From Escherichia coli (GTDB taxonomy: Bacteria > Pseudomonadota > Gammaproteobacteria > Enterobacterales > Enterobacteriaceae): a DNA stretch of 64,000 nt. Where the stretch lies: the NCBI RefSeq assembly GCF_017348835.2, contig NZ_CP071375.1; one strand, written 5' to 3'. The translations under genes and the position numbers were made by a program. Below the pieces are notes generated by a model, which saw nothing but the letters and a program-made list of their open reading frames with translations, ran no database searches and was not told the origin of the DNA. Shown piece by piece: positions 1 to 64,000 of the stretch; within the stretch, counting starts at the first letter, position 1, and the number at the start of each line of letters is the position of its first letter.

Positions 1-51
1 GTTCTCGGTAAATTCACTTTCCGCATTGCGTATTTTCGTCAGGTACAACAT
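1..51 (-). CDS. murR: MurR (RpiR-family repressor of murQP), N-terminal fragment running off the window edge
   Basis: Reverse-strand ATG at 49-51 reads MLYLTKI..., divergent from murQ as in K-12; only 17 codons visible. Confidence 0.45.
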   Translation of the reverse strand, partial: MLYLTKIRNAESEFTEN

Positions 52-214
52 CTTCCACTCTCCTGGGCTGGCAGCAAAAATTCCGCTTAAGTTCTTATGA
101 CGCTCTTCACACTCTGCGAGTGTAGACTCAATGATTCCTTTAAGTCTGTCAATTCGGGATATATGATTCCATACATCTGCAATTATTTGATCGTAAATAG
201 TAAGGTCACCACCG
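52..214. promoter_or_regulatory. murR/murQ divergent intergenic control region
   Basis: 163-bp gap between divergent starts; promoter/operator positions not resolved by eye. Confidence 0.35.
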
Positions 215-1111
215 ATGCAACTTGAAAAGATGATTACCGAAGGCTCGAACGCCGCCTCGGCTGAAATTGACCGCGTATCAACGCTGGAAATGTGCCGGAT
301 TATCAACGATGAAGATAAAACCGTACCGCTTGCCGTTGAGCGCGTACTGCCGGATATCGCCGCGGCGATCGATGTTATCCACGCCCAGGTAAGCGGCGGC
401 GGTCGTCTGATTTATCTCGGTGCGGGAACATCCGGTCGTCTGGGGATTCTGGATGCCAGCGAATGTCCGCCCACCTACGGCGTGAAACCGGGTCTGGTAG
501 TTGGTTTGATTGCTGGAGGCGAATATGCCATTCAGCACGCGGTGGAAGGCGCTGAAGATAGCCGGGAAGGTGGTGTTAACGATCTGAAAAATATTAATTT
601 AACGGCACAGGATGTGGTGGTTGGTATTGCGGCCAGTGGTCGCACGCCGTATGTAATTGCCGGACTGGAATACGCACGCCAGCTCGGCTGCCGCACAGTG
701 GGAATTTCCTGTAATCCGGGGAGCGCCGTTTCAACCACCGCAGAGTTTGCCATTACACCGATTGTAGGTGCCGAAGTGGTTACCGGTTCTTCGCGGATGA
801 AAGCAGGTACAGCGCAGAAACTGGTGCTCAATATGCTCTCCACCGGGCTGATGATTAAATCCGGCAAAGTGTTCGGCAACCTGATGGTCGATGTGGTCGC
901 CACCAACGAAAAACTGCATGTGCGCCAGGTCAATATCGTTAAAAACGCCACCGGATGTAATGCCGAACAAGCGGAAGCGGCGTTAATTGCCTGCGAGCGC
1001 AACTGTAAAACGGCCATTGTGATGGTGCTGAAAAATCTCGATGCCACAGAAGCTAAAAAACGCCTGGATCAACACGGCGGCTTTATTCGTCAGGTTTTAG
1101 ACAAGGAATAA
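215..1111 (+). CDS. murQ: N-acetylmuramic acid 6-phosphate etherase
   Basis: 298-aa ORF with SIS-domain etherase sequence; conserved position before murP. Confidence 0.93.
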
Positions 1112-1114
1112 CCC

Positions 1115-2539
<1,425 letters not shown>

Positions 2540-2543
2540 TATT

Positions 2544-3848
2544 ATGAAACGGACAATGCTCTATCTTTCTCTGCTGGCTGTCAGTTGTAGCGTCAGCGCC
2601 GCAAAATACCCTGTTCTGACAGAAAGTTCGCCAGAGAAAGCAGGGTTCAACGTCGAACGGCTTAACCAGATGGATCGCTGGATTAGCCAGCAAGTGGACG
2701 CCGGTTATCCCGGCGTAAACCTGCTGATTATAAAAGATAATCAGATTGTGTATCGCAAAGCCTGGGGAGCGGCGAAAAAGTACGATGGCAGCGTATTGAT
2801 GGAACAGCCTGTCAAAGCCACCACCGGGACGCTGTATGACCTGGCTTCCAATACCAAAATGTACGCCACTAACTTTGCTCTGCAAAAGCTAATGAGCGAA
2901 GGCAAGCTGCATCCTGACGATCGGATTGCGAAATATATTTCGGGGTTTGCCGATAGTCCAAATGACACCATCAAAGGCAAAAACACGCTGCGGATTTCTG
3001 ACCTGCTGCATCACAGCGGCGGTTTCCCGGCGGACCCACAATATCCGAATAAAGCGGTCGCGGGCGCGTTATATTCCCAGGATAAAGGCCAGACGCTGGA
3101 GATGATCAAGCGCACGCCGCTAGAGTATCAGCCCGGCAGCAAGCATATTTACAGTGATGTCGATTATATGCTGCTTGGATTTATCGTCGAGTCGGTCACC
3201 GGTCAGCCGCTTGACCGCTATGTTGAAGAGTCGATTTATCGCCCGCTCGGCCTGACACATACGGTATTTAACCCGCTGCTGAAAGGCTTTAAACCGCAAC
3301 AAATTGCCGCCACGGAATTGAACGGCAATACCCGCGATGGAGTGATCCACTTCCCGAATATCCGCACCTCCACTCTCTGGGGTCAGGTGCACGATGAAAA
3401 AGCCTTTTATTCGATGGGCGGCGTTTCCGGGCACGCAGGTTTGTTTTCCAATACCGGCGATATTGCGGTGTTAATGCAAACGATGCTGAACGGCGGGGGC
3501 TATGGCGATGTGCAGCTGTTCAGTGCGGAAACGGTGAAGATGTTCACCACCAGCTCTAAGGAAGATGCCACTTTTGGCCTCGGCTGGCGCGTGAATGGTA
3601 ATGCCACCATGACGCCGACGTTTGGCACGCTGGCAAGCCCGCAAACCTACGGTCACACTGGCTGGACCGGAACGGTGACCGTTATCGATCCGGTGAATCA
3701 TATGGCGATTGTGATGTTAAGCAACAAGCCACATTCGCCGGTTGCCGATCCGCAAAAGAATCCCAATATGTTCGAAAGCGGTCAGCTGCCGATTGCAACG
3801 TATGGTTGGGTAGTTGATCAGGTGTATGCGGCGTTAAAGCAAAAGTAA
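2544..3848 (+). CDS. yfeW: Penicillin-binding protein 4B-like serine hydrolase (beta-lactamase fold)
   Basis: ORF 2457-3848 trimmed to ATG 2544 (MKRTMLYLSLLAV signal peptide), which sits just after the murP stop. Confidence 0.88.
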   Translation: MKRTMLYLSLLAVSCSVSAAKYPVLTESSPEKAGFNVERLNQMDRWISQQVDAGYPGVNLLIIKDNQIVYRKAWGAAKKYDGSVLMEQPVKATTGTLYDLASNTKMYATNFALQKLMSEGKLHPDDRIAKYISGFADSPNDTIKGKNTLRISDLLHHSGGFPADPQYPNKAVAGALYSQDKGQTLEMIKRTPLEYQPGSKHIYSDVDYMLLGFIVESVTGQPLDRYVEESIYRPLGLTHTVFNPLLKGFKPQQIAATELNGNTRDGVIHFPNIRTSTLWGQVHDEKAFYSMGGVSGHAGLFSNTGDIAVLMQTMLNGGGYGDVQLFSAETVKMFTTSSKEDATFGLGWRVNGNATMTPTFGTLASPQTYGHTGWTGTVTVIDPVNHMAIVMLSNKPHSPVADPQKNPNMFESGQLPIATYGWVVDQVYAALKQK

Positions 3849-3850
3849 TA

Positions 3851-3886
3851 AAAAGGCCAGTCAGTAATGTTACTGCCTGGCCTTTA
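3851..3886. terminator. Bidirectional intrinsic terminator between convergent yfeW and yfeX
   Basis: Hairpin ggccagtcagtaa..ttactgcctggcc flanked by an A-run upstream and T-run downstream. Confidence 0.6.
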
Positions 3887-3905
3887 ATCAATGAATCAGA
3901 AACGC

Positions 3906-4889
<984 letters not shown>

Positions 4890-4900
4890 TCAGACGCAAA

Positions 4901-5476
4901 TTAACGCCGCCAGATAATTTTACTGACTTTCCAGTTTTTCAGGGTATCGTCCGAAGGCATTAACCCTTCAGGACCACTCCATTCCCCGCTGAACTGGTAG
5001 CTAATATGTTGACTGCCTTCGGCTTTACATTCGACGGCACGATTATCATCACCATCAGCTTTTTGGCAATTGCCAAATGCTTTGCTGTAAAGGTCGCTAA
5101 ACGGTGTACCGATTTTAACACCGGTGTCAGCAGGAATATCGCTATCCAGCACGTCAATGCGACTGATCGTGCCTTGATCGCCGTTAATCACCATCGCCAC
5201 GTTGTCGCCCTTCATCACTTCAAAAAAGCGCACCACGTTGCCGTTCGCGGTTTTCATTCCGCTGCGCAGGCGATAATCGCCATCAAGCGCATCGGCAATG
5301 GCTTGTTCTTGCAGTGGTGTGGACGCCGTTAATTCACCAACGCCCTGCTCGCTCACTTTGGTGGACGACCCAAACCAGTTCCACGGGTTAGCGGCAGACC
5401 AGTTAACTGACGACATCGTGGAACAGCCGGTCAGCATCAATGGCATAGCGCATAACATTAAACGCAGCGATTTCAT
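4901..5476 (-). CDS. yfeY: Lipoprotein YfeY
   Basis: 191-aa ORF with lipobox LTGC near N-terminus. Confidence 0.85.
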   Translation of the reverse strand: MKSLRLMLCAMPLMLTGCSTMSSVNWSAANPWNWFGSSTKVSEQGVGELTASTPLQEQAIADALDGDYRLRSGMKTANGNVVRFFEVMKGDNVAMVINGDQGTISRIDVLDSDIPADTGVKIGTPFSDLYSKAFGNCQKADGDDNRAVECKAEGSQHISYQFSGEWSGPEGLMPSDDTLKNWKVSKIIWRR

Positions 5477-5536
5477 GTCACTTCCTTTGGTTATTCAATA
5501 ACGTTGCTTGGAGTGCAAATTCACCAAAAAGTGCCG

Positions 5537-5986
5537 TTATTCTTTTACTTCATTAAAACAAGCGCGTAAACGTCGATTGGTCAGCAGCCAGATTAATGCC
5601 ACAATATCCGCCACTACCAGCGCCAGACCGAAACCGCTAACGGATTCACCGTTCAGCCACAGCCACGGTTGCCAGCAAAGTAAAACCACTTGCGCCAACA
5701 GCAACAGAAAATAGAGCACATGCCAGATACGGGGAAACGAAGCCCGCCGACCACTCAGCAAAAACGCCAGCACCGCCGGAATGCCAGGAATCAGCCCCAG
5801 CCAGAAATTATCGTGATCGGGATAAAACAGATTTAGCAGCGCAGTACCCTGCTCGCGCGACGCACCGGCAATAACAAACAGCACCCAGGTTCGCGCCTGA
5901 AGCAATAGCACAAGCCAGAAGAGCAAGGGTAAACGCAGGCGACCGTGCGCATCATAATGGACAGGATGAAACTCAGTACTCTTCAT
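5537..5986 (-). CDS. yfeZ: Inner membrane protein YfeZ
   Basis: Hydrophobic ORF; first ATG at 5984-5986 (the track start is TTG). Confidence 0.8.
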
Positions 5987-6398
5987 CTTCAATCAAACGC
6001 TTACCCAGACTCAGCACGTCGGCGTGTTCATATCCCAGGCGTTCATACATTCCGAGCACCATGTCGTTATCTTCCGGCACGTTGATCTGAATTTTCGGGC
6101 AGCCGCGAGCAATCAGCTTTTTCTCCAGCCGGTTAAGCAACGCATTGGCAATTCCACGCCCACGAAACTCTGGATGCACGCCAAGATAATAAGCAGACCC
6201 GCGATGCCCGTCATAACCGCCCATCACCGTTCCGACCACTTCACCGTTCACCTCAGCGACCAGAAACAAACTGACGTCATGGTTCATCTTACGCTCGATG
6301 TCCATTTCCGGATCGTTCCACGGACGCAGCAAGTCGCAACGCTCCCAAAGGGTGATGACCTCTTCGAAATCTTCCTGGCGAAATACGCGTATCTCCAT
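5973..6398 (-). CDS. ypeA: GNAT family N-acetyltransferase
   Basis: ORF trimmed to ATG 6396-6398 ([14 protein letters not shown]...); GNAT motif [10 protein letters not shown]; 141 aa. Confidence 0.88.
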
Positions 6399-6611
6399 GG
6401 TATTCGTTACCTTTTTGCGGGTTAAAAGGCTGATTATGGCGTGAACGGTCGAATTAGCCAATATCTGACGAAAATCGGTTGAAAAAGTGGCATAATGGGG
6501 AGTTGTCAACTATTGAAATGAAAAGTAAAACAATTCTCAACAGCAAACGGTCGTAACGGATTACGCGATACGATATAACATCTGGAACTTTATTATTACA
6601 ACTCAGGCCGT

Positions 6612-7481
6612 ATGAGCACTTTTAAACCACTAAAAACACTCACTTCGCGCCGCCAGGTGCTGAAAGCCGGTTTGGCTGCCCTGACGTTGTCAGGAATGTC
6701 GCAAGCCATCGCCAAAGACGAACCTTTAAAAACCAGCAACGGACACAGCAAGCCGAAAGCCAAAAAATCTGGCGGCAAACGTGTCGTTGTTCTCGATCCA
6801 GGCCACGGCGGAATTGATACCGGAGCGATCGGGCGCAACGGTTCGAAAGAAAAACATGTGGTGCTGGCGATTGCTAAAAACGTCCGTTCCATTTTGCGTA
6901 ATCATGGGATTGATGCGCGTTTAACGCGTTCTGGCGATACGTTTATCCCACTTTACGATCGCGTTGAAATCGCCCATAAACATGGCGCAGATCTGTTTAT
7001 GTCAATTCATGCCGATGGCTTTACCAACCCGAAAGCTGCCGGTGCTTCGGTATTTGCCCTCTCTAACCGTGGGGCAAGTAGCGCAATGGCGAAATACCTG
7101 TCTGAACGCGAAAACCGCGCCGATGAAGTTGCCGGTAAAAAGGCGACTGACAAGGATCACCTATTGCAGCAAGTGCTGTTTGATCTGGTGCAAACCGATA
7201 CTATTAAAAACAGCCTGACGCTCGGCTCGCATATTCTGAAAAAGATTAAGCCGGTGCATAAACTGCACAGCCGCAACACCGAACAAGCCGCGTTTGTGGT
7301 GTTGAAATCGCCGTCGGTTCCTTCGGTGCTGGTGGAAACCTCGTTTATCACCAACCCAGAAGAAGAGCGACTGTTAGGCACGGCGGCGTTTCGTCAGAAA
7401 ATCGCCACAGCGATTGCTGAAGGCGTGATCAGTTATTTCCACTGGTTCGACAACCAGAAAGCACATTCGAAAAAGCGATAA
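6612..7481 (+). CDS. amiA: N-acetylmuramoyl-L-alanine amidase A (Tat-exported)
   Basis: 289-aa ORF with twin-arginine signal SRRQVLKAGLAALTL and amidase_3 domain. Confidence 0.93.
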   Translation: MSTFKPLKTLTSRRQVLKAGLAALTLSGMSQAIAKDEPLKTSNGHSKPKAKKSGGKRVVVLDPGHGGIDTGAIGRNGSKEKHVVLAIAKNVRSILRNHGIDARLTRSGDTFIPLYDRVEIAHKHGADLFMSIHADGFTNPKAAGASVFALSNRGASSAMAKYLSERENRADEVAGKKATDKDHLLQQVLFDLVQTDTIKNSLTLGSHILKKIKPVHKLHSRNTEQAAFVVLKSPSVPSVLVETSFITNPEEERLLGTAAFRQKIATAIAEGVISYFHWFDNQKAHSKKR

Positions 7482-8384
<903 letters not shown>

Positions 8385-8389
8385 CTCCC

Positions 8390-9442
8390 TCACCCCCATT
8401 CCCGCATCCGCTGATGCAACGTCAACGACGGCTTCTCGGCAAACAGCTGCTGGTAATCCGTGGCAAATTGCCCCAGATGCCAGAATCCCCACTGCATGGC
8501 GGCGTCTTTTACCGTTGTGCTTTGCGACCACGGGCTTATCAGTTCGCGGCGTACGGCGTTCAGGCGAATGCGTTTCAGCCACGCGTTTGGGCCAATGCCT
8601 AAAATAGCGTGAAACGCGTTTTGTAGCGTGCGGCGGCTGACATGCAGTTGATTACACAAATCCAGCACCGTCACCGGTTCGGACATGTTTTCCAGCACAT
8701 ATTCACGGGCGCGGGAAAGTAATCTACGGTAACTCTGATGACTGATGCTTTCCGCCGTCACCATTGGTTGCGCTTCTTCCAGCATCGCCCCCATCGCCAT
8801 TAGCAAATTATCCCCCAGCACTTTTCGCACTGCAGGCTGATGAAGATTTTCCGGGTTCTCGCAAAACGTCGCCAGCGCCTGTTGGACAAAGCCCCACAGC
8901 GCGGCTTTATGCTGCTCTTTCACTTCCAGCGCCGACTGGCTACGCAACATATGTAATACCCGATCCGGATTATGCAAAAAGTTAGCCTGACGGGTGATGA
9001 CATCTTCAGAAAGCACTACGCCCAGGATCGTGTAATCGTCCGGCGTACTTAATTCAAACTCGGTTCCACCAGGGCGCGTCGCTATTTCTGCGCTTCCCAG
9101 ACATTGCGAACCGATAAATCCCTGCTCACCGCGCGTCGCCGGAATGCCAAACCAGAACGAGTTCGGCCAGACCAGACACGACTGACGCAGCGCCAGACCG
9201 GTGTATTCACGAAAAACCTGAATATCATCGAGTAGAATTTCCGTAAATTCACCATGAAACTTGCCCGGATGCAGCTGATCGTAAATCTGCTGCCAGGCGG
9301 TAATCGTTAAAGCATGTTCATAGACATCCGTTGTCTGTCGTTGATGAACATTATCCACTTCGACCTTCGGCGTGAGCTTCAGGTTTTCGGGTAAGGGCTC
9401 ATGATAAAGATGGTGCAAATTGGCTGTACGGGTCTTTTTCAT
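8390..9442 (-). CDS. eutR: AraC-family transcriptional activator of the eut operon
   Basis: 350-aa ORF with C-terminal AraC HTH; last gene of eut cluster. Confidence 0.92.
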
Positions 9443-9487
9443 GATGTTAATGCCGGGTGTTGTAGGACACCCGGCACCTCCGACAGG

Positions 9488-9988
9488 TTAATGGGGCTTG
9501 AGACGATAACGACTACTGCGTTTACGTAACGTCCCGGCAGAAAAGAGCTGTTCGAGCGCATTTCTGGCTTTTTCCAGCGGCCAGCCAAAGTGGGCAGCCA
9601 CTTCTCCTGCCGTCATTCCCTGACGTACTGATGTTAACAGCGCCAACAACTCGTCAGCAGATTCCGCGACGATAACTGGCGCGTCGGGTTCCTGTACGGG
9701 TTGCTTCGGCTGGCGGTTAAAGCCAGTAACCAGCCACTGGGTGTCATCGTCTGGCCGACCGATCTCCTTACGGCTGATGACACGCCCGGTACGCATCGCG
9801 GCAGCACAACCTGCGTCCAGCGCAGCACGACACGCCGCCAGATCGCCTTCCACCACCAGCGTTAAGCGACCAGGGTCAAGCACTTCGTGACTGAGCAGAC
9901 GAACGTTAGCTGCTTTGAGCATGGCATCCGCTGCATCTATCGCAGCGACCATGCCGTCCACTTCCAGCAATCCCAGTGCATTGATCAT
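9488..9988 (-). CDS. eutK: Microcompartment shell protein EutK
   Basis: BMC domain N-terminus (MINALGLLEVDGM...); ATG 9986-9988 with GGAGG RBS. Confidence 0.9.
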   Translation of the reverse strand: MINALGLLEVDGMVAAIDAADAMLKAANVRLLSHEVLDPGRLTLVVEGDLAACRAALDAGCAAAMRTGRVISRKEIGRPDDDTQWLVTGFNRQPKQPVQEPDAPVIVAESADELLALLTSVRQGMTAGEVAAHFGWPLEKARNALEQLFSAGTLRKRSSRYRLKPH

Positions 9989-10000
9989 CGGCAACCTCCA

Positions 10001-10660
10001 TTACGCACGCTGGATTGGATTACGCGCGATTTCCAGCACTGCATCGGTAAAGGCGTTACAGGCCGCTTTACACGCTGCCTGGCTACCGGTTAAAAATGCT
10101 GCCGAGTAGTTAGTTTCAGACGGTGGCGGGACATAGGTCACCAGCTGTACGTCGGCAGATTTCAACGCTGCATCAATGCCGTAGGTCGCTTCCAGCGGCG
10201 GTGCCACCAGATACGCCATCGGATCGCCAAGCGTGATCCCGGCGGTTGATGAGAGATAAGAACCGGTACGCGAAACTACATGTGCCAGGAATGCCGTATC
10301 TTGCGCATCATTAGCCCACTGGAAAGCAGCGCCATTTTCAATATGCGCAACCATCGCATCCAGACCTGCACGCACTTCCGCCGGGTTTGGCCCACCAAGC
10401 ATAATCAGCACTTCACCGGCAGTCGGTGACGGGCCGTGTGCAGCGCCCGCATACAGCGAGCGGCCATACACCACTTCGACCATCGCCTGTTTGGTTGCTT
10501 CATCAGCGGCAATGTAGGTGACGTCATCGGAATCAGCAGAAATCAGCCCGAGGCTACGAATATGCGGCGGCAATTTCAGTTCACGCGCAAATTCGGCGTT
10601 AACGGAGGCAATCACCCGCATGGCGGTTACCGACGGTCGAATCAAATCTAAAGCTGGCAT
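10001..10660 (-). CDS. eutL: Microcompartment shell protein EutL (tandem BMC domain)
   Basis: 219-aa ORF in conserved eut position. Confidence 0.92.
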
Positions 10661-10669
10661 GATGCCTCC

Positions 10670-11557
10670 TTATCGGGTCATGTTGATGCCGGATGCTTTC
10701 TGCTCCAGCATACGTTTCGCCAAATCCACAATGACGGCTGCGGCTTCAACCGGCGGCGTGCCGCCCTGGTGAATGTTAGAGATACAGGTGCGATCGGCCT
10801 CAACGGTGGTCGCCATACGCGGCGAGTAAACGGCGTAGCAGGAGAGGCTTTCTGACTGACCCAACCCCGGACGTTCGCCCACCAGCAGGATCACTACTTT
10901 CGCGCCGAGGATCTCACCGATCTGATCTTCAATCTTCACGCGACCATAACGAACAAAGAATGGTGTACCGACTTTCAGCCCGGCCTGTTTCAGGCCCGCC
11001 ATCAGCGGTGGCAGGATCTCTTCGTAGTTCACGGTGATCGCATCAGTTGACAGGCCATCAGAAATAACGACCTGTACGTCCGGATTAGCAACACACTGTG
11101 CTTTCAGCGCTTCAACAGCTTCTGCACACAGGCGGCGGCCCATATCCGGGCGAGTCAGGTAGAGATTTTTGTCGCTAATTTCGGAGCGTACTTCCAGCAA
11201 GCCCTGCGCTTTCACCCACTCTTCCGGCACTTCTTTCAGTACGGTATCTTTCGAACGAGAGTGATCGGCCAGGAAACGCAGCAGCGCCTGGGTACGCGGA
11301 CGCGGACCGGCACGACCGGTACAAACGCGGGCCACGGTGCTGCGGCGCAGTTCTGTTAATACGTCTGCGCGATGCGGGTTTTCAACACCAATCCACGCTT
11401 TTGCTTCAGCGGAACCTAAATCCAGCGCACAGCTTTCCGAGGTCACCGGTGCCGCACAGGTGGTAGTGGCGCACTTTGCTTCTGACGGCGCGGGGGCCGT
11501 TTGTCCCATTGACGCCATCACGCTGCGTACAATTTCTTCAATCTGTTTTTGATCCAT
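10670..11557 (-). CDS. eutC: Ethanolamine ammonia-lyase small subunit
   Basis: 295-aa ORF directly downstream of eutB. Confidence 0.93.
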
Positions 11558-11577
11558 GATGTGTTATCTCCGCGTCA

Positions 11578-12939
11578 TCAGAAGAACAGTGACGGATCGC
11601 CCGCCCGTTTGGTCAGGCGACCGTTTGCCATAATGCCCATGCTTTCCAGCCAGCGTTCAAACTCCGGTGACGGGCGCAGGTTGAGTAACTGACGCACAGT
11701 GGCGGTATCGTGGAATGCGGTGGTCTGGTAATTGAGCATGATGTCATCACCCAGCGGCATCCCCATGATGTAGTTGCAGCCTGCGGTGGCGAGCAGGATC
11801 ATCAGGTTTTCGTTGAGGTTCTGGTCAGCGTCAGCGTGGTTGGTGTAACAGCAGTCACAGCCCATAGAGATGCCGCTCAGCTTGCCCATAAAGTGATCTT
11901 CTAAGCCCGCACGAATAATCTGGCGGTCATTGTAGAGATACTCCGGCCCAATAAAGCCGACCACGGTGTTGACGATAAACGGATCGTAATGACGCGCCAG
12001 CCCGTAGTTACGCGCTTCCATGGTCACCTGGTCTGCGCCGTAGTTGGCACCCGCCGACAGCGCCGAACCTTGCCCGGTTTCGAAGTAGAGGCAGTTTTCC
12101 CCGGCGATACGGTTGAACTCTGCACCCACTGCGCGCGCTTCGTCGAGCATCGCCAGTTCCACGCCAAACTCTTTCAGCCCTTTTTCACTGCCACAGATAC
12201 TCTGGAAAATCAGCCCGCCTGGTGCGCCACGACGAATCGCTTCGATCTGGGTGGTGACGTGCGCCAGTACGCAGCCCTGAGTTGGGATGTTGAATTTGTC
12301 GATCACGCCATAGATGGTGTCCAGCACGCGGCTTAAGTTTTCCACGTCGTCAGTTACCGGGTTGACGCCGATCACCGCATCGCCCACCCCGAAGGAAAGC
12401 CCTTCGTAGATTTGCGCGGCGATACTTTGCACGTCGTCACGGGTGTCATTTGGCTGCAAACGGGCGCTAAAGGTGCCCGGAATACCGATGGTGGTATTGG
12501 CCTTTTTGATTACCGGCATTTTCTTCGCGCCGTAGATCAGGTCCGCGTTGGAGCAAATCTTCGCTACCGCCGCGACCACTTCCGAGGTCAGCCCTTTGCG
12601 GGTAAAGGCAATGTCGTCCACGCTGGTTTCATCGCTCAGCACATACTCACGCAGTTCGCTGATGCTCCAGTTTTTAATCTGGTTGTAGGCCGTTTCGTTA
12701 ACATCGTCCTGAATCAGCCGCGTCACGCAGTCATCTTCATAGGCAATCACCGGATTATTGCGGATGTCCGCTACGGTCATTTCCGACAACACCTGCTTTG
12801 CTGCCACGCGCTCCTGTGAGCTTGCCGCTGCAACGCCCGCCAGCACATCCCCCGAACGCAGTTCGTTGGCTTTAGCCAGCACCTCTTTTACATCCTTAAA
12901 CTGATATACATTGCCGAACAATGTGGTCTTTAGTTTCAT
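11578..12939 (-). CDS. eutB: Ethanolamine ammonia-lyase large subunit
   Basis: ORF trimmed to ATG 12937-12939 (MKLKTTLFGNVYQF...); 453 aa. Confidence 0.93.
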   Translation of the reverse strand: MKLKTTLFGNVYQFKDVKEVLAKANELRSGDVLAGVAAASSQERVAAKQVLSEMTVADIRNNPVIAYEDDCVTRLIQDDVNETAYNQIKNWSISELREYVLSDETSVDDIAFTRKGLTSEVVAAVAKICSNADLIYGAKKMPVIKKANTTIGIPGTFSARLQPNDTRDDVQSIAAQIYEGLSFGVGDAVIGVNPVTDDVENLSRVLDTIYGVIDKFNIPTQGCVLAHVTTQIEAIRRGAPGGLIFQSICGSEKGLKEFGVELAMLDEARAVGAEFNRIAGENCLYFETGQGSALSAGANYGADQVTMEARNYGLARHYDPFIVNTVVGFIGPEYLYNDRQIIRAGLEDHFMGKLSGISMGCDCCYTNHADADQNLNENLMILLATAGCNYIMGMPLGDDIMLNYQTTAFHDTATVRQLLNLRPSPEFERWLESMGIMANGRLTKRAGDPSLFF

Positions 12940-13050
12940 AAGTCGTTCCCTCAGGAAGAAGTGATGAGTGACATTTTTCACAGCCTTCAAACAATTCTAT
13001 TTCATCGTTAACCCTTGTCCTGTAAGGTAATTACCTTAGTACGCCCGCTA

Positions 13051-13087
13051 TTCATCCTGCCGAACGCAACCGAACGCGCCGGATACA
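13051..13087. repeat. Left att-like imperfect direct repeat (ttcatcctgcc..N17..ccggataca)
   Basis: Shares the 11-bp and 9-bp arms at the same spacing with 22476-22511. Confidence 0.5.
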
Positions 13088-13127
13088 TGAGCGGGGTTAT
13101 CGAGTCGTTAGATCGAGGTATCCGGTT

Positions 13128-14333
13128 TTGAGCAAGACACCACTGACAGCAAAGGCCATAGAGGCCGCACAACCGCAGGACAAGCCCTATAAACTCACCG
13201 ATTCACAGACACCTGGCCTGTTTTTGCTGGTCCATCCCAACGGCAGCAAATACTGGCGATTCCGGTATTGGATAGACAAGAAGGAGCGGTTACAGGCTAT
13301 TGGGGTGTATCCGCTGATTAGCCTCAAGGAAGCCCGCAAACGCGCCACAGAGAGCCGTTTACTGATAGCCCAGGGAATTGACCCAATGGATTTGGCACGC
13401 AAGGAGAAAGCCATTGATGCTCTTAATGCTATCGCCAGTTTTAAAGCTGTAGCAGAAGACTGGATGGCTACCAAGGTGAGCGGATGGAGTGAGAGCTATA
13501 CAAAGCAGGTCAGATCGGCACTAGAGAAAGATGTTTACCCCGTGCTAGGTAAGCGGTCGATAGTGGATATAACGGCCCGTGACGTGCTGGCGTTACTACA
13601 GAAAAAGGAGCGCACCGCACCGGAACAAGCCAGGAAATTACGCCAGCGTATCGGGGAGATCTTCAAATTTGCCGTTATCACTGAACTGGTTAACCGGAAT
13701 CCGGTTGCAGATCTGGATACGGCACTGAAAGCCAGACGCCCAGGCCATAACGCGTGGATACCGATTAATGAAATTCCGGCCTTCTACAAAGCCCTTGAGA
13801 GAGCTGGGAGCGTTCAGATTCAGACGGCAATACTTTTGCTCATCCTCACAGCTTTGAGGACGGCAGAATTGCGCCTGATGCGCTGGGAATGGGTAGATCT
13901 GCAATCGGCAACAATCACATTGCCCGCTGAAGTCATGAAGGCCCGCCGACCGCATGTTGTCCCGCTATCCCGGCAGGCGGTCGAGCTATTACAGGACCAG
14001 TTTACCCGCAGCGGATACAGTGCTTTCGTCTTTCCTGGCCGATTCATGGACAAGCCACTTTCAGCCAGTGCCATCCTTAAAGCCCTGGAGCGTATCGGAT
14101 ACAAGTCGATAGCCACAGGCCACGGCTGGCGGACCACCTTTTCAACGGCGCTTAATGAGTCCGGCAGGTACTCACCAGACTGGATCGAAATCCAACTGGC
14201 CCACGTTCCGAAAGGCGTGCGCGGTGTTTATAACCAGGCGGCCTACCTGAAGCAACGACGGGCCATGATGCAGGATTATAGCGACTGTATTGATTCAATA
14301 CTGGCTGGTGACGGTAATCCACTTGAACCGTGA
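13128..14333 (+). CDS. intZ: P4-family tyrosine site-specific integrase
   Basis: 401-aa ORF; AP2-like N-terminal domain; C-terminal catalytic region with R..HGWR..Y signature (HGWRTTFSTAL, RGVYNQAAY); first island gene beside the left repeat. Confidence 0.88.
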   Translation: MSKTPLTAKAIEAAQPQDKPYKLTDSQTPGLFLLVHPNGSKYWRFRYWIDKKERLQAIGVYPLISLKEARKRATESRLLIAQGIDPMDLARKEKAIDALNAIASFKAVAEDWMATKVSGWSESYTKQVRSALEKDVYPVLGKRSIVDITARDVLALLQKKERTAPEQARKLRQRIGEIFKFAVITELVNRNPVADLDTALKARRPGHNAWIPINEIPAFYKALERAGSVQIQTAILLLILTALRTAELRLMRWEWVDLQSATITLPAEVMKARRPHVVPLSRQAVELLQDQFTRSGYSAFVFPGRFMDKPLSASAILKALERIGYKSIATGHGWRTTFSTALNESGRYSPDWIEIQLAHVPKGVRGVYNQAAYLKQRRAMMQDYSDCIDSILAGDGNPLEP

Positions 14334-14455
14334 ACTATAAGGCCGGGTTTATACTCAATATCGACGGTTGAAGCGCTCAAAAAACAACCGTGACAACCGT
14401 CACAAATATGCAATGTCAATGATCTGAATCAATAAATTGCCAATTCTTCGTTTCC

Positions 14456-14470
14456 ACTTTCGAATGAAAG
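14456..14470. repeat. 15-bp motif actttcgaatgaaag, copy 1 (internal inverted repeat ctttc/gaaag)
   Basis: Exact duplicate of 14591-14605. Confidence 0.7.
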
Positions 14471-14590
14471 CAAGATGCAGAAAAATAAATCACCATGAAA
14501 TCATGTACTTATTAATTTTGACCAAATGGTCCAAAATATCCTCGGTGAATCCATGCTTGCCACAGCCAGATGATTAATATTTAACCCATG

Positions 14591-14605
14591 ACTTTCGAAT
14601 GAAAG
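14591..14605. repeat. 15-bp motif actttcgaatgaaag, copy 2
   Basis: Exact duplicate of 14456-14470, 135 bp away, in AT-rich non-coding DNA. Confidence 0.7.
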
Positions 14606-14733
14606 TAAATTGATAAAAAAGTCAGTGTACACTAACTAAATCGAATATTTTTTGCGCTATGTTTGAATGATAATTGAGCAAAACTTTCGCAAGGTGTGAC
14701 GATGTGAGTAATTAATTTTAACTCTACAATAAA

Positions 14734-14791
14734 CCCATCCCGACAGGGATGGTACCTGGAGCGGAGCGAGAGGGACCATCCCCCTGTTTTT
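14734..14791 (+). terminator. Nested hairpins followed by a T-run (terminator-like; may also act on the minus strand)
   Basis: cccatcccgacagggatgg hairpin overlapping ggatggtacc..N16..gggaccatcc stem, then ccctgttttt. Confidence 0.45.
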
Positions 14792-14884
14792 AGTCTTTTG
14801 AAGTTAGTTTTTTAAGGGATTAAATAATTTTGCCTCAAATGAGACCACACCATACAAGGCCAAAAACAATCAGTATTGCGTGGA

Positions 14885-15400
14885 TCAGGCTGGTTTTTTA
14901 ACTATATACCCCGTATGCCAAGGATTCTGATCGCGCGGCATCGGGTCCGCCTTGATAGACTCATAAAACTTATCAGCCATCTCAGCCACAAACTGTACAG
15001 AGGATTCGAACTCAGCGTTTTTGTGTGCGGGAGGAAACCAGAAGTCTAACACGCCAGCATTTCTATTTTTACATACAGCGTATATAAGATAAGCATCAGA
15101 TGTAGGGGTAACTTTTTCGAAACCACCGGGACCATAACGACCAGTAGACCAGTCATCCCAGCATTGTTCTGTCCCGCTATAGCCGTACTGATTGGTATAA
15201 AGACCAATATTTACATGGACTTTACGTAAGTGGATAGGATATACACACGGGGGTTTATGGAAAAGAGTATCCTTTCCAAAATCAGGATGATGTCCATATC
15301 TCCAATGATAAATAAACGAATCCTTAAAGCTCTTTAATTCATCGTTTGTTTTAAACTTATTATCACTGTAGACCTTACCAATAAATTCATTCTGGACCAT
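14885..15400 (-). CDS. Hypothetical protein (171 aa), distal gene of two-gene island cassette
   Basis: ORF 14885-15403; ATG at 15398-15400; overlaps upstream gene by 14 nt; Trp/Tyr/His-rich, no family recognised. Confidence 0.6.
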   Translation of the reverse strand: MVQNEFIGKVYSDNKFKTNDELKSFKDSFIYHWRYGHHPDFGKDTLFHKPPCVYPIHLRKVHVNIGLYTNQYGYSGTEQCWDDWSTGRYGPGGFEKVTPTSDAYLIYAVCKNRNAGVLDFWFPPAHKNAEFESSVQFVAEMADKFYESIKADPMPRDQNPWHTGYIVKKPA

Positions 15401-15734
15401 CAAAGCTTACACTCTTTAAGCGTTCTTCTCGTGAATCGAATAAATCTTTTGATAAATCACACGCTTGTGTGAACGTCATTTTTTTTACTCGTGGTACAGC
15501 CATAGGCGAGGCCGCATTCATCACTTTGTTTTCTTCGTGATCGAGAGTAGCAGTGTAGCGAAACATGACACTTTTACCGCGCACCAACTGGTATCCTAGT
15601 CGATACGCTAACGCGTCAAGATGCGTCAGACGATTTGTTTTACGCAAGCCAGTCATAGCTTTTGGCTTACGAGTGCGCACAGAAAGGGATTTCCCTTCTC
15701 GCTTAGTCGCAAACAAAGTAACTATTTTTGACAT
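15387..15734 (-). CDS. Hypothetical basic protein (115 aa), proximal gene of two-gene island cassette
   Basis: ATG 15732-15734 preceded by GGAGA RBS; Lys/Arg-rich; stop overlaps start of downstream gene. Confidence 0.55.
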   Translation of the reverse strand: MSKIVTLFATKREGKSLSVRTRKPKAMTGLRKTNRLTHLDALAYRLGYQLVRGKSVMFRYTATLDHEENKVMNAASPMAVPRVKKMTFTQACDLSKDLFDSREERLKSVSFDGPE

Positions 15735-16290
15735 GGTATCTCCTGACATCAATCTGCTAAGGCCATTGTGCCTTGTTTGAATAGTAAACTATTCGCCCAA
15801 TCTACACCAGTGATTTTCTTGACGCCAATAGTAAAGGCAGCATTGCCCACCACAGGCAGACAATGAGACTTCAGATAGCGCACCTTCTATCGCGCACGCG
15901 CTCAATAAAACCAACGACACCGCCATCCTGCCTGACCGATGTTTTTAACCAGCGTATACAGAGAAACAGACAACAGCATGAAATCAGCGTATATCCAGGT
16001 GCAGACGGCACTATCACACAACGCACAGCAGGCTGAGGTGAACACTCAAGCAACTTTATCCCCGCCACCGACCACCGCAAACTATCATGACCGTGCCAAA
16101 TTCAAAAGGAATGGCCCATATAACGCGATGAACACACATAAGCGCTACACTTGCTTACCTGAAAACTTCACAGCGTCACAGCGCGTTTTAGACACGTTAA
16201 AATTAATGAGATTTCATTAAATTTTCACCAGACACCGGAACAAGCCTATAAATCAAAAATGAATTACCGACATGCGCCGCTGGCGTTCAC

Positions 16291-16310
16291 AGGAAGAATC
16301 AATAACTTAG
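16291..16310. repeat. Imperfect direct repeat aggaagaatcaataacttag, copy 1
   Basis: 17/20 identical to 16391-16410, exactly 100 bp downstream. Confidence 0.55.
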
Positions 16311-16390
16311 GCCAATGGCGAAAGTTAAACAAAATCAAGAACTTGCAGAAATGCAGGATGAAGCAGCCGATGTGCCCCGTTGGATTTTAC

Positions 16391-16410
16391 CAGAAGAATC
16401 AACAAGTTAG
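16391..16410. repeat. Imperfect direct repeat cagaagaatcaacaagttag, copy 2
   Basis: See 16291-16310. Confidence 0.55.
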
Positions 16411-16662
16411 ACTCGGTGATTTCACCGACTCCTGCCGGACTACTGACCAGATCGAACCATTCCCCAAATTTGGGGAGAGCAAACCACACGCAGATCCTGC
16501 CAGGCTATTTCATCCCACCGCATCACGTATTTGCACACTTCCCCGCTGACGTGCTCATTTTGATAACGAGTTACCCGCTAGCCCTTGCCACATCACCATT
16601 TGTCGCGCTTTGACTAAATTAGCGACGTGCCTGTTATAGCGATACGCTAGTTATGCAGAAAG

Positions 16663-16682
16663 CGCGACATATCCAGCAACCA
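16663..16682. repeat. Exact 20-bp direct repeat cgcgacatatccagcaacca, copy 1
   Basis: Identical to 16790-16809; lies just upstream of the 16707 ORF start. Confidence 0.7.
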
Positions 16683-16706
16683 TGCACCCTACAGAGGAAT
16701 TGAATC

Positions 16707-17159
16707 ATGCGAGACATAGACTGGTCAGCTATCCCTTTCGATGATTTACCGCCCTGGCATCTGGACTGGGACGTAGACCAACGCGAAAACGCGACATATC
16801 CAGCAACCACCAGCATTACAGCGATGCGCCCCGTAAAGCCTAAGAAATACCAGGCAACCGACCTGATAGCTCACCTCAAAGCTATTGGCGGCGTATTTAC
16901 CGGAAGCAAAGACACGCTTGCACATGAAGTATGGCCCCGGAAGACGCCAGCGGGTCGAACCGTTTTACGCTTACTGACCGAACTGTCAGACAACGGCGAC
17001 GCTGTAGTGATTAACCGTGGTCGTTGTGGCGTGGAAGTTATTCTGACGCCGAAGAACAGGGCACAGACGCCTGAATTAAGCGCACCCAAGCAAATGCATA
17101 GCCAAAAATTAAGTCCAGCAGAACGCGTTATATCGCTTTTAAATGGCATCGGATTTTAA
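16707..17159 (+). CDS. Hypothetical protein (150 aa)
   Basis: ORF with GAGG RBS about 10 nt upstream of the ATG; non-repetitive composition; no family recognised. Confidence 0.5.
   Translation: MRDIDWSAIPFDDLPPWHLDWDVDQRENATYPATTSITAMRPVKPKKYQATDLIAHLKAIGGVFTGSKDTLAHEVWPRKTPAGRTVLRLLTELSDNGDAVVINRGRCGVEVILTPKNRAQTPELSAPKQMHSQKLSPAERVISLLNGIGF
16790..16809. repeat. Exact 20-bp direct repeat cgcgacatatccagcaacca, copy 2
   Basis: Inside the 5' end of the 16707 ORF; 127 bp from copy 1. Confidence 0.7.
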
Positions 17160-17185
17160 TTAATTTTGATGTGGTAATTGCAGGC

Positions 17186-17213
17186 AAAAAAATCCCGCCG
17201 GAGAAAGCGGGGA
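17186..17213 (-). terminator. Intrinsic terminator-like hairpin oriented for the minus strand
   Basis: Minus-strand reading ccccgctttctccggcggg followed by U7 (plus strand aaaaaaa-tcccgccggagaaagcgggga). Confidence 0.5.
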
Positions 17214-17446
17214 AGTGAAATCAATCGTTGTAGTTATAGATCACATTTTGGAGTTGAGGATGGCTAATCCTCGCTAATATTATCGCGCCGTTATGTGATG
17301 GGCGCAATTATTTCTTACTAATTAAAAGTTTTGTAAATATTACAGAATATCCCTTTTCACTATATGGTAAAAGATGTGAAACAGGGACATGAGGAATATA
17401 ATATTAAGTATCAACAGTAATGTTGGTCTTTAATTTCATTCAGGGC

Positions 17447-17490
17447 GCGGTGAGGGTTTTCTCCATATTTTTCCTCACCGCTACTTTTTC
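17447..17490 (+). terminator. Terminator/attenuator-like hairpin immediately upstream of the AlpA-like gene
   Basis: gcggtgagg..N17..cctcaccgc stem then tactttttc; a third complementary segment gaggtgag overlaps the RBS of the next gene. Confidence 0.45.
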
Positions 17491-17501
17491 GAGGTGAGAA
17501 C

Positions 17502-17693
17502 ATGAATGATAGCGAATTAATGACGGTGAACGAGGTAGCCGCTTTATTCGGCGTTACCCGTCGGACAATATTCCGGTGGATGAACAAGATTAAAGGCTGG
17601 CCCGTCCCGGTCAGTCCGATTGGCTCAAGAATTAAGTTTATCCGATCTGAGATTTTGGAATTCTATAAAAACAAAGGCGCTCGCCACCAATGA
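17502..17693 (+). CDS. AlpA/Xis-like small DNA-binding regulator (phage transcriptional regulator family)
   Basis: 63-aa ORF with HTH-like segment VNEVAALFGVTRRTIFRWM; GAGGTGA RBS. Confidence 0.65.
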   Translation: MNDSELMTVNEVAALFGVTRRTIFRWMNKIKGWPVPVSPIGSRIKFIRSEILEFYKNKGARHQ

Positions 17694-17769
17694 AAACAGC
17701 TACTGAGATTATCAAATAACCTATTGATTTAAAAAGCTAGCTACCGCAATTTCTGAAGGAATAGGCAGC

Positions 17770-18096
17770 ATGAAAATCAAAGCAAACACAATTAAAGAAA
17801 TAACATCAATCAAAGTAAAAGGAGCAGATGCCATGCATTCATTAGATAGTTATTTTCAGCGCACGACAGCCCCTAAATCAGCCGCCCAGGAACGCCGTGA
17901 GGAATTCCAGGAAAAAGTGATGCGTTCTGCTGATTATATTGCGGACAAGTTCGCGGAAACGGTTCGGCCACTTGTTGATGAAGTAGCTGATAAACTTCAG
18001 TCTGAAATGCCGGAAGACATGGAAGGCACTGCAAAGGCGCGACTCCTTTTTGAATTAAGTCGTCGTTTCGGCGTGTCAATAAGCACTTTTAAATAA
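17770..18096 (+). CDS. Hypothetical phage protein (108 aa)
   Basis: ORF in co-directional island gene string; no family recognised. Confidence 0.5.
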   Translation: MKIKANTIKEITSIKVKGADAMHSLDSYFQRTTAPKSAAQERREEFQEKVMRSADYIADKFAETVRPLVDEVADKLQSEMPEDMEGTAKARLLFELSRRFGVSISTFK

Positions 18097-18113
18097 TCGG
18101 AGGAGGAAAGACA

Positions 18114-18656
18114 ATGGACGCATTTGATGTACTGACAAACAAAGGCGATGAACTGGTAGCACAGCGTGATAAAACCGCCAACGAAGGGGAACGCGCACTG
18201 TTAAATAAGCAGATTAAAGCGATCCGTATGGCCCAGTTTAAATTAATCAGCAATGAAGTTATCGAAAAAATTAAACCGCAGATCCCACAAATCGTTGCTG
18301 ACGCTATTAAAGCCGCCGGACTGGAGAAACGCATTGCCGGGCTGAAAACGAACGCAGAGAAAATGGAGATGCACAAACAGAGCGGTGCTCCGACTCCGGA
18401 TGAGTACTTCTCACCGGATGCTGAGTTTATGGCGCAGGTTGAGGAACGTCTGGGTAGCTGTCTCACCGAGGAACAGTGTCGCTATTTTGATGGAGTGGAT
18501 AGTTCGGCAGGTATTGACCTGAACTCGTATTTCGGTCGTGAAATTGAGCATTTTGATGCCGCCCCGTCTATGCCGGAGCCAGAACCAGAAATGGCCGCCG
18601 ATCCTGAAGCTGAGCAACGGAAACGCGTATTCAATGCGATAGGGATTCGGTACTGA
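18114..18656 (+). CDS. Hypothetical phage protein (180 aa), acidic C-terminus
   Basis: ORF preceded by GGAGGAAAG RBS (18092-18108); no family recognised. Confidence 0.55.
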   Translation: MDAFDVLTNKGDELVAQRDKTANEGERALLNKQIKAIRMAQFKLISNEVIEKIKPQIPQIVADAIKAAGLEKRIAGLKTNAEKMEMHKQSGAPTPDEYFSPDAEFMAQVEERLGSCLTEEQCRYFDGVDSSAGIDLNSYFGREIEHFDAAPSMPEPEPEMAADPEAEQRKRVFNAIGIRY

Positions 18657-18707
18657 TCGGATAAAAGAAAGCCGGGAATTACCCCGGCTGACTTAACAAT
18701 GTGACCA

Positions 18708-19082
18708 ATGAACAAATCGGACAAGACAAACAGGATAAGCAGTCTCGAAACAATGTTCGGGAACTATATTAGCACAAGTCCGGAGAAAATCATCATGTTG
18801 GCACTACGCATCATGCAGGGCATCGCTAAGACCCTCGCAGAACATGTCTTAGACCTGAAACATTCGCCACTGAGCAAACAGGCCATGAAGCGCCAAACGC
18901 TTCGTCTGTGGGCTGAATATTCGCTTGGAACTATCAATAAAATCATCGACATGAAATCGGGGCCGAGCAACCAGAGCGCGGAGGAAATGGAGTTCATCAG
19001 GCGTTTAATTCTCATTCGCAGAGACATTCATAGCCAGTTACACAGCGTGGGAATCGATATTAATGATGGGACGGGCGATTAA
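18708..19082 (+). CDS. Hypothetical phage protein (124 aa)
   Basis: ORF in co-directional gene string. Confidence 0.45.
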   Translation: MNKSDKTNRISSLETMFGNYISTSPEKIIMLALRIMQGIAKTLAEHVLDLKHSPLSKQAMKRQTLRLWAEYSLGTINKIIDMKSGPSNQSAEEMEFIRRLILIRRDIHSQLHSVGIDINDGTGD

Positions 19083-19120
19083 TTTTCGGACAAGTACTAT
19101 GCGCGCGCGAGGAGCTGAAC

Positions 19121-19351
19121 ATGAAGCAAGATATTGCAGACAGGCTGGAGATACTCGAAGGCCAGCGGGCAGAAGCGAAACAACTACGTAAGCAGGCCAG
19201 AAGAGCGCACAGGAACTACGAAGCAGAATCACTGACCGCTTTCATCAACTTCACAAACCGTTGCATCCTGGAGTGTTACAGGGAGGATGCAGAAAACTGG
19301 CTGGATTCATTGCCAGAACAGACTCTGCATGAACTGAACGGCGACCAGTAA
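19121..19351 (+). CDS. Hypothetical phage protein (76 aa)
   Basis: ORF with GAGGAG RBS upstream. Confidence 0.45.
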   Translation: MKQDIADRLEILEGQRAEAKQLRKQARRAHRNYEAESLTAFINFTNRCILECYREDAENWLDSLPEQTLHELNGDQ

Positions 19352-19638
19352 ATAAATCCAGTACGTTTCCCGCAGTGCGCATAACGTACATTATGTGAAA
19401 AACGATATGGATATATATCAGTCTGACTTCAATGAAGAAAACGGACTTCCAGCATCAACCACAAAGAAGTATGGCTAATGCAGCTTTATAAGCCATTGAT
19501 TCTATTAAACGATATTTTTTGTGATTGGTTGAAGCAAACCAAAACACGATGCCACTGAAGCGTTAATAAACTGTTTCAATGTGAAATTATCAGAGTAAAG
19601 AACAATTTGGAGGGTCCGCAAACGCGGATAACAATATC

Positions 19639-21819
19639 ATGAGTGGAAATCTCGGGACCATATACTACGAGGTCGATGCCCGCACTGGGAAACTTCTTAT
19701 CGCGCAACAGCAGGCGGAAGAGGCGTTCGATCGCATTGAACGAGGAGCGCGGAAGGCTGATAGCGGCGTCAAAAAGTTAAATACGCAGATGACTAAAACA
19801 TCAGCCGCAGTCAAAACCAACCTTTCCCCGGCAATCCGTAACGCATCATACCAGATCGCAGACCTTGCCACTCAATTGCAGATGGGCGGTAATGCGCTTC
19901 AGGCGTTCGCTGTGCAGGGTGCGCAGTTATTAGCTGGCTTTGGCACGATGGGCGCGGTAGCTGGCGCGGTGCTGGCTATCGCTGGCGCTATGGGTGGAAG
20001 CCTGGCACAAGGCGCTGATAGTGCAGCCGGATCGGTTGAGTATCTGGACAAGGCGATCACCAAACTGAACGAGGTCATAGCTGTAAATGAACAGGGCGTG
20101 ACGGTGATGAGTGATAGTTACGCCAGACTTTCTAAGGTTAACGCTGAAGTAGCGAAACAGATGCGGAACATGGCTGAAATTCAGGCAATTGCAGCACTGC
20201 GTGACCTGAAAGAACAGGCAAGCCAGGCACAGGGGGAAATGTCGTCATTCTGGCGCAGCTTGCAGGGTGGTAAAGCTGACGCAGCAGCAGCAGCACAGGC
20301 ACTTGATGATCTTGGAATCACAACCAACGACTACAAAGAGGCGATAGCCATACTGAACGCCAATCAGCCGGATACACAGGCGCAAATGGCAACGCTAGCT
20401 AAGTCCGTGATGTACATAGGCGAGGAATACAACCTGACAAACCAGCAAGCCTACGAGTTCATCCGAGCACTAAATAGGGCCGCGACAACGAGAACGCCGG
20501 AAGCCATGCAGGAACTATCGGGCTTCATGCAGGTATTGCTACAGGACACCGAAAACGGTAACGAGGCATTCCGTGAACTGGCTATCAAATTCGTTGATGC
20601 ACAAACCAAAGGCGCAATGCTGGAAGACCAACTAAACCGACTGAAAGGCGCTATCAGTGACGCAGCCACAGAAGCCAGAAACGCCAATTTTACCACTATG
20701 CTCAACACCGTCGCCGCACGCCTGGCAGCCATTGAGCAAGGTTGGGAGGCAGGCGTTAGGATGCAGATGAAAGCCCAGGGCTACACTGAAGAGCAGATCG
20801 ATGAATATGTGAACATGGAAACGGCGTACCGTGATGCAAAAGCCGCTTTGGACGAGAAGAATAAGGCCGACCGTGAAGCTATTGCGCTATCCAAACGCCA
20901 GGCCGCAGAAGCAGCCCGCAAGGCAAAACAGGAAGAAGCTGAAGCACAACGCAAGGCCAAACAGTTAGCCGCGCAGAAGGAGCAGGCAGGACGCTTTACG
21001 CAGCAAGTAATGACGGAATACCTGACGACCGTAGATCCGGCAACAGGCAAGGCGTTTAACCCTGCCGCACAAGTAGAAATGCAGGAGCAGCAGAAGAAAG
21101 CGGCGCTGGATAAATACAGACAGTTGGGCGTCCTGGATGAACAGCAGTACCAGAACACGCTAACCGCCATCCAGAAAACCGCGTCAATGCGCCGCCAGCA
21201 AATCATCAAAGACGAGGCCGACACGTTATTCAACAATCAGCAACAGTTGATCGGCACATTTGGCGATTTCTTCGGTGAACTGTCTGGAGTCATAGCAGAC
21301 GGTGCAGGTGAGCAAAACGCGGCATATCAAGCGCTATTTGCTGTGCAGAAGGGTTTTGTATTGGCATCAGCAGCTTTAAGCCTTCAGAAAGCGCTTGCTG
21401 AGGCAAACGCCTTGCCTTTCCCGGCTAATCTTCCGGCCTATGCGCAAGCTATGTCAGCAGGCACGCAGATCATTTCAGCTATTCGTGGAATAGCTTTCGG
21501 TGGCGGACGCTACAACGGCGGCGCGGTTGGTGCTGGCAACCTGTACCGCGTGGGTGAACACGGTAAGCCTGAGATATTCAAGGCGAACAATGGCAGCCAG
21601 TACATGATCCCAGGTGATAACGGTCGCGTGATAAGTAATCGTGACATTGGCGGCGGTGGCGGCGTAACAATCAACAGCCCGATCACCATTAACACTACGA
21701 ATGGCTTCAGTGATGAAGACTCAAGGCGTCTTGAGGAAGCGATGAAGCGCGTAGCTATGGGCGTTTGCAGGCAGGAGTCAACCAGACCGGGAGGAATGTT
21801 AGCCCCGCGCCGTCGTTAA
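19639..21819 (+). CDS. Phage tail tape-measure-like protein (lambdoid H-like), orphan
   Basis: 726-aa Ala/Gln-rich coiled-coil ORF; C-terminal GNLYR motif and Gly-rich tail as in lambda H; no neighbouring tail genes. Confidence 0.6.
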   Translation: MSGNLGTIYYEVDARTGKLLIAQQQAEEAFDRIERGARKADSGVKKLNTQMTKTSAAVKTNLSPAIRNASYQIADLATQLQMGGNALQAFAVQGAQLLAGFGTMGAVAGAVLAIAGAMGGSLAQGADSAAGSVEYLDKAITKLNEVIAVNEQGVTVMSDSYARLSKVNAEVAKQMRNMAEIQAIAALRDLKEQASQAQGEMSSFWRSLQGGKADAAAAAQALDDLGITTNDYKEAIAILNANQPDTQAQMATLAKSVMYIGEEYNLTNQQAYEFIRALNRAATTRTPEAMQELSGFMQVLLQDTENGNEAFRELAIKFVDAQTKGAMLEDQLNRLKGAISDAATEARNANFTTMLNTVAARLAAIEQGWEAGVRMQMKAQGYTEEQIDEYVNMETAYRDAKAALDEKNKADREAIALSKRQAAEAARKAKQEEAEAQRKAKQLAAQKEQAGRFTQQVMTEYLTTVDPATGKAFNPAAQVEMQEQQKKAALDKYRQLGVLDEQQYQNTLTAIQKTASMRRQQIIKDEADTLFNNQQQLIGTFGDFFGELSGVIADGAGEQNAAYQALFAVQKGFVLASAALSLQKALAEANALPFPANLPAYAQAMSAGTQIISAIRGIAFGGGRYNGGAVGAGNLYRVGEHGKPEIFKANNGSQYMIPGDNGRVISNRDIGGGGGVTINSPITINTTNGFSDEDSRRLEEAMKRVAMGVCRQESTRPGGMLAPRRR

Positions 21820-22315
21820 CCAAATCCCACGCCAGGGGGATAGACTGGCGGCCTTTCAATTCCGTTGAAACGACGGAATCAAACACCCCGATTCAGGGTA
21901 TTTAAACGTCGCGTTTCACGACATTTATCTAAGTCATTGATTTATATTGTAACTCATAATTGAGTTGCGCCGACCATCCCGCCACAAACGCTCCTACGCA
22001 AAAATTCCCTCACAATTACCCTGCCAATTTTCCAGATTTCACGTATACGCGCCTATATCCCCGCCACCGGATACACGCCCGCTTATACCGGATACTTTTA
22101 TGCCATCATTATTAAATCCATTAATAATCATCAAACCATAATTAGCACAACTTATAATCGAACAAAAAACACACAACATTGATAATGATTTTTTCTGGTT
22201 ATACTTATCTAAAAAAGTGGTATGGGAAGTAACTTATTGTTTTGTAATTACAAATTTATTGCGTGGTCAGATGAACAGACTTGCGCACCTCCCGAAAAAC
22301 ACGCGAAAATCGAAG

Positions 22316-22426
22316 TGTTCTTTCTTTTTTTGTTTTTTATTTTTTTATTTTCTCTTTTTCTTCTCTTTCCGGTTCTCTTCTTTTTCTGGTTTTGGTTTTT
22401 TCCTTTTTTATTTTTATTCTTTCTTC
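22316..22426. repeat. ~110-nt homopyrimidine (T/C-rich) low-complexity tract
   Basis: About 90% pyrimidine on the top strand by eye; no plausible coding frame. Confidence 0.7.
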
Positions 22427-22475
22427 AGGGTTGTGATCAAACACACCAAAACATTTTCGCCACAAAAGCGTTAAT

Positions 22476-22511
22476 TTCATCCTGCCAGACCATTCACTTT
22501 CACCGGATACA
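22476..22511. repeat. Right att-like imperfect direct repeat (ttcatcctgcc..N16..ccggataca)
   Basis: Partner of 13051-13087; a further partial copy (caccggatacac) at 22065-22076. Confidence 0.5.
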
Positions 22512-22572
22512 CAGCCGGATATAATCCCGCTAACACCCAGCCACCCAGCATCACGCCTGATAACTACCGTAT

Positions 22573-23976
22573 TCAGGAAGGAAATGCGAGTGATTTCACC
22601 GTCACCGGCACAACCGATCCGCCAAAAAGAGGCGTACCAATGTCGATATAGTCCCCCGCGCGGACAATCACTTCGTCAATGACTGCCAACGGGAGTTGTT
22701 GTAGCTGTGGGCGCAACAACATGCCCAGAGCTTTACCAAAGTCCTGCCCGGCCACCACCAGCAGGGGATGCGGATTCGGAAAACGCGCGACGAAATCGAC
22801 CAACGCGTTGATGACCGTCAGTACCGCGGCGTAACGCACAGGCAGCGAGGCGGGAAGCGCCAGCACGTACGCGTCAGTTTTGGGATCAAGATCCAGCTGA
22901 ATCAGCGCCTGTTGCCAGGCACTCACCAGATCCGTTTCATCAATCGGGATCGCCACCGGCAAATTGCGCAGCGGCAGTTGTACGCCCTCCAGCCAGATTG
23001 TGCTGCCAGAGAGCGAAAGGGTATGTGCACCCGCGCCAATCACCGTGGCGCGTACGGTTTGCGCCGGAAACTGCACGTTCATCTCACGCAGGCGCGGATG
23101 GTCATGCAGCGCCGTTGCCAGAAGCGGGCCAATATCGGCAAAACAGAACGGGTCGGCGGGCTGGTGGCGATAACATTCGCCCACGCCGCCAGAAAGCGTA
23201 ATGATTTCGGGCGTAACACCTGCGGGCAGCAAACCGGTTTGCATTAATGCCTGCGCGAGCGGCGAAAGCGTTCCGTCAATCACTTCGACAATCAGCTCTG
23301 CCATCCGCCAGGTAACCTGCACCAGCTGCGCGCCGGTCAGCGAACGGGCGTCGGTGCCTGCGCCGAAGCACTCATCCACAATCATCTGCCCCGGTTTATG
23401 AGCGTAAACCACGCGCCCCTGGCTGTCGGTTTCCAGCAGGCGACCACCGACGTTGAGGCAGGCAGTGCCGCTGATTTTTCCGGCATCGAACAGGGCGTAG
23501 TTCGCGGTGCCACCGCCGATGTCGATATTCAGTACCCGACACAGCCGTTGTTCAGAAAGGGTTTGCGCCCCGGCACCGTGACCGGCGATCACGGATTCGA
23601 GGTGCGGCCCGGCGCTGGCGACGACAAAATCGCCCAGCGACTGAGAGAGCGCCATCACCGCCGGGCGAGCATTGCGGGTTTTCGCGCTTTCACCGGTGAT
23701 GATGATGGCACCAGAATCAACGCTTTCCGGCGCAATGCCCGCAGCCTGATATTGCTCTAAAATCAGCGATTTCAGTTCCGCTTCTTTTAAACCACCCTGT
23801 TTATCGACAGGGGTAAAGAACACCGGGCTTTGCCAGCTAATTTCGCGTTTGATGAATTCGTAGCGCGGCACCTGCGACACCGCCGCACGGTTAACCAGTT
23901 CCAGGTGGGAGAAAATCACCTGGGTGGTGGTGGTGCCGATATCGATACCGACGCTCAGTAGCTGGCGAGTGTTCAC
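22573..23976 (-). CDS. eutA: Ethanolamine ammonia-lyase reactivating factor
   Basis: 467-aa ORF; conserved eut order. Confidence 0.92.
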   Translation of the reverse strand: MNTRQLLSVGIDIGTTTTQVIFSHLELVNRAAVSQVPRYEFIKREISWQSPVFFTPVDKQGGLKEAELKSLILEQYQAAGIAPESVDSGAIIITGESAKTRNARPAVMALSQSLGDFVVASAGPHLESVIAGHGAGAQTLSEQRLCRVLNIDIGGGTANYALFDAGKISGTACLNVGGRLLETDSQGRVVYAHKPGQMIVDECFGAGTDARSLTGAQLVQVTWRMAELIVEVIDGTLSPLAQALMQTGLLPAGVTPEIITLSGGVGECYRHQPADPFCFADIGPLLATALHDHPRLREMNVQFPAQTVRATVIGAGAHTLSLSGSTIWLEGVQLPLRNLPVAIPIDETDLVSAWQQALIQLDLDPKTDAYVLALPASLPVRYAAVLTVINALVDFVARFPNPHPLLVVAGQDFGKALGMLLRPQLQQLPLAVIDEVIVRAGDYIDIGTPLFGGSVVPVTVKSLAFPS

Positions 23977-25199
23977 GATTGTGCCTCCGCTTCGGTTTTA
24001 GCCGCGGTCGCGTCGTCTTTTGGCACCAGCATCATCGCCACGCCAATCGCCGTTACGCCGCCGATCAACTTGCCGACAATCATCGGGAAGATCATGGCAT
24101 TCATGTTGGCAGCGGCGAAGCCTAAGTGGTCGCCCAGGGCGAAAGCAGCGGAAACGGCGAAGGCGCAGTTGATGACTTTGCCGCGGGTATCCATCTGCTT
24201 CATCATGCCGAACATCGGGATGTTGTTGGCAAGCGTTGCCACCATGCCGGCTGCCGCGATGTTGTTCATATTCAGCACTTTACCGACGCTCATCAGCGGT
24301 TTTTCAAACCAGCGGGTCAGCAGCAGCACCATTGGATACGCCCCTAACAGAACGCAGGAGATAGAACCGATAACTTCAATGGCGCGCATCACCTCACCGG
24401 GTTTATCGCCAGGGGCCATAAAGATAGGATCCAGACCGGGGATCAGTTCCCAGCCAAGCAGGAATTTCACTACCGCAGCGGCAAGACCGAGGGTGATCAA
24501 TGCAACGAGGAATTTGGCGAAGATCTGGAAGCCGTTGATCATTTTTTCCGGGATGAATTTCAGCCCCAGCGCCACCAGAATCGCAACAATGATCACCGGG
24601 ATCATGTTCATCAGGATCAGGGCGAAAGTGAATTCCACCGGCTGGCCGTTGATCTGAACACCGGAGTACATAGCTACCAGACCACCAGCGATACAACCAA
24701 TCGGAATGGTCACAATGCCCGCCAGCACGCCGAGCGCCAGATAACGACGGTCAGAAGGTTCGATAATGCCGAGCGCCACCGGAATGGAAAACACAATCGT
24801 TGGCCCCATCATCGACCCGAGAATTAACCCAGAGTATAGCCACGCTGCTACGTCGCCGCCCGCCAGCTCTTTGGCGAGGAAGAAGCCGCCCATATCGCAC
24901 GCCAGCAGCGTTCCGGCGAACATTGACGGGTTTGCGCCGAGCATTTCGTAAACCGGGATAATTACCGGCCCGAGTACGTGAGCCAGTACCGGTGCCAGCG
25001 CGGTCATACCGACCATCGCCAGACCCAGAGCGCCCATTGCCATAAAGCCTTCTTCGAACTGACCGCCTGATCCTTCGATACTTTTACCGAACTTACCGAG
25101 GAAACGAGCAGAACCGCCGAACTGTGACAGGATCCTGTCTACGGCAGCTATCAGCATAAAGAACATCATGATGTACATGATGATTTCGTTAATTCCCAT
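23973..25199 (-). CDS. eutH: Ethanolamine permease
   Basis: 408-aa polytopic membrane ORF. Confidence 0.92.
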   Translation of the reverse strand: MGINEIIMYIMMFFMLIAAVDRILSQFGGSARFLGKFGKSIEGSGGQFEEGFMAMGALGLAMVGMTALAPVLAHVLGPVIIPVYEMLGANPSMFAGTLLACDMGGFFLAKELAGGDVAAWLYSGLILGSMMGPTIVFSIPVALGIIEPSDRRYLALGVLAGIVTIPIGCIAGGLVAMYSGVQINGQPVEFTFALILMNMIPVIIVAILVALGLKFIPEKMINGFQIFAKFLVALITLGLAAAVVKFLLGWELIPGLDPIFMAPGDKPGEVMRAIEVIGSISCVLLGAYPMVLLLTRWFEKPLMSVGKVLNMNNIAAAGMVATLANNIPMFGMMKQMDTRGKVINCAFAVSAAFALGDHLGFAAANMNAMIFPMIVGKLIGGVTAIGVAMMLVPKDDATAAKTEAEAQS

Positions 25200-25231
25200 C
25201 GCCTTTACTCCCTGTTAGTTGTTATTTATTA

Positions 25232-25296
25232 GCGGATGCTGCGTGAAGCCTTATCCGCACTACATGTGCAATCCCACAGACCGGATAAGACGCGGC
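25232..25296. repeat. REP-like palindromic element between eutH and eutG
   Basis: gcggatgctgcgtgaagccttatccgc...gaccggataagacgcgg. Confidence 0.4.
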
Positions 25297-25298
25297 AT

Positions 25299-26486
25299 TT
25301 ATTGCGCCGCCGCGTACAGGCCGACAATCTGTTCCAGGCTGGCGGTACGCGGGTTGCTGCGCAGACAAATATCTTCCTGCGCGGCCTGCGCCCATGCACC
25401 GTAATGCGCAGATGTCGCGCCAACATCGCCCAGTCGTTTACCAATCCCAACTTCCGCAATCAGCTCACTTACCGCGTTAATAGCGTCACGATCGTCGGAT
25501 TTTTTAGTTCGCAGTGCCCGACCAATCTGACTAAAGCGTTCGCGACATACCATCCGGTTAAACTCCATCACCGTTGGCAGCAACATAGCGTTCGCCAGAC
25601 CGTGCGGAATATGCAGCGCCGCGCCCGGCTGATGCGCCATCGCGTGGCACAACCCAAGACCCGCACTGGAAAACGCCATTCCCGCCATACATGAAGCCAG
25701 CAACATGCTCTCGCGCGCGGCAAGGTCGTGACCGTAGCCCACCGCTTTCGGCAGCGATTTGCCAATCATCGCAATGGCACCAATCGCCAGACTGTCGGTA
25801 AACGGTGTAGCGTTCAGGGCGCTGTATGCTTCAATGGCATGGGTTAACGCATCAATGCCGGTCATCGCCGTGACATGCGACGGCACACCTTCGGTCAATG
25901 CGGCGTCGAGGATCGCCACATCCGGCATCAGCGAGGCATGGGCTAACACCTGCTTGCGCCCGCTCACCGCGTCGATAATCACCGTTACATTGGTGGTTTC
26001 AGAGCCGGTTCCGGCGGTAGTTGGAATGGCAATCAGCGGCAAGCGCGGTTGCAGAACGCTGGTTTCTGACATCTCTGCCAGCGTGCTATCCGGGTTCGTC
26101 ACCAGCAACGCCACGGCTTTCGCCGCATCCAGCACCGAGCCGCCGCCAAATGCGATCACCCCGTCACAACCTGACTCACGCAACTGCGCCACGGCTGCAC
26201 ACACGTCGGTAATGCACGGTTCGCCCACCGGACATGGCCAGAGCGTCATGGCGATACCTTTAACGGCCAGGCTACGCGTCAGCCCGGCGGTCATCCCTGC
26301 CTGATGCAAAAAGCTGTCTGCCATCACGAACAGATGTTTCAGCCCACGCGTTTGCGCTTGCTGTCCGCAACTGCTCACCGAGCCCGGACCGCAAAGCGTC
26401 ACCGGTGGAACGCTAAATGTTTTTACCCGTTGCAGATTCAGGGTATCGAACGCCTGAAAGAGCGCGGTCTGCAATTCATTTTGCAT
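25299..26486 (-). CDS. eutG: Iron-containing alcohol dehydrogenase
   Basis: ORF trimmed to ATG 26484-26486 (MQNELQTALF...); 395 aa. Confidence 0.9.
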   Translation of the reverse strand: MQNELQTALFQAFDTLNLQRVKTFSVPPVTLCGPGSVSSCGQQAQTRGLKHLFVMADSFLHQAGMTAGLTRSLAVKGIAMTLWPCPVGEPCITDVCAAVAQLRESGCDGVIAFGGGSVLDAAKAVALLVTNPDSTLAEMSETSVLQPRLPLIAIPTTAGTGSETTNVTVIIDAVSGRKQVLAHASLMPDVAILDAALTEGVPSHVTAMTGIDALTHAIEAYSALNATPFTDSLAIGAIAMIGKSLPKAVGYGHDLAARESMLLASCMAGMAFSSAGLGLCHAMAHQPGAALHIPHGLANAMLLPTVMEFNRMVCRERFSQIGRALRTKKSDDRDAINAVSELIAEVGIGKRLGDVGATSAHYGAWAQAAQEDICLRSNPRTASLEQIVGLYAAAQ

Positions 26487-27312
26487 ATAGCCCCTCCGCT
26501 TTCTCTCGCCCACTACTGGCGATTGCCAGCGGGGTCATAAACAAACTGTGCTGCGGTAAATGCACCTGTAACGCCGGGAATTGTTTGCGAAACAGTTCCG
26601 CCACGCCCGGTTGCATACAAGAGCCGCCCGCCAGCCATAAATCAGTAATGCCCTGCCCTTCAATATGCCGGGCGACAATGTCCGCCATTTTTTCGTACAC
26701 CGGTTTCACCGCAGGCCAAATCTCTTCACCGTGACCGCGCTTGTACTGCTCCGCCTCTTCCAGCGAAATACGGCGATTTCCGGCGAGAGTCAGAGAGATG
26801 TGATGTCCGCCGGTGGCTTCATCCGCCGAGTACGTCACTTTGCCCTTTTTCACGATGGCAATGCCGGTAGTGCCACCGCCGATATCCACTACGCCTGCGT
26901 TATCCAGTTGCAGTAGATCCGCGACTGCGGTTGGCTCATCCAGCACATGGCTCACTTCCAGCCCGGCAGACTCCAGCACGTTGATGGAAATACGCGGGTC
27001 CGTACCTGGAGGAAATGAAGTCGCCGCATGGCTAAAACGACGACCGAATTGCTGCTCGAGCGTGTCGAGATGGCGACGAACAATGGTGACCGCGCCGAAG
27101 AAATCCCAGACGATGCCGTCGCGGACCACATCGGCCCAGTCGAGGCATACCGCCACCGGCTGACCGTCGCGGTCGACAACCATCGACACCACATCGCAGG
27201 TGCCCAGATCCACCCCCAGCCACAGCGGAGATTCCGTCGCGGCGGGCGTCTGGTTACACAGCGTTGCCGCCGTTTGCAGACGTGGGGTGAGCCATTGTTC
27301 GTCGTGCGCCAT
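26476..27312 (-). CDS. eutJ: Hsp70/actin-fold chaperone-like protein EutJ
   Basis: 278-aa ORF. Confidence 0.9.
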   Translation of the reverse strand: MAHDEQWLTPRLQTAATLCNQTPAATESPLWLGVDLGTCDVVSMVVDRDGQPVAVCLDWADVVRDGIVWDFFGAVTIVRRHLDTLEQQFGRRFSHAATSFPPGTDPRISINVLESAGLEVSHVLDEPTAVADLLQLDNAGVVDIGGGTTGIAIVKKGKVTYSADEATGGHHISLTLAGNRRISLEEAEQYKRGHGEEIWPAVKPVYEKMADIVARHIEGQGITDLWLAGGSCMQPGVAELFRKQFPALQVHLPQHSLFMTPLAIASSGREKAEGLYAK

Positions 27313-27322
27313 CTGTTACTCC

Positions 27323-28726
27323 TTAAACAATGCGAAACGCATCGACTAATACACAGCGACGCAGACGGACAAACGTACGCGCGCTGGTTACCCCTTCACC
27401 GGTTGGCGTGGTGATGGTCATGGTGGTCCAGCCTTCCCCGCCCAGCCCCAGCCCGGCAATGCACGGTCCGTTCTTAACGAAAATGCTGGTATCAATGGCA
27501 TTCGCCATCTGGTTCATGTTCTCGATATTGCGCGAGTGCATTGCCGCCGTGTGGTGGCAACCGCCTTCCAGTTTCACCGCCAGCGCAATGGCATCCGCCA
27601 CGTTGGCGACGCGCACGACGGGCAACACCGGCATCATCAGTTCAGTCACGGCAAACGGATGTTCTGCGGTGGTTTCTACAAACAGCAATCGCGTTTGTTC
27701 CGGAACTTTAAGGCCGATTGCCGCCGCGATTTTGCCTGCATCGCGACCTACCCAGTCACGGCTGACGGTACCTTTTCCGCGCTCGTCGATATTTTTCAGC
27801 AACACCGGTTGCAATTGCTGCGCCTGCTCTGCGGTCAGTTTCACCGCGTGCTGGCCTTCCATCAGACGCATCAGTTCATCGGCTACGCTATCAACAACAA
27901 TCAGTACCTTTTCGTCGGCACAAATGATGTTGTTATCGAAAGACGCGCCTTTAACGATGGACTGAGCAGCACGGGCGAGGTCAGCGGTTTCATCCACCAC
28001 TACCGGCGGGTTGCCAGCGCCTGCGGCAATCAGACGTTTATTGGTGTGTTTACGCGCCGCTTCTACTACCGCTTCGCCGCCGGTCACCACCAGCAGGCCG
28101 ATGCCCGGAAACTTGAACAAGCGTTGCGCGGTTTCGATATCCGGATTTGCCACAGTAACCAGTAAGTTTTCCGGCCCACCTGCGGCAACAATCGCCTGGT
28201 TGAGCAGCGTAATCGCCCGCTGGGAGACTTTTTTCGCCGCCGGATGCGGGGCAAAAATGACGCTGTTGCCCGCGGCAATCAGGCTGATGGCGTTGTTAAT
28301 TACGGTTGCCGCCGGGTTAGTGGACGGCGTCACCGAAGCCACCACGCCCCAGGGTGCGTTTTCAATTAGGGTCAGGCCGTTGTCGCCAGTCAGCACTTGC
28401 GGAGAGAGGTACTCAACGCCTGGTGTGCCGCGCGCCTGAGCGACGTTTTTTGCAAATTTATCTTCAACGCGCCCCATGCCGGTTTCACTGACGGCAAGTT
28501 CCGCTAAATCTCTGGCGTGTTTTTCGCCTGCTTCACGAATGGCAGCAATGGCTAACTGGCGCATTGCCACGCTCTTTAACCCTTGCTGGGCGACTTTGGC
28601 TGCCGCAACGGCGTCATCCAGGGACGCGAAAACGCCCATCTCATGAACGGCGGCGGGCGGCGTGTCACTGCTTTGCATTTTCAGCAGTACCGCTTTCACC
28701 ACCTGTTCAATATCCTGTTGATTCAT
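27323..28726 (-). CDS. eutE: CoA-acylating acetaldehyde dehydrogenase
   Basis: 467-aa aldehyde dehydrogenase-family ORF. Confidence 0.92.
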   Translation of the reverse strand: MNQQDIEQVVKAVLLKMQSSDTPPAAVHEMGVFASLDDAVAAAKVAQQGLKSVAMRQLAIAAIREAGEKHARDLAELAVSETGMGRVEDKFAKNVAQARGTPGVEYLSPQVLTGDNGLTLIENAPWGVVASVTPSTNPAATVINNAISLIAAGNSVIFAPHPAAKKVSQRAITLLNQAIVAAGGPENLLVTVANPDIETAQRLFKFPGIGLLVVTGGEAVVEAARKHTNKRLIAAGAGNPPVVVDETADLARAAQSIVKGASFDNNIICADEKVLIVVDSVADELMRLMEGQHAVKLTAEQAQQLQPVLLKNIDERGKGTVSRDWVGRDAGKIAAAIGLKVPEQTRLLFVETTAEHPFAVTELMMPVLPVVRVANVADAIALAVKLEGGCHHTAAMHSRNIENMNQMANAIDTSIFVKNGPCIAGLGLGGEGWTTMTITTPTGEGVTSARTFVRLRRCVLVDAFRIV

Positions 28727-28737
28727 GATGTTCTGCC

Positions 28738-29025
28738 TTATTTGTGGAAAATTACCTGACCGCCAGACACCACCTCATCGACAATGCCAATCACGCACAG
28801 ATCGACCGGTGACGTTTCGCTTTTATGCGCCTGGCGGGCGGAACTGCCACTCACCAGTAACACCCACTCCCCGGTTCCCGCGCCAATATTGTCGATGGCG
28901 ACGGCGCATTGCCCGTCAGGATTACCTTGTGGATCAATCATTTCCACCATCAGCAATTTGTCATGCGCCAGTCCGTGATGGCGTACGGTACAAACAATTT
29001 GTCCAGTGACGACTGCCAGTTTCAT
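28738..29025 (-). CDS. eutN: Microcompartment vertex protein EutN
   Basis: 95-aa ORF. Confidence 0.9.
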   Translation of the reverse strand: MKLAVVTGQIVCTVRHHGLAHDKLLMVEMIDPQGNPDGQCAVAIDNIGAGTGEWVLLVSGSSARQAHKSETSPVDLCVIGIVDEVVSGGQVIFHK

Positions 29026-29131
29026 ACCCGCCTCCGTGGCGTATTTCAGGTAAAAGCTCCCCCTACCCTCCGCGGAAGGTAAAATGAAAAATGAGAGAGC
29101 GTGACGCCCGAATCGACGTCACACAGGGTGA

Positions 29132-29425
29132 TTACAGGTTGCTGCTATCGCCTTTCAGGCCGATCGGGAACACTTCTTCCAGGTCGCCGTGCGGACGCGG
29201 GATAACGTGTACAGATACCAGCTCGCCGATACGCTGTGCCGCTGCGGCACCGGCATCGGTCGCCGCTTTACAGGCTGCAACATCACCACGAACCATGGCA
29301 GTACACAGGCCGCCGCCAATCTGCTTAACACCAACCAGCTTGACGCGCGCCGCTTTCACCATCGCGTCAGAAGCCTCAATCAGTGCAACCAGGCCCCGGG
29401 TTTCGATCATTCCTAATGCTTCCAT
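29132..29425 (-). CDS. eutM: Microcompartment shell protein EutM
   Basis: ORF trimmed to ATG 29423-29425 ([11 protein letters not shown]...); 97 aa BMC domain. Confidence 0.9.
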
Positions 29426-29463
29426 TGTGCTTTCCTCTTTATCAGGGTCCAGAACGGGACCGT

Positions 29464-30480
29464 TCATTCAACCAGTGTTTGTAAACTGCTTTCGCGGTTC
29501 ATTTCTGTCTGACGCGGCACAGCTGCCACCAGCGCCAGCTCGATAATTTCCTGCACGCTACAACCACGAGAGAGATCGTGCATCGGCGCGGCAAGTCCTT
29601 GTATCAATGGCCCGACGGCACGATATCCGCCGAGTCGTTGTGCGATTTTGTAGCCAATATTTCCGGCTTCCAGCGACGGAAAAACCATCACATTGGCCTT
29701 GCCCTGTAGCGGGCTGGCAGGCGCTTTTTGCGCCGCCACTTCCGGCACGAAGGCGGCGTCAAACTGCAACTCGCCATCGACTACCAGCTTTGGTGCGCGC
29801 TCACGGACGATTTCTGTCGCCTGCTGGACATTGGCAACGCAGGGGTGACGGGCGCTACCGTTACTGGAAAACGACAGCATCGCCACGCGCGGCTCTTCTC
29901 CGGTGATGGCGCGCCAGGTTTCGGCGCTGGCAAGCGCGATATCCGCCAGCTGCGCCGCCGTCGGCTGTGGTACCACGCTGCAATCGGCAAAGCCCAACGC
30001 CGGACCGCTGTACTGTGGCAGCATCAGGAAAATGGATGAGAGCGTTTTACAGCCTGGCTGCAAGCCGATAATGCGTAATCCGGCACGCAGCACATTCGCC
30101 GTGGAAGAGAGGTTGCCCGCGATACAGACATCCGCTTTACCGGCGCTGACCATTGCGGCGGCGAACATCAGCGGATCGGTAAGTTTTTCCAGCGCATCCG
30201 GCGGCGTTTTTTCGCCCGCGCGGGCCAGCCAGCGATGAGCAAATTCTTCCCGCATTGCGAGGTTGCCATGCGGATCAATAACCTGTAGCCCGTCCATCGC
30301 TACGCCATGACTGAGCGCAAACTGACGAAGTTCAAACGGATTGGCGACCAGAATGGGCGTTGCCAGACCTTGTTGATGTAAATATTGCGCAGCTTTCAGC
30401 ACACGTTGATCTAACGCATCCGGAAAAACCACTCTGGCGGGCGCTCGCAACGCCAGTTCACGACAACGTTCAATAATCAT
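29464..30480 (-). CDS. eutD: Phosphotransacetylase
   Basis: 338-aa ORF. Confidence 0.92.
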
Positions 30481-31280
30481 TGCGTTTCCCCCAGTCGTTG
30501 TTGGATCTGCTTCACCGTTAGCGGCTGCTTCGTTACGCTCAGGATCATCATCACGTAGACCGTGCTCGAAAGGCGGTTCAGCGCCTGCAAGATGTCCGGG
30601 CGTAATACTTCAAAGCTGCGGGTGATAAACACCTGCGCCGCTACGGTTTCGGTTTCCCGCACTTTGGTGCGTAGCAGATTGAGCAACGCAGCATCGCGCC
30701 CGTGGCTGGCTTCCGGCACCAGATGATCGTGGTCGAGATAGCGCAGCGGCTGATGAGAAAGCCGATGCAGATCTTCGTCAGAAAGCCCGACAATCGCTTG
30801 ATCGCCCAGCGGTTCCCCCAGCGCATCGGCACGCATAATGTTGCCAAGACGCGAACGGATATCCGCCAGCCACGGCTGCCACGGTTCCGCCAGTTCAATT
30901 TGCAGCCACACTGCCAGCGCAATGGTGCTGTCGAGAACCGCGCGAAAACCCAGACGCGGATCGCTTTTGGCGACCATTTTTTCCGCCGACAGGTGAGTCA
31001 GCGTATCCGGCTTTTTTGCCACCGGCTGGCGGCACAGTTCGCAGCACGCCTGCGGATGTTCATCGCTGCTGGTCAGCCCATGAACGGGCTGCGGCTGCTG
31101 CTGTTCATCGTCAACAAACAGGCGGCCCTGCTCGTCAATAAACTTGATGCGCAGATGGCGGCTTTCCAGTAACTCCCGGGCAGAGGGCGTCAGGCGACTG
31201 TCCGCAGGGAGATGGATCTCTGCGCCTTCGCTGAGCGTATGGTTCGCTCTTAGCCATGCTTCGGTGATGAAATCTTTCAT
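30477..31280 (-). CDS. eutT: Cob(I)alamin adenosyltransferase EutT
   Basis: 267-aa ORF. Confidence 0.9.
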
Positions 31281-31978
31281 AGGGATTGCCAGTTAGCCGG
31301 CCAGGCGACATACAGGAATTTCACGCTGGATGTCGTACCAAATTCGATGCTGGAGCCTTTCGGGATAAACATCACGTCACCCGCTTTGGCGATCATGGTT
31401 TCGCCTTCGTGGCGAACATGCAGCTCCCCTTCCAGCACCATGTCGATTTCGTCGTAGTTCAGGGTCCACGGGAAGAATGCGTTCTCCCACTGCATAAAAC
31501 CGGCGGCCATGCTGCTGCCGTCGTCTCCGGTCACAAGATCAGTCAAGCCCACGCAATGCGGTTGTGCGCCATCAAAACGACCAAACTTGACGCTGCTGCC
31601 ATCAATCACTTTGATGCCGCCTTTGCCGGTCACCGATTTGAAGCTCGGCAGCATTGCGCCCTGCTCCAGCGACTGTTTTTCCTTCATCACTTTTTCCATC
31701 AGCTGCGCGACCAGGCTTTCGGTAAACTGGCCTTCCGGCAGCTGGGCAATGATGGTTTCGCGGATGCGCTGGCTTTCGGTTTTATCGGCTGGCACGCTGG
31801 CGGGAACAGACGCCGTTACCGGGATCGATTCATCACATTCGGTGATGGTAAAACCCAGTAGATCCGCCACTTCACGGGCTTCCGGGGTAATAATGCTGGC
31901 GCGCAGAACCACGGACATTGCCTGTTCGCCGCGCGCGTGTGCTTCACGAATATCATTCGCTGTGATGAGTTTTTTCAC
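31277..31978 (-). CDS. eutQ: Cupin-fold protein EutQ
   Basis: 233-aa ORF. Confidence 0.9.
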   Translation of the reverse strand: MKKLITANDIREAHARGEQAMSVVLRASIITPEAREVADLLGFTITECDESIPVTASVPASVPADKTESQRIRETIIAQLPEGQFTESLVAQLMEKVMKEKQSLEQGAMLPSFKSVTGKGGIKVIDGSSVKFGRFDGAQPHCVGLTDLVTGDDGSSMAAGFMQWENAFFPWTLNYDEIDMVLEGELHVRHEGETMIAKAGDVMFIPKGSSIEFGTTSSVKFLYVAWPANWQSL

Positions 31979-32432
31979 CTGCTTCCTCCTGTTTGGTGAG
32001 AGATGCCAGATAATCCACCAGTTGCTGCACGCTTTGCGGGTCGTGGCTGTTTAGCTCGAAAATCGGCTCTTCGAAGCCCGTCTCAAGCAATAACTTTCGC
32101 GTTGCGGCGACGTCAGCATCTGGCATGTCCGTTTTACTGATGACGGCGATTTGCCGTTTGCTGACGCCAATATCCAGCAACCCGGCAGGCAACCGACTTT
32201 CCGGGTCATTCGCGCCGTGGACATAGATCAGCATGTCCACATCCTGTAGCGTGGTAATTAAGGCGTGATACCAGCGGGGATGGCTAAAATATTCACCCGG
32301 CGTATCAATATCGCCCTTATCATTAAATTCCACGGCCTGTGTTTTTCTGGCGAGGGTATAATTCCCCTGCAACGCATTAAATAACGTTGTTTTTCCTGCC
32401 CCGACGGTACCCACAAACGCAATTCGTTTCAT
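31953..32432 (-). CDS. eutP: P-loop NTPase EutP
   Basis: 159-aa ORF with Walker A GTVGAGKTT. Confidence 0.9.
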   Translation of the reverse strand: MKRIAFVGTVGAGKTTLFNALQGNYTLARKTQAVEFNDKGDIDTPGEYFSHPRWYHALITTLQDVDMLIYVHGANDPESRLPAGLLDIGVSKRQIAVISKTDMPDADVAATRKLLLETGFEEPIFELNSHDPQSVQQLVDYLASLTKQEEAGEKTHHSE

Positions 32433-32444
32433 GAATGCCTCGTA

Positions 32445-32780
32445 TTAACTTTTGGTCATTTCACAAAGCGTATAATTTAATAAGCGACCTAAACCGCTGA
32501 CGGTTTGTGATAACGCTTCTTCTACTGCGCCCACCGAGCCATAAATCACCAATGCACCACTGAAGCGGTCGAGAAAACCGATATGCACATCAGCGGCTTT
32601 CAATGCTAAATCACCGGCGATCATCGCCGTTTCGCCAGGAGTTAGCGTCATAATGCCAATTGCGCCCGCATCCGGAACGCCGATTTTCTTCGCCAGTTCC
32701 TCGCCGGGATGCGCGATGAGATGCGCCAGCGTGACCTGTTTGCCGGGCACAAATTCCTGAATGATGCGTTCTTTATCCAT
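32445..32780 (-). CDS. eutS: Microcompartment shell protein EutS
   Basis: ORF trimmed to ATG 32778-32780 ([10 protein letters not shown]...); 111 aa. Confidence 0.88.
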
Positions 32781-33027
32781 GAGTCGCCGCCTGTGAAAAA
32801 CTTTCGTGTATCGTGACAATTTTTCGTCAGAGTAAATAACAAAATTCGGCAAGCGCGTTTAAAAGGTGAGGTAGATCACTAAGAATGGAGAGATATTCGC
32901 TGTGGTGCATAAACTTTCATATACAACGCATGAATATAAATAAAATAATATCGAGATATTATATAGACTGCTTTTTTTATTATTCGCAAACTCAGTAATA
33001 AGCTTTACTAATATATTGCAGCCAAAC
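32781..33027 (-). promoter_or_regulatory. eut operon upstream control region (main eut promoter expected here)
   Basis: AT-rich 250-bp non-coding region upstream of eutS; exact promoter and EutR site not resolved. Confidence 0.3.
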
Positions 33028-33055
33028 CGCTTACCCTGAATATTCAGGGTAAGCG
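33028..33055. repeat. Perfect 28-bp palindrome cgcttaccctgaat/attcagggtaagcg just downstream of maeB
   Basis: Read directly from sequence; 18 bp after the maeB stop. Confidence 0.6.
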
Positions 33056-33072
33056 TGAGAGTTAAAAAAGAA

Positions 33073-35352
33073 TTACAGCGGTTGGGTTTGCGCTTCAACC
33101 ACGGCCAGCGCCACCATGTTGACGATACGACGCACCGATGCGATCGGCGTTAACACATGAACCGGTTTCGCCACGCCCATCAGCACCGGACCGACAGTCA
33201 CACCTTCCGAGCTGGAAACGCGCAGTAAGTTGTAACTAATGCGGGCAGCTTCCATGTTCGGCATCACCAGAATATTGGCAGAACCTTTCAAAGGGCTGTC
33301 CGGCATACGGTCGTTGCGAATCGCTTCCACCAGCGCTGCATCGCCGTGCATTTCACCATCAATCATCAGTTCTGGTGCACGTTCCCTGACCAGTTCCAGC
33401 GCCTGACGCATTTTGCTCGACGACGGGCAGTCAGAAGAACCAAAGTTGGAGTGCGACAACAAAGCAACGCGCGGCTCAATACCAAAACGACGGACAGTTT
33501 CTGCCGCCATCAAGGTGATCTCCGCCAGCTCTTCTGCGTCTGGTTCGTCATTGACGTAGGTATCGGCAATAAAGGTGTTACCACTCGGCAGCAGCAGCGC
33601 GTTCATTGCACCTGCGGTGTGAACGCCATCGTGATAACCAAAGACATTTTTCACCACGCTAAAATGTTCATGATAATCACCCACCGTACCGCAAATCATT
33701 GCATCGGCTTCGCCACGCTGAACCATGATCGCGCCGATCACTGTCGGGTTACTGATCAGCGCCCGCTGCGCCTGTTCCTGAGTGACGCCGCGACGCTTCA
33801 TGATCTGGAAGTATTCGGTCCAGTACTCTTTAAAGCGCGGATCGGATTCGTTATTGACGATCTCAAAATCAACGCCCGCTTTGATCTGCAAGCCCAGTTT
33901 CTGAATGCGCATTTCGATCACGTTCGGACGACCGATAAGGATCGGTTTCGCCAGTCCCAGCGTTACCAGTTCCTGAGTGGCATGCAGAACGCGCGCCTCT
34001 TCCCCTTCCGGCAGAACTACGCGCTTCGGCGCTTTGCGAGCCTGGGAGAAAATCGGCTTCATAAACAGGTTGGTTTTGTAAACGAACTCAGTCAGCTTGT
34101 CGATGTAGACGTCGAAATCAGCAATCGGACGCGTCGCCACGCCCGACTCCATCGCCGCTTTCGCGACCGCAGGAGCGATCTTAACGATCAAGCGCGGATC
34201 AAACGGTTTTGGAATGATGTATTCCGGACCAAAGCTCAGATCCTGATCGCCATACGCTGAAGCCACCACTTCGCTCTGTTCCGCATGGGCCAGTTCTGCA
34301 ATCGCGCGTACCGCCGCCAGTTTCATCTCTTCGTTGATGGCGGTTGCGCCAACGTCCAGCGCGCCACGGAAGATAAACGGGAAGCACAGGACGTTGTTCA
34401 CCTGGTTCGGGTAGTCGGAACGGCCGGTACAGATGATGGCATCCGGACGCACTTCTTTCGCCAGCGGCGGCAGAATTTCCGGTTCCGGGTTCGCCAGCGC
34501 CAGGATCATTGGTGCCCGAGCCATTTTCTTCACCATTTCCTGGGTCAGCACTTTCGGGCCGGAACAGCCGAGGAAAATATCCGCACCTTCAATCACATCA
34601 TCGAGGGTACGTTTGCCGTCATCCACCACCGCATATGCGGCTTTGGTTTCCGCCATGTTTGGCTCACGGCCCTGATAGATAACGCCTTTTGAATCGCAAA
34701 CCACGATGTTATGTTTTTGCAGACCCAACGCTACCAGCAGGTTCATACAGGCGATTGCTGCAGCACCCGCGCCGGAAACCACCATACGCACGTCAGAGAT
34801 GTTTTTCTCCACCACGCGCAAGCCGTTGAGGATGGCGGCAGTGCTGATGATTGCCGTGCCGTGCTGATCGTCGTGGAATACCGGAATATTCATCCGCTCG
34901 CGCAGTTTCTGTTCAATATAGAAACATTCTGGCGCTTTAATGTCTTCGAGGTTGATTCCGCCGAAGGTCGGTTCGAGCGCAGCGACGACTTCAATAAATT
35001 TGTCCGGGTCGAGTTCATCAACTTCAATGTCAAATACATCAATTCCGGCGAATTTCTTAAACAGAACGCCCTTGCCTTCCATCACCGGTTTGCCCGCCAG
35101 CGCGCCAATGTTGCCTAACCCCAGCACCGCCGTACCGTTAGAGATCACCGCCACCAGGTTACCGCGCGCGGTATATTTGTAGGCTTTTAACGGGTCTTTT
35201 TCGATTTCAAGACAAGGTGCGGCAACGCCTGGTGAGTAGGCCAGCGCCAGATCGCGCTGCGTTGCCAGAGGCTTGGTTGGAGAAACCTGGATTTTCCCTG
35301 GAACTGGAAATTCATGGAAATCAAGTGCACTTTGTTTTAACTGGTCATCCAT
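33073..35352 (-). CDS. maeB: NADP-dependent malic enzyme
   Basis: 759-aa ORF. Confidence 0.94.
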
Positions 35353-35640
35353 TTGGTTGTTCCTTTCACGTAACGTTCACAAATAAAGTGTGTGGGCAAC
35401 AGCCCCTGCCCACAACGTGGCGCACATTATTACCCTGCCGGAGTCTACAGACTTTGAGCAAGTCCAAACTCTCACCATTAATATAATGTTTTGGTAATAA
35501 TCCTATAACACTGATGTTACCTGCTTAATCCAGCAATACCATGCCTGTCTGCTATGCTTTTTTGATGCGTTTAGCGAAATTTCTCAGAAGTGTGAATTAA
35601 CGCACTCATCTAACACTTTACTTTTCAAGGAGTATTTCCT

Positions 35641-36591
35641 ATGAACGAGTTAGACGGCATCAAACAGTTCACCACTGTCGTGGCAGACAGCGGCGATATT
35701 GAGTCCATTCGCCATTATCATCCCCAGGATGCCACCACCAATCCTTCGCTGTTGCTCAAGGCTGCCGGATTATCACAATATGAGCATTTAATAGACGATG
35801 CTATCGCCTGGGGTAAAAAAAATGGCAAGACCCAGGAACAACAGGTGGTCGCAGCGTGTGACAAACTGGCGGTCAATTTCGGTGCTGAAATCCTCAAAAT
35901 CGTACCCGGTCGCGTGTCAACAGAAGTTGATGCACGCCTCTCTTTTGATAAAGAAAAGAGTATTGAGAAGGCGCGCCATCTGGTGGACTTGTATCAGCAA
36001 CAAGGCGTTGAGAAATCACGCATTCTGATCAAACTGGCTTCGACCTGGGAAGGAATTCGCGCGGCAGAAGAGCTGGAAAAAGAAGGTATTAACTGCAACC
36101 TGACGCTGCTGTTTTCTTTTGCACAGGCGCGGGCCTGTGCAGAAGCGGGCGTTTTTCTGATTTCGCCGTTTGTCGGGCGTATTTATGACTGGTATCAGGC
36201 ACGCAAGCCGATGGACCCGTATGTGGTGGAAGAAGATCCAGGCGTTAAATCAGTACGCAATATCTACGACTACTATAAGCAACACCACTATGAAACCATT
36301 GTGATGGGCGCGAGCTTCCGTCGCACCGAACAAATCCTCGCCTTAACCGGCTGCGATCGACTGACTATCGCACCGAATTTGCTGAAGGAGCTGCAGGAAA
36401 AAGTTTCGCCAGTGGTACGTAAATTAATCCCACCTTCTCAGACGTTCCCACGCCCAGCTCCCATGAGCGAAGCGGAGTTCCGTTGGGAGCACAATCAGGA
36501 TGCGATGGCGGTAGAAAAACTGTCTGAAGGCATTCGTCTATTCGCCGTTGATCAACGCAAACTGGAAGATCTTCTTGCCGCCAAACTATAA
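35641..36591 (+). CDS. talA: Transaldolase A
   Basis: 316-aa ORF. Confidence 0.93.
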
Positions 36592-36610
36592 ACCAGCCAC
36601 GGAGTGTTAT

Positions 36611-38614
36611 ATGTCCCGAAAAGACCTTGCCAATGCGATTCGCGCACTCAGTATGGATGCGGTACAAAAAGCCAATTCTGGTCATCCCGGCGCGCCGATG
36701 GGCATGGCTGATATTGCCGAAGTGCTGTGGAACGATTTTCTTAAACATAACCCTACCGACCCAACCTGGTATGATCGCGACCGCTTTATTCTTTCCAACG
36801 GTCACGCGTCGATGCTGCTCTACAGTTTGCTGCATCTGACCGGTTACGACCTGCCGCTGGAAGAGCTGAAGAACTTTCGTCAACTGCATTCGAAAACCCC
36901 TGGCCACCCGGAAATCGGCTATACGCCCGGAGTTGAAACCACCACCGGTCCTCTTGGACAAGGTTTGGCGAACGCCGTCGGGCTGGCGATAGCGGAACGT
37001 ACGCTGGCTGCACAGTTTAACCAGCCAGACCATGAGATCGTCGATCACTTCACCTATGTGTTTATGGGCGACGGCTGCCTGATGGAAGGTATTTCCCACG
37101 AAGTCTGTTCGCTGGCGGGCACGCTGGGACTGGGCAAGCTGATTGGTTTTTACGATCACAACGGTATTTCGATTGATGGAGAAACCGAAGGCTGGTTTAC
37201 CGACGATACGGCAAAACGTTTTGAAGCCTATCACTGGCATGTGATCCATGAAATCGACGGTCACGATCCGCAGGCGGTGAAGGAAGCGATCCTTGAAGCG
37301 CAAAGCGTGAAAGATAAGCCGTCGCTGATTATCTGTCGTACGGTGATTGGCTTTGGATCGCCGAATAAAGCAGGTAAGGAAGAGGCGCACGGCGCACCGC
37401 TGGGGGAAGAAGAAGTGGCGCTGGCACGGCAAAAACTGGGCTGGCACCATCCGCCATTTGAGATCCCTAAAGATATTTATCACGCCTGGGATGCCCGCGA
37501 AAAAGGCGAAAAAGCGCAGCAGAGCTGGAATGAGAAGTTTGCCGCCTATAAAAAGGCTCATCCGCAACTGGCAGAAGAGTTTACCCGTCGGATGAGCGGT
37601 GGTTTACCGAAGGACTGGGAGAAAACGACTCAGAAATATATCAATGAGTTACAGGCAAATCCGGCGAAAATCGCTACCCGTAAGGCTTCGCAAAATACGC
37701 TTAACGCTTACGGGCCGATGCTACCGGAGCTGCTCGGCGGTTCGGCGGATCTGGCTCCCAGCAACCTGACCATCTGGAAAGGTTCTGTTTCGCTGAAGGA
37801 AGATCCGGCGGGCAACTACATTCACTACGGGGTGCGTGAATTTGGCATGACCGCTATCGCCAACGGCATTGCGCACCACGGCGGCTTTGTGCCGTATACC
37901 GCAACGTTCCTGATGTTTGTTGAATACGCCCGTAACGCCGCGCGGATGGCGGCACTGATGAAAGCGCGGCAGATTATGGTTTATACCCACGACTCAATTG
38001 GTCTGGGCGAAGATGGTCCGACGCACCAGGCTGTTGAGCAACTGGCCAGTCTGCGCTTAACGCCAAATTTCAGCACCTGGCGACCGTGCGATCAGGTGGA
38101 AGCAGCGGTGGGCTGGAAGCTGGCGGTTGAGCGCCACAACGGACCGACGGCACTGATCCTCTCCAGGCAGAATCTGGCCCAGGTGGAACGTACGCCGGAT
38201 CAGGTTAAAGAGATTGCTCGTGGCGGTTATGTGCTGAAAGACAGCGGCGGTAAGCCAGATATTATTTTGATTGCTACCGGTTCAGAGATGGAAATCACCC
38301 TGCAAGCTGCGGAGAAATTAGCAGGAGAAGGTCGCAATGTTCGCGTGGTTTCCCTGCCCTCGACCGATATTTTCGACGCCCAGGATGAGGAATATCGGGA
38401 GTCGGTGTTGCCTTCTAACGTTGCGGCTCGCGTGGCGGTGGAAGCAGGTATTGCCGATTACTGGTACAAGTATGTTGGTCTGAAAGGGGCAATTGTCGGG
38501 ATGACGGGTTATGGGGAATCTGCTCCGGCGGATAAGCTGTTCCCGTTCTTTGGCTTTACCGCCGAGAATATTGTGGCAAAAGCGCATAAGGTGCTGGGAG
38601 TGAAAGGTGCCTGA
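36611..38614 (+). CDS. tktB: Transketolase 2
   Basis: ORF trimmed to ATG 36611 ([13 protein letters not shown]...); 667 aa. Confidence 0.93.
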
Positions 38615-38620
38615 TGGTGA

Positions 38621-38710
38621 TCGCCGGACGCTGATCGCCGGATGCTGATTGCCGGATGCGACGCTGACGCGTCTTATCCGGCCTACAGCGTCTTATCCGG
38701 TCTACATGTC
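38621..38710. repeat. REP/BIME cluster downstream of tktB
   Basis: Repeated gccggatgc...cgtcttatccggcctaca units. Confidence 0.6.
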
Positions 38711-38723
38711 CCCGCTATTTTGT

Positions 38724-39767
38724 TTAACGGGTGATCCACAACGTGGGCCAGGCGTCTGGCCCATGCCAGTTATCGCAGGTGGGTTCTGCGGCGTAACGCA
38801 CCAGGCGAAAACGCTGACCGTCAAAGCGCCAGCGCGCCTGAATGCCACAATCGCTTAATCCGCGCCCTTTCGCTAAGGTCACCAGCTCACGCGATTTCTC
38901 ATCAAATGTTGCGTTCATCAGTTCCAGTTCATTTGTCTCCTGCCCGTTGTTGAACGGCAAACGCAACCGAACCGGACGCGAGGCTAGTGGCTTTTTACGC
39001 GACACAATCCATGCCAAATCAATGGTGTTATAGGCCCCTGCCTCACAGCTAATCATCATCAGCGCTTTATCATCAGTCAGCGCAGTGACATTCACCTCAC
39101 GACGCAATGGATCAAGCGAGCAGCGCAGACCATTCATCCGCCAGTTTCCATAATCCAGCAAATCGTTGCGTTCTTCGAGTGAGAGTGGCGTCGGCGTTGG
39201 GTTAACCACCACGACCTCTTTCAGCGCAGGCGCGGGCGGTACGCTGAGCGGCGGTTCGTCCCCTTTCTTGATCCACGCGTTTTCACTGCCAACGCGCTTT
39301 TGCTGAGCATCAATAAACAACAACGCCGCTTTTAAGCCACTCAGAGAAATGGTCTGATTGCCGTCGCGTAAGGTGATCGCCTTCCCTTCCTGAATCATCT
39401 GCAAAAACGCGGTGATGGTTGCCGTATCATCGGTTACTAATAACCATGGTGAAATCCGCCACTTGTCACCACTTAACGCCAACGGCTCGCCATCTAACAG
39501 CAGCCGTGGCGCAATTTCCCCTTCAGACGCATCCGGCGACTTCAACCCGCCGCGCTCAATACGTAAAACGGCATCGGTATGCGCCCCGGCGCTGCGGCTC
39601 AGGGTCATCACCAGTCCATTATGATCGCCCGTATTACGCGCCACGCAGAAGTTTTGGTTATTACAGGTGACCTGCCAGTCGGAAAACGCCCGTTGCGCTG
39701 GTGCCGCCCACACCAAAGACGTCGGCAACAAAGCGAAAAAAAAGAGAAGGAAAATGCGATAGCGCAT
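38724..39767 (-). CDS. ypfG: Periplasmic protein YpfG
   Basis: 347-aa ORF with signal peptide. Confidence 0.85.
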   Translation of the reverse strand: MRYRIFLLFFFALLPTSLVWAAPAQRAFSDWQVTCNNQNFCVARNTGDHNGLVMTLSRSAGAHTDAVLRIERGGLKSPDASEGEIAPRLLLDGEPLALSGDKWRISPWLLVTDDTATITAFLQMIQEGKAITLRDGNQTISLSGLKAALLFIDAQQKRVGSENAWIKKGDEPPLSVPPAPALKEVVVVNPTPTPLSLEERNDLLDYGNWRMNGLRCSLDPLRREVNVTALTDDKALMMISCEAGAYNTIDLAWIVSRKKPLASRPVRLRLPFNNGQETNELELMNATFDEKSRELVTLAKGRGLSDCGIQARWRFDGQRFRLVRYAAEPTCDNWHGPDAWPTLWITR

Positions 39768-39892
39768 GGACGGTACGACCCCAGAAGTTCAAACAAACAG
39801 CACAAGTCGTATCTTCGTTGCGCAGGTAGCGCGGCTCAATCGGATTTGTCGGATTGAGCCAACAATAAACAACGAAATATTATTGTTATTTT

Positions 39893-40468
39893 TCAGTCCA
39901 TTAAATGTGACGTTTGCAAATAGTTAAGCAATAACACCGTCTTACCGTCACGTATCTCGCCGGTTTTGATCATCTCCAGCGCCTGGCTGAACGGCAGCTC
40001 GAGCACTTCAATATCTTCATCTTCGACACCGCCACCGGCGTTAGCGCGCTGATTGTCACTGTATTCGGCGATAAAAAAGTGGATTAGCTCAGTCACACCG
40101 CCTGGCGACATATACAGTTCAAATAATTTGCGCACTTCACCCACTTCATAGCCCGTCTCTTCAATCGCTTCTTTGCGAATGCACACTTCCGGTTCGTCGT
40201 TATCCAGCAGCCCGGCGCAGGTTTCAATCAGCTGCCCGCTTTCATTGCCATTAACCCAGGTAGCGACACGGAACTGACGAATCAGAACCACGGTCTTTTT
40301 CTTCGCGTTGTACAGGAGGATCGTCGCACCATTACCGCGATCGTAAACTTCACGTTTATGGCGGATAACTTCGCCATCTTTGCGCGTGAGATCGTAAGTA
40401 ATGTTGTGCAGGGTGAAATAGTTATCGGAGAGAATTTTGTCTTTAATGAGGGTGATTTGTTGCGTCAT
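39893..40468 (-). CDS. nudK: GDP-mannose pyrophosphatase (Nudix)
   Basis: ORF trimmed to ATG 40466-40468 ([10 protein letters not shown]...); Nudix box present. Confidence 0.9.
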
Positions 40469-40535
40469 ACCGACTCCACAGCGCGAAATGAACAATTATC
40501 TTACGCTGTGAAGTCGGGTTTGTCTGCGCAGGCTA

Positions 40536-42515
40536 TCAGTGAGATTTGACTGATTTTACCCCCAGCCAGTCAATAATCCCCTGTGCCGCATGACGTCCTT
40601 CTGCCATTGCGGTAACCACCAGATCCGCACCACGCACGGCGTCACCACCAGCGAAGATTTTCGGATTGGTGGTCTGGTAACGGTACTGGCTTTCCACATC
40701 CGCGATGATGCGGCCCCATTTGTCTACCGTTACACCGTGCGACTCCAGCCACGGCATCCCATGCGGATTGAAGCCAAACGCCATAATCACCGCGTCGGCT
40801 GGCATGACAAATTCACTGCCTTCCACCGGTACTGGACGCCGACGCCCCTGGGCATCCGGCTCGCCAAGACGCGTGCGCAGGAAACGAATCCCGCAGACGT
40901 GACCTTGTTCATTCAGCTCAAGCGCCACCGGCTGGACGTTAAATTCGAAGTTGGCCCCCTCTTCGCGGGCGTTCTTCACCTCTTTCTTCGAGCCTGGCAT
41001 GTTAGCTTCATCACGACGATAAGCGCAGGTGACGTTACTCGCGCCGTGGCGCAGCGCAGTACGCACACAGTCCATCGCGGTGTCGCCGCCGCCCAGTACC
41101 ACGACGTTGAGTCCGGCGGTATTGATAAACGGCTCTTCCGGTAGCTCTTCGAGCCCCATCACCTGTTTAGTGTTGGCGATGAGGAACGGCAGCGCGTCAT
41201 AAACGCCCGGCGCATCTTCATTGGGTAAACCCGCTTTCATGGAACGGTAAGTGCCTACGCCAACGAAGACCGCGTCGTATTGTTCCAAAAGCGAATCCAA
41301 AGAGACATCTTTACCCACTTCACAATTGAGTTCGAAGTGAATCCCCATCGCGCTGAAGATTTCCCGACGACGTGCCAGCAGGGATTTATCCAGTTTGAAA
41401 GAAGGAATGCCGAAAGTGAGCAAGCCACCGATTTCTGGATGGCGATCGTACACCGTCACCGCCACGCCATTGCGGGTCAGAACATCCGCACAGGCCAGCC
41501 CTGCCGGACCTGCACCGATAATCGCCACCCGCTTGTCCACTTTGGTGACATGGCTTAAGTCAGGACGCCAACCTTTCGCCAACGCCTGATCTGAAATGTA
41601 GCGTTCAATGTTGCCGATAGTTACCGCACCGTGCTCATCGCGAATAGTACAGGCACCTTCACACAAACGGTCTTGCGGACAAACGCGTCCGGTAATTTCC
41701 GGCAGGGTGTTGGTCAGGTGAGAAAGCTCGACGGCGGCGTCGATGTTTCCGGCTTTCACCAGTTCAATCCACTGCGGTATATGGTTATGCAGCGGGCAGG
41801 TCCATTCACAAACGCTGTGCTCGCCGCATTTAAGGCAGCGCGAGGCTTCCCGTTGTGCCTGATCGGCACGGAATGGCAGATAAATTTCATCAAAACCGGT
41901 TTTGCGCGCTTCAATCGCCAGTTTATCCGGCTCGCCACGCGCGGGCGTTGCCTGCATTTGCTCGACTTTACTCATTACCGGCATTTCTTGCGCCGCGGTA
42001 CTGGCATGCCACGGTTGATGTTCCTGACGTGCGGTACGCAAGCGACGGGATTTCGCCATGCCTGAGAGTGCGGCGTCAGTGACCAGCTGCAGCGCGTCCG
42101 CCGGGCAATTCTCGACACAGGCAGGACCGTTTTCGCGCCCTGCACAAAGGTCGCATTTATGCGCCGTGGCTTTAACTTTGCCCGCTGCGACGGGTGTCAG
42201 GACGATTTGCATCGTACCAAACGGACAGGCCACCACGCAGGATTTACAGCCAATACACTTTTGCTGATTGACCTGAATGCTGTCATCAACGTGGCTGATT
42301 GCGCCATTAGGGCAGCTACGGGCGCAGGGCGCATCTTCACAATGGTGACAGGTCACTGCACTACGTTGCTGCTGATGTTTGATAACCGTAATTCGGGGAT
42401 GAAAATGATGTTGGCTCAGGACATGTTGCTCATCATTGTGAGCCATGACACAAGCGATTTCACAAGCATGACAACCCAGACATTGCTGACTGTTGGCCAT
42501 AATAAAACGATTCAT
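40536..42515 (-). CDS. aegA: Fe-S cluster oxidoreductase AegA
   Basis: 659-aa ORF with N-terminal ferredoxin Cys clusters and C-terminal FAD/NAD domain. Confidence 0.9.
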   Translation of the reverse strand: MNRFIMANSQQCLGCHACEIACVMAHNDEQHVLSQHHFHPRITVIKHQQQRSAVTCHHCEDAPCARSCPNGAISHVDDSIQVNQQKCIGCKSCVVACPFGTMQIVLTPVAAGKVKATAHKCDLCAGRENGPACVENCPADALQLVTDAALSGMAKSRRLRTARQEHQPWHASTAAQEMPVMSKVEQMQATPARGEPDKLAIEARKTGFDEIYLPFRADQAQREASRCLKCGEHSVCEWTCPLHNHIPQWIELVKAGNIDAAVELSHLTNTLPEITGRVCPQDRLCEGACTIRDEHGAVTIGNIERYISDQALAKGWRPDLSHVTKVDKRVAIIGAGPAGLACADVLTRNGVAVTVYDRHPEIGGLLTFGIPSFKLDKSLLARRREIFSAMGIHFELNCEVGKDVSLDSLLEQYDAVFVGVGTYRSMKAGLPNEDAPGVYDALPFLIANTKQVMGLEELPEEPFINTAGLNVVVLGGGDTAMDCVRTALRHGASNVTCAYRRDEANMPGSKKEVKNAREEGANFEFNVQPVALELNEQGHVCGIRFLRTRLGEPDAQGRRRPVPVEGSEFVMPADAVIMAFGFNPHGMPWLESHGVTVDKWGRIIADVESQYRYQTTNPKIFAGGDAVRGADLVVTAMAEGRHAAQGIIDWLGVKSVKSH

Positions 42516-42720
42516 AACGACCTTCTTTTTTGGTTGTAAAAACCTTATTCTTTATATGAGTGTTGTTATTACCCGACTTACAGGGGAATCGGCAATGTTC
42601 ATGTGCCCAGAATAAGTAACTATTTCGCTATAAACTGTGGCAGATCAAATAATCCCATCACTGACTAAATTGCGTTTCAGCGAACTGGAACATTAATGAT
42701 TTTTTGTGGAGAAGACGCGT

Positions 42721-44421
42721 GTGATTGTTAAACGACCCGTCTCGGCCAGTCTGGCCCGGGCCTTTTTTTACATTGTGCTGCTGTCGATTCTTTCCACGGG
42801 TATCGCTCTGCTAACTCTGGCGAGCAGTTTGCGCGACGCTGAGGCTATCAATATTGCCGGATCGCTGCGTATGCAGAGTTACCGCCTGGGCTACGACTTG
42901 CAAAGTGGCAGTCCACAACTCAATGCACATCGCCAGTTATTTCAGCAGGCACTGCATTCACCGGTATTAACCAACCTCAACGTCTGGTATGTGCCAGAAG
43001 CAGTAAAAACTCGCTATGCGCATCTGAATGCAAACTGGCTGGAGATGAATAATCGGCTCAGCAAGGGCGATTTGCCGTGGTATCAGGCCAATATTAATAA
43101 TTATGTTAATCAGATAGACCTGTTCGTGCTGGCTTTACAGCACTACGCTGAACGCAAAATGCTGCTGGTGGTGGCGATTTCCCTGGCTGGCGGTATCGGT
43201 ATTTTCACGCTGGTCTTTTTTACTTTGCGCCGCATACGCCATCAGGTGGTTGCCCCGCTGAATCAGCTGGTTACCGCCAGTCAGCGTATTGAACACGGAC
43301 AGTTCGACTCGCCGCCGCTGGATACCAGTCTGCCGAATGAGCTTGGTCTGCTTGCAAAAACCTTTAACCAGATGTCGAGCGAGCTGCATAAATTGTACCT
43401 TTCGCTGGAGGCGTCAGTAGAAGAAAAGACCCGCGATCTCCACGAGGCCAAGCGTCGTCTGGAGGTGTTGTATCAGTGTTCGCAGGCGCTGAACACCAGC
43501 CAGATTGATGTGCATTGTTTCCGCCATATTTTGCAGATTGTTCGCGACAATGAAGCGGCTGAATATCTGGAGCTGAACGTTGGGGATAACTGGCGGATTA
43601 GCGAAGGGCAACCAAACCCGGAATTGCCGATGCAGATTTTACCGGTGACAATGCAAGAGACGGTTTACGGCGAACTGCACTGGCAAAATAGTCACGTTTC
43701 ATCATCAGAACCGCTGCTTAACAGCGTTTCGTCGATGCTGGGACGCGGTTTGTACTTTAATCAGGCGCAGAAGCATTTTCAGCAGTTATTGTTGATGGAA
43801 GAACGTGCGACCATCGCCCGCGAATTGCACGACTCGCTGGCTCAGGTGCTTTCTTACTTACGTATCCAGTTGACGTTACTTAAGCGTTCGATACCGGAAG
43901 ATAACGCCACCGCACAAAGTATCATGGCCGATTTTTCCCAGGCGTTGAATGATGCTTATCGGCAGTTACGCGAGCTGTTGACTACTTTCCGCCTGACGCT
44001 GCAGCAGGCGGATCTCCCCTCCGCGTTGAGGGAAATGCTGGATACGTTACAAAATCAAACCAGCGCCAAACTGACCCTCGACTGCCGTCTGCCAACCCTG
44101 GCACTGGATGCGCAAATGCAGGTGCATTTGTTGCAAATTATTCGCGAAGCGGTGCTGAATGCGATGAAGCACGCCAACGCCAGCGAAATCGCCGTCAGTT
44201 GCGTCACCGCGCCGGACGGCAATCACACGGTTTATATCCGTGATAACGGGATTGGTATCGGTGAACCGAAAGAGCCCGAAGGTCATTATGGACTGAATAT
44301 CATGCGCGAACGCGCGGAACGGCTGGGCGGGACGCTGACTTTTTCACAACCTTCCGGCGGCGGCACGTTAGTGAGTATTAGCTTTCGCTCCGCGGAGGGT
44401 GAGGAAAGTCAGCTGATGTAA
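42721..44421 (+). CDS. narQ: Nitrate/nitrite sensor histidine kinase
   Basis: ORF trimmed to GTG 42721 (MIVKRPVSASL...); HAMP and HisKA_3/HATPase domains. Confidence 0.9.
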   Translation: MIVKRPVSASLARAFFYIVLLSILSTGIALLTLASSLRDAEAINIAGSLRMQSYRLGYDLQSGSPQLNAHRQLFQQALHSPVLTNLNVWYVPEAVKTRYAHLNANWLEMNNRLSKGDLPWYQANINNYVNQIDLFVLALQHYAERKMLLVVAISLAGGIGIFTLVFFTLRRIRHQVVAPLNQLVTASQRIEHGQFDSPPLDTSLPNELGLLAKTFNQMSSELHKLYLSLEASVEEKTRDLHEAKRRLEVLYQCSQALNTSQIDVHCFRHILQIVRDNEAAEYLELNVGDNWRISEGQPNPELPMQILPVTMQETVYGELHWQNSHVSSSEPLLNSVSSMLGRGLYFNQAQKHFQQLLLMEERATIARELHDSLAQVLSYLRIQLTLLKRSIPEDNATAQSIMADFSQALNDAYRQLRELLTTFRLTLQQADLPSALREMLDTLQNQTSAKLTLDCRLPTLALDAQMQVHLLQIIREAVLNAMKHANASEIAVSCVTAPDGNHTVYIRDNGIGIGEPKEPEGHYGLNIMRERAERLGGTLTFSQPSGGGTLVSISFRSAEGEESQLM

Positions 44422-44584
44422 TGCCTCCTACTGACCAAAGAATACTTGCACTTAAGGTTCAGTATAAAAGGGCATGATAATTTACATTAACTCCTTTTTT
44501 TCTCCACGATTGGCTCGTACCTTGCCGCTACAGTGAAGCAAGTCAAGCCTACAACGATACGCAGAAACACGAGGTCCTCTTTTA

Positions 44585-47500
44585 ATGGCGAATTTCTTTA
44601 TTGATCGCCCCATTTTTGCCTGGGTGCTGGCAATCCTGTTGTGTCTGACAGGTACCCTGGCGATTTTTTCATTGCCCGTTGAACAATACCCCGATCTCGC
44701 GCCACCGAATGTGCGAGTGACCGCTAACTATCCCGGCGCATCGGCCCAGACGCTGGAAAACACCGTGACCCAGGTTATCGAGCAAAATATGACCGGCCTC
44801 GATAATCTCATGTATATGTCATCTCAGAGCAGTGGCACCGGTCAGGCATCTGTCACTTTAAGTTTTAAAGCAGGCACCGATCCGGACGAAGCCGTGCAGC
44901 AAGTACAAAACCAGCTGCAATCAGCCATGCGAAAGTTACCGCAGGCGGTGCAAAATCAGGGCGTGACGGTGCGTAAAACCGGCGATACCAATATTCTGAC
45001 CATTGCTTTCGTCTCTACCGATGGTTCGATGGATAAACAGGATATTGCTGATTATGTTGCCAGTAATATTCAGGATCCGTTAAGCCGCGTGAATGGCGTC
45101 GGGGATATCGATGCCTATGGTTCGCAATATTCCATGCGTATCTGGCTGGACCCGGCGAAACTCAACAGTTTCCAGATGACAGCTAAAGATGTCACTGATG
45201 CCATTGAGTCACAGAACGCGCAGATTGCGGTTGGGCAACTTGGGGGTACACCTTCCGTCGATAAGCAGGCGCTCAACGCCACCATTAACGCCCAGTCACT
45301 GCTGCAAACACCAGAACAGTTCCGCGATATCACCTTGCGGGTGAATCAGGACGGCTCAGAAGTAAGGCTGGGCGATGTCGCCACCGTCGAAATGGGGGCG
45401 GAGAAATACGATTATCTTAGCCGCTTCAATGGTAAGCCAGCCTCCGGGTTGGGGGTAAAACTGGCCTCCGGCGCAAACGAAATGGCGACAGCGGAGCTGG
45501 TGCTCAATCGTCTCAACGAGCTGGCGCAGTATTTCCCGCATGGACTGGAATACAAGGTGGCGTATGAAACCACCTCGTTTGTTAAAGCCTCCATTGAAGA
45601 CGTGGTGAAAACGCTGCTGGAAGCTATCGCTCTGGTTTTCCTCGTTATGTATCTGTTCCTGCAAAACTTCCGCGCCACGCTGATACCCACTATCGCCGTG
45701 CCGGTGGTGTTGATGGGAACCTTCTCCGTACTTTACGCCTTCGGTTACAGCGTCAACACCTTAACCATGTTCGCGATGGTGCTGGCGATCGGTCTGCTGG
45801 TGGATGACGCCATCGTGGTGGTGGAAAACGTCGAACGTATTATGAGTGAGGAAGGACTCACTCCTCGCGAAGCCACACGTAAATCGATGGGGCAGATCCA
45901 GGGGGCACTGGTCGGGATTGCGATGGTGCTTTCGGCGGTATTTGTACCAATGGCCTTCTTCGGCGGCACCACCGGTGCCATCTATCGCCAGTTCTCTATT
46001 ACCATTGTTGCGGCGATGGTGCTGTCAGTACTGGTAGCGATGATCCTCACTCCGGCTCTGTGTGCCACGCTACTTAAGCCACTGAAAAAAGGTGAGCATC
46101 ACGGGCAAAAAGGCTTTTTTGCCTGGTTTAACCAGATGTTTAACCGCAACGCCGAACGCTACGAAAAAGGGGTGGCGAAAATTCTCCACCGTAGCCTGCG
46201 CTGGATTGTGATTTATGTCCTGCTGCTTGGCGGCATGGTGTTCCTGTTCCTGCGTTTGCCGACGTCGTTCTTACCGCTGGAAGACCGGGGCATGTTTACT
46301 ACCTCGGTACAATTGCCCAGCGGTTCAACCCAACAACAGACCCTGAAAGTCGTTGAGCAAATCGAGAAATATTACTTCACCCATGAAAAAGACAACATCA
46401 TGTCGGTGTTTGCCACCGTTGGCTCTGGCCCTGGGGGCAACGGGCAAAACGTGGCGCGAATGTTTATCCGCCTGAAAGACTGGAGCGAACGCGACAGTAA
46501 GACCGGCACCTCATTTGCCATTATCGAGCGTGCAACGAAGGCGTTTAACAAGATTAAAGAAGCTCGCGTTATCGCCAGCAGCCCGCCAGCAATTAGCGGT
46601 CTTGGTAGTTCTGCGGGTTTTGATATGGAGTTGCAGGACCACGCTGGAGCAGGTCACGATGCGCTGATGGCAGCACGTAACCAGTTGCTGGCGCTGGCGG
46701 CGGAAAACCCGGAGCTAACCCGTGTGCGCCATAACGGCCTCGATGACAGTCCGCAGTTGCAGATTGATATCGACCAGCGTAAAGCTCAGGCGCTGGGCGT
46801 TGCTATCGACGATATTAACGACACACTGCAAACCGCCTGGGGTTCGAGCTATGTGAATGACTTTATGGATCGCGGTCGCGTGAAGAAAGTCTATGTGCAG
46901 GCAGCTGCGCCGTATCGCATGCTGCCAGATGACATCAATCTCTGGTATGTCCGAAATAAAGATGGCGGCATGGTGCCCTTCTCTGCTTTCGCGACCTCAC
47001 GCTGGGAGACAGGCTCGCCGCGTCTGGAACGCTATAACGGTTATTCTGCGGTTGAGATTGTTGGGGAAGCCGCACCGGGGGTCAGTACCGGTACGGCGAT
47101 GGATATTATGGAATCGTTAGTGAAGCAGTTGCCAAACGGCTTTGGTCTGGAGTGGACGGCGATGTCGTATCAGGAGCGGCTTTCCGGCGCGCAGGCTCCG
47201 GCGCTGTACGCTATTTCCTTGCTGGTGGTATTCCTGTGTCTGGCTGCATTGTATGAAAGCTGGTCGGTACCGTTCTCGGTAATGCTGGTCGTGCCGCTGG
47301 GGGTTATCGGCGCGCTGCTGGCAACCTGGATGCGGGGGCTGGAAAACGACGTTTACTTCCAGGTGGGCCTGTTAACGGTCATTGGTTTATCGGCGAAAAA
47401 CGCCATCCTGATCGTCGAGTTTGCTAACGAGATGAACCAAAAAGGCCACGACCTGTTTGAAGCGACGCTCCACGCCTGCCGTCAGCGTTTACGCCCGATT

Positions 47501-47698
47501 CTGATGACCTCGCTGGCATTTATCTTCGGCGTATTGCCAATGGCAACCAGCACGGGTGCCGGTTCCGGTGGTCAGCATGCGGTGGGTACTGGCGTAATGG
47601 GCGGGATGATTTCAGCTACTATTCTGGCTATTTACTTCGTGCCGCTGTTCTTTGTGCTGGTGCGCCGCCGCTTCCCGCTGAAGCCGCGCCCGGAATAA
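44585..47698 (+). CDS. acrD: RND aminoglycoside efflux pump
   Basis: 1037-aa ORF. Confidence 0.94.
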
Positions 47699-47702
47699 GC
47701 AA

Positions 47703-47737
47703 TAAAAAAGGCGACATGCCAATGTGTCGCCTTTTTC
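47703..47737. terminator. Intrinsic terminator after acrD (also downstream of ypfM on the other strand)
   Basis: aaaaaa-ggcgacatgccaatgtgtcgcc-ttttt. Confidence 0.65.
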
Positions 47738-47796
47738 AACTTTCCGATTAAGAACTTGCTCAGCAGGTTCTTGCTGTTTGTACTTTGTCTCAGGAA

Positions 47797-47856
47797 TTAC
47801 TTACGAAGCATAACTTCAATAAAGTCTTTCCAGTTCCCCAGTTCACGTTCAATCAT
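47797..47856 (-). CDS. ypfM: Small protein YpfM (19 aa)
   Basis: Reverse-strand micro-ORF MIERELGNWKDFIEVMLRK with GAGAGG RBS; not in the 60-aa ORF track. Confidence 0.6.
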   Translation of the reverse strand: MIERELGNWKDFIEVMLRK

Positions 47857-48218
47857 AACAACCTCTCTTATAATTATGGGTATTCTACGGAAACAATATA
47901 CCGTGGTGAAGCTAATTTACTCGATTGCTGCGATGACTACCTCCGGGGGACAAACCTTATGTAAATACTATGGTCCTGCGGTGATGATTTGTATGTGATA
48001 CACAGCAACATTTCGAGATATTCATACGGCATCTAATACTGATTTAATTCTGGTTAAAATACAGACAGATAACAAGATGAATATTCTTAATGTTTACGTT
48101 AAAAATGTTTAATATTATTTAATAGTTGTTAATTTGAATACTTCGATAATGTTATATTTCCTGATAATCATTTGCAGGCAAAATGTTTTCACCCTTAAAT
48201 GAGTATTTATTCTCATAA

Positions 48219-48593
<375 letters not shown>

Positions 48594-48596
48594 TCT

Positions 48597-49724
48597 ATGT
48601 CGTGCCCGGTTATTGAGCTGACACAACAGCTTATTCGCCGCCCTTCCCTGAGTCCTGATGACGCAGGATGCCAGGCTTTGTTGATTGAACGTTTGCAGGC
48701 GATCGGTTTTACCGTTGAACGCATGGACTTTGCCGATACGCAGAATTTTTGGGCATGGCGTGGGCAAGGTGAAACATTGGCCTTTGCCGGGCATACCGAC
48801 GTGGTGCCGCCTGGCGACGCCGATCGTTGGATCAATCCGCCGTTTGAACCAACCATTCGTGACGGCATGTTATTCGGGCGCGGTGCGGCAGATATGAAAG
48901 GCTCGCTGGCGGCGATGGTGGTAGCTGCAGAACGTTTTGTCGCACAACATCCCAACCATACGGGGCGACTGGCATTTCTGATCACCTCTGATGAAGAAGC
49001 CAGTGCACACAATGGTACGGTAAAAGTCGTCGAAGCGTTAATGGCACGTAATGAGCGTCTCGATTACTGCCTGGTCGGCGAACCGTCGAGTATCGAAGTG
49101 GTAGGTGATGTAGTGAAAAATGGTCGTCGCGGATCGTTAACCTGCAACCTAACCATTCATGGCGTTCAGGGGCATGTTGCCTACCCACATCTGGCTGACA
49201 ATCCGGTACATCGCGCAGCACCTTTCCTTAATGAATTAGTGGCTATTGAGTGGGATCAGGGCAATGAATTCTTCCCGGCGACCAGTATGCAGATTGCCAA
49301 TATTCAGGCGGGAACAGGCAGTAACAACGTTATTCCGGGTGAACTGTTTGTGCAGTTTAACTTCCGCTTCAGCACCGAACTGACTGATGAGATGATCAAA
49401 GCGCAGGTGCTTGCCCTGCTTGAAAAACATCAACTGCGCTATACGGTGGATTGGTGGCTTTCCGGGCAGCCATTTTTGACCGCGCGCGGTAAACTGGTGG
49501 ATGCGGTCGTTAACGCGGTTGAGCACTATAATGAAATTAAACCGCAGCTACTGACCACAGGCGGAACGTCCGACGGGCGCTTTATTGCCCGCATGGGGGC
49601 GCAGGTGGTGGAACTCGGGCCGGTCAATGCCACTATTCATAAAATTAATGAATGTGTGAACGCTGCCGACCTGCAGCTACTTGCCCGTATGTATCAACGT
49701 ATCATGGAACAGCTCGTCGCGTGA
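48597..49724 (+). CDS. dapE: Succinyl-diaminopimelate desuccinylase
   Basis: 375-aa M20 peptidase-family ORF. Confidence 0.94.
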
Positions 49725-49751
49725 TGAGTGGTTCTGCAAGAGGAAATAAGC

Positions 49752-49952
49752 ATGGACTGGCTGGCTAAATATTGGTGGATTCTGGTGATTGTCTTTTTGG
49801 TAGGCGTCCTGCTGAACGTGATTAAAGATCTCAAGCGCGTCGACCATAAGAAATTTCTCGCCAACAAGCCGGAGCTTCCCCCGCATCGTGATTTCAACGA
49901 TAAGTGGGACGATGACGACGACTGGCCGAAAAAGGATCAACCGAAGAAGTAA
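49752..49952 (+). CDS. ypfN: Small membrane protein YpfN
   Basis: ORF trimmed to ATG 49752 ([14 protein letters not shown]...); 66 aa. Confidence 0.8.
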
Positions 49953-49960
49953 GCTAAGTG

Positions 49961-50040
49961 GCCGGATAAGGCGTTAACGCCGCATCCGGCAATGGTGAAC
50001 GATGCCTGATACGACGCATCACGCGTCTTATCAGGCCTGG
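49961..50040. repeat. REP element
   Basis: gccggataaggcgttaacgccgcatccggca and partner. Confidence 0.5.
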
Positions 50041-50051
50041 TAATCTGTCTT

Positions 50052-50750
50052 TTACATCATTTCAATCACATCATCATCGCCAGGCTTACCGCCACTTAGC
50101 GCTTCGTCGAAATAATGTTTCGGAATGGTATAACGCAAGTGATCCAGGGCAAATTGCATACTGCGATTGTCGATCGCATGGCCTAAATCCTCCACGATAT
50201 CCAGCGTCACGTCACCACCGGCACTGATTAACGCTTCCTGCGCCGCAACCGCATGCGCCAGATCGATAACCGGATCTTCACCGCCATGAATCAGGTGAAT
50301 TGTCGTTGCTGTAGACGCGGTTTCCGGCAGGCTCGCATAGCGTCCGTTAAAGGCAATGACGCGCGAAGCAAGGCCCGGTTCGGCTTTAATGCTCTCCAGC
50401 GCCATAATCGCGCCTTGTGAGAAACCAATTAGCGCCGTGGCGTTAGCCCCTACTCCGCTCTGTTTCTGCCAGTAGCGCACCGTCTCAATAAACGTCGGCA
50501 TGATGGCATCCACACGCGCCTGGCGATTATCTTCCGTAATACCCTGCACCGAAAACCACTGACGCCCCGCCGGATTACCGCTCGGCTCCGCGCCTCCGAC
50601 ACTCACCACCAGCGCATCCGGGAACAACGGTGCAAACCAACTGCCAATCTCCCCCATCGCTACTGGGTTATCACCGACGCCGTGAAAAAGCAGCAATAAC
50701 TGTTGCGCAGGTTTATCCGGGCTTTGAACAACAAAATGGTCATGTTTCAT
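50052..50750 (-). CDS. ypfH: Alpha/beta-hydrolase esterase YpfH
   Basis: ORF trimmed to ATG 50748-50750 (MKHDHFVVQS...); GFSQG nucleophile elbow. Confidence 0.88.
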   Translation of the reverse strand: MKHDHFVVQSPDKPAQQLLLLFHGVGDNPVAMGEIGSWFAPLFPDALVVSVGGAEPSGNPAGRQWFSVQGITEDNRQARVDAIMPTFIETVRYWQKQSGVGANATALIGFSQGAIMALESIKAEPGLASRVIAFNGRYASLPETASTATTIHLIHGGEDPVIDLAHAVAAQEALISAGGDVTLDIVEDLGHAIDNRSMQFALDHLRYTIPKHYFDEALSGGKPGDDDVIEMM

Positions 50751-50823
50751 GGCGAACTCCTTAACTGATGTCATTAATTTTACGCCGCTGACTCACAATG
50801 ACCATGGGAGAAAATTGAAGGAG

Positions 50824-52839
50824 TCAGTGAAAAAATTGCCATTGCGTTATGCGATCGCGCAGACGCTCAGTGCGAACCTCATTAAGTGCGAACAGCGCCT
50901 GTGCGGCCTCTTCCCGCTGACGGACCAGTAACATCTTGCGGCCTGAAAGTTTAAGTGTGGTACATAACTGCGCATCACTGGCGTTTTTCTGTAAACGCCC
51001 ACGCAGCGCCGGTAATGCCAGTTCACTGGTTTGTAGCAGACGCAATAAGCAACCTAACGACGTTAATAGCGGACGATGAGCGAAAGCAAAACCGGCCAGT
51101 TCAAGCCAGTCGTCGTCAGAAAGCACGATATCGTTTAGTGGATCAACAGGAAGCATTTCGCCATTCCACTGCGCGAGAGCTTGCGCATCGCGACGTAAAC
51201 GGTAATGCTCACGTTCAGCCAGCTGTTTACCCGCATCACTCATCGGTAACAGCGCCATCGCCGTATAGCAACCGCTGCTGGCTTCACGATGATTACCCAT
51301 TCGCACCAGCACAAAACCGCAGCGTTGCCAGAAACGCCATAACTCCCCGGTGTAACCAAAACTCACCGAAAGATAGTCGAGGCCAGGCCTATATTGCAAA
51401 GCGCTGGCAATGAGCTGTTGCCCAACGCCTTCGCGCTGACGCGCCGGATGGACTGCAATCCGGCTGACCCGCCGTCCACGCAATGTCGCCGCCAGTGGAT
51501 TGCTGCCGTGCGCCGCCAGCGACTGGGCCACCAGATTACCCCGCGGGCGACGAAAACCTGCCCATACCGCCTGACTGAGTTCTTGAGATAATCCACCCTC
51601 ATCCACCAGCCACAGCGCTCCGGCAATCTCGTTTTCGCCAGCCGCCTGTAAAAAATGTTGCCCTGGTGCATCCATCATCCGGCGTAAATCCAGCGGCGAA
51701 GTCCGGTAGTGCGCACCAGACAATAACTGATAAACCTTTAACGGCGTTTCTGGCTCGATTCGCCATAACGTCTGTTCAAATGCGGAAATGACAATATTGC
51801 CTTGTGGTGTATGGGTGAAGTTTTCATCGTCAAAAACCAGTGCATTACTAACCATTTTTTCCAGCGGGCATCCCTGTGCCCAGCGGATCGGCTGTTGTAG
51901 TTCAAAACGGTGTAAATGCGGAAAGCGAGCGCAAAATTTCAGCAAAAAACCACGTCCGGTGCCTTCGTAGCCCTGCACCGTAGTGGTTAACAACGTTCGA
52001 GGAAAACGCGATACCAGTTGATGCAACAACGGCGCAGGTATGGCTGCGGCTTCGTCGACCACCAGCCAGTCGGCTTGCTCATCGCTGGCTAACAAGGCAT
52101 CCGGCGCAATAAAGCGAAACTTCTCGCCCGCAAATTGTGCCAGTACATCCGTTGCCGCTTTTGCGGGCGCAGTGACAATCGCACTACCCGCAATACGAGA
52201 AATGAGTTGCCCTGCCAGCGCCGATTTACCGCGCCCACGCGCAGCAGTTACCGCTGCCACGCCCGACGGCATGGTCAGTAGCTGCTGTAAGAGTTGCTGT
52301 TGTTCTGGTTGTGGTGCGCCGGTCGCGGGGTGCCAGTCAGTACGGGGAGTAAAATGCGCCAACGAGAACGGCTGGTTTTGCCGCCAGAGGATAGCGTCGT
52401 TATCCGCCGTAAGTACGCGTTTGAAATGCTGGACAAAATGCGGCGTCGCAATAGGGTCAGGGCAATCACTCCAGCGCAGCGAGTCGGCATCAGGTTGGTT
52501 TTCCCACTCTTCCCATACAGGGAGTAACAAAACCAGCCAGCTTCCCGCTTTCAACGTTCCGCTAAGTGCGGCAAAGGCAGCGGCATCAAAGCCGTGGCGG
52601 GCGTCGAATACCGCATGCCGGAACTCGCGCCCAAGTAAAGTTTGTAGTGCCGAGGGAGAACAGTGGTTTTCAGCGACTGGCTGCGGCGAAATCCACAGCC
52701 AGTCGCCAGGTAAGGCATCACGCAACTTAAGCGCATGATCAAAACACCAACCCTCTTCCCCGCTCAACACCAGCAAGCGGCGGATCCCTTCACGTTTCAT
52801 TTGCGCTGTTAATGTGTGAAGCGCAGTCAGTTCAGCCAT
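50824..52839 (-). CDS. tmcA: tRNA(Met) cytidine acetyltransferase
   Basis: 671-aa ORF with helicase-like P-loop and GNAT domain. Confidence 0.9.
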   Translation of the reverse strand: MAELTALHTLTAQMKREGIRRLLVLSGEEGWCFDHALKLRDALPGDWLWISPQPVAENHCSPSALQTLLGREFRHAVFDARHGFDAAAFAALSGTLKAGSWLVLLLPVWEEWENQPDADSLRWSDCPDPIATPHFVQHFKRVLTADNDAILWRQNQPFSLAHFTPRTDWHPATGAPQPEQQQLLQQLLTMPSGVAAVTAARGRGKSALAGQLISRIAGSAIVTAPAKAATDVLAQFAGEKFRFIAPDALLASDEQADWLVVDEAAAIPAPLLHQLVSRFPRTLLTTTVQGYEGTGRGFLLKFCARFPHLHRFELQQPIRWAQGCPLEKMVSNALVFDDENFTHTPQGNIVISAFEQTLWRIEPETPLKVYQLLSGAHYRTSPLDLRRMMDAPGQHFLQAAGENEIAGALWLVDEGGLSQELSQAVWAGFRRPRGNLVAQSLAAHGSNPLAATLRGRRVSRIAVHPARQREGVGQQLIASALQYRPGLDYLSVSFGYTGELWRFWQRCGFVLVRMGNHREASSGCYTAMALLPMSDAGKQLAEREHYRLRRDAQALAQWNGEMLPVDPLNDIVLSDDDWLELAGFAFAHRPLLTSLGCLLRLLQTSELALPALRGRLQKNASDAQLCTTLKLSGRKMLLVRQREEAAQALFALNEVRTERLRDRITQWQFFH

Positions 52840-52853
52840 CCCTGCCCCGGAAG

Positions 52854-53717
52854 TTAAATGCTTTTACCAAAAGTATTGCATTGTGCCGGATCGCCGCTGT
52901 CGAAACCACGTTTAAACCAGCTGTAGCGTTGCTGAGAAGTGCCATGAGTGAAACTGTCTGGTACTACTCGCCCCTGACTTTGTTGTTGTAAACGGTCATC
53001 GCCGATGGCCTGCGCCGCGTTCAGCGCCTCTTCCAGATCGCCGGTTTCCAGAACGCCTTGCTGCTGCATACTATGCCCCCAGACACCGGCAAAACAGTCG
53101 GCCTGGAGTTCCATACGCACAGATAAGCGGTTCACTTCCGCCTGCGTCGCGTTTTGTTGCAGTTGACGAACTTTCGGCTCGATGCCTAACAGTTTCTGCA
53201 CATGATGACCGACTTCATGGGCGATAACGTACCCCTGGGCAAAATCGCCATCCGCGCCAAGTTTGTCTTTCATGTCATCATAGAAGGAGAGATCGATATA
53301 AACCGTGCCATCCGCCGGGCAATAGAACGGCCCCATTATGGACTGGCCCGCCCCGCATCCGGTACGCGTCATTCCACGGTACATGACCAGCTTCGGTTGC
53401 TGATAGGTCTTACCCATCTTCTCGAATTGTTGTCCCCAGGTGTCTTCCGTGGTTGCCAGAATCACCGAGGTGAATTTTGCGGCTTCGTCTTCATTTGGGC
53501 TAATTGACCGCGTTGATTGCTGTTGAGAAACCGGCTGCCCGGTCATCAACCCGGTTAAATCAACGCCATAGTAGCCTGCAACCAGCACGACTATCAGTAA
53601 AATCAGCCCGCCTTTACCGCTCGGCAGACGGAAACCGGGACCGCCCATTGACGGACCGCCGGAGCTATTGCGCCTGTCTTCAACATTGTCACTTTCACGT
53701 CGCCCTTGCCAACGCAT
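52854..53717 (-). CDS. ypfJ: Putative zinc metalloprotease YpfJ
   Basis: 287-aa ORF with HEVGHH motif. Confidence 0.88.
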
Positions 53718-53884
53718 AGATACCTCAACAATATATTCATTATAGAAATGATCGTAGGTGGTTCAGAGGAAGATTACCACAGGAAAGCGGGATGAAATGG
53801 CGGAGGAATGAGCGTTCAATGCACATCTTACGAGAATGGTTGTCTTGCCGTGTCAGCAGCACGGCAAGATGATGAACAGAAAAA

Positions 53885-54598
53885 TCAGTCCAGCTGTACA
53901 CCCAGGCGGCGGGCGACGGCTTCATAGGCTTCGATCAGGCCACCGAGGCTCTGGCGGAAACGGTCTTTGTCCATTTTCTCCAGCGTTTCTTTGTCCCACA
54001 GGCGGCTACCGTCCGGGGAGAACTCATCACCCAGTACCACTTCGCCTTTGTACAGACCAAATTCCAGCTTGAAGTCGACCAGAATCAGACCAGCATCATC
54101 GAACAGTTTTTTCAGCACGTCGTTCGCTTTGTAGGTCAGCTCTTTCATACGCGCCAGATTCTCTTTGCTTACCCAGCCAAAGGTTTCGCAGTAAGATTCG
54201 TTGACCATCGGATCGTGCATGGCGTCGTTTTTCAGGAACAGATCGAACAGCGGCGGGTTCAGCTCAATACCTTCTTCGATTCCAAGACGTTTCACCAGAG
54301 AGCCCGCAGCACGGTTACGCACGACACACTCAACCGGCACCATATCCAGCTTTTTCACCAGACATTCGGTATCGGAGAGCAGACGCTCCATTTGAGTCGG
54401 GATACCCGCTTCAGCCAGTTTGCTCATAATGAAGTAGTTGAACTTGTTGTTCACCATACCTTTGCGATCAAACTGCTCAATGCGCGCGCCATCCCCTGCT
54501 GACGTATCATTGCGGAATTCGAGCACCAACAGGTCCGGGTTTTCCGTGCTGTATACGGTTTTCGCTTTACCACGATACAACTCAGCTTGCTTTTGCAT
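53885..54598 (-). CDS. purC: SAICAR synthetase
   Basis: ORF trimmed to ATG 54596-54598 ([17 protein letters not shown]...); 237 aa. Confidence 0.93.
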
Positions 54599-54652
54599 CT
54601 TTATCACTCCTGGGTGTGAATTAACGTTTTAAAATCTTTTGCTGTCTGGTGT

Positions 54653-54717
<65 letters not shown>

Positions 54718-54810
54718 TGCGAATTACCGCTAAAATCGCGTTTTCCTGCCGACGCACACGTTTGCGTATCATATCAGAAAAAAGGGCCGGATGACTCCAG
54801 CCCTGTATTT

Positions 54811-55845
54811 TTACTTGCTAAACGCAGCCTGGAAGACAGCTACCAGCGCGTCGTTCTGACTCTGAGTCAGAGTATGACCTTTCGGATCGATGAACTGTAG
54901 GCTGCTGCGGTTATCTAAATCGCCAACCTGCAGTTTATAGTCACCGGATGCCAGACCTGGATCGCTCGCGCCCAGTTCCTGCCAGTCGCTGTCAGACAGC
55001 GGCTTATAAGTTACGGCCATGTTGCCCTGCGAACGGGTGCTGTCGGTCACTTTCATGCCCACTTTTTCCAGCGCCGCTGGCAGACGTTGCCAAACCACAT
55101 TGAACGGCCCGCGTACGACCAGCATTGGTAAACCGGTGTCATCAGCTGCACTTTGTACGTCCATAGTGGTGGAGGCACGATTTTGCGCAGCGTTCGCGGC
55201 GTCAGTGGCAGATTTATCCAGACCGGCGGAAATAACGTTCATCATCTCCGTGCTGTAACGCTGCATGGAAGCCGCGTCTGCAACCGGTTTGCCCGCCTGT
55301 TCCAGGTTCAGCAGTTTAACCGTAACCGCCTGCTGATAACCCTGCGGCTTAACAGAGATTTGATAACGACCACGATACTGCTCGTCTTCGTCCAGACGGT
55401 TCCATTGTACCCAATCGGTGGTCAGTGTCTGACCAGCATCATCACGTTGGGTGATGGTGTAGTTTTTCGCCTGCAGCACGCTAACCACCTGCGGCCACAG
55501 AGTATTGCCACGGCCATTTTCCACCAGCAATGAAGCGGTATCGCCCGTGAACTGGGTACGCGCGCCAGAAACCAGTGCCAGCGGCTGGGCTGGTGGACGA
55601 ATGTCCAGCGCCTTACCGACAGCACCACTACCGTTGGTCACCGGGATTGCATAATCACCGGAGGTCACCGGCAAAATCATTCCAGCCGGGGCATGAAGCT
55701 CCGCAAGCGGTGCCGCTTCCAGGTAGGCTTCATCACCACTGACCTGACGCTTATAGCGTGAGTCAGAACTACAGGCAGCGAGTAATAAAACAAGCGAAAC
55801 ACCCGCAACCTTTGCCAGGCGCGACTTTTGAACAGAGTAAGCCAT
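54811..55845 (-). CDS. bamC: Outer membrane protein assembly lipoprotein BamC
   Basis: 344-aa ORF with lipobox LLAACSS. Confidence 0.92.
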
Positions 55846-55861
55846 CAAATCTCCCTAAACT

Positions 55862-56740
55862 TTACAGCAAACCGGCATGCTTAAGCGCCGCTCTGACCGT
55901 CTCACGACCACTGTCGGTGATTGGTGTCATTGGCAGGCGCAGCGTATCGGTCGCCACAAGACCCAGTTCCTTACATGCCCATTTCACCGGGATTGGATTG
56001 GGTTCGACAAATAGTTTGTTGTGTAATGGCATCAGACGCTGATTAATAACGCGTGCCTCGGCAAAATGCCCTTCTGCTGCCAGTTTGCACATCTGGGCCA
56101 TATCACGCGCTGCGACGTTAGCCGTAACGGAAATAACCCCATGACCGCCTAATTGCATGAAGTCCAGCGCGCTCGCATCATCGCCGCTCAGCAGAACAAA
56201 ATCATCTGAAACCAGCTCTTTGATCTGGTTTACACGCGTTAAGTTCCCTGTTGCCTCTTTGATTCCGATAATATTTTTTACTTTCGCCAGACGGCCCACC
56301 GTTTCCGGGAGCAGATCGCAGCCAGTACGGGACGGCACATTATACAGAATTTGCGGCAGGTCAGTATGCTCAGCGATGGCTTTGAAATGCTGATACAAAC
56401 CTTCTTGCGACGGACGATTGTAGTAAGGGGTTACCGTCAGGCAGCCGACGATACCACTGTCATTGAAGCGCTGCGTCAGGCTAATGGCTTCCGCAGTAGC
56501 GTTAGCACCAGTCCCGGCAATCACCGGAATGCGCCCGTCAGCCAGCTCCAGCGTCATCATCACCACATCAGCATGTTCGTCATGATTTAAGGTAGCGGAC
56601 TCGCCAGTGGTGCCAACAGAAACGATCGCCGAAGTACCGCTGGCGACATGATAATCAATCAGTTTTTTCAAGCTAGCCCGACAGACATTACCTTTTTCAT
56701 CCATCGGAGTAACAATCGCGACAATACTTCCCGTGAACAT
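55862..56740 (-). CDS. dapA: 4-hydroxy-tetrahydrodipicolinate synthase
   Basis: ORF trimmed to ATG 56738-56740 ([13 protein letters not shown]...); 292 aa. Confidence 0.93.
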
Positions 56741-56885
56741 GGGCCATCCTCTGTGCAAACAAGTGTCTCAATGGTACGTTTGGTATGGCATTAAAAGCAA
56801 GCAGACAGAACCGTTCTGATTGTTGTATGCATGTTTTTTTTATGCTTTCCTTAAGAACAACTCACCCCTTAAAGGAATAACCAGT

Positions 56886-57458
56886 TTGACACTGTCATCG
56901 CAACATTATCTGGTGATCACTGCGTTGGGTGCCGATCGCCCTGGAATTGTGAACACCATCACCCGTCATGTCAGTAGTTGCGGCTGTAATATTGAAGACA
57001 GTCGCCTGGCGATGCTGGGAGAAGAGTTCACGTTTATCATGCTGCTTTCCGGTTCATGGAATGCCATCACTCTGATTGAATCAACGTTACCGTTGAAAGG
57101 TGCCGAACTGGATCTTTTAATCGTGATGAAGCGCACGACGGCGCGTCCGCGTCCGCCAATGCCAGCATCTGTCTGGGTTCAGGTCGATGTGGCAGACTCC
57201 CCGCATTTAATTGAACGCTTCACAGCACTTTTCGACGCGCATCATATGAACATTGCGGAGCTGGTGTCGCGCACGCAACCTGCTGAAAATGAACGGGCTG
57301 CGCAGTTGCATATTCAGATAACCGCCCACAGCCCCGCATCTGCGGACGCAGCAAATATTGAGCAAGCGTTCAAAGCCCTATGTACAGAACTCAATGCACA
57401 AGGCAGTATTAACGTCGTCAATTATTCCCAACATGATGAACAGGATGGAGTTAAGTAA
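56886..57458 (+). CDS. gcvR: Glycine cleavage system transcriptional repressor
   Basis: In-frame TTG start at 56886 gives the 190-aa MTLSSQHYLVITALGADRPGIV... protein. Confidence 0.8.
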   Translation: MTLSSQHYLVITALGADRPGIVNTITRHVSSCGCNIEDSRLAMLGEEFTFIMLLSGSWNAITLIESTLPLKGAELDLLIVMKRTTARPRPPMPASVWVQVDVADSPHLIERFTALFDAHHMNIAELVSRTQPAENERAAQLHIQITAHSPASADAANIEQAFKALCTELNAQGSINVVNYSQHDEQDGVK

Positions 57459-57928
57459 TGAATCCACTGAAAGCCGGTGATATCGCACCGAAATTTAGCT
57501 TGCCGGATCAAGACGGAGAACAAGTTAATTTGACCGACTTCCAGGGACAGCGTGTTCTGGTTTATTTCTACCCGAAAGCCATGACCCCCGGCTGTACCGT
57601 ACAGGCCTGCGGCTTACGCGATAACATGGATGAGTTGAAAAAAGCGGGCGTTGATGTGCTGGGTATCAGCACCGATAAACCCGAAAAACTCTCCCGTTTT
57701 GCGGAAAAAGAGCTGCTTAACTTCACGCTCCTGTCTGATGAGGACCACCAGGTGTGCGAGCAATTCGGCGTCTGGGGGGAAAAGTCCTTCATGGGCAAAA
57801 CCTACGATGGTATTCATCGCATCAGCTTCCTGATTGACGCTGATGGCAAAATCGAACATGTCTTTGACGATTTCAAAACCAGCAATCACCACGACGTTGT
57901 GCTGAACTGGCTGAAAGAACACGCCTGA
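57458..57928 (+). CDS. bcp: Thiol peroxidase / peroxiredoxin Bcp
   Basis: 156-aa ORF; ATG overlaps the gcvR stop by 1 nt. Confidence 0.93.
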   Translation: MNPLKAGDIAPKFSLPDQDGEQVNLTDFQGQRVLVYFYPKAMTPGCTVQACGLRDNMDELKKAGVDVLGISTDKPEKLSRFAEKELLNFTLLSDEDHQVCEQFGVWGEKSFMGKTYDGIHRISFLIDADGKIEHVFDDFKTSNHHDVVLNWLKEHA

Positions 57929-58122
57929 TTACTTTGCTCCATTCCGTGCTGGCTGCGCTTGTGGTCAGCACACCTCACTTCTCGTGACCAAGATCACATT
58001 CTCACTTTCCCCTGCGACACGGGTGTCGAATCCATTTTTTGCTGAACGTTAATGACCATCATTTTTGTACCGTTCAGAATCCAGTTAATTCATAACTTAT
58101 TGAATATATTAAATTAATAAGA

Positions 58123-58140
58123 CTGGCATCCTTTATGCAA
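58123..58140 (+). promoter_or_regulatory. Sigma-54 (-24/-12) promoter of the hyf operon
   Basis: TGGCAT-N5-ATGCA with canonical GG..N10..GC spacing, about 40 bp upstream of hyfA. Confidence 0.5.
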
Positions 58141-58180
58141 TATGAAATGTAATGTTTCATATCATTTTCAAGGAGCCGAC

Positions 58181-58798
58181 ATGAACCGCTTTGTGGTGGC
58201 CGAACCAATGTGGTGTACAGGATGTAATACCTGTCTCGCTGCCTGTTCGGACGTGCATAAAACGCAAGGTTTACAGCAACACCCGCGCCTGGCCCTGGCG
58301 AAGACGTCAACACTCACTGCCCCTGTCGTGTGTCATCACTGTGAGGAAGCCCCTTGCCTGCAGGTCTGCCCGGTCAATGCCATCTCCCAGAGGGATGATG
58401 CGATCCAACTCAACGAAAGCCTCTGTATTGGCTGCAAGCTTTGCGCCGTGGTCTGCCCATTTGGCGCAATCAGCGCTTCAGGAAGCCGTCCGGTGAATGC
58501 CCCTGCGCAATATGTTTTTCAGGCTGAAGGCTCACTCAAAGACGGCGAAGAAAACGCGCCAACACAACATGCTTTGCTGCGCTGGGAACCGGGTGTCCAG
58601 ACCGTCGCGGTGAAATGCGACCTGTGTGATTTCTTGCCAGAAGGTCCGGCCTGCGTTCGCGCTTGCCCGAATCAGGCGTTACGGCTGATCACCGACGATA
58701 GCCTGCAACGTCAGATGAAAGAAAAACAGCGCCTTGCCGCAAGCTGGTTTGCCAATGGCGGGGAGGATCCCCTTTCCCTCACTCAGGAGCAACGCTAA
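58181..58798 (+). CDS. hyfA: Hydrogenase-4 component A (4Fe-4S ferredoxin-type)
   Basis: ORF trimmed to ATG 58181 (MNRFVVAEPMWCTGCNTC...); 205 aa. Confidence 0.9.
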   Translation: MNRFVVAEPMWCTGCNTCLAACSDVHKTQGLQQHPRLALAKTSTLTAPVVCHHCEEAPCLQVCPVNAISQRDDAIQLNESLCIGCKLCAVVCPFGAISASGSRPVNAPAQYVFQAEGSLKDGEENAPTQHALLRWEPGVQTVAVKCDLCDFLPEGPACVRACPNQALRLITDDSLQRQMKEKQRLAASWFANGGEDPLSLTQEQR

Positions 58799-60816
58799 TG
58801 GATGCCCTGCAATTATTAACCTGGTCGCTGATCCTCTATCTGTTTGCCAGTCTGGCTTCGCTGTTTTTACTCGGTCTGGACAGACTGGCTATTAAGCTTT
58901 CCGGCATCACATCGCTGGTGGGCGGCGTGATTGGCATTATCAGCGGAATTACGCAATTACATGCAGGCGTAACTTTAGTCGCCCGTTTTGCCACCCCTTT
59001 TGACTTTGCCGATTTAACCCTGCGAATGGATAGCCTCTCGGCATTTATGGTGCTGGTTATCTCCTTGCTGGTGGTGGTTTGTTCGCTCTATTCATTGACT
59101 TACATGCGCGAATACGAGGGCAAAGGCGCGGCGGCGATGGGCTTCTTTATGAATATTTTCATCGCATCGATGGTTGCCCTGCTGGTGATGGACAACGCTT
59201 TTTGGTTCATCGTGCTGTTTGAAATGATGTCACTGTCTTCCTGGTTTCTGGTCATTGCCAGGCAGGATAAAACGTCGATCAACGCTGGCATGCTCTACTT
59301 TTTTATCGCCCACGCCGGATCGGTGCTGATTATGATCGCCTTCTTGCTGATGGGACGCGAAAGCGGCAGCCTCGATTTTGCCAGTTTCCGCACGCTTTCA
59401 CTTTCTCCGGGGCTGGCGTCGGCGGTGTTCCTGCTGGCCTTTTTCGGTTTTGGCGCGAAAGCCGGAATGATGCCGTTGCACAGCTGGTTGCCGCGCGCTC
59501 ACCCTGCCGCACCATCGCACGCTTCGGCGTTGATGTCTGGCGTAATGGTCAAAATCGGTATTTTCGGCATCCTGAAAGTAGCGATGGATCTGCTGGCGCA
59601 AACGGGTTTGCCGCTGTGGTGGGGCATTCTGGTGATGGCGATCGGCGCAATCTCCGCGCTCCTGGGCGTGCTATATGCGCTGGCGGAACAGGATATCAAA
59701 CGGCTGCTGGCCTGGAGTACCGTCGAAAACGTCGGCATTATTTTGCTGGCAGTCGGTGTGGCGATGGTCGGTCTGTCACTGCACGACCCGCTGCTCACCG
59801 TGGTTGGACTGCTCGGCGCACTGTTTCATCTGCTCAACCATGCGCTGTTCAAAGGGCTGCTATTTCTCGGCGCGGGTGCGATTATTTCGCGTTTGCATAC
59901 CCACGACATGGAAAAAATGGGGGCACTGGCAAAACGGATGCCGTGGACAGCCGCAGCATGCCTGATTGGTTGCCTCGCGATATCAGCCCTTCCTCCGCTG
60001 AATGGTTTTATCAGCGAATGGTACACCTGGCAGTCGCTGTTCTCACTAAGTCGTGTGGAAGCCGTAGCGCTACAACTTGCGGGTCCTATTGCTATGGTAA
60101 TGCTGGCAGTCACTGGTGGGCTGGCAGTAATGTGCTTCGTAAAAATGTACGGTATTACTTTCTGTGGTGCGCCGCGCAGTACACACGCTGAAGAGGCACA
60201 GGAAGTGCCAAATACGATGATCGTCGCCATGCTACTGCTCGCGGCACTCTGCGTATTAATTGCGCTTAGTGCCAGTTGGCTGGCACCGAAGATAATGCAT
60301 ATTGCCCATGCGTTTACCAATACCCCTCCCGTCACTGTCGCCAGCGGAATAGCACTTGTACCCGGCACGTTTCATACACAGGTCACCCCCTCATTACTGT
60401 TGCTGTTACTACTGGCGATGCCTTTGCTGCCTGGCCTTTACTGGCTGTGGTGTCGTTCGCGCCGCGCAGCGTTTCGTCGCACAGGAGATGCCTGGGCATG
60501 CGGCTACAGCTGGGAAAACGCGATGGCTCCGTCAGGCAATGGCGTGATGCAGCCGCTGCGTGTGGTCTTCTCTGCGTTATTTCGTCTACGACAACAGCTC
60601 GACCCTACGCTGAGGCTAAATAAAGGTCTTGCGCACGTCACCGCCAGGGCTCAGAGCACAGAACCCTTCTGGGATGAGCGGGTGATCCGCCCCATCGTGA
60701 GCGCCACCCAACGGCTGGCCAAAGAAATACAGCATCTGCAAAGCGGCGACTTTCGTCTCTATTGCCTGTATGTGGTCGCCGCACTGGTTGTGCTGCTAAT
60801 CGCTATTGCCGTCTAA
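58798..60816 (+). CDS. hyfB: Hydrogenase-4 component B (NuoL-like membrane subunit)
   Basis: 672-aa polytopic ORF. Confidence 0.92.
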   Translation: MDALQLLTWSLILYLFASLASLFLLGLDRLAIKLSGITSLVGGVIGIISGITQLHAGVTLVARFATPFDFADLTLRMDSLSAFMVLVISLLVVVCSLYSLTYMREYEGKGAAAMGFFMNIFIASMVALLVMDNAFWFIVLFEMMSLSSWFLVIARQDKTSINAGMLYFFIAHAGSVLIMIAFLLMGRESGSLDFASFRTLSLSPGLASAVFLLAFFGFGAKAGMMPLHSWLPRAHPAAPSHASALMSGVMVKIGIFGILKVAMDLLAQTGLPLWWGILVMAIGAISALLGVLYALAEQDIKRLLAWSTVENVGIILLAVGVAMVGLSLHDPLLTVVGLLGALFHLLNHALFKGLLFLGAGAIISRLHTHDMEKMGALAKRMPWTAAACLIGCLAISALPPLNGFISEWYTWQSLFSLSRVEAVALQLAGPIAMVMLAVTGGLAVMCFVKMYGITFCGAPRSTHAEEAQEVPNTMIVAMLLLAALCVLIALSASWLAPKIMHIAHAFTNTPPVTVASGIALVPGTFHTQVTPSLLLLLLLAMPLLPGLYWLWCRSRRAAFRRTGDAWACGYSWENAMAPSGNGVMQPLRVVFSALFRLRQQLDPTLRLNKGLAHVTARAQSTEPFWDERVIRPIVSATQRLAKEIQHLQSGDFRLYCLYVVAALVVLLIAIAV

Positions 60817-60826
60817 GGAAATCACC

Positions 60827-61774
60827 ATGAGACAAACTCTTTGCGACGGATATCTGGTCATTTTTGCGTTAGCACAGGCCGTGATTCTGCTGATGCTAAC
60901 CCCACTTTTTACGGGTATTTCCCGGCAGATACGCGCGCGTATGCACTCCCGCCGCGGGCCTGGGATCTGGCAGGATTATCGCGATATCCACAAACTGTTT
61001 AAACGCCAGGAAGTTGCGCCGACATCTTCAGGTCTGATGTTCCGCCTGATGCCGTGGGTATTAATCAGCAGCATGCTGGTGCTGGCGATGGCCCTACCAC
61101 TATTTATTACCGTTTCCCCTTTTGCGGGCGGCGGCGATCTGATCACCCTTATCTATCTTCTTGCCCTGTTTCGTTTTTTCTTTGCTCTTTCAGGGCTGGA
61201 TACCGGAAGCCCGTTTGCGGGAGTCGGTGCCAGTCGCGAGTTGACGCTCGGCATTCTGGTCGAACCCATGCTCATTCTCTCACTGCTGGTATTGGCGCTG
61301 ATAGCGGATTCCACGCATATCGAGATGATCAGCAATACGCTGGCGATGGGCTGGAACTCGCCGCTAACCACCGTACTGGCGTTACTGGCCTGTGGTTTTG
61401 CCTGCTTCATTGAGATGGGAAAAATTCCCTTTGATGTTGCTGAAGCAGAACAGGAATTACAGGAAGGCCCGCTGACCGAATATTCCGGTGCCGGGCTGGC
61501 GCTGGCGAAATGGGGGCTGGGGCTGAAACAGGTCGTGATGGCAGCACTGTTTGTGGCCCTGTTTCTGCCCTTTGGGCGCGCGCAAGAACTTTCTCTCGCC
61601 TGCCTGCTGACTTCACTTGTCGTTACGCTGCTCAAGGTTTTGCTGATTTTTGTACTGGCCTCAATCGCAGAAAACACGCTGGCACGCGGGCGTTTTTTAC
61701 TCATTCACCATGTGACCTGGCTTGGCTTCAGCCTTGCTGCGCTTGCATGGGTCTTCTGGTTAACCGGTCTGTAA
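60827..61774 (+). CDS. hyfC: Hydrogenase-4 component C (NuoH-like)
   Basis: ORF trimmed to ATG 60827 (MRQTLCDGYLVIF...); 315 aa. Confidence 0.9.
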   Translation: MRQTLCDGYLVIFALAQAVILLMLTPLFTGISRQIRARMHSRRGPGIWQDYRDIHKLFKRQEVAPTSSGLMFRLMPWVLISSMLVLAMALPLFITVSPFAGGGDLITLIYLLALFRFFFALSGLDTGSPFAGVGASRELTLGILVEPMLILSLLVLALIADSTHIEMISNTLAMGWNSPLTTVLALLACGFACFIEMGKIPFDVAEAEQELQEGPLTEYSGAGLALAKWGLGLKQVVMAALFVALFLPFGRAQELSLACLLTSLVVTLLKVLLIFVLASIAENTLARGRFLLIHHVTWLGFSLAALAWVFWLTGL

Positions 61775-61790
61775 GGAGCACTGACGGAAT

Positions 61791-63230
61791 ATGGAAAATC
61801 TTGCTCTGACGACGTTAATGCTGCCTTTTATCGGCGCACTGGTCGTTTCGTTTTCGCCACAACGTCGGGCCGCCGAATGGGGGGTTTTGTTCGCCGCGCT
61901 GACCACGCTGTGCATGTTGTCGCTGATCTCCGCGTTTTATCAGGCCGATAAAGTTGCCGTCACGTTGACGTTGGTCAACGTGGGGGATGTGGCATTGTTT
62001 GGCCTGCTCATTGATCGCGTGAGTACGCTGATTCTGTTTGTGGTGGTGTTTCTCGGTTTGCTGGTCACGATCTACTCCACGGGTTATCTGACGGATAAAA
62101 ATCGCGAACACCCGCATAACGGCACGAATCGTTATTACGCATTTTTGCTGGTGTTTATCGGCGCGATGGCGGGACTGGTACTCTCCTCGACGCTGCTCGG
62201 TCAGTTGTTGTTTTTTGAAATTACGGGCGGCTGCTCCTGGGCGTTGATCAGTTATTATCAGAGCGATAAAGCGCAGCGTTCAGCACTAAAAGCGTTGCTT
62301 ATCACCCATATCGGTTCGTTGGGGTTGTATCTTGCCGCCGCCACGCTGTTTTTGCAGACCGGAACGTTTGCGCTTAGCGCGATGAGCGAGTTACACGGCG
62401 ACGCACGTTATCTGGTTTATGGCGGCATCCTGTTTGCCGCGTGGGGGAAATCGGCCCAGCTACCGATGCAAGCGTGGCTACCGGACGCAATGGAAGCGCC
62501 AACACCGATCAGCGCCTATCTCCACGCCGCATCGATGGTGAAAGTGGGCGTTTACATTTTTGCCCGCGCCATTATCGACGGCGGCAATATCCCGCATGTG
62601 ATTGGCGGTGTTGGCATGGTCATGGCCCTGGTCACCATTCTTTATGGCTTCCTGATGTATTTGCCACAGCAGGATATGAAGCGGTTGCTGGCCTGGTCGA
62701 CCATCACTCAACTTGGCTGGATGTTCTTCGGCTTGTCGCTCTCCATCTTCGGCTCGCGGCTGGCGCTGGAGGGTAGCATCGCCTACATCGTCAACCACGC
62801 GTTCGCTAAAAGCCTGTTTTTCCTTGTAGCAGGTGCGCTGAGTTACAGCTGCGGCACGCGCTTGTTGCCGCGTCTGCGTGGCGTATTGCACACCCTGCCG
62901 TTGCCAGGCGTGGGTTTCTGCGTAGCAGCGCTGGCGATTACCGGTGTGCCGCCGTTCAACGGCTTCTTCAGTAAATTCCCGCTGTTTGCCGCCGGTTTTG
63001 CGTTGTCAGTGGAGTACTGGATCCTGCTGCCCGCCATGATTCTGCTGATGATTGAATCGGTCGCCAGTTTCGCCTGGTTTATTCGCTGGTTTGGTCGCGT
63101 CGTGCCGGGCAAACCGAGCGAGGCCGTCGCCGATGCCGCACCGCTGCCAGGGTCAATGCGCCTGGTGTTGATTGTACTGATTGTGATGTCGCTGATTTCC
63201 AGCGTAATCGCCGCGACCTGGTTGCAGTAA
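61791..63230 (+). CDS. hyfD: Hydrogenase-4 component D (NuoM/N-like)
   Basis: 479-aa polytopic ORF. Confidence 0.92.
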   Translation: MENLALTTLMLPFIGALVVSFSPQRRAAEWGVLFAALTTLCMLSLISAFYQADKVAVTLTLVNVGDVALFGLLIDRVSTLILFVVVFLGLLVTIYSTGYLTDKNREHPHNGTNRYYAFLLVFIGAMAGLVLSSTLLGQLLFFEITGGCSWALISYYQSDKAQRSALKALLITHIGSLGLYLAAATLFLQTGTFALSAMSELHGDARYLVYGGILFAAWGKSAQLPMQAWLPDAMEAPTPISAYLHAASMVKVGVYIFARAIIDGGNIPHVIGGVGMVMALVTILYGFLMYLPQQDMKRLLAWSTITQLGWMFFGLSLSIFGSRLALEGSIAYIVNHAFAKSLFFLVAGALSYSCGTRLLPRLRGVLHTLPLPGVGFCVAALAITGVPPFNGFFSKFPLFAAGFALSVEYWILLPAMILLMIESVASFAWFIRWFGRVVPGKPSEAVADAAPLPGSMRLVLIVLIVMSLISSVIAATWLQ

Positions 63231-63241
63231 GGAGATGATGA

Positions 63242-63892
63242 ATGACCGGTTCTATGATCGTAAATAATCTGGCGGGACTGATGATGCTGACATCGCTGTT
63301 TGTGATTAGCGTCAAAAGCTATCGCCTGTCATGCGGATTTTACGCCTGCCAGTCGCTGGTGCTGGTGTCTATTTTCGCCACTCTCTCGTGCCTGTTCGCC
63401 GCAGAGCAACTGCTGATCTGGTCTGCCAGCGCCTTTATCACCAAAGTGCTGCTGGTACCGTTAATCATGACTTACGCTGCACGAAATATTCCCCAGAACA
63501 TCCCGGAAAAAGCGTTATTCGGTCCGGCAATGATGGCACTGCTCGCGGCGTTAATTGTCCTGCTTTGCGCATTTGTCGTTCAGCCCGTGAAGCTACCGAT
63601 GGCTACCGGGCTGAAACCGGCGCTGGCGGTAGCGTTAGGTCATTTTCTGCTTGGCCTGCTGTGCATTGTCAGCCAGCGCAATATCCTGCGGCAAATTTTT
63701 GGTTACTGCCTGATGGAAAACGGCTCCCATCTGGTGCTGGCGCTTCTTGCCTGGCGAGCACCGGAACTGGTGGAAATAGGTATCGCTACCGACGCCATCT
63801 TCGCCGTCATTGTGATGGTGTTACTGGCAAGAAAAACATGGCGTACCCACGGCACGCTGGACGTGAACAACTTGACCGCGCTGAAGGGATAA
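63242..63892 (+). CDS. hyfE: Hydrogenase-4 component E
   Basis: 216-aa membrane ORF. Confidence 0.9.
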
Positions 63893-63896
63893 TGAG

Positions 63897-64000
63897 ATGA
63901 GTTATTCTGTGATGTTCGCTTTACTCCTGCTCACGCCGCTGCTTTTTTCGCTGCTCTGTTTTGCCTGCCGGAAACGGGGGCACTCTGCGACTCGCGCGGT
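63897..64000 (+). CDS. hyfF: Hydrogenase-4 component F, N-terminal fragment running off the window edge
   Basis: ATG at 63897 opens a hydrophobic ORF ([17 protein letters not shown]...) continuing past the window. Confidence 0.6.

Follow-up and report, generated by a model that had tools for sequence, protein, structure and literature searches.

A five-gene operon headed by an AlpA/Xis-like regulator is the conserved core of a CPZ-55-type island of Escherichia coli that may be a satellite of mEp021/ES18-type siphophages

Five small rightward ORFs on a 64-kb stretch of Escherichia coli DNA (64,000 nucleotides of contig NZ_CP071375.1, assembly GCF_017348835.2; hereafter the window) form a conserved operon that is the core of a compact island of E. 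coli belonging to the CPZ-55 family. We propose, with a probability of roughly 0.45, that the island is a phage satellite of mEp021/ES18-type siphophages. An earlier note on this DNA had regarded the same ORFs as part of a degraded mosaic, representing neither a functional prophage nor a satellite.

The island comprises 9.4 kb and is located in the eutB/eutA interval, bounded by the start of eutB on one side and the stop of eutA on the other (Table 1). It was assigned to the CPZ-55 type by this insertion site and by its IntZ-type tyrosine integrase, which is 91% identical to IntZ of K-12. The att repeats are imperfect, with the TTCATCCTGCC core and CCGGATACA repeats at both flanks of the island. 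Three cargo slots carry toxin and defence-type genes in these islands. In the window, the first slot is occupied by a putative toxin-antitoxin pair, whose 172-aa gene is named YafO family toxin by PGAP and matched phrog_1651 (E=9e-43) and, under the cut-off, Pfam YafO_toxin (E=2.6e-4). Other genes take this slot in the sister islands, the variable slots of which hold defence-type cargo, e.g. AIPR. For orf150, no family match was obtained in Pfam, PHROGs and NCBIfam. It was considered as a YffL-like replication initiator and rejected (hhalign probability 1%); the YffL-like wHTH proteins that sister islands possess are unrelated to it and absent from the window island. An Rfam scan of the island gave no match. 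The earlier note was right in finding neither a primase/replicase gene (Pfam, PHROG, NCBIfam) nor terminase and capsid genes (Pfam, PHROGs, tblastn with sister-island proteins), and a TerS-like gene is absent from the window island as well; however, a tape-measure gene lies nearby.

Table 1. Features of the island and its flanks (positions in the window)
Feature	Position	Strand	Remarks
eutB	11578-12939		left flank
attL core TTCATCCTGCC	13051..13061		inside ~45-nt imperfect repeat; k-mer comparison of both island ends
CCGGATACA repeat	13079		beside attL core
intZ, tyrosine integrase, 401 aa	13128..14333	+	Arm-DNA-bind_3, Phage_int_M, Phage_integrase domains
cargo 1, putative toxin-antitoxin pair	14885..15752	-	YafO-like 172-aa gene and overlapping upstream 121-aa gene
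orf150, conserved	16707..17159	+	copy in Ceylon31 island 100% identical
leader inverted repeat GCGGTGAGGG-(15 nt)-CCTCACCGC, then TACTTTTT	17447..17489	+	directly 5' of HTH gene RBS
HTH63, HTH_17/excisionase-family (AlpA/Xis-like) regulator, 63 aa	17502..17693	+	heads the operon
A, 108 aa (or 87 aa from ATG 17833)	17770..18096	+	helix-rich by composition; SLDSYFQ near N-terminus
B, 180 aa	18114..18656	+	N-terminal helices 3-90 confident, low-confidence tail after
perfect GC-rich palindrome AGCCGGGAATTACCCCGGCT	18670..18689		between B and D
D, 95 aa, YffM family, three-helix bundle	18795..19082	+	
E, 76 aa	19121..19351	+	no family or PDB match
tape-measure protein, 726 aa	19639..21819	+	~290 bp downstream of E; phrog_1538 E=3e-103
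CCGGATACA(C) repeats	22067 and 22503		attR side
T-rich low-complexity tract	22319..22434		ahead of attR; repeat family D1; same tract in L006
attR core TTCATCCTGCC	22476..22486		
eutA	22573-23976		right flank

All five ORFs lie on the + strand where the earlier note had placed them, and the PGAP annotation of E. coli PE164, a record that is 100% identical here, includes them. The lengths of 63, 180 and 76 aa given in the note and the good ribosome binding sites of these three genes were confirmed. The 124-aa ORF (18708-19082), however, is over-extended: no RBS precedes ATG 18708, while a GGAGA RBS lies ahead of ATG 18795, and according to PGAP the product D has 95 aa. All 18 aligned homologues of D comprise 81-97 aa, and all of them except the truncated YffM of K-12 align from Met 18795. 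The gene of the 108-aa protein A may start at ATG 17833, which would give 87 aa. This ATG is preceded by an AAGGAG RBS, some database entries of A have 87 aa, and the protein in the corresponding position on the diverged metagenomic contig L009, which is 58% identical to A, begins here. An in-frame 9-nt indel within the upstream part in island L005 was taken as an argument that the long form is coding.

The inverted repeat in front of the regulator gene folds with -20.3 kcal/mol (z=-2.5) as RNA. A GC hairpin followed by a T tract was found at the same spot in four other diverged lineages, the arms of which differ in sequence. As MAFFT failed to align the diverged arms, RNAalifold gave no formal covariation statistics for these hairpins. 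The palindrome between B and D is no obvious + strand terminator since a T run follows it on the - strand only. A scan for consensus promoters and terminators disclosed fewer promoter-like sites than in shuffled sequence; it also overlooked the long-loop leader hairpin.

The first product of the operon, HTH63, passed the PF12728 (HTH_17) model with 36.2 bits (E=7e-9; cut-off 27 bits) and matched phrog_66, 'excisionase and transcriptional regulator' (E=1.7e-9), and, under the cut-off, TIGR01764 (E=5e-5). Phage_AlpA (PF05930) gave only 14.7 bits (E=0.029), the cut-off being 21. Thus, the designation AlpA-like made by the earlier note is appropriate as regards superfamily and position, while HTH63 is no member of PF05930. 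The note had recognised none of the other four proteins and had named their recognition as known phage proteins of assigned function as the result that would speak against its view. Such a recognition was not obtained for A, B, D and E, which gave nothing significant with Pfam, PHROGs, NCBIfam and PADLOC. Searches of PDB sequences (profile or single) with these four proteins, a 134-aa sister-island protein and gp54 of phage mEp021 did not reveal anything meaningful. Of the four, A, B and E are of small size, the last two being acidic. Among 5.8e9 proteins, all relatives of A, B and D came from records labelled E. coli/Shigella or from unlabelled metagenomic ones; A had no family match, and its homologues were likewise confined to E. 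coli/Shigella-labelled and unlabelled records. E is 60% identical to the product of a 70-aa gene of L010, which lies two genes (~500 bp) upstream of the tape-measure gene there. D and E were also considered as a frameshifted tail assembly chaperone of the gpG/gpGT type. This idea was rejected because the ORFs of D, E and the tape measure do not overlap, being separated by gaps of 38 and 287 nt, and no PHROG, Pfam or PDB-sequence match was found.

According to its AF2 model, protein B probably consists of a helical domain and, behind it, a disordered tail in which …D[LI]xxYF… motifs recur. The pLDDT values were 80-93 at residues 1-70 and below 65 beyond residue 90. The tail contains the motifs TPDEYFS, CRYFDG, IDLNSYFG and EIEHFD. 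Its three YF dipeptides are a number that was reached by 47 out of 200000 shuffles (0-47 out of 200000 for the B proteins as a group). B could be aligned with the B proteins of sister islands; the YF columns are invariant and kept in the most distant homologues. A profile search of 1.84e9 representative proteins yielded 24 matches, two of which were spurious giant repeat proteins. With tblastn, no match to B was found in 50,697 phage records, and the AF2 model found nothing in BFVD at E<=1e-3. A match of B to a glutamate racemase in the PDB (E=7e-4) was judged to be compositional.

The HTH-A-B-D-E block was found in 230 of 5426 complete E. coli genomes, in 147 of them with at least 80% coverage. 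The order of the genes is retained across lineages whose proteins are 28-58% identical and also on contig L009, and at the rssA/ychJ site the block is accompanied by a second integrase. Most copies are mutually 95-99% identical. Pairwise dN/dS values, all derived from few substitutions, were 0.12-0.19 for HTH63, approximately 0.55 for A, 0.43 for B (0.4-0.6 for A and B together) and 0.26-0.31 for E. In the window all reading frames are intact, and when the proteins of six sister islands were all used as tblastn queries, no pseudogene remnants came up in the non-coding stretches. Some islands are decaying, with IS1 and IS256 insertions, a frameshifted D gene (L005) or a truncated E gene (L004). 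The recurrent order, the second integrase and site, the metagenomic relative and the lack of debris argue for a conserved module. Together with the att repeats and a gene set of the mEp021 type, they do not bear out the view of a degraded mosaic, although conserved blocks with variable cargo in between do make the element modular.

The protein encoded downstream of E was assigned to the tape measures by its matches to family models, including phrog_1107 (E=7e-58), and by a conserved C-terminal region; Pfam TMP_2 remained under the cut-off. It matches gp64 (781 aa) of mEp021, a temperate coliphage, at its two ends only, with 51% identity over residues 1-82 and 65% over residues 620-726 (107 aa); the middle is unrelated, and the body of the island protein is 55 aa shorter. 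At a dS of 0.26, the dN/dS of the gene was 0.10, again from few substitutions. The tape measure was found in 72 E. coli genomes, and all examined occurrences are at the eut site. Two matches (H85, H89), first taken for ordinary prophages, turned out to be further eut-site islands. Most islands bearing the block have no tape measure.

Sister islands contain additional phage-like genes. They encode an Sf6-type TerS (PF20901, E=2e-7; phrog_1482, E=2e-12) and an HK97-gp10-like tail-completion protein (phrog_5, E=2e-13). The TerS-like proteins share 27-33% identity with gp50 of mEp021 and the gp10-like proteins 45% with gp59; for the Xis-like protein and gp02 the value is 53%. Judged by these sequence comparisons, one phage type, mEp021, supplies counterparts of all phage-like genes of the islands. 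In the sister islands the TerS-like, gp10-like and tape-measure genes are adjacent, whereas mEp021 has 10 kb of head genes between them. Together with the tape measure, which is present in all of these sister islands, these genes have the appearance of a hijacker's equipment rather than of debris. The window element is no functional prophage, as the earlier note had stated; its denial of a satellite, on the other hand, is unsupported in view of the TerS-like, tail-completion and tape-measure genes of the sister islands. Between the island and mEp021, neither nucleotide similarity nor a common pac site was found. Capsid modules like that of mEp021 were detected in 35 of 5426 genomes, one of which also bears the block among the matches listed; among these, no association between the island and a co-resident mEp021-like prophage was apparent.

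A short motif points to the same phage type. When mEp021 was translated in all six frames, the strict form PD[ILF]..YF had a single occurrence, the C-terminus of gp54 (…TPDINNYFA). Of the other loci scanned, four sister islands had it, exclusively in their C proteins and again C-terminally, and the rest did not. In the 64-kb window, the island of which has no C, the strict motif is absent, and A and B carry looser copies (IDLNSYFG, TPDEYFS). The gp7 protein of ES18 and Oslo ends with …AASEYFK, and the gp54 homologues of Oslo, RAH1, ES18 and Vibrio NF likewise end with xYF and one or two residues. The genes for gp54 and gp7 are located between an SPP1-gp7-like gene and the decoration and coat genes, and in the records their neighbours, though not gp54/gp7 themselves, are flagged as virion proteins. 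From this gene position and the absence from the virion lists we infer that gp54 is the scaffold; it had no match in Pfam, NCBIfam or the PDB.

Should the island be a satellite, the following scenario may be envisaged. By analogy to AlpA of Gram-negative PICIs and PICMIs, HTH63 would turn on the rightward operon and aid the excision by IntZ. Its mRNA would have to pass the conserved hairpin and T tract, which suggests a control by termination and antitermination. A, B and the C proteins of sister islands carry copies, looser ones in A and B, of the motif [TA]PD[LI]xxYF, with which the scaffold-position protein of the presumed helper type ends. The helical N-terminal domain of B might oligomerise, and its tail with several motif copies would bind the helper's major capsid protein from the inside. 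In this way B could compete with the phage scaffold, and capsid assembly would be redirected or spoiled, as by SaPI CpmB with its RIIK tail. The tape measure, combining the ends of the helper protein with a different, shorter body, would be built into helper tails, as has been shown for the Vibrio PLEs, and D and E would be conserved accessory proteins. Chance is hard to credit for the sharing of the motif because the strict form is unique in mEp021 and C-terminal in both gp54 and the island C proteins. What counts against a satellite is that the window island has no TerS-like and no replication gene and no nucleotide similarity to mEp021, and that packaging is unexplained. The looser motif copies of the window, the lack of an association with mEp021-like capsid modules among the matches listed, the absence of the tape measure from most islands with the block and the very rare excision of CPZ-55 in K-12 speak against it as well. 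We also considered the wider proposal that CPZ-55-type islands, including CPZ-55 of K-12 itself, are undescribed E. coli satellites which parasitise mEp021/ES18-type siphophages at both ends of the virion. The scaffold mimics A, B and C would seize the head or make it smaller, the tail would be adapted by the island's own tape measure, in some islands along with a tail-completion protein, and a leader terminator read through by an antiterminator of the helper would control the whole operon. This proposal is tentative, and we regard it as doubtful.

The features of the window variant that are awkward for a satellite would suit an island that is itself unmobilised and defends its host by poisoning phage assembly. 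Its YF decoys and the alternative tape measure would spoil the capsid and tail assembly of infecting mEp021/ES18-type phages and so protect the clone in the manner of the Tai tail-assembly inhibitors; spread of the element would be mainly vertical or by rare excision. The missing TerS-like and replication genes of the window variant, the loss of the tape measure from many islands that keep the block, the defence-type cargo (YafO-like toxin, AIPR) and the known interference of islands with tail assembly (PMC11364771) are in line with this explanation, and so is the excision of CPZ-55 in K-12, which occurs at very low frequency only (PMC3105296). However, TerS-like and Xis-like genes as in the sister islands fit packaging and transfer and not defence alone, and the ends of the tape measure are conserved as if to fit, which goes beyond mere blocking. 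Moreover, two integrases at two sites and a diversity of 72-98% at one site argue for horizontal movement of the block. We therefore hold pure defence to be unlikely. The same judgement, improbable, applies to the assumption that A, B, D and E have nothing to do with capsids and serve in early regulation, anti-defence or host takeover. The YF motif would then bind another oligomeric partner, a host factor or a replication or regulatory protein of the helper, and its likeness to the tail of gp54 would be convergent or coincidental. The genes indeed follow directly after the AlpA-like gene, where PICIs have their regulatory and replication genes, their products include small and acidic proteins, a structural likeness to any scaffold was not demonstrable, and the motifs of the window are degenerate. 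On the other hand, this assumption leaves aside that the phage genome contains the strict motif just once, at the very C-terminus of a scaffold-position protein, that the island C proteins carry it C-terminally too, and that the remaining phage-like genes of the CPZ-55 family all indicate one phage type.

Least probable, and in our opinion very unlikely, is the assumption, in line with the earlier note, that the ORFs are a non-functional remnant, the early region of a fossil prophage, retained only through recent clonal insertion. Selection can be tested on few substitutions only, since most copies share 95-99% identity with one another; the dN/dS of A and B and the decaying islands mentioned above would also agree with a remnant. 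Yet gene order and motif have been retained at 28-58% protein identity and even in a distant metagenomic relative, the indels are in frame, the frames of the window are intact and free of debris, and the tape-measure gene has a low dN/dS. In addition, the layout was never that of a deleted prophage, as the TerS-like, gp10-like and tape-measure genes adjoin without the head genes of mEp021.

Hitherto, the CPZ-55 element of E. coli K-12 has gone by the name of "cryptic prophage" without an explanation. In the literature searched it is treated only as such, and no CPZ-55 paper there uses the word "satellite". If these islands are a family of satellites, they would provide a Gram-negative case of capsid hijacking by mimicry of a scaffold tail, beside SaPI CpmB, and the second lineage after the Vibrio PLEs with a tape measure of its own; a preprint of 2025 still called tape measures essentially absent from satellites. 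The short and mutable motif, isolated candidate helpers (mEp immunity-I group) and the predicted difference in tail length permit cheap tests in a tractable host.

In a comparison with known systems, the island has the integrase and the AlpA (or Stl) regulator of a PICI, while pri-rep and, in the window, a packaging-redirection gene (terS, ppi, rpp) are missing. Own capsid, portal, protease and head-tail connector genes as in cf-PICIs are not present, nor did PHROG and Pfam reveal psu, delta, sid, eps or an alpha primase as in P4-like elements. PICMIs are defined by int, AlpA, a primase (DUF3987/DUF5906) and a location next to fis (PMC10803314); the island lacks this primase and resides at eut. 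It shares with Gram-negative PICIs and PICMIs the integrase, an AlpA-like HTH protein heading a rightward operon, compactness, hotspots for cargo and defence genes and, in sister islands, a TerS-like gene, but differs from them by the lack of a primase/replicase and by the tape measure and the tail-completion gene of sister islands, both of which are absent from PICIs and PICMIs. CPZ-55 of K-12 (intZ, yffL-yffS) occupies the same eutB/eutA site with a closely related IntZ. D belongs to the YffM family (37%), YffM being the only yff product in common with the window island, and yffO corresponds to the TerS-like gene of sister islands (45%). Unlike the window island, CPZ-55 does not contain HTH63, A, B, E and the tape measure and possesses yffL, yffN, yffP, yffQ, yffR and yffS. 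The PLEs of Vibrio cholerae have different hosts, gene sets and helpers (a myovirus there, siphophages here), and a recognisable tail assembly chaperone, baseplate hub, PLE replication or capsid gene was not found in the island. As in the PLEs, the tape measure of the island differs in length from that of the helper (726 versus 781 aa) and is akin to it chiefly at the ends, and sister islands have a further, gp10-like tail gene; this likeness is a functional parallel only, the possession of an own tape measure (PMC11838301). SaPI1 CpmB has no sequence or demonstrable fold relationship to the island proteins, in which the motif is repeated 3-5 times per protein and occurs in up to three proteins. 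What the systems may have in common is a small helical protein of an island (9.4 kb here, versus 54.7 kb for the presumed helper genome) whose C-terminal tail would copy the capsid-binding tail of the helper's scaffold, RIIK there and …PD[LI]xxYF here. CpmB and the 80alpha scaffold possess a common C-terminal capsid-binding motif (PMC5644958). A placement in the CpmB-type scaffold class would be based on the strict motif common to the C proteins of sister islands and gp54, the putative scaffold, the copies in A and B of the window being looser variants of it.

The five small genes on the plus strand of the window, encoding an HTH protein of 63 aa (HTH63) and the proteins A (108 aa), B (180 aa), D (95 aa) and E (76 aa), are most likely the core operon of satellite-like islands that make up a new family. 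That the five ORFs exist, as claimed by the earlier note, was affirmed by PGAP, which annotates all of them in the record of E. coli PE164, whose island is 100% identical to that of the window over its full length. Two of the boundaries had to be corrected. The ORF described as 124 aa long starts at an ATG (18708) without RBS. The ATG at 18795, preceded by a GGAGA RBS, gives the 95 aa annotated by PGAP and is the start common to every full-length homologue. For A, an alternative start at 17833 (87 aa, AAGGAG RBS) is also plausible and is used in some database entries and in a 58% identical relative on the metagenomic contig L009. In favour of the long form, an upstream 9-nt indel in the related island of E. 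coli 873.10 (L005) stays in frame. A perfect GC-rich palindrome (AGCCGGGAATTACCCCGGCT, 18670-18689) is located between B and D, is followed by a T run on the minus strand only and may serve in RNA stability or processing.

HTH63 belongs to the HTH_17/excisionase family (PF12728, E=7e-9; phrog_66, E=1.7e-9), which agrees with its description as an AlpA-like regulator in part, the match to Pfam AlpA itself being below the cut-off. A, B, D and E had been called unrecognisable, and indeed nothing significant was detected for them in Pfam, PHROGs, NCBIfam, PADLOC or PDB sequences. Among 5.8e9 proteins, homologues occurred only in records labelled E. coli/Shigella and in unlabelled metagenomic ones, and a profile of B recovered only 24 representatives from 1.84e9 proteins, two of them spurious. 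Pairwise dN/dS values, all resting on few substitutions, were 0.12-0.19 for the HTH gene, approximately 0.55 for A, 0.43 for B, 0.26-0.31 for E and 0.10 for the downstream tape-measure gene.

The window represents the E. coli chromosome around the eut operon, and by its integrase and site the island belongs to the CPZ-55 family. Besides the core repeats listed in the table, CCGGATACA repeats reside close to both ends. No tRNA gene was found in the whole window and no Rfam family in the island. Just inside attR, about 115 nt (22319-22434) form a low-complexity tract extremely rich in T and C, which is also kept in the sister island L006 and is crossed by a 47-aa minus-strand ORF of the PGAP annotation, probably a spurious one. 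Two pairs of iteron-like direct repeats (16267-16410 and 16658-16809) lie in the long non-coding stretch that leads up to and into orf150, one of 44 nt with 75% identity and a spacing of 100 nt, the other of 25 nt with 96% identity and a spacing of 127 nt.

Positions of features of the island, its relatives and the phage loci
Feature	Sequence	Position	Strand	Remarks
Island	window	between eutB start and eutA stop		~9.4 kb, low GC
eutB	window	11578-12939	-	
eutA	window	22573-23976	-	
11-nt core TTCATCCTGCC	window	13051 and 22476		both island ends, inside longer imperfect repeat
Tyrosine integrase	window	13128-14333		first island gene; 91% identical to IntZ of K-12 cryptic prophage CPZ-55
YafO-like 172-aa gene overlapping 121-aa upstream gene	window	14885-15752	-	phrog_1651, E=9e-43
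GC-rich inverted repeat and T tract	window	17447-17489		immediately 5' of HTH gene RBS; -20.3 kcal/mol, z=-2.5
Leader hairpin	L011	8709-8750		
Leader hairpin	L009	1133-1158		
Leader hairpin	L006	6771-6827		
Leader hairpin	L005	8947-9004		
mEp021 gp54	L013	4202-5473		421-423-aa family, phrog_760 'unknown function'
ES18 gp7	L018	4542-5807		421-423-aa family, phrog_760

Of 5426 complete E. coli genomes, 230 contained the block, and in 147 of these at least 80% of its length was covered. Sister islands that are likewise inserted in eut (Ceylon31, L003; 2012C-4431, L006; a Logan contig, L010; DLI.6n, L011) encode proteins just 27-47% identical to A, B and D, in unchanged order and after the same kind of HTH gene. 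In L005 (7314-14937), A-B-D-E with 87-97% protein identity reside at the rssA/ychJ site and follow another integrase, which shares 31% identity with IntZ. This copy also harbors an inserted HNH gene, a frameshifted D and IS256 and ISNCY fragments. Contig L009 shows the order HTH_36/DnaD_N, HTH_17, A, B, D and a 75-aa ORF. Conserved blocks alternate with three variable slots. After int, the window contains the YafO-like gene, which together with the 121-aa gene looks like a toxin-antitoxin cargo pair beside intZ, and other islands contain a YffL-like wHTH or other genes. Between E and the tape-measure gene, the window has a bare 290-bp gap, L008 a 232-aa gene and an AIPR (abortive-infection type) protein (8255-10762) and L010 a cyclophilin-type PPIase (11384-11875). 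The third slot, after the tape-measure gene, holds YffQ/R/S-like genes.

A hairpin with T tract occupies the same place in front of the HTH gene in five diverged lineages, with differing arm sequences and loops of 6-29 nt. The arms were too diverged to be aligned by RNAalifold. The hairpin of the window resembles a leader terminator, although it could also be an operator, and may gate the operon.

A tape-measure gene (726-732 aa) followed the block in 72 genomes, and every occurrence opened was at the eut site, including two that had been expected in ordinary prophages. In sister islands, it is directly preceded by an Sf6-type small-terminase-like gene (K-12 yffO), a gene for a 127-134-aa protein without assigned role and an HK97-gp10-like tail-completion gene. 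Since about 10 kb of head genes separate the same genes in a comparable real phage, this layout is not that of a simple deletion derivative. The tape measures of L011 (12330-14519) and L010 (12895-15084) are overall 43% and 73% identical to that of the window, with which L006 (10126-12324) shares only the last 108 residues, at 98.5% nucleotide identity. All keep the same N-terminal ~50 and C-terminal ~110 residues, which fits mosaics whose bodies were swapped by recombination while the ends were retained.

Over its last 93 residues, the island tape measure shares 63-72% identity with the tape measures of temperate coliphages of the mEp021 group. When all family proteins were compared with the mEp021 genome, the only matches were between corresponding functions: the TerS-like protein gp50 (TerS; 27-33%), the gp10-like protein gp59 (45%), the Xis-like 78-aa protein gp02 (53%) and tape-measure residues 1-82 and 620-726 the tape measure gp64 (51% and 65%). 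The middle is unrelated to gp64, which exceeds the island protein by 55 residues. There was no nucleotide similarity to mEp021, which thus represents a candidate type of helper and not necessarily the helper itself. As phages of this group are Nus-dependent (PMC11893012), helper antitermination is a testable trigger of the operon.

The B proteins of all lineages carry a low-complexity terminal tail with three to five copies of an xYFx motif, whose YF columns do not vary in the alignment and are still seen in even the remotest homologues. The YF count of the window's B was matched by 47 of 200,000 shuffles, those of other B proteins by 0-2. SLDSYFQ occurs close to the N-terminus of A, and C, an extra protein of sister islands, ends with TPDIDNYFN, TPDIGSYFD, APDFNSYFD or VPDFNDYF. 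The consensus of the motif is [TA]PD[LI]xxYF. In the six-frame translation of the whole mEp021 genome, PD[ILF]..YF occurred once, at the C-terminal end of gp54 (…KPATPDINNYFA). Among the loci scanned, it was restricted to C, as encoded by four sister islands, and was absent from the 64-kb window. The gp54 homologues of Oslo, RAH1, ES18 and Vibrio NF also end with xYF plus one or two residues (…AASEYFK, …VGNYFNQ), a Pseudomonas homologue does not. In mEp021, ES18 and Oslo, as well as in other siphophages, those of Klebsiella, Vibrio and Pseudomonas, the scaffold position is taken by this phrog_760 family. Gp54 and ES18 gp7 are placed between an SPP1-gp7-like head-morphogenesis gene and the decoration and coat genes and, unlike these neighbours, bear no virion-protein mark in the records. 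The N-terminal half of the family is highly conserved, the C-terminal third coiled-coil-like, and fragments are elsewhere annotated as prohead protease. Even though no database model confirms gp54 as a scaffold, it is placed and behaves as expected of a scaffold or protease-scaffold, and the family probably is an unannotated protease-scaffold fusion.

By analogy with CpmB of SaPI1, whose RIIK hook at the C-terminus is a copy of the 80alpha scaffold tail and enables it to compete for coat protein (PMC5644958), A and B (and C) would act as mimics of the scaffold tail and dock within the procapsids of the helper, with the helical domain of B supplying oligomerisation. This would either yield small capsids suited to a genome of 9-13 kb or simply disturb the assembly of helper capsids. 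As in PLEs, the tape measure of the island, whose ends are of the helper type, might be built into helper tails, and HTH63 may act as an AlpA/Xis-type switch. Beyond sequence similarity all these steps are inferred, and we give the full mechanism a probability of about 0.45.

The main rivals are a non-mobilised defence island that poisons assembly, a set of unrelated early proteins and a fossil. A point against scaffold mimicry is that the motif copies in the window's own proteins are looser than those of C. Moreover, as the earlier note had stated, the window island has no primase/replicase, terminase or capsid gene: no pri-rep or other replication gene, TerS-like or capsid gene was found. 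Among the matches listed for the 5426 E. coli genomes, there was also no sign that island and helper-type prophage co-occur. As to a fossil, clearly decaying copies do exist, namely L005 and L004, in which a gadC/murI/IS1 segment (11238-15091) replaces the tape-measure gene. The window's non-coding stretches disclosed no pseudogene remnants by tblastn with all sister-island proteins. Together with the block order kept across diverged islands and the second integrase and site, this does not support the "degraded mosaic" previously proposed in place of a functional prophage or satellite. That the five ORFs are a conserved functional module of a hijacker-type island is held with higher confidence than the scaffold-mimicry mechanism as a whole.

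In the literature searched, none of the 35 papers mentioning CPZ-55 also uses the word "satellite", and according to a 2025 preprint satellites other than PLE are essentially not known to carry tape measures. The island lacks psu, sid, delta and alpha of P4-like elements, pri-rep of PICIs and the capsid genes of cf-PICIs. It differs from PICMIs by having no primase and not adjoining fis. It resembles PICIs in layout, CpmB in the proposed head step and PLEs in the proposed tail step.

Follow-up and report, generated by a model that had tools for sequence, protein, structure and literature searches.

The open reading frame of 726 aa examined here lies within a window of 64,000 nucleotides, the whole stretch of Escherichia coli DNA that was analysed. 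It is intact, conserved in length and under strong purifying selection, and sequence comparison places its product among the genuine homologues of tape-measure proteins (TMPs). On balance, we favour, though by no wide measure, the reading that it is a functional TMP of a small integrative mobile element, not of a prophage, and that it acts as a satellite-encoded substitute TMP with which chimeric helper tails would be built. The islands that carry such genes look less like a decayed prophage than like satellites of phages of the mEp021 type.

Identity of the Tape-Measure Gene

The gene is present exactly as the initial annotation described it (19639..21819, plus strand, 726 aa), starts with ATG and encodes a product annotated as "hypothetical protein" (RefSeq WP_096124187.1). 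The compositional features reported there were also recovered, including the richness in Ala (17.1%) and Gln (8.7%), the GNLYR motif at residues 633-637 and Gly-rich tracts (Gly 8.7% overall) from about residue 620 to 670, GGGGG among them. Its proposed kinship with TMPs is borne out by matches to the PHROG TMP families phrog_1538 (E 2.8e-103) and phrog_1107 (E 6.7e-58), by the alignment with the Sf11 gp18 TMP (PDB 9occ_M; E 5e-11, aa 29-686), described as end-to-end, and by ends shared with the mEp021 TMP. Related proteins form 3,763 clusters, with full-length alignments to proteins of 727-729 aa. Pfam TMP_2 scored 19.6 bits, under its cut-off of 30.2, and no TMP model of NCBIfam matched; the "hypothetical protein" annotation arises because no curated TMP model of either collection passes its cut-off, which is a limit of model sensitivity and does not count against TMP homology. 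The label "lambda H-type" did not hold, as Tape_meas_lam_C was absent from the Pfam matches at E<=1 and a PDB sequence search at E<=0.1 gave Sf11 gp18 alone, with lambda gpH missing. The closest TMP relatives are those of Sf11 and the mEp021 group of non-lambdoid coliphages.

Structure of the Island

The element of approximately 9.6 kb (12959-22580) is inserted after eutA and, together with the left copy of TCAGGAAG that flanks it, shows the following features:

12951..12958 (no strand), attL core, left copy of TCAGGAAG; 8-bp target-site duplication, 11 bp off the eutB start codon
12959..13127 (no strand), left arm with a degenerate copy of the eutA 3' end; homologous to the yghO-site element L093 from 12958
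13128..14333 (+), IntZ-type tyrosine integrase, 401 aa (Pfam Arm-DNA-bind_3, Phage_int_M, Phage_integrase; phrog_1)
14885..15752 (-), YafO-family toxin (172 aa) and 121-aa upstream partner, variable cargo (RefSeq; phrog_1651, E 9e-43)
15928..16410 (no strand), conserved non-coding region; 44-nt direct repeats at 16267-16310 and 16367-16410
16707..17159 (+), o150, 150 aa; 100% identical in circular contig L086
17064..17501 (+), conserved regulatory region 5' of the rightward genes; promoter-like site at 17254-17283
17502..17693 (+), AlpA/excisionase-type HTH protein, 63 aa, family F4 (Pfam HTH_17, phrog_66, TIGR01764 excise)
17770..18096 (+), o108, family F3; core gene of TMP-bearing elements (9 of 11 elements)
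18114..18656 (+), o180, family F8; confined to the window subgroup, 99.3-99.6% identity across strains
18795..19082 (+), o124/F2, 95 aa from the RefSeq start (ORF opens at 18708); constant companion of the TMP
19121..19351 (+), o76, family F9; sits where sister elements have TerS (terminase small subunit) plus F16/F25, TerS signal absent
19352..19638 (+), conserved non-coding TMP leader; SD GGAGG at 19610-19614, hairpin at ~19615-19629, then ATG
19639..21819 (+), TMP gene
21820..21859 (+), 40-nt post-stop sequence; hairpin CGCCAG...CTGGCG, kept in all variants
21972..22054 (no strand), conserved 65-83-nt non-coding block; 3' of the TMP in seven variants, between yffP and yffQ in CPZ-55
22486..22572 (no strand), right arm; kept in all eut-site copies, 93% in the yghO-site L093 from 22490
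22573..22580 (no strand), attR core, right copy of TCAGGAAG; overlaps the eutA stop codon (22573)

The insertion was made by the IntZ integrase, with duplication of TCAGGAAG, and the identical 8-bp duplication has been published for CPZ-55 of strain K-12 (PMC6379469). CPZ-55 (intZ, yffL-yffS) occupies the same insertion point, and its IntZ is 91% identical to the window integrase. A long att repeat was ruled out, the 8-bp duplication being the only one found at the element ends. No helper prophage was found within the window, and the Rfam scan of the island returned nothing at E<=1.

Among the other parts of the island, the 172-aa cargo protein gave a weak match to Pfam YafO_toxin; the toxin and its partner are also present in L093, and L005 has a YafO-family toxin. 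The non-coding region with the 44-nt direct repeats is possibly iteron- or ori-like, and is 94-95% identical to a stretch about 460 nt 3' of the DUF5906 primase-helicase gene of L087. No family in Pfam, PHROGs, PADLOC or NCBIfam matched o150. The AlpA-type family occurs in nine of 11 compared elements, and F2 is predicted to form a three-helix bundle (AlphaFold pLDDT 88), for which fold comparison gave generic matches alone and no tail assembly chaperone (TAC).

The TMP is the sole phage-related gene of the window element. It was rightly called an orphan, since searches of Pfam, PHROGs and NCBIfam gave no TAC or tail gene up- or downstream; that it is the last gene of the island holds for the window variant, but sister elements have three to four further genes after it. 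The gap of exactly 287 nt that separates it from the upstream ORF (ending at 19351) is indeed non-coding, and a small ORF in this leader was ruled out because an indel disrupts the reading frame between variants. The gap and parts of the downstream sequence are, however, conserved elements and not debris. The leader is 82-92% conserved in seven of eight variants, its hairpin shows compensatory changes in L093, and it is absent from mEp021, being island-specific and conserved along with the TMP gene. Downstream, the non-coding stretch from the TMP to the eutA stop codon (22573) measures 753 nt, and the hairpin-bearing sequence at its beginning is probably a cassette end or terminator.

Modular Architecture of the TMP

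The TMP is modular, with phage-like ends and exchangeable "rulers" of conserved length between them:

19639..19878 (+), N-terminal module, aa 1-80; 48-51% identity with the mEp021 TMP
19879..21495 (+), ruler, aa 81-619; almost continuous helix predicted, hydrophobic segments at aa 86-127 and 561-592
21496..21816 (+), C-terminal module, aa 620-726; has the Gly-rich motif GNLYRVGEHGKPEIF...QYMIPGDNGRVISN, followed by a terminal helix

The N-terminal module is 92-96% shared with elements having another ruler (L099). Rulers of one type only were found among 119 TMP clusters, and the ruler of mEp021 has no sequence relationship to that of the window TMP. The C-terminal modules of L004 and L093 are 99-100% identical to that of the window TMP, yet are placed on different rulers. 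At least seven alternative C-terminal modules exist, and the natural combinations comprise seven C-terminal modules on one ruler and four rulers on one C-terminal module. Identity of the window C-terminal module to mEp021-group TMPs is 63-72%; no known phage exceeds 72%, a point that weighs against the favoured reading.

Secondary structure alone was used from the TMP model, which is of low confidence (pLDDT 46), and it predicts a helix from aa 22 to 620, then a Gly-rich non-helical region (621-691) and a last helix (692-712). In Sf11 gp18, the C-terminal helix homologous to that of the window TMP sits inside the tail tip (PMC12724387). TMP lengths in the elements are 726-732 and 787 aa, and phage TMPs mirror them with 727 and 781 aa; the TMP of L004 is homologous to the mEp021 TMP across most of its length.

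Selection and Conservation

The protein is 725-729 aa long in 118 of the 120 E. coli TMP cluster representatives. Values of dN/dS range from 0.057 to 0.077 over aa 1-630 (dS 0.06-0.51), with 0.067 for the window TMP against that of L002. More than 120 E. coli clusters have the type-A ruler, and all copies with context examined reside in such elements. Among phages of INPHARED and IMG/VR, none was above ~37% identity over this ruler, and no near-identical copy was found in IMG/VR. Because no phage copy was found, the divergence (dS 0.3-0.5 at dN/dS 0.06) appears to have built up among island-borne copies.

The idea that the gene is simply a remnant in a decayed prophage is contradicted by the purifying selection, the kept length and the kept leader, and by the fixed small set of non-phage genes that accompanies the TMP across several backbones and two sites of integration. 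The other suggestion of the initial annotation, co-option, comes nearest to the truth, although the co-opter is a mobile satellite-like element and not the host.

Relatives, Mobility and Distribution

The element and CPZ-55 are members of one family of small mobile islands in E. coli, whose signature cargo is the TMP. A comparison of 11 elements defined a conserved, mobile and mosaic core module consisting of the AlpA-type HTH gene, F3, F2, the leader and the TMP. The AlpA-F3-F2-TMP module is also present at a second integration site, where the L093 insertion splits yghO, and on a backbone with a DUF5906 primase-helicase (L087), which was sought in complete E. coli genomes and not found there. 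The module recurs, too, on a circular 10.1-kb contig with a plasmid backbone, where TerS accompanies it and the TMP is 91% identical. Divergence is mosaic, with identities of 99-100% for o108-o76, 97-99% for the flanking eut genes, 91-98% for the TMP ruler and 83-98% for intZ.

TMP-bearing islands were identified in 72 of 5,426 genomes, and the widely used reference strain ATCC 8739 has the element, as does strain PE164. TMP-less derivatives, some of them IS-scarred, are commoner (228 genomes), which indicates that the TMP is dispensable for chromosomal residence. Excision of CPZ-55 has been reported in K-12 at low frequency. The attP junction (right arm-TCAGGAAG-left arm) occurred zero times in IMG/VR, species-representative genomes and JGI metagenomes, in a scan of low power because exact matches were required and each species was represented by one genome.

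Across species, all 73 TMP loci examined are complete prophages or primase-bearing small elements, never random remnants. In eight of these 73 species-level loci, a Toprim-DUF927 primase-helicase accompanies such a TMP, and head and tail genes are absent; "primase + TMP" elements occur in Pantoea, Erwinia, Proteus, Leclercia and Pasteurella.

Relationship to mEp021-Group Phages

The N-terminal ~80 aa and C-terminal ~107 aa of the island TMP are common to the temperate siphophages of the mEp021 group (mEpimmI) of E. coli and to Shigella phage Sf11. These phages are complete, with genomes of 50-55 kb, and the mEp021 ruler is 55 aa longer than that of the island. The sister-element genes for TerS and the gp10-like neck protein find their nearest relatives in these phages: TerS of sister elements and K-12 YffO share 32-45% identity with mEp021 TerS, and the neck protein of L005 is 45% identical to mEp021_59 (E 7e-36). 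Against Sf6/HK620-type TerS in the phage collection, identity of the sister-element TerS was merely ~31%, and a helper identification by that route was rejected. The TMP gene of mEp021-type phages also stands alone as a cassette, with moron blocks between it and the TAC and tail-tip genes; the usual tail gene cluster context, with a frameshifting TAC before and tail-tip genes after, is absent around the element TMP.

At the nucleotide level, the window element itself is not similar to mEp021, and no pac or cos similarity was detected. A hidden TerS was rejected (best HMM E 0.16 versus 7.6e-63 for the YffO control), and searches of Pfam, PHROGs and NCBIfam for a primase or helicase gave no replication gene.

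Comparison with Known Systems

Several general properties of satellites are present. The element has its own IntZ and AlpA-type HTH protein within 9.6 kb and is without head, tail-tip and lysis genes; helper-like morphogenesis genes are represented by the TMP alone in the window variant and by TerS and a neck gene in sisters; and mobility is indicated by the yghO insertion, the circular contig, the mosaic divergence and CPZ-55 excision. The island family resembles PICIs, cf-PICIs and P4-like satellites in small size, in the pairing of an integrase with an AlpA-type regulator and in hijacking-type morphogenesis genes (TerS in sisters), and putative tmp genes have been reported in some cf-PICIs. 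The intZ forms, the window element included, are without a pri-rep module of the PICI kind, DUF5906 being confined to the L087 backbone; capsid, portal and protease genes, as in cf-PICIs, occur in no E. coli family member, and the neck gene in L005 only; and psu, sid, delta and alpha-primase of P4 were absent by PHROG and Pfam. Among PADLOC 2023 families, the TMP and its neighbours were unmatched save for generic HTH similarity.

The right arm and a 65-nt block are common to CPZ-55 and the window element. Like sister elements, CPZ-55 has a TerS-like protein (YffO), and ES5-type elements contain counterparts of YffP, YffQ and YffS. CPZ-55 is without the TMP, leader, F2, F3 and AlpA genes and thus has the ES5-type layout minus the TMP cassette; in the literature it is called a "grounded prophage", not a satellite.

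The closest functional parallel comes from Vibrio cholerae, where PLE1/4/11 encode their own TMP in tmp-tac(-bhuB) genes (Nature 2026, PMC12987554). The PLE TMP selectively enters chimeric tails, whose length shifts as the residue number predicts, and 96-99.9% of transduction depends on it. Like the window element, PLEs are small and integrative, with a partial set of virion genes and a TMP distantly similar (tens of percent) to that of the helper. The two have no sequence relationship, however, and the helper of PLEs, the myophage ICP1, contrasts with the siphophages that are candidate helpers here. PLEs also have TAC and a baseplate hub, neither of which was found in the window element, as well as replication and capsid-remodelling genes that the window variant is without; PLE function was shown by experiment, and that of the window element is inferred. 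Mycobacterial EPIPs are satellites reported with a TMP and altered tail lengths (preprint 10.64898/2025.12.02.691453), but differ from the island in their actinobacterial host, serine integrase and larger gene number, capsid-related genes included.

Alternative Explanations

The TMP might serve interference alone, as a dominant-negative or decoy subunit in mEp021-type tail assembly that cuts phage yield and protects the host population while the island stays unpackaged. A poison subunit would require such helper-like docking ends on a foreign ruler, prophages and PICIs are known to use interference with tail assembly as a defence (Tab and Tai papers), and the island carries a YafO toxin-antitoxin pair as further cargo. 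Moreover, purifying selection on the TMP (dN/dS 0.067) persists although TerS, a replication gene and pac/cos similarity are all absent. However, no PADLOC defence family matched, and 89-91%-identical TMPs adjoin TerS or lie on the plasmid-like circle or primase-helicase backbone, which points to transfer; the strict ruler length in phage-matching classes is expected of a working ruler and is unneeded by a poison. We consider interference as the only role unlikely, although it stays a live rival because the variant has no terminase or replication gene. Interference and transfer roles of the TMP are compatible with each other.

Exchange of TMP modules by recombination is clear, the ends are homologous to phage TMPs, and the isolated cassette of mEp021-type phages would suit repeated capture through conserved ends, with the signs of selection acquired in phages and no role in the island. 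Such recent capture is nevertheless improbable, considering that the type-A ruler occurs in >120 E. coli clusters with no phage copy found in INPHARED or IMG/VR and that the island-specific leader, missing in mEp021, is conserved with the TMP. Co-option by the host apart from phages, for example as a membrane or envelope protein, could draw on the two hydrophobic segments and agrees with the merely hypothetical annotation; it is rendered very improbable by the patchy presence (72/5,426 genomes), the horizontal mosaicism and the constant linkage of the TMP to integrase, AlpA and terminase-type genes, and the kept phage-type docking ends and ruler length make no sense for a host role. Hardly credible is a drifting structural gene left over from a lambdoid prophage that was once complete. 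Annotation does treat the island as the relative of a cryptic prophage (CPZ-55), and IS-scarred TMP-less derivatives exist, but strong purifying selection, conserved length and leader, and the recurrence of one small gene set on different backbones and sites speak against drift, as do the absence of other phage structural or lysis gene remnants and the 73 of 73 cross-species loci in complete prophages or primase-bearing small elements.

Proposed Model

In the favoured reading, that of a satellite-encoded substitute TMP, growth of an mEp021-type helper in the cell would lead to expression of the rightward genes of the element, and a trimer of its TMP would dock in the tail-tip complex of the helper via the C-terminal helix. 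The helper tube may then polymerise round this TMP, yielding chimeric tails with a length fixed by the 726-residue ruler at roughly 110-116 nm, about 8-9 nm under that predicted for a 781-aa TMP. By analogy with PLEs, such tails could serve element transfer, divert helper tail assembly, or both, and swaps of the C-terminal module might tune helper specificity. Because the variant has neither TerS nor a replication gene, its own packaging would have to draw on functions of the helper or of sister elements, or may have been lost.

A broader joint reading, which we offer as possible and more tentative than the substitute TMP itself, is that CPZ-55-type islands are an unrecognised family of minimal siphophage satellites exploiting mEp021-group (mEpimmI) phages by TMP substitution. 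The tip-embedded C-terminal module would pick the helper and the ruler would set a satellite-specific tail length, terminase-less variants would be tail-poisoning defence islands, and the "primase + TMP" elements would make the strategy general in Gammaproteobacteria.

Implications

Before 2025, satellites were believed to take helper tails unaltered. PLEs exemplify a satellite that swaps in its own TMP, but in a pair with a Vibrio myophage; an E. coli siphophage counterpart, if true, would bring the TMP-swap question to the most tractable genetic system. Natural "experiments" are on offer in the combinations of modules and rulers and in the variants with and without a terminase gene. If the satellite reading is correct, the textbook K-12 "cryptic prophage" CPZ-55 would be reassigned to a satellite family, with YffO as a terminase small subunit-like protein, and more than 120 clusters of "hypothetical proteins" would receive names.

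The Tape Measure Protein

The ORF at 19639..21819 (+ strand, ATG start) encodes 726 aa, of which 17% are Ala and 8.7% Gln. GNLYR occupies residues 633-637, Gly-rich tracts span roughly aa 620-670, and hydrophobic segments lie at aa 86-127 and 561-592; this is exactly the Ala/Gln-rich frame with GNLYR motif and Gly-rich tail described in the initial annotation. The preceding ORF ends at 19351, which leaves the claimed non-coding gap of exactly 287 nt. The window is 100% identical to E. coli strains PE164, EP91B, and LH13-b, in which the product is annotated as 'hypothetical protein' (WP_096124187.1) because the curated Pfam and NCBIfam tape measure protein (TMP) models miss it. PHROG TMP families match it at E 2.8e-103 over aa 1-455 and E 6.7e-58 over aa 412-725, and among solved structures it matches only gp18, the TMP of Shigella siphophage Sf11 (9occ_M); the alignment spans aa 29-686, and the two C-terminal motifs are almost identical. 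An exhaustive HMMER search found 3,763 related clusters; in the comparison with full-length homologues proposed initially, the protein aligned end to end with 727-729-aa proteins and is therefore itself full length. Its predicted secondary structure begins with a short N-terminal hairpin, runs on as near-continuous helix up to residue 620, and, after a Gly-rich stretch without helix, closes with a helix at 692-712; only secondary structure was used, the 3D model being unreliable (pLDDT 46). In Sf11, the C-terminal helix of this protein sits embedded within the tail tip (PMC12724387). Judged by these matches, the protein is a genuine tape measure homologue. A lambda H-like identity was rejected, as neither Tape_meas_lam_C nor, in the PDB search, lambda gpH was matched; of the proposed lambda H-type TMP, the tape measure part is thus borne out by PHROG and Sf11 gp18 and the lambdoid part is not.

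The protein is represented by more than 120 clusters (90% identity), almost all of them from E. coli. The length of 725-729 aa in 118 of 120 clusters, dN/dS of 0.057-0.077 (Nei-Gojobori, aa 1-630; dS 0.06-0.51), and an upstream leader (the 287 nt) 82-92% conserved in seven of eight variants argue against the remnant of a decayed prophage, so that the initial interpretation is borne out in part, for the tape measure but not for a remnant. The leader does not code for protein, since its small ORF is interrupted by an indel. Neither INPHARED nor IMG/VR contains a phage counterpart of the central ruler (aa 81-619, type A) at more than ~37% identity; the selection therefore took place among copies carried by islands. 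The protein is very probably a functional TMP carried on a mobile element.

Between a GGAGG Shine-Dalgarno sequence and the TMP start codon (19610-19641) lies a 6-bp hairpin (UCCGCA...CGCGGA), kept by compensatory changes (CCCGA...UCGGG) in the element inserted at yghO (L093) and absent from phage mEp021. A role in the control of translation is possible, with modest statistics (z -1.2 to -3.0).

The Island and Its Position

The TMP gene lies in an insertion within the eut operon:

12951-12958 and 22573-22580: flanking duplication TCAGGAAG, at both ends of the insertion
12959-22580: 9.6-kb insertion between eutB and eutA, holding the TMP gene
14885-15752, - strand (opposite): YafO-family toxin and its 121-aa upstream partner, variable cargo adjoining the integrase

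The insertion point and target duplication are those published for K-12 CPZ-55 (PMC6379469). From left to right, the island encodes the IntZ integrase, the YafO-type toxin-antitoxin pair, conserved non-coding DNA with o150, and a same-strand set of an AlpA-type HTH protein, o108, o180, o124, o76, the leader, and the TMP, whose stop codon is followed by 753 nt of non-coding DNA up to the eutA stop codon. The toxin pair also occurs in the yghO-site element. The element separates eutA from eutB in the operon (11578-23976, - strand); expression of eutBCLK, downstream of the insert, would depend on read-through or on a promoter facing outward, and the insertion is reported to disrupt eut function in K-12.

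Two sets of direct repeats were observed: a 44-nt pair (16267-16410) with its copies 100 nt apart, and a 25-nt pair (16658-16809) with a spacing of 127 nt. The 44-nt set is 94-95% identical to DNA ~460 nt downstream of the DUF5906 primase-helicase gene in metagenome contigs (L087) and could be an ori-like iteron region kept in an element without a rep gene. A T-rich low-complexity tract with seven overlapping 37-nt repeat copies (22319-22434), in the right part of the element, is common to the window and two other copies (L092, L004), and RefSeq places a 47-aa hypothetical ORF there on the opposite strand. Scans of the island with Rfam and PADLOC gave no match, no helper prophage was found within the window, and no tail assembly chaperone was identified, o124 being a generic three-helix bundle.

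A Mosaic Family Including CPZ-55

Eleven elements were compared. Those bearing a TMP share the integrase, AlpA HTH, o108, o124, and TMP. Terminase small subunit (TerS)-like genes occur in six of the 11; five of them, K-12 YffO among these, form one family, and the sixth is of Sf6 type. The TerS of L005 passes the Pfam Sf6_terminase cut-off, and this copy also has an HK97 gp10/Neck1-like gene. One copy (L093) splits yghO. The two ends of the contig L086 (GCA_958412445.1, CATYSW010000065.1; 10,266 bp) overlap by 127 nt, which points to a circular molecule; the contig combines a resolvase/XRE backbone common to 8-kb E. coli plasmids (NZ_CP062859.1) with o150, AlpA, o108, o124, the Sf6-type TerS, and a 91%-identical TMP, and thus represents the module in plasmid-borne form. 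In the L087 contigs, an 89%-identical TMP accompanies the DUF5906 primase-helicase-type gene.

Between strains, the o108-o76 module is 99-100% identical, the flanking eut genes 97-99%, the TMP ruler 91-98%, and intZ 83-98%; these identities form a mosaic pattern that vertical descent cannot produce. TMP-less, IS-scarred derivatives are commoner than TMP-bearing islands (228 vs 72 of 5,426 genomes). In one of the commoner lineages of the island (L101, strain MLI104K1; 9140-14016), genes for a truncated PLP decarboxylase, an antiporter resembling gadC, and a racemase resembling murI take the place of the TMP, with IS1 and IS5 behind them; this island has been reused to carry metabolic cargo. No attP junction was found in the three collections scanned.

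CPZ-55, which the literature searched treats solely as a 'grounded' or cryptic prophage and which excises at low frequency in K-12 (PMC3105296), has only the integrase, right arm, and a 65-nt block in common with the window element. It follows the ES5-type layout (YffO, YffP, 65-nt block, yffQ, yffS) minus exactly the leader and TMP cassette, and counterparts of YffP, YffQ, and YffS are present in TMP-bearing elements. YffO ('uncharacterized protein'; 7112-7528 of the MG1655 copy, L003) belongs to the family of the sister-element TerS-like genes and shares 45% identity with the N-terminal portion of mEp021 TerS; by homology, it is a terminase small subunit-like protein. The block, 65-83 nt, non-coding, and 85-95% conserved, comes shortly after the TMP in most variants (window 21972-22054) and lies between yffP and yffQ in CPZ-55 (L003 8177-8241), with no Rfam match.

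Relation to mEp021-Type Phages and Possible Role

The best phage matches of the TMP C-terminal region (63-72%) are E. coli temperate siphophages of the mEp021 group. By BLASTP, the 781-aa mEp021 TMP matches the window protein only over aa 1-83 (51%) and 620-726 (65%) of the latter; the TMP of another copy, L004, is homologous to the mEp021 TMP over most of its length. Sister-element TerS proteins and YffO are 32-45% identical to mEp021 TerS, and the L005 neck protein is 45% identical to mEp021_59 (E 7e-36). The TMP gene of mEp021 and that of a related prophage likewise stand alone as cassettes, with moron blocks on either side, and precede the M, L, K, I, and J genes. The prophage TMP has 727 aa, and another eut-site island ends in a 787-aa TMP; element lengths thus mirror phage lengths. 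The N-terminal 80 aa are 92-96% common to elements whose rulers are only 29% identical, the C-terminal 100 aa recur at 99-100% identity on three distinct rulers (726, 729, and 732 aa), and at least seven alternative C-terminal modules occur on the type-A ruler.

The best-supported reading is a satellite-type element, for which we infer the steps from expression to incorporation: the island TMP would use its helper-like ends to dock where an mEp021-type siphophage assembles its tails, and chimeric tails of element-set length would result. Experimental precedent comes from the Vibrio cholerae PLEs, all of which encode a TMP that is selectively built into PLE virions, shortens tails as predicted, and is required for 96-99.9% of PLE transduction (Nature 2026). 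For the window copy, an interference-only, defence-like role is a serious rival, since this variant lacks a TerS (best HMM E 0.16 vs 7.6e-63 for the YffO control), a replication gene, and nucleotide similarity to mEp021 in our searches. We give the full model of a satellite-type element with a chimeric-tail TMP slightly better than even chances.

Apparent Satellites in Other Genera

In a scan of one genome per species, 73 loci carried the C-terminal motif, 61 of them in full prophages with no E. coli family markers. In eight others (L110, L113, L114, L115, L123, L132, L144, and L147), from Pantoea (3), Chimaeribacter, Erwinia, Proteus, Leclercia, and Pasteurella, a Zn-ribbon-Toprim-DUF927 primase-helicase adjoins the TMP and no head or tail-tip genes were found; three of the eight also have a confirmed AntA antirepressor, and one has an integrase. 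These loci look like satellites that carry a TMP, and such satellite-like elements are therefore more widespread than the E. coli family.

In the literature searched, satellite TMPs are described solely from PLEs and PLE-like Vibrio elements, from a sampling of cf-PICIs, and from mycobacterial EPIPs. The E. coli family differs from PICIs in having no pri-rep and from cf-PICIs in having no capsid genes, and it is not of the P4-like type.

Follow-up and report, generated by a model that had tools for sequence, protein, structure and literature searches.

A repeated motif in the attachment arms of a CPZ-55-family cryptic prophage and the bracketed right-end segment of the Escherichia coli eut island

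Introduction

The right end of a genomic island in Escherichia coli raises the question of how its present arrangement came about. A 12-mer, CACCGGATACAC, occurs there exactly at 22065-22076 and again at 22501-22512, with a stretch of AT-rich DNA between the two copies. In the original prediction, which was made from the sequence alone, the first copy was taken for an internal partial copy of a border repeat, and the segment enclosed by the two was considered a possible small element, or a second integration, nested at the right junction. Here we consider what the repeat is, where the island ends, and how the two copies came to flank the segment between them. All positions refer to the window, the whole stretch of 64,000 nucleotides that was analysed.

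Results

The island occupies the eutB/eutA site

The sequence from 21700 to 22900 is 100% identical to the chromosome of E. coli PE164, in whose annotation eutB and eutA lie on either side of the island (Table 1). The insertion separates the eutA stop from the eutB start and has an intZ-type integrase gene beside eutB; the island is a 9.6-kb cryptic prophage of the CPZ-55 family (12959-22572). Besides intZ it has genes for a YafO-like toxin pair and for a 726-aa tape-measure-like protein, along with several small ORFs; the tape-measure-like gene is the final large one before the 22065-22530 region.

An empty-site query, in which the 5′ end of eutB was joined to the 3′ end of eutA, was compared against 5,426 complete genomes. 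Both parts of the query were found in one short place in 4,965 of these, and therefore approximately 8% of complete genomes (about 460 islands) are occupied, which matches the 8% occupancy of the eut site published previously (PMC6379469). The empty site reads ...cat aagtcgttccc TCAGGAAG gaaatgcg..., with a single copy of the core, and TCAGGAAG is present at both junctions of the occupied site, as is expected for the short core of a lambda-type attachment site. CPZ-55 has been described as flanked by an identical 8-bp duplication (PMC6379469). Because both the empty site and this earlier description place the junction at the 8-bp TCAGGAAG, the right border of the island is 22573 and not 22501. 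Host recombination took place at this 8-bp core (12951-12958 and 22573-22580), and the stretch 22501-22530, originally regarded as the right border copy of the repeat, is instead a pair of motifs within the attR arm. The island cuts eutA off from eutBCLKR of one operon (11578-12990 and 22573-23976), and occupation of the eut site has been linked to impaired ethanolamine use (PMC6379469).

Table 1. Positions of the features discussed in the text.
Feature	Position	Strand	Remarks
eutB	start 12939	-	PE164 annotation
Left core TCAGGAAG, attL junction	12951-12958	+	8 bp; just upstream of eutB start
11-mer TTCATCCTGCC, left copy	13051-13061	+	93 bp inside left core
attL arm pair of CCGGATAC	13079-13086 and 13118-13125	+ and -	just upstream of intZ start; kept in K-12
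intZ, tyrosine integrase with N-terminal arm-DNA-binding domain	13128-14333	+	Pfam; intZ in PE164 annotation
63-aa HTH_17 (AlpA/Xis-like) protein, candidate excisionase	17502-17693	+	Pfam HTH_17, E=7e-9
726-aa tail tape-measure-like gene	19639-21819	+	PHROG 1538, tail length tape measure, E=3e-103
Conserved 65-bp post-tape-measure module	21989-22053	+	92% match to K-12 2563176-2563240
Internal motif cluster	22054-22095	+	CCGGATAC at 22067-22074 and 22088-22095; originally called 'internal partial copy'
Deletion junction CCGGATAC / TTTTATGCC	22095-22096		homology breakpoints exactly here (megablast)
Conserved right-end module, non-coding, ~390 bp	22096-22485		30% G+C
Pyrimidine tract	22315-22426	+	112 nt, 88% pyrimidine, 72% T, 16% C
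11-mer TTCATCCTGCC, right copy	22476-22486	+	87 bp before right core, at edge of 390-bp module
attR arm pair	22503-22522	+	CCGGATAC 22503-22510 and CCGGATAT 22515-22522; originally called 'right border copy'
Right core TCAGGAAG, attR junction	22573-22580	+	overlaps the minus-strand eutA stop codon (TCA)
eutA	22573-23976	-	PE164 annotation

IntZ and other genes of the island

IntZ has the Pfam domains Arm-DNA-bind_3 (E=8e-24), Phage_int_M (E=7e-30) and Phage_integrase (E=3e-22). The first of these (PF13356) covers residues 6-92 and is the separate arm-binding domain that characterizes lambda-type integrases. The family is narrow: a protein search returned E. coli proteins at 90% identity or more and a few at 67-73%, after which identity fell to 46%. 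The closest phage relatives, in the phage database, are IntS-type integrases with 42-43% identity; a single match (41%) was found in genome_contigs and none in viral_contigs. For the 63-aa HTH_17 protein the PHROG match is to family 66, 'excisionase and transcriptional regulator' (E=2e-9), and the protein is a candidate recombination directionality factor of the element.

Two other parts of the island were noted in passing. On the minus strand, opposite to the remaining island genes, a YafO-family toxin-like ORF of 172 aa overlaps an upstream ORF of 121 aa (14885-15752), and the two are likely to be a toxin-antitoxin pair carried by the island. Between this pair and the next genes sit two pairs of direct repeats, one of 44 nt at 16267-16410 (100-bp spacing, 75% identity) and one of 25 nt at 16658-16809 (127-bp spacing, 96% identity), which are possible operators or iterons.

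The 12-mer contains a motif that is repeated in both arms

The two positions given above hold all the exact copies of CACCGGATACAC in the 64-kb window. When one mismatch is allowed, three matches are found against 0.21 expected, a number reached by 0/100 shuffles. The original description of the copies as sharing 12 identical leading bases plus scattered matches is accurate, since 22065-22094 and 22501-22530 agree at 19/30 positions without gaps (12 + 7). Local alignment of the two copies yields a match of 23 nt only, equalled by 2/500 shuffles, and the similarity is therefore motif-sized and does not reflect a long duplicated block.

The 8-mer core of the repeat, CCGGATAC, occurs seven times in the window against 1.27 expected (0/100 shuffles reach seven), and five of the seven copies fall in three clusters, located in the left arm, at the internal site and in the right arm. 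The nonamer that had been noticed in the left border is indeed there, as CCGGATACA at 13079-13087, and is accompanied by an inverted copy of the motif at 13118-13125. Left-arm copies lie 121-167 bp inside the left core and right-arm copies 51-70 bp inside the right core. The four copies of CCGGATA[CT] that begin at 13079, 13118 (minus strand), 22503 and 22515 occupy the same positions in K-12 and in the variants read; for the attR arm pair this was seen in all island variants read, with K-12 and plasmid pMAR2 among them. What the arms hold is thus a repeated motif that is distinct from the core and conserved in position among relatives. Because IntZ carries an arm-DNA-binding domain and the arm positions are conserved, we read CCGGATAC(A), of 8-9 bp, as the candidate arm-type binding site of IntZ, which is most likely its role.

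The 11-mer TTCATCCTGCC has two copies in the window, in the same orientation and each approximately 90-97 bp inside its core; it may be one more site at which the attachment arms bind protein. A further sequence, CCGGATACACAG, lies within the tape-measure-like ORF at 20368-20379 and repeats the 12 bases (22503-22514) with which the attR arm site begins; this copy is possibly due to chance.

More distant islands of the family came from the protein search combined with contig look-ups. Two proteins with 68-69% identity to IntZ are encoded in contigs that carry an island at the same eutB-TCAGGAAG site. In these divergent islands the left arm is almost wholly changed, with CCGGATAT kept approximately 51 bp and GTATCCGG approximately 12 bp before the int start, and the attR copies are degenerate, with GGGATACA and GGTATACA in the right arm. 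Larger islands (about 16-18 kb) at the eutB/eutA site with a 68% identical IntZ end in a stand-alone ORF of 141 aa directly beside eutA, at 15145-15570 of the locus from GCA_025155425.1 (contig JAJRON010000026.1) and at 17217-17642 of a second such locus. This ORF consists of the arm-DNA-binding domain alone, and is 38% identical to the IntZ N-terminus. It could be what is left of an integrase, or else a factor in its own right that binds arm sites.

The internal cluster belongs to a module that follows the tape-measure gene

The 106 bp that end at 22095 form a conserved module found after the tape-measure gene in many islands, and the internal pair at 22067 and 22088 belongs to this separate module. 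K-12 carries the first 65 bp of the module and then lacks approximately 52 bp, which is exactly the part that contains the cluster. The cluster is present in the islands of the window, ATCC 8739, TOK001, C3 and QML220601; in C3 and QML220601 the sequence reads ...CCGGATACACGCCCGCTTATACCGGATA, after which come AACAAAGG and a hairpin.

At the end of the cluster there are 0-2 extra CCGGATA heptamers, one in TOK001 and two in ATCC 8739. This variation in copy number resembles that of a microsatellite (3099-3119 and about 2000-2030 of two extracted loci) and looks like neutral slippage. In QML220601, the most divergent copy, the cluster has 3/41 differences as compared with 17/69 in the upstream flank (p=0.024), and this lower divergence is a hint of constraint.

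Homology breaks at 22095/22096 and probable deletions between two hairpins

Megablast comparison separates the relatives of this region into two kinds. Genomes of the ATCC 8739 type match 21990-22095 only, and those of the ES5 type match from 22096 only. What comes after the cluster in ATCC 8739, C3 and QML220601 is, in order, a hairpin, 3-4 ORFs (2.5-2.9 kb), a second, terminator hairpin, cacccggcaccgcgccgggtttt, and the attR arm; the approximately 2.5 kb behind the cluster in ATCC 8739 comprises three ORFs and two hairpins. In ES5 the second hairpin is intact, as cacccggccccgcgccgggttttt, and stands before atgccatcatt..., which corresponds to the window from 22100 onward. As the two sets of breakpoints meet at this point, the window lineage has a deletion that fuses CCGGATAC (22095) to the T-run of the second hairpin (22096), with no microhomology at the junction.

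The junction of the window is common to seven genomes at 99.4% identity or more. Two other arrangements were found. In PV15-279 (O157:H7) and AHB5, CCGGATAC is joined to GCGCCGGGTTTTT, and the right half of the hairpin is kept. TOK001 and LR-28 keep the 3′ arm of the first hairpin, ACCCAGGCC, a sequence similar to the 5′ arm ACCCGGCC of the second, and in them it is fused to the remainder of the second hairpin. Because the hairpin remnants are graded among these junction types, the comparison argues for three independent deletions between the two hairpins. Among the islands read from the 5,426 complete genomes, none was recognised that holds the cluster, the cargo and the 390-bp module together, and the parent of the deletion is for this reason inferred from the hairpin remnants.

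A conserved right-end module with a pyrimidine tract

The composition of the segment between the copies is as originally described, AT-rich and containing a pyrimidine tract (Table 1). A sensitive search found the module in 149/5,426 complete genomes, at 150 places, and all but one of these genomes (148) have a single copy. The commonest version is 81% identical, accounts for most of the copies and is located to the right of a cargo with gadC-like and murI-like genes and IS1. The copies examined lie either at the right end of a eut island or on EAF-type plasmids in which a copy of that end adjoins umuC. Plasmids account for six copies, and the EAF-type plasmids that carry the module include pMAR2. 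It is absent from the islands of K-12, ATCC 8739, MB52, BMH-17, C3 and QML220601. At the K-12 and ATCC 8739 junctions 6-10 unrelated bases replace it between the T-run and CCATTCAC.

An alignment of 12 sequences distinguishes four module types, in which the tract is near-identical and is the best-conserved block, the remainder being 77-95% similar. The same alignment revealed neither terminal inverted repeats nor a target duplication at the module ends. An Rfam scan of 21700-22700 (E<=1) gave no hit in 22096-22485, its sole sub-threshold hit lying outside the region at 21849-21931 (22.8 bits against a gathering threshold of 51.4, E=0.89). Folding of 22096-22572 as RNA gave no structure signal on either strand (z -0.18 and +0.05), a promoter and terminator scan of 21700-22700 gave fewer hits than shuffled sequence and no convincing promoter, and the phage database contained no DNA match to 21960-22580.

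A coding function for the tract was considered and set aside. The 47-aa minus-strand ORF annotated there by PGAP is a Lys/Glu/Arg-rich low-complexity peptide, a plus-strand ATG at 22222 is not conserved in ES5, and scattered indels of 1-8 nt between module types, not in threes, break any frame. Nor is the module a decayed copy of the stand-alone arm-binding ORF of divergent islands, as tblastn finds intZ itself only.

The right end of the island is also carried on plasmids

The EAF-type plasmids of enteropathogenic E. coli (EPEC) carry the right end of the eut island, with the gadC-like and murI-like genes, IS1, the 390-bp module, the arm and the core. The copy in pMAR2 (NC_011603.1) is located at about 86.7-87.3 kb (4380-4520 of its extracted locus, with 340-460 of a second extracted locus). 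Island homology in pMAR2 stops exactly at TCAGGAAG and is followed by a truncated plasmid umuC; the intact plasmid umuC reads TCCCGCAG at this point, a 5/8 match to the core. This suggests that the junction arose by an integrase-mediated insertion at a putative pseudo-attachment site. Because the pMAR2 copy takes in the module and the arm and breaks off precisely at the core, the module is placed inside the integrating unit.

Discussion

Origin of the bracketed segment

The two copies of the 12-mer are probably separate clusters of one IntZ arm-type motif, which a deletion of cargo brought to flank a module that survived it. Under this explanation IntZ would bind CCGGATAC(A) arm sites on both sides of the 8-bp core, and the internal cluster would be a vestigial or accessory set of such sites. 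The order in full-length relatives is the post-tape-measure module, a hairpin, 2.5-2.9 kb of variable cargo, the terminator hairpin and the right end. In the window lineage one deletion took out both hairpins, up to their outer bases, with all that lay between them, and joined CCGGATAC (22095) to the terminator T-run (22096). The approximately 390 bp now between the clusters are the remainder left by this deletion and not an insert. The bracketing of this AT-rich stretch by the 12-mer is the result of a lineage-specific cargo deletion, and represents ordinary prophage decay and mosaicism.

The nested mini-insertion first proposed, in which 22096-22500 would be a small mobile or second integrated element that duplicated the border repeat at the junction, is by comparison highly improbable. 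Parts of that proposal have held up: the motif is tied to the island ends, the 12-mer does stand on both sides of the segment in this window, and 22096-22485 is separable and differs in presence among islands. The size polymorphism that was sought among related islands also exists, but it stems from cargo loss and from the presence or absence of the module and is not bounded by the repeat. The same segment is found without the 12-mer on its left in ES5, GD33, RL2-1X, PK13, 203740 and pMAR2, where its left neighbour is a terminator hairpin or IS1, and its limits (about 22100 and 22485) differ from the positions of the repeat copies. A nested element is also difficult to reconcile with a sequence that has neither inverted termini nor a target duplication, that is single-copy in all but one genome, and that lies at the right end of the island in the copies examined. 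Finally, the module to which the left 12-mer copy belongs is separated from the right end by 2.5-2.9 kb in full-length islands.

A different history, which we regard as unlikely although not negligible, is that the internal cluster was the right arm of an older and smaller element that ended after the tape-measure gene. The cargo, the module and attR would then derive from a second element, integrated in tandem at the regenerated core, that later lost its integrase and left arm. Tail genes adjoin attR in lambda-like prophages, and the 2-4 copies of the arm motif in the cluster, together with its position at the point where a conserved left part of the island gives way to a variable right part, fit such a scheme, as would the stand-alone 141-aa ORF beside eutA in divergent islands if it were the remnant of a second integrase. 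Sequence 22020-22064 also aligns weakly with the attR arm at 22480-22530, at a level equalled by 1/1000 shuffles; for the ATCC 8739 copy the figure is 300/1000, and similarity beyond the motif is marginal. Against this history, TCAGGAAG is absent both near 22065-22095 and behind the cluster in ATCC 8739. The nearest core look-alike, a weak one, is approximately 130 bp downstream in ATCC 8739 (in K-12, approximately 100 bp beyond the corresponding position), at a ribosome-binding motif that occurs repeatedly. The cargo of window-type relatives contains no attL-arm or integrase remnant.

It is also improbable that the motif is the operator of a regulator such as the HTH_17 protein, or has no function at all, with the cluster a slippage microsatellite that resembles the arms by chance. 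The attL pair does form an inverted repeat around the promoter and ribosome-binding region of intZ, the heptamer number differs between strains, and K-12 lacks the internal cluster with no obvious consequence. The four arm copies nevertheless keep conserved distances on both sides of the core, those of attR are in direct orientation and far from any promoter that would need control, the motif is commoner than chance, and IntZ has a domain for binding arms. Cargo deletion between clusters of a candidate IntZ arm-type motif is the reading that we prefer.

Possible roles of the right-end module

The CPZ-55 element of K-12 still excises, in fewer than 1 in 100,000 cells (PMC3105296). As it does so while lacking both the internal cluster and the module, neither is essential for excision, and the 390-bp module would serve the right end as a dispensable element that acts in cis or insulates. 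Our best guess is that it assists the right arm as an accessory to it, or buffers transcription beside eutA. That it represents an undescribed functional cis element of this island family is doubtful. This proposal draws on the near-invariant 112-nt tract and its carriage into EAF plasmids. Under it the module could be an extended att arm that loads accessory proteins, as the presence of TTCATCCTGCC near both cores hints, an insulator between the island and eutA, or an unstructured CU-rich RNA, and the internal CCGGATAC cluster might be a second integrase-loading site that promotes the loss or exchange of cargo.

The importance of these observations is limited. For IntZ and the CPZ-55 family they provide a map of the attachment sites together with a candidate motif for the arm sites; in the literature that we found, the recombination sites of this family are described only as an 8-bp duplication. 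They also identify a variable cargo region that has repeatedly been lost by deletion from hairpin to hairpin, and flag a conserved non-coding module at the right end. For annotation, the island should be ended at 22572/22573 rather than 22501, and the eut operon of this strain recorded as split by the island.

Comparison with known systems

In being approximately 400 bp long, AT-rich, non-coding and present in some islands only, the module resembles miniature inverted-repeat transposable elements (MITEs). Unlike these, it is present once per genome with a single exception, lacks both terminal inverted repeats and a target-site duplication, and occupies the same position inside attR wherever examined.

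Islands with integrases of the P4 family include KplE1/CPS-53, which encodes IntS with TorI. IntZ shares their architecture of Arm-DNA-bind_3 / DUF4102, Phage_int_M and catalytic domains, whereas the target of the present island is intergenic within an operon and not a tRNA gene. The phage database contained no closely related phage, the best hit to IntZ being at 43% identity with no match in DNA.

Lambda Int is a heterobivalent tyrosine integrase that acts on att sites with the arm-type sites P1, P2 and P′1-3, and integrases of this type bridge arm and core sites to build the recombination complex. The island is similar in that its integrase has a separate arm-binding domain, a short core stands at the crossover, a small Xis-like HTH protein (the candidate excisionase) is encoded, and both arms carry copies of a separate 8-9-bp motif, the candidate arm site, within approximately 170 bp of the core. 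It differs from the lambda-type arrangement in that its core is only 8 bp, and in that a third motif cluster is 0.5 kb away from the core, and 2.5-3 kb away in full-length islands, which is too distant for it to take part in the same complex.

The closest counterpart is CPZ-55 of K-12 (intZ, yffL-yffS), which occupies the same eutA/eutB site with the same 8-bp TCAGGAAG duplication and likewise has an annotated intZ, four CCGGATA[CT] arm copies and the 65-bp post-tape-measure module. The island in the window differs from it in lacking yffQRS and in carrying the YafO-like toxin pair, a complete 726-aa tape-measure-like gene, and both the internal CCGGATAC cluster and the 390-bp module.

Follow-up and report, generated by a model that had tools for sequence, protein, structure and literature searches.

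Between maeB and the eut operon of Escherichia coli there is a perfect palindrome of 28 bp, and the question which this locus raises is whether the palindrome acts as DNA, i.e., as the binding site of a protein, or as RNA, i.e., as a hairpin at the end of the maeB transcript. A preliminary description of the locus had suggested that it may be a protein-binding dyad or an insulator rather than a simple terminator.

A palindrome in the maeB–eutS spacer

The window (the whole stretch of 64,000 nucleotides that was analyzed) carries at positions 33028-33055 the sequence CGCTTACCCTGAAT/ATTCAGGGTAAGCG, two arms of 14 nt each which are 100% complementary and separated by 0 nt. No palindrome in the 64-kb window is longer, and it is the only spacerless one with arms of more than 8 nt; three spacerless palindromes have 8-nt arms. 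With uniform base frequencies the chance expectation for palindromes with 14-nt arms is about 64000 x 4^-14 = 2e-4. The palindrome lies inside the 292-nt spacer between maeB and eutS, 247 nt upstream of eutS. The preliminary description had therefore correctly recognized a perfect inverted repeat without spacer, located downstream of maeB and upstream of eutS, but its distance of 18 bp from the maeB stop codon has to be corrected to 17 nt (33056-33072). The features of the locus, together with the basis of each assignment, are as follows:

33028..33055, minus strand: palindrome, proposed 3′-terminal hairpin in the maeB transcript (sequence, symmetry, fold; K-12 equivalent 2576054-2576081)
33044..33055, minus strand: 5′ arm of the predicted RNA stem, CGCUUACCCUGA in maeB sense (fold)
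33040..33043, minus strand: predicted loop AUAU, the center of the palindrome (fold)
33028..33039, minus strand: 3′ arm of the predicted RNA stem, UCAGGGUAAGCG (fold)
33019..33027, minus strand: U-poor tail GUUUGGCUG, with the probable maeB mRNA 3′ end at about 33020-33022 (homology to the K-12 termini)
33056..33072, minus strand: T-rich 17-nt spacer UUCUUUUUUAACUCUCA from the maeB stop codon to the hairpin (sequence)
33073..35352, minus strand: maeB coding sequence, 759 amino acids, whose transcript probably ends at the hairpin (list of open reading frames; RefSeq annotation of matching E. coli records)
32780, minus strand: start of eutS (translation of the open reading frame)

The half-site 10-mer ATTCAGGGTA is found twice more in the window, at 21891-21900 and 26436-26445, each time preceded by a G, where about 0.12 occurrences are expected. 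At neither place does the match extend further or form a palindrome, and these copies are probably due to chance.

For the maeB-sense RNA a hairpin with a 12-bp stem and an AUAU loop of 4 nt is predicted, the fold having −22 kcal/mol when computed over 66 nt (z = −5.4); because the palindrome is perfect, the window sequence folds equally well on both strands. A stable stem–loop shortly after the stop codon of the last gene, here 17 nt past maeB, is a feature of intrinsic terminators. The U-tract of 7-8 nt which is the other feature of such terminators is absent. The palindrome is followed by GUUUGGCUG in the maeB sense and by UGAGAGUUA in the antisense direction, and the 8-nt tail GUUUGGCU contains four U, three of them consecutive. 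A terminator scan, which needs at least five T in 8 nt, reports no site at the palindrome, and the tail score of −2.8 is close to the background of the window (−2.06 ± 0.59), being reached by 12% of random window positions. Thus there is indeed no strong U-run on either strand, as the preliminary description had noted, and the element is not a textbook intrinsic terminator. A search with the covariance models of Rfam 15 gave no match at the gathering score; the sole overlapping match, to the family rli38, scored 25.9 bits (E = 0.76) where the gathering score is 49, and was treated as chance.

The 3′ end of the maeB transcript and the tail of the hairpin

That the maeB transcript of K-12 ends at this hairpin is already known from published tables. 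For the minus strand of K-12 MG1655 the tables of Bar et al. (2023, Nat Commun, PMC10687069) contain a maeB 3′ terminus classed as "Primary", with a peak at 2576046-2576054/5. In their RNAtag-seq data from LB the dominant position is 2576046, which has a signal of 1.0, ranks 34th among all tested positions and reaches an adjusted p = 0 in three libraries; in two further datasets the dominant position is 2576048 with signals of 0.967 and 0.989, whereby the signal approaches 0 at full readthrough. The same table gives the same hairpin fold with −19.5 kcal/mol and a 3′ UTR of 53 nt, the longest U-run being one of 3, and it contains no further terminus between 2576000 and 2576039. We calibrated these coordinates on the thrC terminator, for which the printed fold sequence ends at the terminus; the legend of the table (−40 to +10 nt around the terminus) is contradicted by thrC, and the coordinates were used instead. 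With the K-12 palindrome at 2576054-2576081 the mapped 3′ end is located 6-8 nt beyond the 28-mer and, counted from the last base pair formed in K-12, at 7-9 nt, the latter being the distance at which intrinsic terminators form their 3′ ends (about 7-9 nt). The supplementary files of Adams et al. (2021) contain neither a maeB entry nor a coordinate in the range 257602x-257606x, and the supplements of the TERMITe paper contain no maeB entry.

Two bases distinguish the K-12 element from that of the window, one at the end of the stem and one in the tail. Transferred by homology the K-12 termini correspond to window positions 33020-33022, and by this sequence comparison the K-12 3′ end should apply to the window strain too. 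The proposal of a dyad or insulator instead of a terminator is not supported: the published 3′ end maps at the hairpin in three datasets, the first of the two observations by which the preliminary description would have its proposal refuted. A role at the RNA level, as the hairpin that forms the 3′ end of maeB, is well supported. It has to be kept in mind that steady-state 3′ ends look the same whether they arise by termination or by processing: the end found here, right after a stable stem–loop without a U-rich tail, is also a feature of protective stem–loops.

We moderately favor the explanation that the hairpin is a leaky, hairpin-dependent, U-poor terminator which in addition protects the 3′ end of the mRNA. 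The palindrome would then act as RNA and not as a DNA dyad, the maeB-sense transcript folding into the 12-bp stem and 4-nt loop; the hairpin would set the 3′ end of the maeB mRNA about 50 nt past the stop codon and would keep maeB transcription apart from the promoter of the downstream eut operon. Any readthrough transcript would end at a point beyond the hairpin and then be shortened as far as the hairpin by 3′–5′ exonucleases, against which the hairpin would at the same time shield the mRNA. Because the hairpin occupies the slot of canonical terminators from which it appears to descend, because three U's stay near the stem, and because the stem is very stable, the release of RNA polymerase presumably takes place at the hairpin and not at a later point. 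Such an arrangement would explain why the constitutively expressed maeB does not read into the EutR-controlled eut operon. The result also defines where the maeB transcription unit ends; beyond annotation it adds little.

Since the tail is near background, a stop at the hairpin and a stop further downstream followed by trimming both have to be considered. In the second case the hairpin would be protective only: RNA polymerase would pass it, Rho or another factor would stop transcription downstream, and PNPase and RNase II would trim the transcript back. We regard this as possible but unlikely. PNPase and RNase II stall 6-10 nt from a stem, and the mapped 3′ end has this distance. Furthermore the tail varies between E. 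coli strains while the stem is conserved: GTTTGG (window), GTTTAG (K-12), GTTTTC and GTCCAG are found, with scores from −2.0 to −3.2 (as RNA the natural tails, including those of the sister species, read GUUUGG, GUUUAG, GUUUUC, GUCCAG, GUUUUAUU and AUUUUUAU). The tail GUCCAG stands behind an intact hairpin in one sampled strain, and here a pure exonuclease barrier fits better than a terminator. A precedent for this pattern has been described by Dar and Sorek (2018, PMC6061677), who found that Rho-dependent transcripts of E. coli end directly downstream of stable, U-poor stem–loops and who proposed that terminators can switch class simply through the loss of uridines. The maeB hairpin resembles these trimmed Rho-dependent ends in its stable stem–loop, in the precise 3′ end just downstream and in its low uridine content, and it fits the "transition state" between terminator classes of these authors (PMC6061677). 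It differs from them in that three U's stay near the stem and in that the downstream sequence is poor in C. In the first 60-120 nt past the hairpin there is 9-10% C against 16-20% G, which makes the 120 nt downstream a poor loading site for Rho; an excess of C over G is confined to the stretch from about +60 to +180 nt, and a rut-like sequence with C over G directly downstream of the stem–loop is not seen, whereby the C-over-G enrichment of Rho-dependent transcripts is a statistical tendency and no strict requirement. The position of the hairpin, suggestive of descent from canonical intrinsic terminators, speaks against a protective-only role as well.

The stem among Escherichia genomes

When a 351-bp region of this locus was compared with the 5426 complete E. 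coli genomes, 5422 of them contained it, at a median of one place each. As a proxy for the perfect form we used a 74-nt query, for which a second BLAST place on the reverse strand arises only from the self-match of the perfect 28-mer; by this estimate about 75% of the complete E. coli genomes carry the perfect 28-mer. K-12-type records give one BLAST place with the same query and contain a 26-bp palindrome. In K-12 and in E. coli B the last base of the 3′ arm is changed from G to A, which opens the terminal pair only. Among the sampled E. coli strains the stem is almost invariant, and the tail and the flanks vary.

We also considered whether the palindrome belongs to a dispersed repeat. It shares with REP/BIME elements that it is an intergenic, imperfect-to-perfect palindrome at the 3′ end of a gene and a potential mRNA stabilizer, and its 9-mer GGGTAAGCG is also present in a REP-like element downstream of maeB in Enterobacter (L043, L044). 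Being found in single copy in about 5400 genomes and not in many copies, at this locus only and without the REP consensus, the E. coli element was rejected as a REP or other dispersed repeat.

Some strains are rearranged at this site. In E. coli M160133 two genes of the glycosyltransferase family are inserted on the opposite strand 9 nt after the hairpin, converging on maeB (L086, 1021-3007); the last of these coding sequences ends 2 nt from the hairpin, which therefore stands between convergent genes in this strain. Of two further strains (L087/L089, 2248-2945) one has an IS1 inside the 3′ arm of the palindrome (GGGTAAG followed at the junction by GGTGATGCTGCC...), and in the other an IS1-associated deletion has removed the hairpin, eutS and part of eutP.

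To see on which strand and in which molecule the stem acts, the substitutions in the stem are informative. When 11 Escherichia sequences are aligned, pairing is seen in 98.5% of the stem cells. The 5′ arm is nearly invariant, its sole changes being C to U, which give U·G wobbles. All four internal stem substitutions are transitions; they result in G·U in the maeB-sense RNA, where antisense RNA and DNA dyad would both have A·C. Where the folds of the two strands differ, the sense RNA is the more stable one (−16.3 vs −7.5, −19.6 vs −15.6 and −16.9 vs −12.8 kcal/mol for sense and antisense, respectively). A fifth substitution, the terminal G to A of K-12 and E. coli B, goes the other way and concerns the outermost pair only. 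This asymmetry of four events against one is suggestive of a role of the maeB-sense RNA but not decisive. Double compensatory changes do not occur among the 11 Escherichia sequences, and covariation was dismissed as a proof of RNA structure, as one-sided wobbles prove nothing alone. The identity of the element as a DNA dyad, on which the preliminary description had built, is not borne out by these natural variants, which break the symmetry and yet keep the pairing of the maeB-sense RNA.

It could still be argued that the perfect dyad is the DNA site of a dimeric regulator or of a nucleoid protein which insulates or regulates the eut promoter or maeB. The perfect 28-bp symmetry, its AT-rich center and its occurrence in most complete E. 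coli genomes would agree with such a site, and a genomic-SELEX peak of the RpoS holoenzyme has been reported in the spacer between eutS and maeB (eutS<-<maeB; older K-12 coordinate 2574144, intensity 11.3; PMC5493296), although this peak is of such low resolution that its position with respect to the hairpin is not defined. The regulator of the eut operon itself, EutR, has its footprint just upstream of the −35 element of eut P1, in an element which is conserved across genomes (PMC5821096). This element most probably is the cross-genus conserved block next to eutS, more than 130 nt away from the palindrome; the footprint is thus far from the dyad. The conserved eut block is also present in genera without the palindrome, and in genera with the same EutR-controlled promoter block an unrelated GC hairpin is found in the slot. 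Moreover the symmetry is not conserved beyond E. coli, substitutions in the sister species break the dyad and keep the RNA pairing, and K-12 and E. coli B carry asymmetric variants. Beyond the symmetry and a low-resolution SELEX peak nothing was found that speaks for the protein-binding reading, which is not supported; we judge it very improbable, and this candidate regulatory dyad can be struck from the list.

The palindrome sequence itself gave no match in a full-text search of one library of papers. Its inverted TGAAT and ATTCA half-sites resemble the ARG box, with the consensus wnTGAATwwwwATTCAnw. The differences are a spacer of 0 nt instead of 4 nt, the lack of a tandem second box and the loss of the symmetry in the sister species. 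In an informal comparison with the consensus sequences, the half-site spacing does not fit the operators of the ARG box, Cra and LexA, and these candidates were rejected.

The same slot in related genera and sister species

For a wider comparison we collected 80 loci with close relatives of MaeB, one per species, and inspected the DNA past the stop codon. At all 25 related loci which are linked to eutS a stable hairpin is present shortly past the maeB stop codon, and in 23 of the 25 this distance is 17-20 nt. The best-scoring hairpin starts 14-20 nt past the stop codon at 24 of the 25 loci; the exceptions to the 17-20 nt rule are Yokenella (L015) and Salmonella diarizonae (L037), in the latter of which the scan chose a larger fold and the terminator stem, as judged by eye, lies about 17 nt past the stop codon. 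In Citrobacter, Klebsiella, Pseudocitrobacter and Salmonella the hairpin has the sequence GGCGCGGG-loop-CCCGCGCC, mostly followed by TTTTTAT, with tail scores of −5.3 to −5.6, and is a textbook intrinsic terminator. Thus conservation across the Enterobacteriaceae, which the preliminary description had named as a check, turns out against the dyad reading: a canonical terminator and not the palindrome fills the slot in the related genera.

The hairpin of Escherichia shares with these terminators the slot 17-20 nt past the stop codon, a similar T/A-rich spacer before it, the position upstream of the conserved eut promoter block and a similar stability (−20 kcal/mol in E. coli, −15 to −17 kcal/mol in the other genera). 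On the other hand the Escherichia stem CGCTTACCC...GGGTAAGCG is unrelated in sequence to the stem of the other genera, and with 4 T in 8 nt and a score of −2.8 the E. coli tail is poorer in T than the tails of the other genera, which have 6-7 T and scores of about −5.5. Escherichia also differs by an extra AT-rich block of about 130 nt after the hairpin.

The sister lineages of E. coli have the same stem with other centers and tails. In Escherichia sp. MOD1-EC7003 (L002) the center is TGGATTATTCG and the tail GTTTTATT with a score of −3.4, and in E. whittamii (L004) the center is TGAGTAATTCG and the tail ATTTTTAT with a score of −3.7. Both centers are non-palindromic, with one extra base each and loops of 3 and 5 nt; from the E. 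coli center TGAATATTCA they are separated by one indel and a few substitutions. The tails of these sister species are richer in T, with 6 T in 8 nt, so that the U-tract of an intrinsic terminator is present there. Across the relatives which share the eut promoter a dyad symmetry at the DNA level is therefore not found. A stem that is kept in a sister lineage while the center of the dyad is not is what one expects of an RNA hairpin and not of an operator.

From this comparison one can tentatively sketch a terminator caught in transition, a scenario that we put forward with reserve: the ancestral canonical maeB terminator may have been replaced in Escherichia by an unrelated hairpin; in E. coli the stem of this hairpin may then have been lengthened to a perfect palindrome, and with the loss of the U-tract the formation of the 3′ end may have shifted from intrinsic termination to factor-dependent termination and trimming. 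The locus is a small but clean natural example of the replacement of a terminator hairpin and of U-tract decay between sister species. As an addition to this scenario, the symmetry might be kept in those strains that have the perfect form (about 75%) by protein binding or by a cruciform which shields eut P1, but this is less likely.

The perfection of the palindrome could also be without a function of its own, an imperfect terminator hairpin having been perfected by template switching (quasi-palindrome correction) in the E. coli lineage and drifting otherwise. In agreement with this, E. coli and the sister species differ in the hairpin at the center only, the tail is decaying, and IS1 and an accessory gene island have inserted at or next to the hairpin in strains which are still viable. 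Drift is difficult to reconcile with a stem which is nearly invariant in the strains sampled from the roughly 5400 genomes while its flanks vary, and from the mapped 3′ end with its high signal it is evident that the hairpin is in use. As a complete account we consider it improbable; template switching accounts for the symmetry and not for the existence of the hairpin, and to this extent it is compatible with the U-poor terminator that we prefer. The perfect symmetry may simply reflect a longer stem, which possibly arose by quasi-palindrome correction.

The spacer between maeB and eutS has a length of 236-292 nt in Escherichia against 153-160 nt at most Citrobacter and Klebsiella loci and in Yokenella and Pseudocitrobacter. 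The extra AT-rich block mentioned above (window about 32896-33027, minus strand) lies between the hairpin and the conserved eut promoter block, as seen in comparison with L008, L017, L023, L050 and others. At a group of Enterobacter-like loci (L032, L035, L039, L053, L056-L060, L064, L078, L079) there is no eut operon, and the 3′ flanks of maeB contain GC-rich CCCTCTCCC...GGGAGAGGG repeats or REP-like palindromes and no simple terminator. The distance between maeB and eutS reaches about 2.1 kb in Salmonella enterica subsp. diarizonae (L037, 3163-5270), compared with about 160 nt in the other genera. At the Klebsiella pneumoniae locus (L052, 3183-3270) two hairpins follow maeB in tandem, the first, CGCGCGGATCCGTTTCCGCGCG, without a T-run and the second ending in CCTTTTTAAT.

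Follow-up and report, generated by a model that had tools for sequence, protein, structure and literature searches.

Weak start codons limit the synthesis of some regulatory or low-abundance proteins, and infC of E. coli, which begins with AUU, is such a case. The genes narQ and gcvR, which begin with GTG and TTG, resemble infC in having a sub-optimal start codon that would limit a regulatory or low-abundance protein. For infC an autoregulatory loop via IF3 discrimination has been demonstrated; to our knowledge, comparable feedback is known for neither narQ nor gcvR.

The narQ start site of E. coli K-12 has itself been described, together with the ambiguous AUGUG/GUGUG starts of pqiA and tamA (PMC9841429; Nucleic Acids Res 2022). 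In all three, NUG codons offset by 2 nt overlap and compete for one ribosome positioned by a Shine-Dalgarno (SD) sequence. Unlike pqiA and tamA, narQ is the case with a bare start-stop alternative frame and with expression that depends on A4, the A at coding position 4. That study also names GGAG as the narQ SD, gives aligned SD spacings of 14 and 16, predicts ambiguity with the 5' GUG favoured, and lists NarQ abundance as 0.115 ppm. The narQ reporter was a 20-nt UTR of K-12 sequence fused to luciferase and assayed off the chromosome. Ribosomes also initiated at the 5' GUG, terminated at once at the UGA, and reinitiated. Output from the annotated GUG fell ~5-fold when A4 was changed to G, and it was ~7–8-fold higher with one distinct GUG than with GUGUGA. 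The authors concluded that narQ depends on termination-reinitiation.

We analyzed a stretch of 64,000 nucleotides (hereafter, the window) that matches the reverse strand of E. coli PE164 NZ_CP114128.1 at 1302522–1366521 without a single mismatch over its full length. The gene order of this E. coli chromosome segment is murQ ... eut ... maeB-tal-tkt ... aegA-narQ-acrD ... dapA-gcvR-bcp-hyf. ATG opens 57 of the 62 complete annotated coding sequences (CDSs) in the window, GTG three (eutA, eutQ, and narQ), and TTG two (intZ and gcvR), so that non-ATG starts account for 5/62. Annotated bacterial genes usually begin with ATG, GTG, and TTG at frequencies of 81.8%, 13.8%, and 4.35%, respectively (bioRxiv 10.1101/063800), and start codon frequencies of ~82/14/4% are quoted in PMC9841429 as well. 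Two non-ATG starts in 64 kb, those of narQ and gcvR, are therefore ordinary and represent no enrichment over chance. An Rfam scan of the whole window gave a single match, a REP-type naRNA4 element distant from the two starts, and a tRNA scan of the window found none.

In RefSeq/PGAP records of genomes identical to the window, the narQ and gcvR CDSs start at 42721 and 56886. Both starts are thus standard annotation, though the first-pass annotation of this DNA had offered them as something to check. They are nevertheless a choice among candidates that needed testing, because the mechanical open reading frames reach farther upstream, to a GTG at 42706 for narQ and to a TTG at 56820 for gcvR.

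The narQ start and its GUGUGA context

The features of the narQ 5' region are as follows.

42721..44421, plus strand: narQ CDS, 566 aa, nitrate/nitrite sensor histidine kinase (RefSeq)
42721..42723, plus strand: narQ start codon GTG, the RefSeq CDS start, invariant in 9/9 taxa
42708..42711, plus strand: narQ SD core GGAG, separated from the annotated GTG by 9 nt and from the 5' GUG by 7 nt
42719..42724, plus strand: GUGUGA, in which the 5' GUG (42719–42721) overlaps the annotated 3' GUG and UGA (42722–42724) completes a one-codon start-stop ORF in another frame
42706..42708, plus strand: upstream in-frame GTG, rejected as a start; it would give MEKTRV-IVKRPV

As the first-pass annotation had it, narQ opens at exactly GTG 42721–42723, which is followed by ATT GTT AAA CGA CCC GTC to give (M)IVKRPV. 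The domain families of the protein (PilJ, HAMP, HisKA_3, and HATPase_c) agree with the RefSeq name, and residues 1–230 match PDB 5IJI from residue 1. The SD duplex with the anti-SD has an energy of −6.4 kcal/mol. What the first-pass annotation overlooked is that this GTG is embedded in GUGUGA. A second NUG lies 2 nt upstream of the annotated start and overlaps it (GTGTG, 42719–42723), coding position 4 is A, and the SD spacing reaches both GUGs, with gaps from GGAG of 7 nt and 9 nt. SD GGAG, 5' GUG, UGA, and 3' GUG are identical to those of the K-12 site of PMC9841429, with no sequence difference. Since the 61 nt around the narQ start are equal to K-12 (strain H28), the published reporter results apply to the window. 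Within the species the site is nearly uniform, and the 22 nt covering it (42712–42733) were found exactly in 5,356 of 5,426 complete E. coli genomes (98.7%).

Orthologous DNA for narQ and gcvR was collected gene by gene. For narQ, the 5' comparison was limited to nine taxa (E. coli, Escherichia sp. MOD1, E. whittamii, E. fergusonii, Salmonella, C. farmeri, C. koseri, C. rodentium, and Leclercia), because the metagenome loci used for gcvR stop short of narQ. Leclercia NCTC13032 has apparent frameshifts shortly 3' of both starts and was used for start-codon context only. A purine-rich SD (GGAG, GGGAG, AGGAA, or GGGGA) stands at a constant distance from the GTG in 9/9 taxa, and except for this SD the upstream sequence is practically unalignable. 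Variable columns were distributed over the three codon positions as 3/5/11 downstream of the GTG and as 13/14/14 upstream of it, and every one of the 57 gapped columns lay upstream. Protein-coding constraint, seen as codon periodicity and absence of indels, therefore begins at the GTG, with none before it. Four taxa (C. farmeri, C. koseri, C. rodentium, and Leclercia) have an in-frame stop 18–51 nt upstream of the GTG and no ATG, GTG, or TTG between the two, so that the GTG is their first possible narQ start. The best 120 database NarQ sequences all begin with M[I/T/V]VKR, except for one truncated entry and one that reads MRV-IVKR. This last entry derives from an ATG of E. fergusonii two codons upstream, just 3 nt past the SD.

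The ambiguous context is less widely shared than the start codon within it. GTGTGA was present in four of the nine taxa (E. coli, Escherichia sp. MOD1, E. whittamii, and C. farmeri); the corresponding site is TTGTGA in Leclercia, GAGTGA in E. fergusonii and C. rodentium, GCGTGA in Salmonella, and GCGTGG in C. koseri. Judged from this alignment, the patchy distribution argues against a deeply conserved, indispensable regulatory role, although it only weakens that idea, and it suggests that the GUGUGA feature may be evolutionarily young or dispensable.

The first-pass annotation had named evidence for a different start site as what would count against its reading. Such evidence exists in part: the 5' GUG at 42719 also initiates in reporters (PMC9841429). 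The NarQ protein begins at 42721 all the same.

The gcvR start and its conserved Shine-Dalgarno sequence

Ghrist and Stauffer (1998) reportedly identified a UUG start for gcvR; a literature search on gcvR and UUG yielded no paper. The E. coli K-12 gcvR of RefSeq and UniProt (190 aa, MTLSSQHYL...) is the same protein with the same start coordinate as in the window, where the relevant features are the following.

56886..57458, plus strand: gcvR CDS, 190 aa, ACT-domain repressor of the glycine cleavage system (WP_000176187.1)
56886..56888, plus strand: gcvR start codon TTG, the RefSeq CDS start, invariant in the orthologues examined
56872..56877, plus strand: gcvR SD AAGGAA, with 9 nt between its AGGA core and the TTG; duplex energy −5.6 kcal/mol
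56834..56850, no strand assigned: intergenic block TTTTTTTTATGcTTtCC in the dapA-gcvR spacer, T-rich, with columns invariant across seven genera

The claim that gcvR opens at TTG 56886–56888 likewise held to the exact coordinate, the next codons being ACA CTG TCA TCG CAA CAT TAT CTG, for (M)TLSSQHYL. GcvR carries an ACT_6 domain and matches the V. cholerae GcvR structure 1U8S (E = 4e-39), with residue 6 aligned with residue 4 of 1U8S.

The start codon was TTG in 9/9 genomes from four enterobacterial families, which comprised, besides E. coli, Salmonella, K. oxytoca, Pseudenterobacter, Leclercia, Serratia, another member of the Yersiniaceae, Dickeya, and Edwardsiella. AGGAA precedes the TTG at a fixed spacing in these genomes, and its position is conserved across seven genera. 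We also scanned metagenome contigs with a DNA pattern for DRPGIVNxITRHV, which gave 120 matches, 112 of them usable and representing 48 distinct gcvR 5' ends. All 48 had TTG, and 47 were in register; in the 48th, the TTG lies one codon upstream through a one-codon insertion (Pluralibacter-type MTASLHHHY). For column counts, 45 distinct metagenomic sequences were aligned from −30 to +48. Positions −13 to −9 (AGGAA) were identical in 43–45 of the 45, positions −8 to −2 varied freely, and TTG was present in 45/45. Codons 2–6 vary even at the amino acid level (23 different peptides for codons 1–8), and strong protein conservation sets in from codon 7. None of CTG, TTA, ATG, and GTG occurred at the start position in the 45–48 distinct metagenomic sequences. 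Variable columns fell 7/2/12 by codon position downstream of the TTG and were flat upstream, where all of the gaps were located. For both genes, comparative DNA thus sets the coding boundary at the same codons as RefSeq/PGAP.

Among complete E. coli genomes, the segment from the SD to 5 nt past the TTG (56872–56893) was exact in 5,424 of 5,426. A common E. coli polymorphism, A/G at 56871, is located immediately outside the SD. The TTG and its SD are among the most rigidly conserved features of the gcvR 5' end. Conservation of the T of this TTG, as a single base, could also reflect some overlapping constraint.

The conserved T-rich block at 56834–56850 is promoter-like and could contain a TATGnT −10 element, a role suggested by its sequence. 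Scans for consensus promoters and for terminators found nothing in either upstream region, 56834–56850 included. The gcvR promoter has been cited as a low-level constitutive promoter (PMC2615304). When the 80 nt surrounding each start were folded as RNA, neither segment was more structured than shuffled controls (z = −0.18 and −0.35). UUUCCUU (56846–56852) pairs weakly with the gcvR SD.

Alternative start codons

A narQ start at the GTG at 42706 would yield a 571-aa protein beginning with MEKTRVIVKRPV. This GTG is the first start candidate of the mechanical ORF, E. coli, Escherichia sp. MOD1, and E. whittamii share it, and it is located within the 20-nt UTR of the published reporter, in frame with the annotated start. 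Those three are, however, the only ones of the nine taxa to keep it: E. fergusonii, Salmonella, and the three Citrobacter species have GCG, AAG, or TCG there instead, and the four taxa with the in-frame stop have no start candidate upstream of the conserved GTG. The GGAG SD also overlaps the codon at 42706, for which SD pairing is weak (−3.3 kcal/mol versus −6.4 kcal/mol for the annotated GTG). The extension is absent from the best 120 database NarQ sequences, and we consider it very improbable. Initiation of gcvR at TTG 56820 or 56823 appears just as hard to sustain. It would produce the 212-aa form of some Salmonella and Klebsiella records and make TTG 56886 an internal leucine codon. The ORF is indeed open back to 56820, and many database entries for gcvR orthologues are 195–215 aa long. 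The two upstream TTG codons nevertheless lack an SD (duplex energy ~0 kcal/mol), and the extensions differ between genera in length and sequence. A 1-nt indel alters the upstream frame between lineages, codon periodicity is absent there, and in Pseudenterobacter an in-frame TAA stands 24 nt upstream of the TTG with no candidate start between them. A leucine codon should vary to CTG or TTA, whereas TTG was retained in 45/45 sequences while neighbouring codons changed even their amino acids. An extension would moreover cross the strongly conserved, promoter-like T-rich block at 56834–56850.

ATG is the strongest and commonest start codon, and translation of one or both genes might instead begin at the first ATG in frame, which is codon 51 in narQ and codon 43 in gcvR, leaving the 5' part untranslated. 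NarQ residues 2–50 and GcvR residues 7–42 are, however, conserved as protein, with changes that fall mostly in third positions. NarQ structures (5IJI and related entries) contain residues 1–230, and a start at codon 51 would remove the matching N-terminal stretch. The codon 43 ATG of gcvR falls within the ACT domain, whose alignment with 1U8S begins at residue 6. An ATG start for either gene is the least credible of these alternatives, with a probability close to nil.

Probable initiation mechanism and possible effect on regulator dosage

Ordinary SD-directed initiation at near-cognate codons, GTG 42721 for narQ and TTG 56886 for gcvR, very probably accounts for both starts, with weak starts that keep both regulators low. 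Initiator tRNA would read the GTG and the TTG as fMet. At narQ, ribosomes starting at the 5' GUG (42719) would meet UGA at once, terminate, and be able to restart at the annotated GUG, 2 nt away. Competition between the two GUGs would cut output ~7–8-fold relative to an unambiguous GUG and would, as in the reporters, depend on A4. At gcvR there is a fixed module, conserved across Enterobacterales, in which an 8-nt spacer of variable sequence links the SD AGGAA to the TTG. Such weak start codons would hold the low-abundance proteins NarQ and GcvR scarce, as reporters showed for narQ and as we infer for the chromosome.

No lineage switched the gcvR start to ATG or GTG, which suggests that GcvR synthesis may be under selection to stay low and that the weak codon itself may be selected. 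A tentative extension, which we regard as possible but rather doubtful, is that the gcvR UUG is a selected translational set-point keeping GcvR low relative to GcvA and that the narQ GUGUGA is a recent, lineage-restricted attenuator. If true, both would represent regulator dosage encoded in the start codon itself.

Overall, the observation made in the first-pass annotation is confirmed and its reading supported. The essentials were already in standard annotation, and the narQ GUGUGA had already been published. The additions made here are descriptive and come from sequence comparison. They consist of the ambiguous narQ context, found in a subset of lineages, and of the gcvR SD-TTG module, which is invariant across Enterobacterales; that the weak TTG is so strictly conserved is a small addition of this kind. 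The supplements of two start-site datasets, TetRP and TRAINSPOTTER, mention neither narQ nor gcvR. The biological interest of the narQ site is modest; it is a published case of overlapping starts in which a one-codon start-stop ORF throttles translation.

The relevance of both starts is mostly one of annotation quality, as gene callers that are restricted to ATG or biased toward the longest ORF misplace both of them. The warning that ATG-only calling would mis-annotate the two genes was borne out: such calling would place the starts at codons 51 (narQ) and 43 (gcvR), the first in-frame ATGs, and so truncate both proteins. Database GcvR orthologues span 180–252 aa, because ATG-restricted or longest-ORF-biased gene callers get the start wrong.

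N-terminal calls for gcvR in public records

The start of gcvR is often mis-annotated in public records, because N-terminal calls differ around one conserved TTG (56886-56888 in the window). Annotated lengths of the GcvR orthologues retrieved from the databases (P0002-P0120) range from 180 to 252 aa, and among the orthologues inspected much of this spread was accounted for by differing N-terminal calls around that same codon. Longer calls include those of Salmonella (212 aa) and K. oxytoca (211 aa). A conserved intergenic motif, TTTTTTTTATGnTTwCC (block 2, listed below), carries an ATG that is in frame with gcvR in Serratia, Dickeya and a Yersiniaceae genome; in these three, a second gcvR-frame ATG lies 9 nt 3' of it. 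Gene callers place the Serratia gcvR start at this second ATG.

The putative gcvR leader and the junction with bcp

Alignment of the dapA-gcvR intergenic region identified two conserved blocks, each common to seven genera of Enterobacterales.

Conserved blocks of the dapA-gcvR intergenic region (window positions)
56793-56806, block 1, AAAAGCAAGCAnACA
56834-56850, block 2, TTTTTTTTATGnTTwCC

These are presumably promoter or regulatory elements of gcvR, of the divergent dapA, or of both; a consensus promoter scan detected neither block. Base pairing is possible between the Shine-Dalgarno (SD) region AAGGAA (56872-56877) and UUUCCUU (56846-56852) of the putative gcvR leader; the predicted fold was weak and not better than that of shuffled sequence (z = -0.35). 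Directly 5' of this SD, position 56871 is polymorphic (A/G). About 1,300 of 5,426 complete E. coli genomes carried one mismatch in the 61-nt gcvR start region, and in both genomes inspected (n = 2) the mismatch was the G allele at 56871.

At the 3' end of the gene, the bcp start codon overlaps the gcvR stop codon in the sequence TAATG (57456-57460). This overlap suggests that translation of bcp may be coupled to that of the weakly initiated gcvR.

The narQ start in other strains and species

E. coli strain 81 (NZ_CP088131.1; positions 2501-2560 of comparison locus L019) is a natural narQ-null E. coli. In this genome, IS1 abuts the narQ GTGTG at a junction corresponding to window 42723/42724, narQ and acrD are deleted, and the resulting gene order is aegA, IS1, yffB. 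The E. fergusonii locus (L015, 1001-1009) has an in-frame ATG two codons 5' of the conserved narQ GTG (ATG CGA GTG), merely 3 nt past the SD. One E. fergusonii record starts narQ at this upstream ATG, giving a protein of 570 aa, and the majority start at the GTG.

Both gcvR and narQ appear to be frameshifted a few codons past their starts in Leclercia adecarboxylata NCTC13032 (L003, about 6030-6060 and 19990-20080). These frameshifts are probably homopolymer errors of this long-read assembly rather than marks of pseudogenes.

Other non-ATG starts and the integrase-bearing island

Besides narQ and gcvR, three genes in the window are annotated with non-ATG starts, and the first of them lies in an integrase-bearing island.

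Annotated non-ATG starts and the island (window positions)
13128-13130, + strand, intZ start, TTG
23974-23976, - strand, eutA start, GTG
31976-31978, - strand, eutQ start, GTG
about 12600-22500, between eutA and eutB, integrase-bearing island

The eutQ start codon is contained in the 3' end of eutP. The island occupies the same place as the CPZ-55 prophage does in K-12. In addition to intZ, it encodes a YafO-family toxin with a small partner ORF upstream, a 63-aa HTH_17 protein that also matches the PADLOC 'mad1' model, and a 726-aa protein whose single match, to a tape-measure protein, was below threshold. Five island ORFs had no match to Pfam or PADLOC.

The sole Rfam match in the window was naRNA4, a REP-type repeat (85.7 bits; 49960-50037, + strand), located within the gap that separates the convergent ypfN and ypfH. 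The entire window (1-64000) is present with 0 mismatches in the pig isolate E. coli PE164, on the reverse strand of NZ_CP114128.1 (1302522-1366521).

Follow-up and report, generated by a model that had tools for sequence, protein, structure and literature searches.

MgtS (YneM) is a 31-aa membrane protein whose partners, MgtA and PitA, are known. AzuC, a 28-aa small protein that forms an amphipathic helix, is the product of an RNA that was initially annotated as an sRNA; this RNA, AzuCR, has a demonstrated base-pairing function, and the partner of the protein is GlpD. AcrZ, the small protein found on the RND pump AcrB, is a 49-aa transmembrane helix.

The 19-codon gene ypfM has been predicted since 2001, and the transcript of its Salmonella ortholog is known as STnc250 (PMC2515195). 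STnc250 maps between acrD and yffB, gives a Northern signal of ~220 nt in Salmonella and was 4-fold enriched in Hfq co-immunoprecipitates (24 reads against 6); its authors reclassified it as 'a small mRNA gene' (Sittka et al. 2008, PMC2515195). RNA-seq in S. Typhi ranks ypfM/STnc250 first in abundance among the Hfq-associated RNAs that were mapped (PMC2704369). The peptide has been observed directly: a 2025 proteomics study of E. coli recovered the intact 19-aa YpfM by top-down mass spectrometry with 100% sequence coverage and the N-formyl-Met retained, detected it by DIA and PRM as well, and noted its earlier detection by Schmidt et al. (PMC12529367). M63 low-Mn2+ medium was the only condition in which PRM quantified YpfM in every replicate (PMC12529367). 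No function is assigned to ypfM in the literature searched. Here we describe the ypfM locus in a stretch of 64,000 nt from the E. coli contig NZ_CP071375.1 (hereafter the window), in which a preliminary description, made from the sequence alone, had drawn attention to a very short reverse-strand gene.

Results

Identity of the open reading frame

The minus-strand translation of positions 47797-47856 is MIERELGNWKDFIEVMLRK*, identical to the 19-codon product given in the preliminary description. The ribosome-binding site claimed there is present as a Shine-Dalgarno sequence 5' of the start codon (Table 1), and the placement of the gene between acrD and yffB is likewise correct: the acrD ORF, encoding a 1037-aa RND transporter, ends on the plus strand at 47698, and yffB, a 118-aa ORF of the ArsC family, starts on the same strand at 48237. 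The neighbouring acrD terminator is probably a G+C-rich hairpin with a T-run at 47738..47703 on the minus strand, which starts at a distance of 5 nt from the stop codon of acrD. The remark that length filters easily miss such a gene describes the ORF list of this very window, which has a floor of 20 aa and does not contain the 19-codon ORF. The match to the known small protein YpfM, which the same description had proposed, is borne out by the RefSeq annotation and by the NCBIfam equivalog family NF033843.

Table 1. Features of the ypfM locus in window coordinates
Feature	Position	Strand	Details
ypfM coding sequence	47797..47856	(-)	19 codons and TAA stop (47799..47797); ATG at 47856..47854; product MIERELGNWKDFIEVMLRK
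Shine-Dalgarno sequence AAGAGAGG	47862..47869	(-)	upstream sequence ...TAAGAGAGGTTGTTATG; 5 nt before ATG
Proximal sigma-70-type promoter P1 (putative)	47882..47910	(-)	TTCACC (47910..47905), 17-nt spacer, TAGAAT (47887..47882)
ypfM 3'UTR, stop codon to terminator	47739..47796	(-)	not conserved; column identity mostly <50%
ypfM intrinsic terminator (predicted)	47697..47738	(-)	stem AAAAAGGCGACA / UGUCGCCUUUUU and U-tract; 14 pairs and T-run in terminator scan
Distal unit	47967..48008	(-)	TTGC-N6-TCAC block (48008..47995) and -10-like CATAGT (47972..47967); alignment of 22 genera

Of 5426 complete E. coli genomes, 5425 contain the 651-bp segment spanning acrD, ypfM and yffB, which is 100% identical in strains PE164 and F2_81. 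It has 5446 matching places, one of them in a record with a plasmid label; two copies are present in a few genomes. The promoter and the ORF taken together (126 nt) are at least 99% identical in 5023 of 5424 E. coli records. Among the matches listed, RefSeq labels the ORF throughout as ypfM, 'protein YpfM' (WP_001386977.1), with acrD and yffB as its flanks. Padded with the upstream in-frame valine to a query of 20 aa, the peptide matches NF033843 (small_YpfM) over profile positions 1-19 of 19 with 59.2 bits against a curated cutoff of 33 (E = 2.4e-16). No Pfam family matches YpfM, and a PDB sequence search with E values up to 10 returned no chain with the peptide, so that no solved structure contains it.

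We put the probability that this ORF is ypfM and encodes a protein at about 0.9; nothing was found against either its identity or its coding status. The gene is already known: it has been predicted, RefSeq annotates it in practically all E. coli genomes, and both its RNA and its peptide have been verified. The published mass-spectrometric detection is stronger evidence of translation than the ribosome profiling or epitope tagging that the preliminary description had suggested.

Conservation of the coding sequence

A 19-codon ORF is by itself not above chance, since 21 ORFs of 20 aa or longer overlap this 900-nt stretch, and these bystanders are what would speak for a chance ORF in an intergenic region. 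What lifts ypfM above them is the comparison across species. The regions around yffB were collected from 80 other species genomes, and the peptide was sought in all six frames. The ORF is kept at 72 of the 80 syntenic loci, from Escherichia to Dickeya, always antisense to and upstream of yffB, with best-match scores of 73-100 against second-best scores of at most 30 at the same loci. Its length is exactly 19 codons at 71 of the 72 loci. The Lelliottia nimipressuralis locus (L032, 1052-1111 on the minus strand) carries a stop-loss variant with K19N that reads on to 30 aa, MIERELGNWKDFIEDMLRNDLQEELQEHLI.

Codon positions vary very unequally. Among 56 distinct DNA versions the start codon is ATG in all 56, and the stop codon is fixed in position but not in identity—TAA in 36, TGA in 16 and TAG in 3. 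The mean column entropy amounts to 0.170, 0.179 and 0.632 for codon positions 1, 2 and 3, the third exceeding the first two about 3.6-fold, and variable columns number 7, 4 and 15 of 19, respectively. The mean dN across the same versions is 0.047 against a mean dS of 0.743, with a median dN/dS of 0.055. A substitution pattern of this kind, as judged from the alignments, marks a sequence that is translated and subject to strong purifying selection. Together, the retention at 72 of 80 loci, the codon-position bias, the low dN/dS and the fixed stop position separate ypfM from the chance ORFs around it; with the NF033843 match and the mass-spectrometric detection they refute a chance ORF, which we hold to be the least probable of all the readings considered here.

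A few synonymous sites are almost frozen across genera: codon 5 is GAA in 56 of 56 versions, codon 7 GGG in 51 of 55, codon 8 AAC in 50 of 50 and codon 10 AAA in 55 of 56. GGG at codon 7 is a non-preferred codon and the other three are preferred ones. This may reflect a constraint at the RNA level or chance. Codons 5-9 (47829-47843 on the minus strand) hold the tandem heptamer GAACTGG-G-GAACTGG.

Genomic neighbourhood

The gene ypfM is divergent from yffB-dapE-ypfN at all 72 loci and convergent with acrD at 70 of them; no locus has acrD without ypfM, and the eight loci that lack ypfM all lack acrD too. In three of the Enterobacteriaceae (L053, L065 and L068) neither gene stands upstream of yffB. 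Unrelated small ORFs replace the whole segment at L053 and L065, and the N-terminus of yffB is extended there. In Dickeya oryzae (L079) ypfM adjoins yffB, and genes resembling cspA and crcB stand where acrD would be.

Because Dickeya oryzae keeps ypfM next to yffB without acrD, the pairing of ypfM with yffB is the older of the two. The co-occurrence with acrD is weak evidence for a functional tie, as single deletions remove adjacent genes together. AcrD, considered as a partner because of this co-occurrence, was set aside: the same pattern would follow from adjacency, and Dickeya has ypfM in the absence of acrD.

The products of the divergent genes yffB and dapE were probed as partners with AlphaFold2 models of fusions joined by a (GGGGS)6 linker and built on species-paired alignments; these models came with neither PAE nor contacts and so constitute a weak test. 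In the YffB-(GGGGS)6-YpfM model, YffB reaches a pLDDT of 80-94 and the peptide stays below 50, leaving a partnership unsupported. The DapE fusion is poorly modelled throughout, with a mean pLDDT of 43.7 from an alignment of eight sequences at 94% identity, and lends no support to a partnership either. Both models draw YpfM as a helix, with low confidence.

Elsewhere in the window, the nucleoid-associated, REP-derived RNA naRNA4 (RF02564) is matched with 85.7 bits at 49960-50037 on the plus strand, just downstream of ypfN (~49752-49952). This is the only Rfam match above its gathering score in the whole window, and the window contains no tRNA genes.

Transcription unit

Conservation along the cross-species alignment peaks at the -35 and -10 hexamers, the Shine-Dalgarno sequence, the ORF and both arms of the terminator, and is low in the central 3'UTR. 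The proximal promoter, P1, is the single sigma-70-like site returned by a consensus scan, and a genomic SELEX study lists the same hexamers for ypfM (PMC3946193). Its -10 hexamer reads TAGAAT, TATAAT or TAAAAT in 62 of 73 sequences, and in 56 of 73 its end lies 25 nt upstream of the ATG; the -35 hexamer reads TTCACA, TTCACC or TTCACT in 46 of 73. From the position of P1 we infer a transcription start near 47875, which would give a 5'UTR of ~19 nt and an RNA of ~175 nt. The Shine-Dalgarno columns are 80-100% identical among 72 distinct flank sequences, and a motif of this kind precedes ypfM in 73 of 73 upstream sequences. The minimum free energy fold pairs the Shine-Dalgarno sequence with a segment of the 3'UTR; that segment is unconserved, and sequestration of the ribosome-binding site was therefore given no weight.

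Two regulators have been placed in the spacer between ypfM and yffB by others. H-NS binding is marked there by genomic SELEX (PMC3946193), and a MarA site has been reported between the two genes in Salmonella, to which the E. coli spacer offers no counterpart when up to 3 mismatches are allowed.

Some E. coli strains (PCP06171, Z503 and CUVM53) carry an IS1A element flanked by a 9-bp target duplication of 47900-47908, that is, inside P1. The insertion (560-1327 of locus L083) converts the -35 hexamer from TTCACC to CCCACC and severs ypfM from the distal unit described below. Since these strains bear IS1 within the promoter, full expression of ypfM is evidently dispensable in some backgrounds.

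The 3'UTR changes in length as well as in sequence, the distance from the ypfM stop codon to the end of acrD ranging from 75 to 258 nt among species. In E. coli it contains a local hairpin at 47773..47749. The stem arms of the terminator are 80-100% conserved, and its hairpin is kept in both the minimum free energy and the centroid folds. An A-run and a T-run on opposite sides of the stem, together with its location 5 nt from the acrD stop codon, suggest that the same structure ends acrD; judged by its sequence, one terminator probably serves both convergent genes.

A leader peptide is also of the size of YpfM, and a hairpin following a short ORF is what a cis-acting attenuator controlling a downstream gene would present. 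The layout of the locus speaks otherwise. Downstream of ypfM there is no gene in the same orientation, only the terminator and, past it, the 3' end of the convergent acrD, and the unconserved stretch between stop codon and terminator implies that there is no conserved antiterminator alternative. Moreover, it is the peptide sequence that is conserved, rather than runs of regulatory codons, and the peptide accumulates stably. The gene order excludes control of this kind, to which we give a negligible probability.

Distal conserved unit

A second conserved element lies ~110-150 nt upstream of the ypfM start codon and consists of AAAT(A/G)TTGC-N6-TCACAT, followed 22 nt later by CATAGT. Of 73 sequences, 60 contain the TTG-N7-TCAC block, each of them with a -10-like hexamer at the fixed offset (CATAGT in 42, CATATT in 12). 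If CATAGT acts as a -10 element, the transcript would begin near 47960, which would place the centre of the block at -41.5, a geometry of the class II CRP/FNR type. Control by MntR or Fur, an idea raised by the quantification of YpfM in low-Mn2+ medium, was considered and dropped: on inspection by eye, the conserved CATAGT does not lie in a conserved palindrome.

The expected lengths of the Salmonella RNA, by our own arithmetic, are ~237 nt from the distal start and ~153 nt from the proximal one. The Northern band of ~220 nt fits the distal start better, being closer to the first of these values. The distal unit also stands back to back with a candidate plus-strand yffB promoter (TTCGAG at 48012-48017, AATACT at 48035-48040), and equally with the published yffB promoter TTCATA-16-TTTAAT at 48021-48048. 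It may thus serve the divergent yffB promoter, or both genes, and perhaps not ypfM at all.

RNA-level properties of the transcript

The Salmonella-based Rfam model STnc250 (RF01409) scores 36.9 bits in a 301-nt search (E = 7e-6), below its gathering score of 42. It aligns to 47817..47698 on the minus strand and covers the last six ypfM codons, the 3'UTR and the terminator: the first small hairpin of the model corresponds to the last codons of the ORF, and the terminator hairpin matches well. Between them lie 52 nt in E. coli against 13 in the model, some 40 nt more, and the middle hairpin is lacking; these differences account for the score below the gathering threshold. The ypfM transcript is therefore an STnc250 ortholog by position and by its terminal elements, and not a formal member of the Rfam family. 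Rfam files STnc250 as 'Gene; sRNA', whereas it is part of the ypfM mRNA. The model of CsrC was also matched, with 19-20 bits against a gathering score of 61; this is at chance level, as is the count of three GGA motifs in 180 nt, and CsrC was set aside.

The first cataloguing of STnc250 as an sRNA candidate and its Rfam class would suit a purely non-coding, Hfq-binding sRNA with an untranslated ORF. Such an RNA would not be expected to display three-nucleotide periodicity, a dN/dS of ~0.055, and a conserved start codon, stop position and Shine-Dalgarno sequence, and this coding pattern and the recovery of the intact peptide by mass spectrometry (PMC12529367) refute the reading, to which we assign a negligible probability.

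Harder to dismiss is a transcript that encodes YpfM and, like SgrS/SgrT, Spot 42/SpfP or AzuCR/AzuC, also serves as a regulator or sponge through Hfq-dependent base pairing. The 4-fold enrichment of STnc250 on Hfq in Salmonella (PMC2515195), the strong terminator hairpin with its U-tail, which is the usual Hfq-binding module, and the match to the STnc250 model at 36.9 bits would all be expected of such an RNA, and the near absence of synonymous change at codons 5, 7, 8 and 10, among them the non-preferred GGG, could find an explanation in it. Yet three of these four codons are preferred ones, and the enrichment on Hfq is modest, with small read numbers behind it. The 3'UTR, the sole non-coding stretch able to carry a seed, is conserved in neither sequence nor length; accordingly, no conserved seed was found in it. 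No target of ypfM RNA is reported in the literature searched, and the authors of STnc250 themselves moved it to 'a small mRNA gene' (PMC2515195). On balance, we consider a dual function of the transcript unlikely, and prefer to read it as the mRNA of a small protein.

Properties of the peptide

YpfM is a polar peptide. Eight of its 19 residues are charged, its mean Eisenberg hydrophobicity is -0.12, and no hydrophobic run exceeds two residues. With this charge and hydrophobicity it cannot span a membrane, and a search for a hydrophobic transmembrane segment of the kind expected in a type I toxin or small membrane protein found none.

The distribution of its residues fits an amphipathic helix. 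The hydrophobic moment at 100 degrees equals 0.546, against 0.265 ± 0.133 in composition-preserving shuffles, of which 2.8% reach the observed value; at the non-helical angles of 120, 160 and 180 degrees the moment falls to 0.12-0.28. This statistic is modestly significant for so short a peptide. Conservation follows the same geometry. Across 21 distinct protein variants the residues M1, I2, E5, W9, K10, F12, I13, M16, L17 and R18 are invariant; positions 4, 8, 11 and 15 are free to vary, and seven different residues occur at the last of these. Of the 11 positions that lie within 95 degrees of the hydrophobic moment, 9 are invariant, against 1 of the 8 on the opposite face (Fisher p = 0.0055), and conservation correlates with helix face (Spearman rho 0.60, p = 0.006). 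K10, E14 and R18 form an i/i+4 ladder.

These properties lead us to propose, tentatively, that YpfM is a soluble amphipathic alpha-helix, stabilised by the ladder, that docks its conserved face onto something larger.

Discussion

The ypfM locus is a genuine small-protein gene of the E. coli core genome, transcribed on its own as a monocistronic unit. Its RNA accumulates as a short stable transcript, known in Salmonella as STnc250, and its peptide accumulates in cells with the formyl-Met in place. In the mechanism we propose, the K10-E14-R18 ladder probably stabilises the helix, and the conserved face (I2, E5, L6, W9, F12, I13, M16 and L17) would dock onto a larger partner protein or a membrane surface. 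The docked peptide might then modulate its partner, as most characterised bacterial small proteins do.

A more elaborate scheme would join the distal unit to this picture. A putative distal promoter, conserved across Enterobacteriaceae and perhaps shared with the divergent yffB-dapE-ypfN operon, could yield an RNA of ~260 nt in E. coli, and this longer RNA may be the Hfq-bound species with a regulatory role of its own. The combination of a distal promoter, control by the CRP/FNR family, a longer Hfq-bound regulatory RNA and a peptide acting on a neighbour such as AcrD seems to us improbable as a whole; if true, it would make the ypfM locus more than a constitutive mini-gene.

The case also offers a calibration. 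A reading of the raw sequence without tools recovered a 19-codon gene that length filters drop, and synteny, codon-position bias and stop-codon turnover separate this gene cleanly from chance ORFs of the same size. YpfM is one of the shortest verified proteins of E. coli. Handles on its role are offered by the conserved helical face, by the promoter-like distal unit and by the IS1 elements found in the promoter of natural strains.

Among described systems, YpfM of E. coli K-12 is this very gene in another strain, with the same 19-aa sequence and the same opposite-strand position between acrD and yffB, and no difference. The resemblance to AcrZ-AcrB lies in the co-inheritance of ypfM with the gene of an RND pump, observed at 70 of 70 acrD loci; here, however, the small protein is not hydrophobic, and the co-occurrence may be mere adjacency. 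AzuC shares no sequence similarity with YpfM, but it was, with YpfM, one of the two further small proteins whose quantification was limited to the low-Mn2+ M63 samples (PMC12529367). YpfM is too polar for the membrane spanning of MgtS, but the two genes have a common history of discovery, in the same papers: like ypfM, MgtS (YneM)/STnc570 is a small ORF in a short, stable, Hfq-co-precipitated transcript that was first listed as an sRNA candidate.
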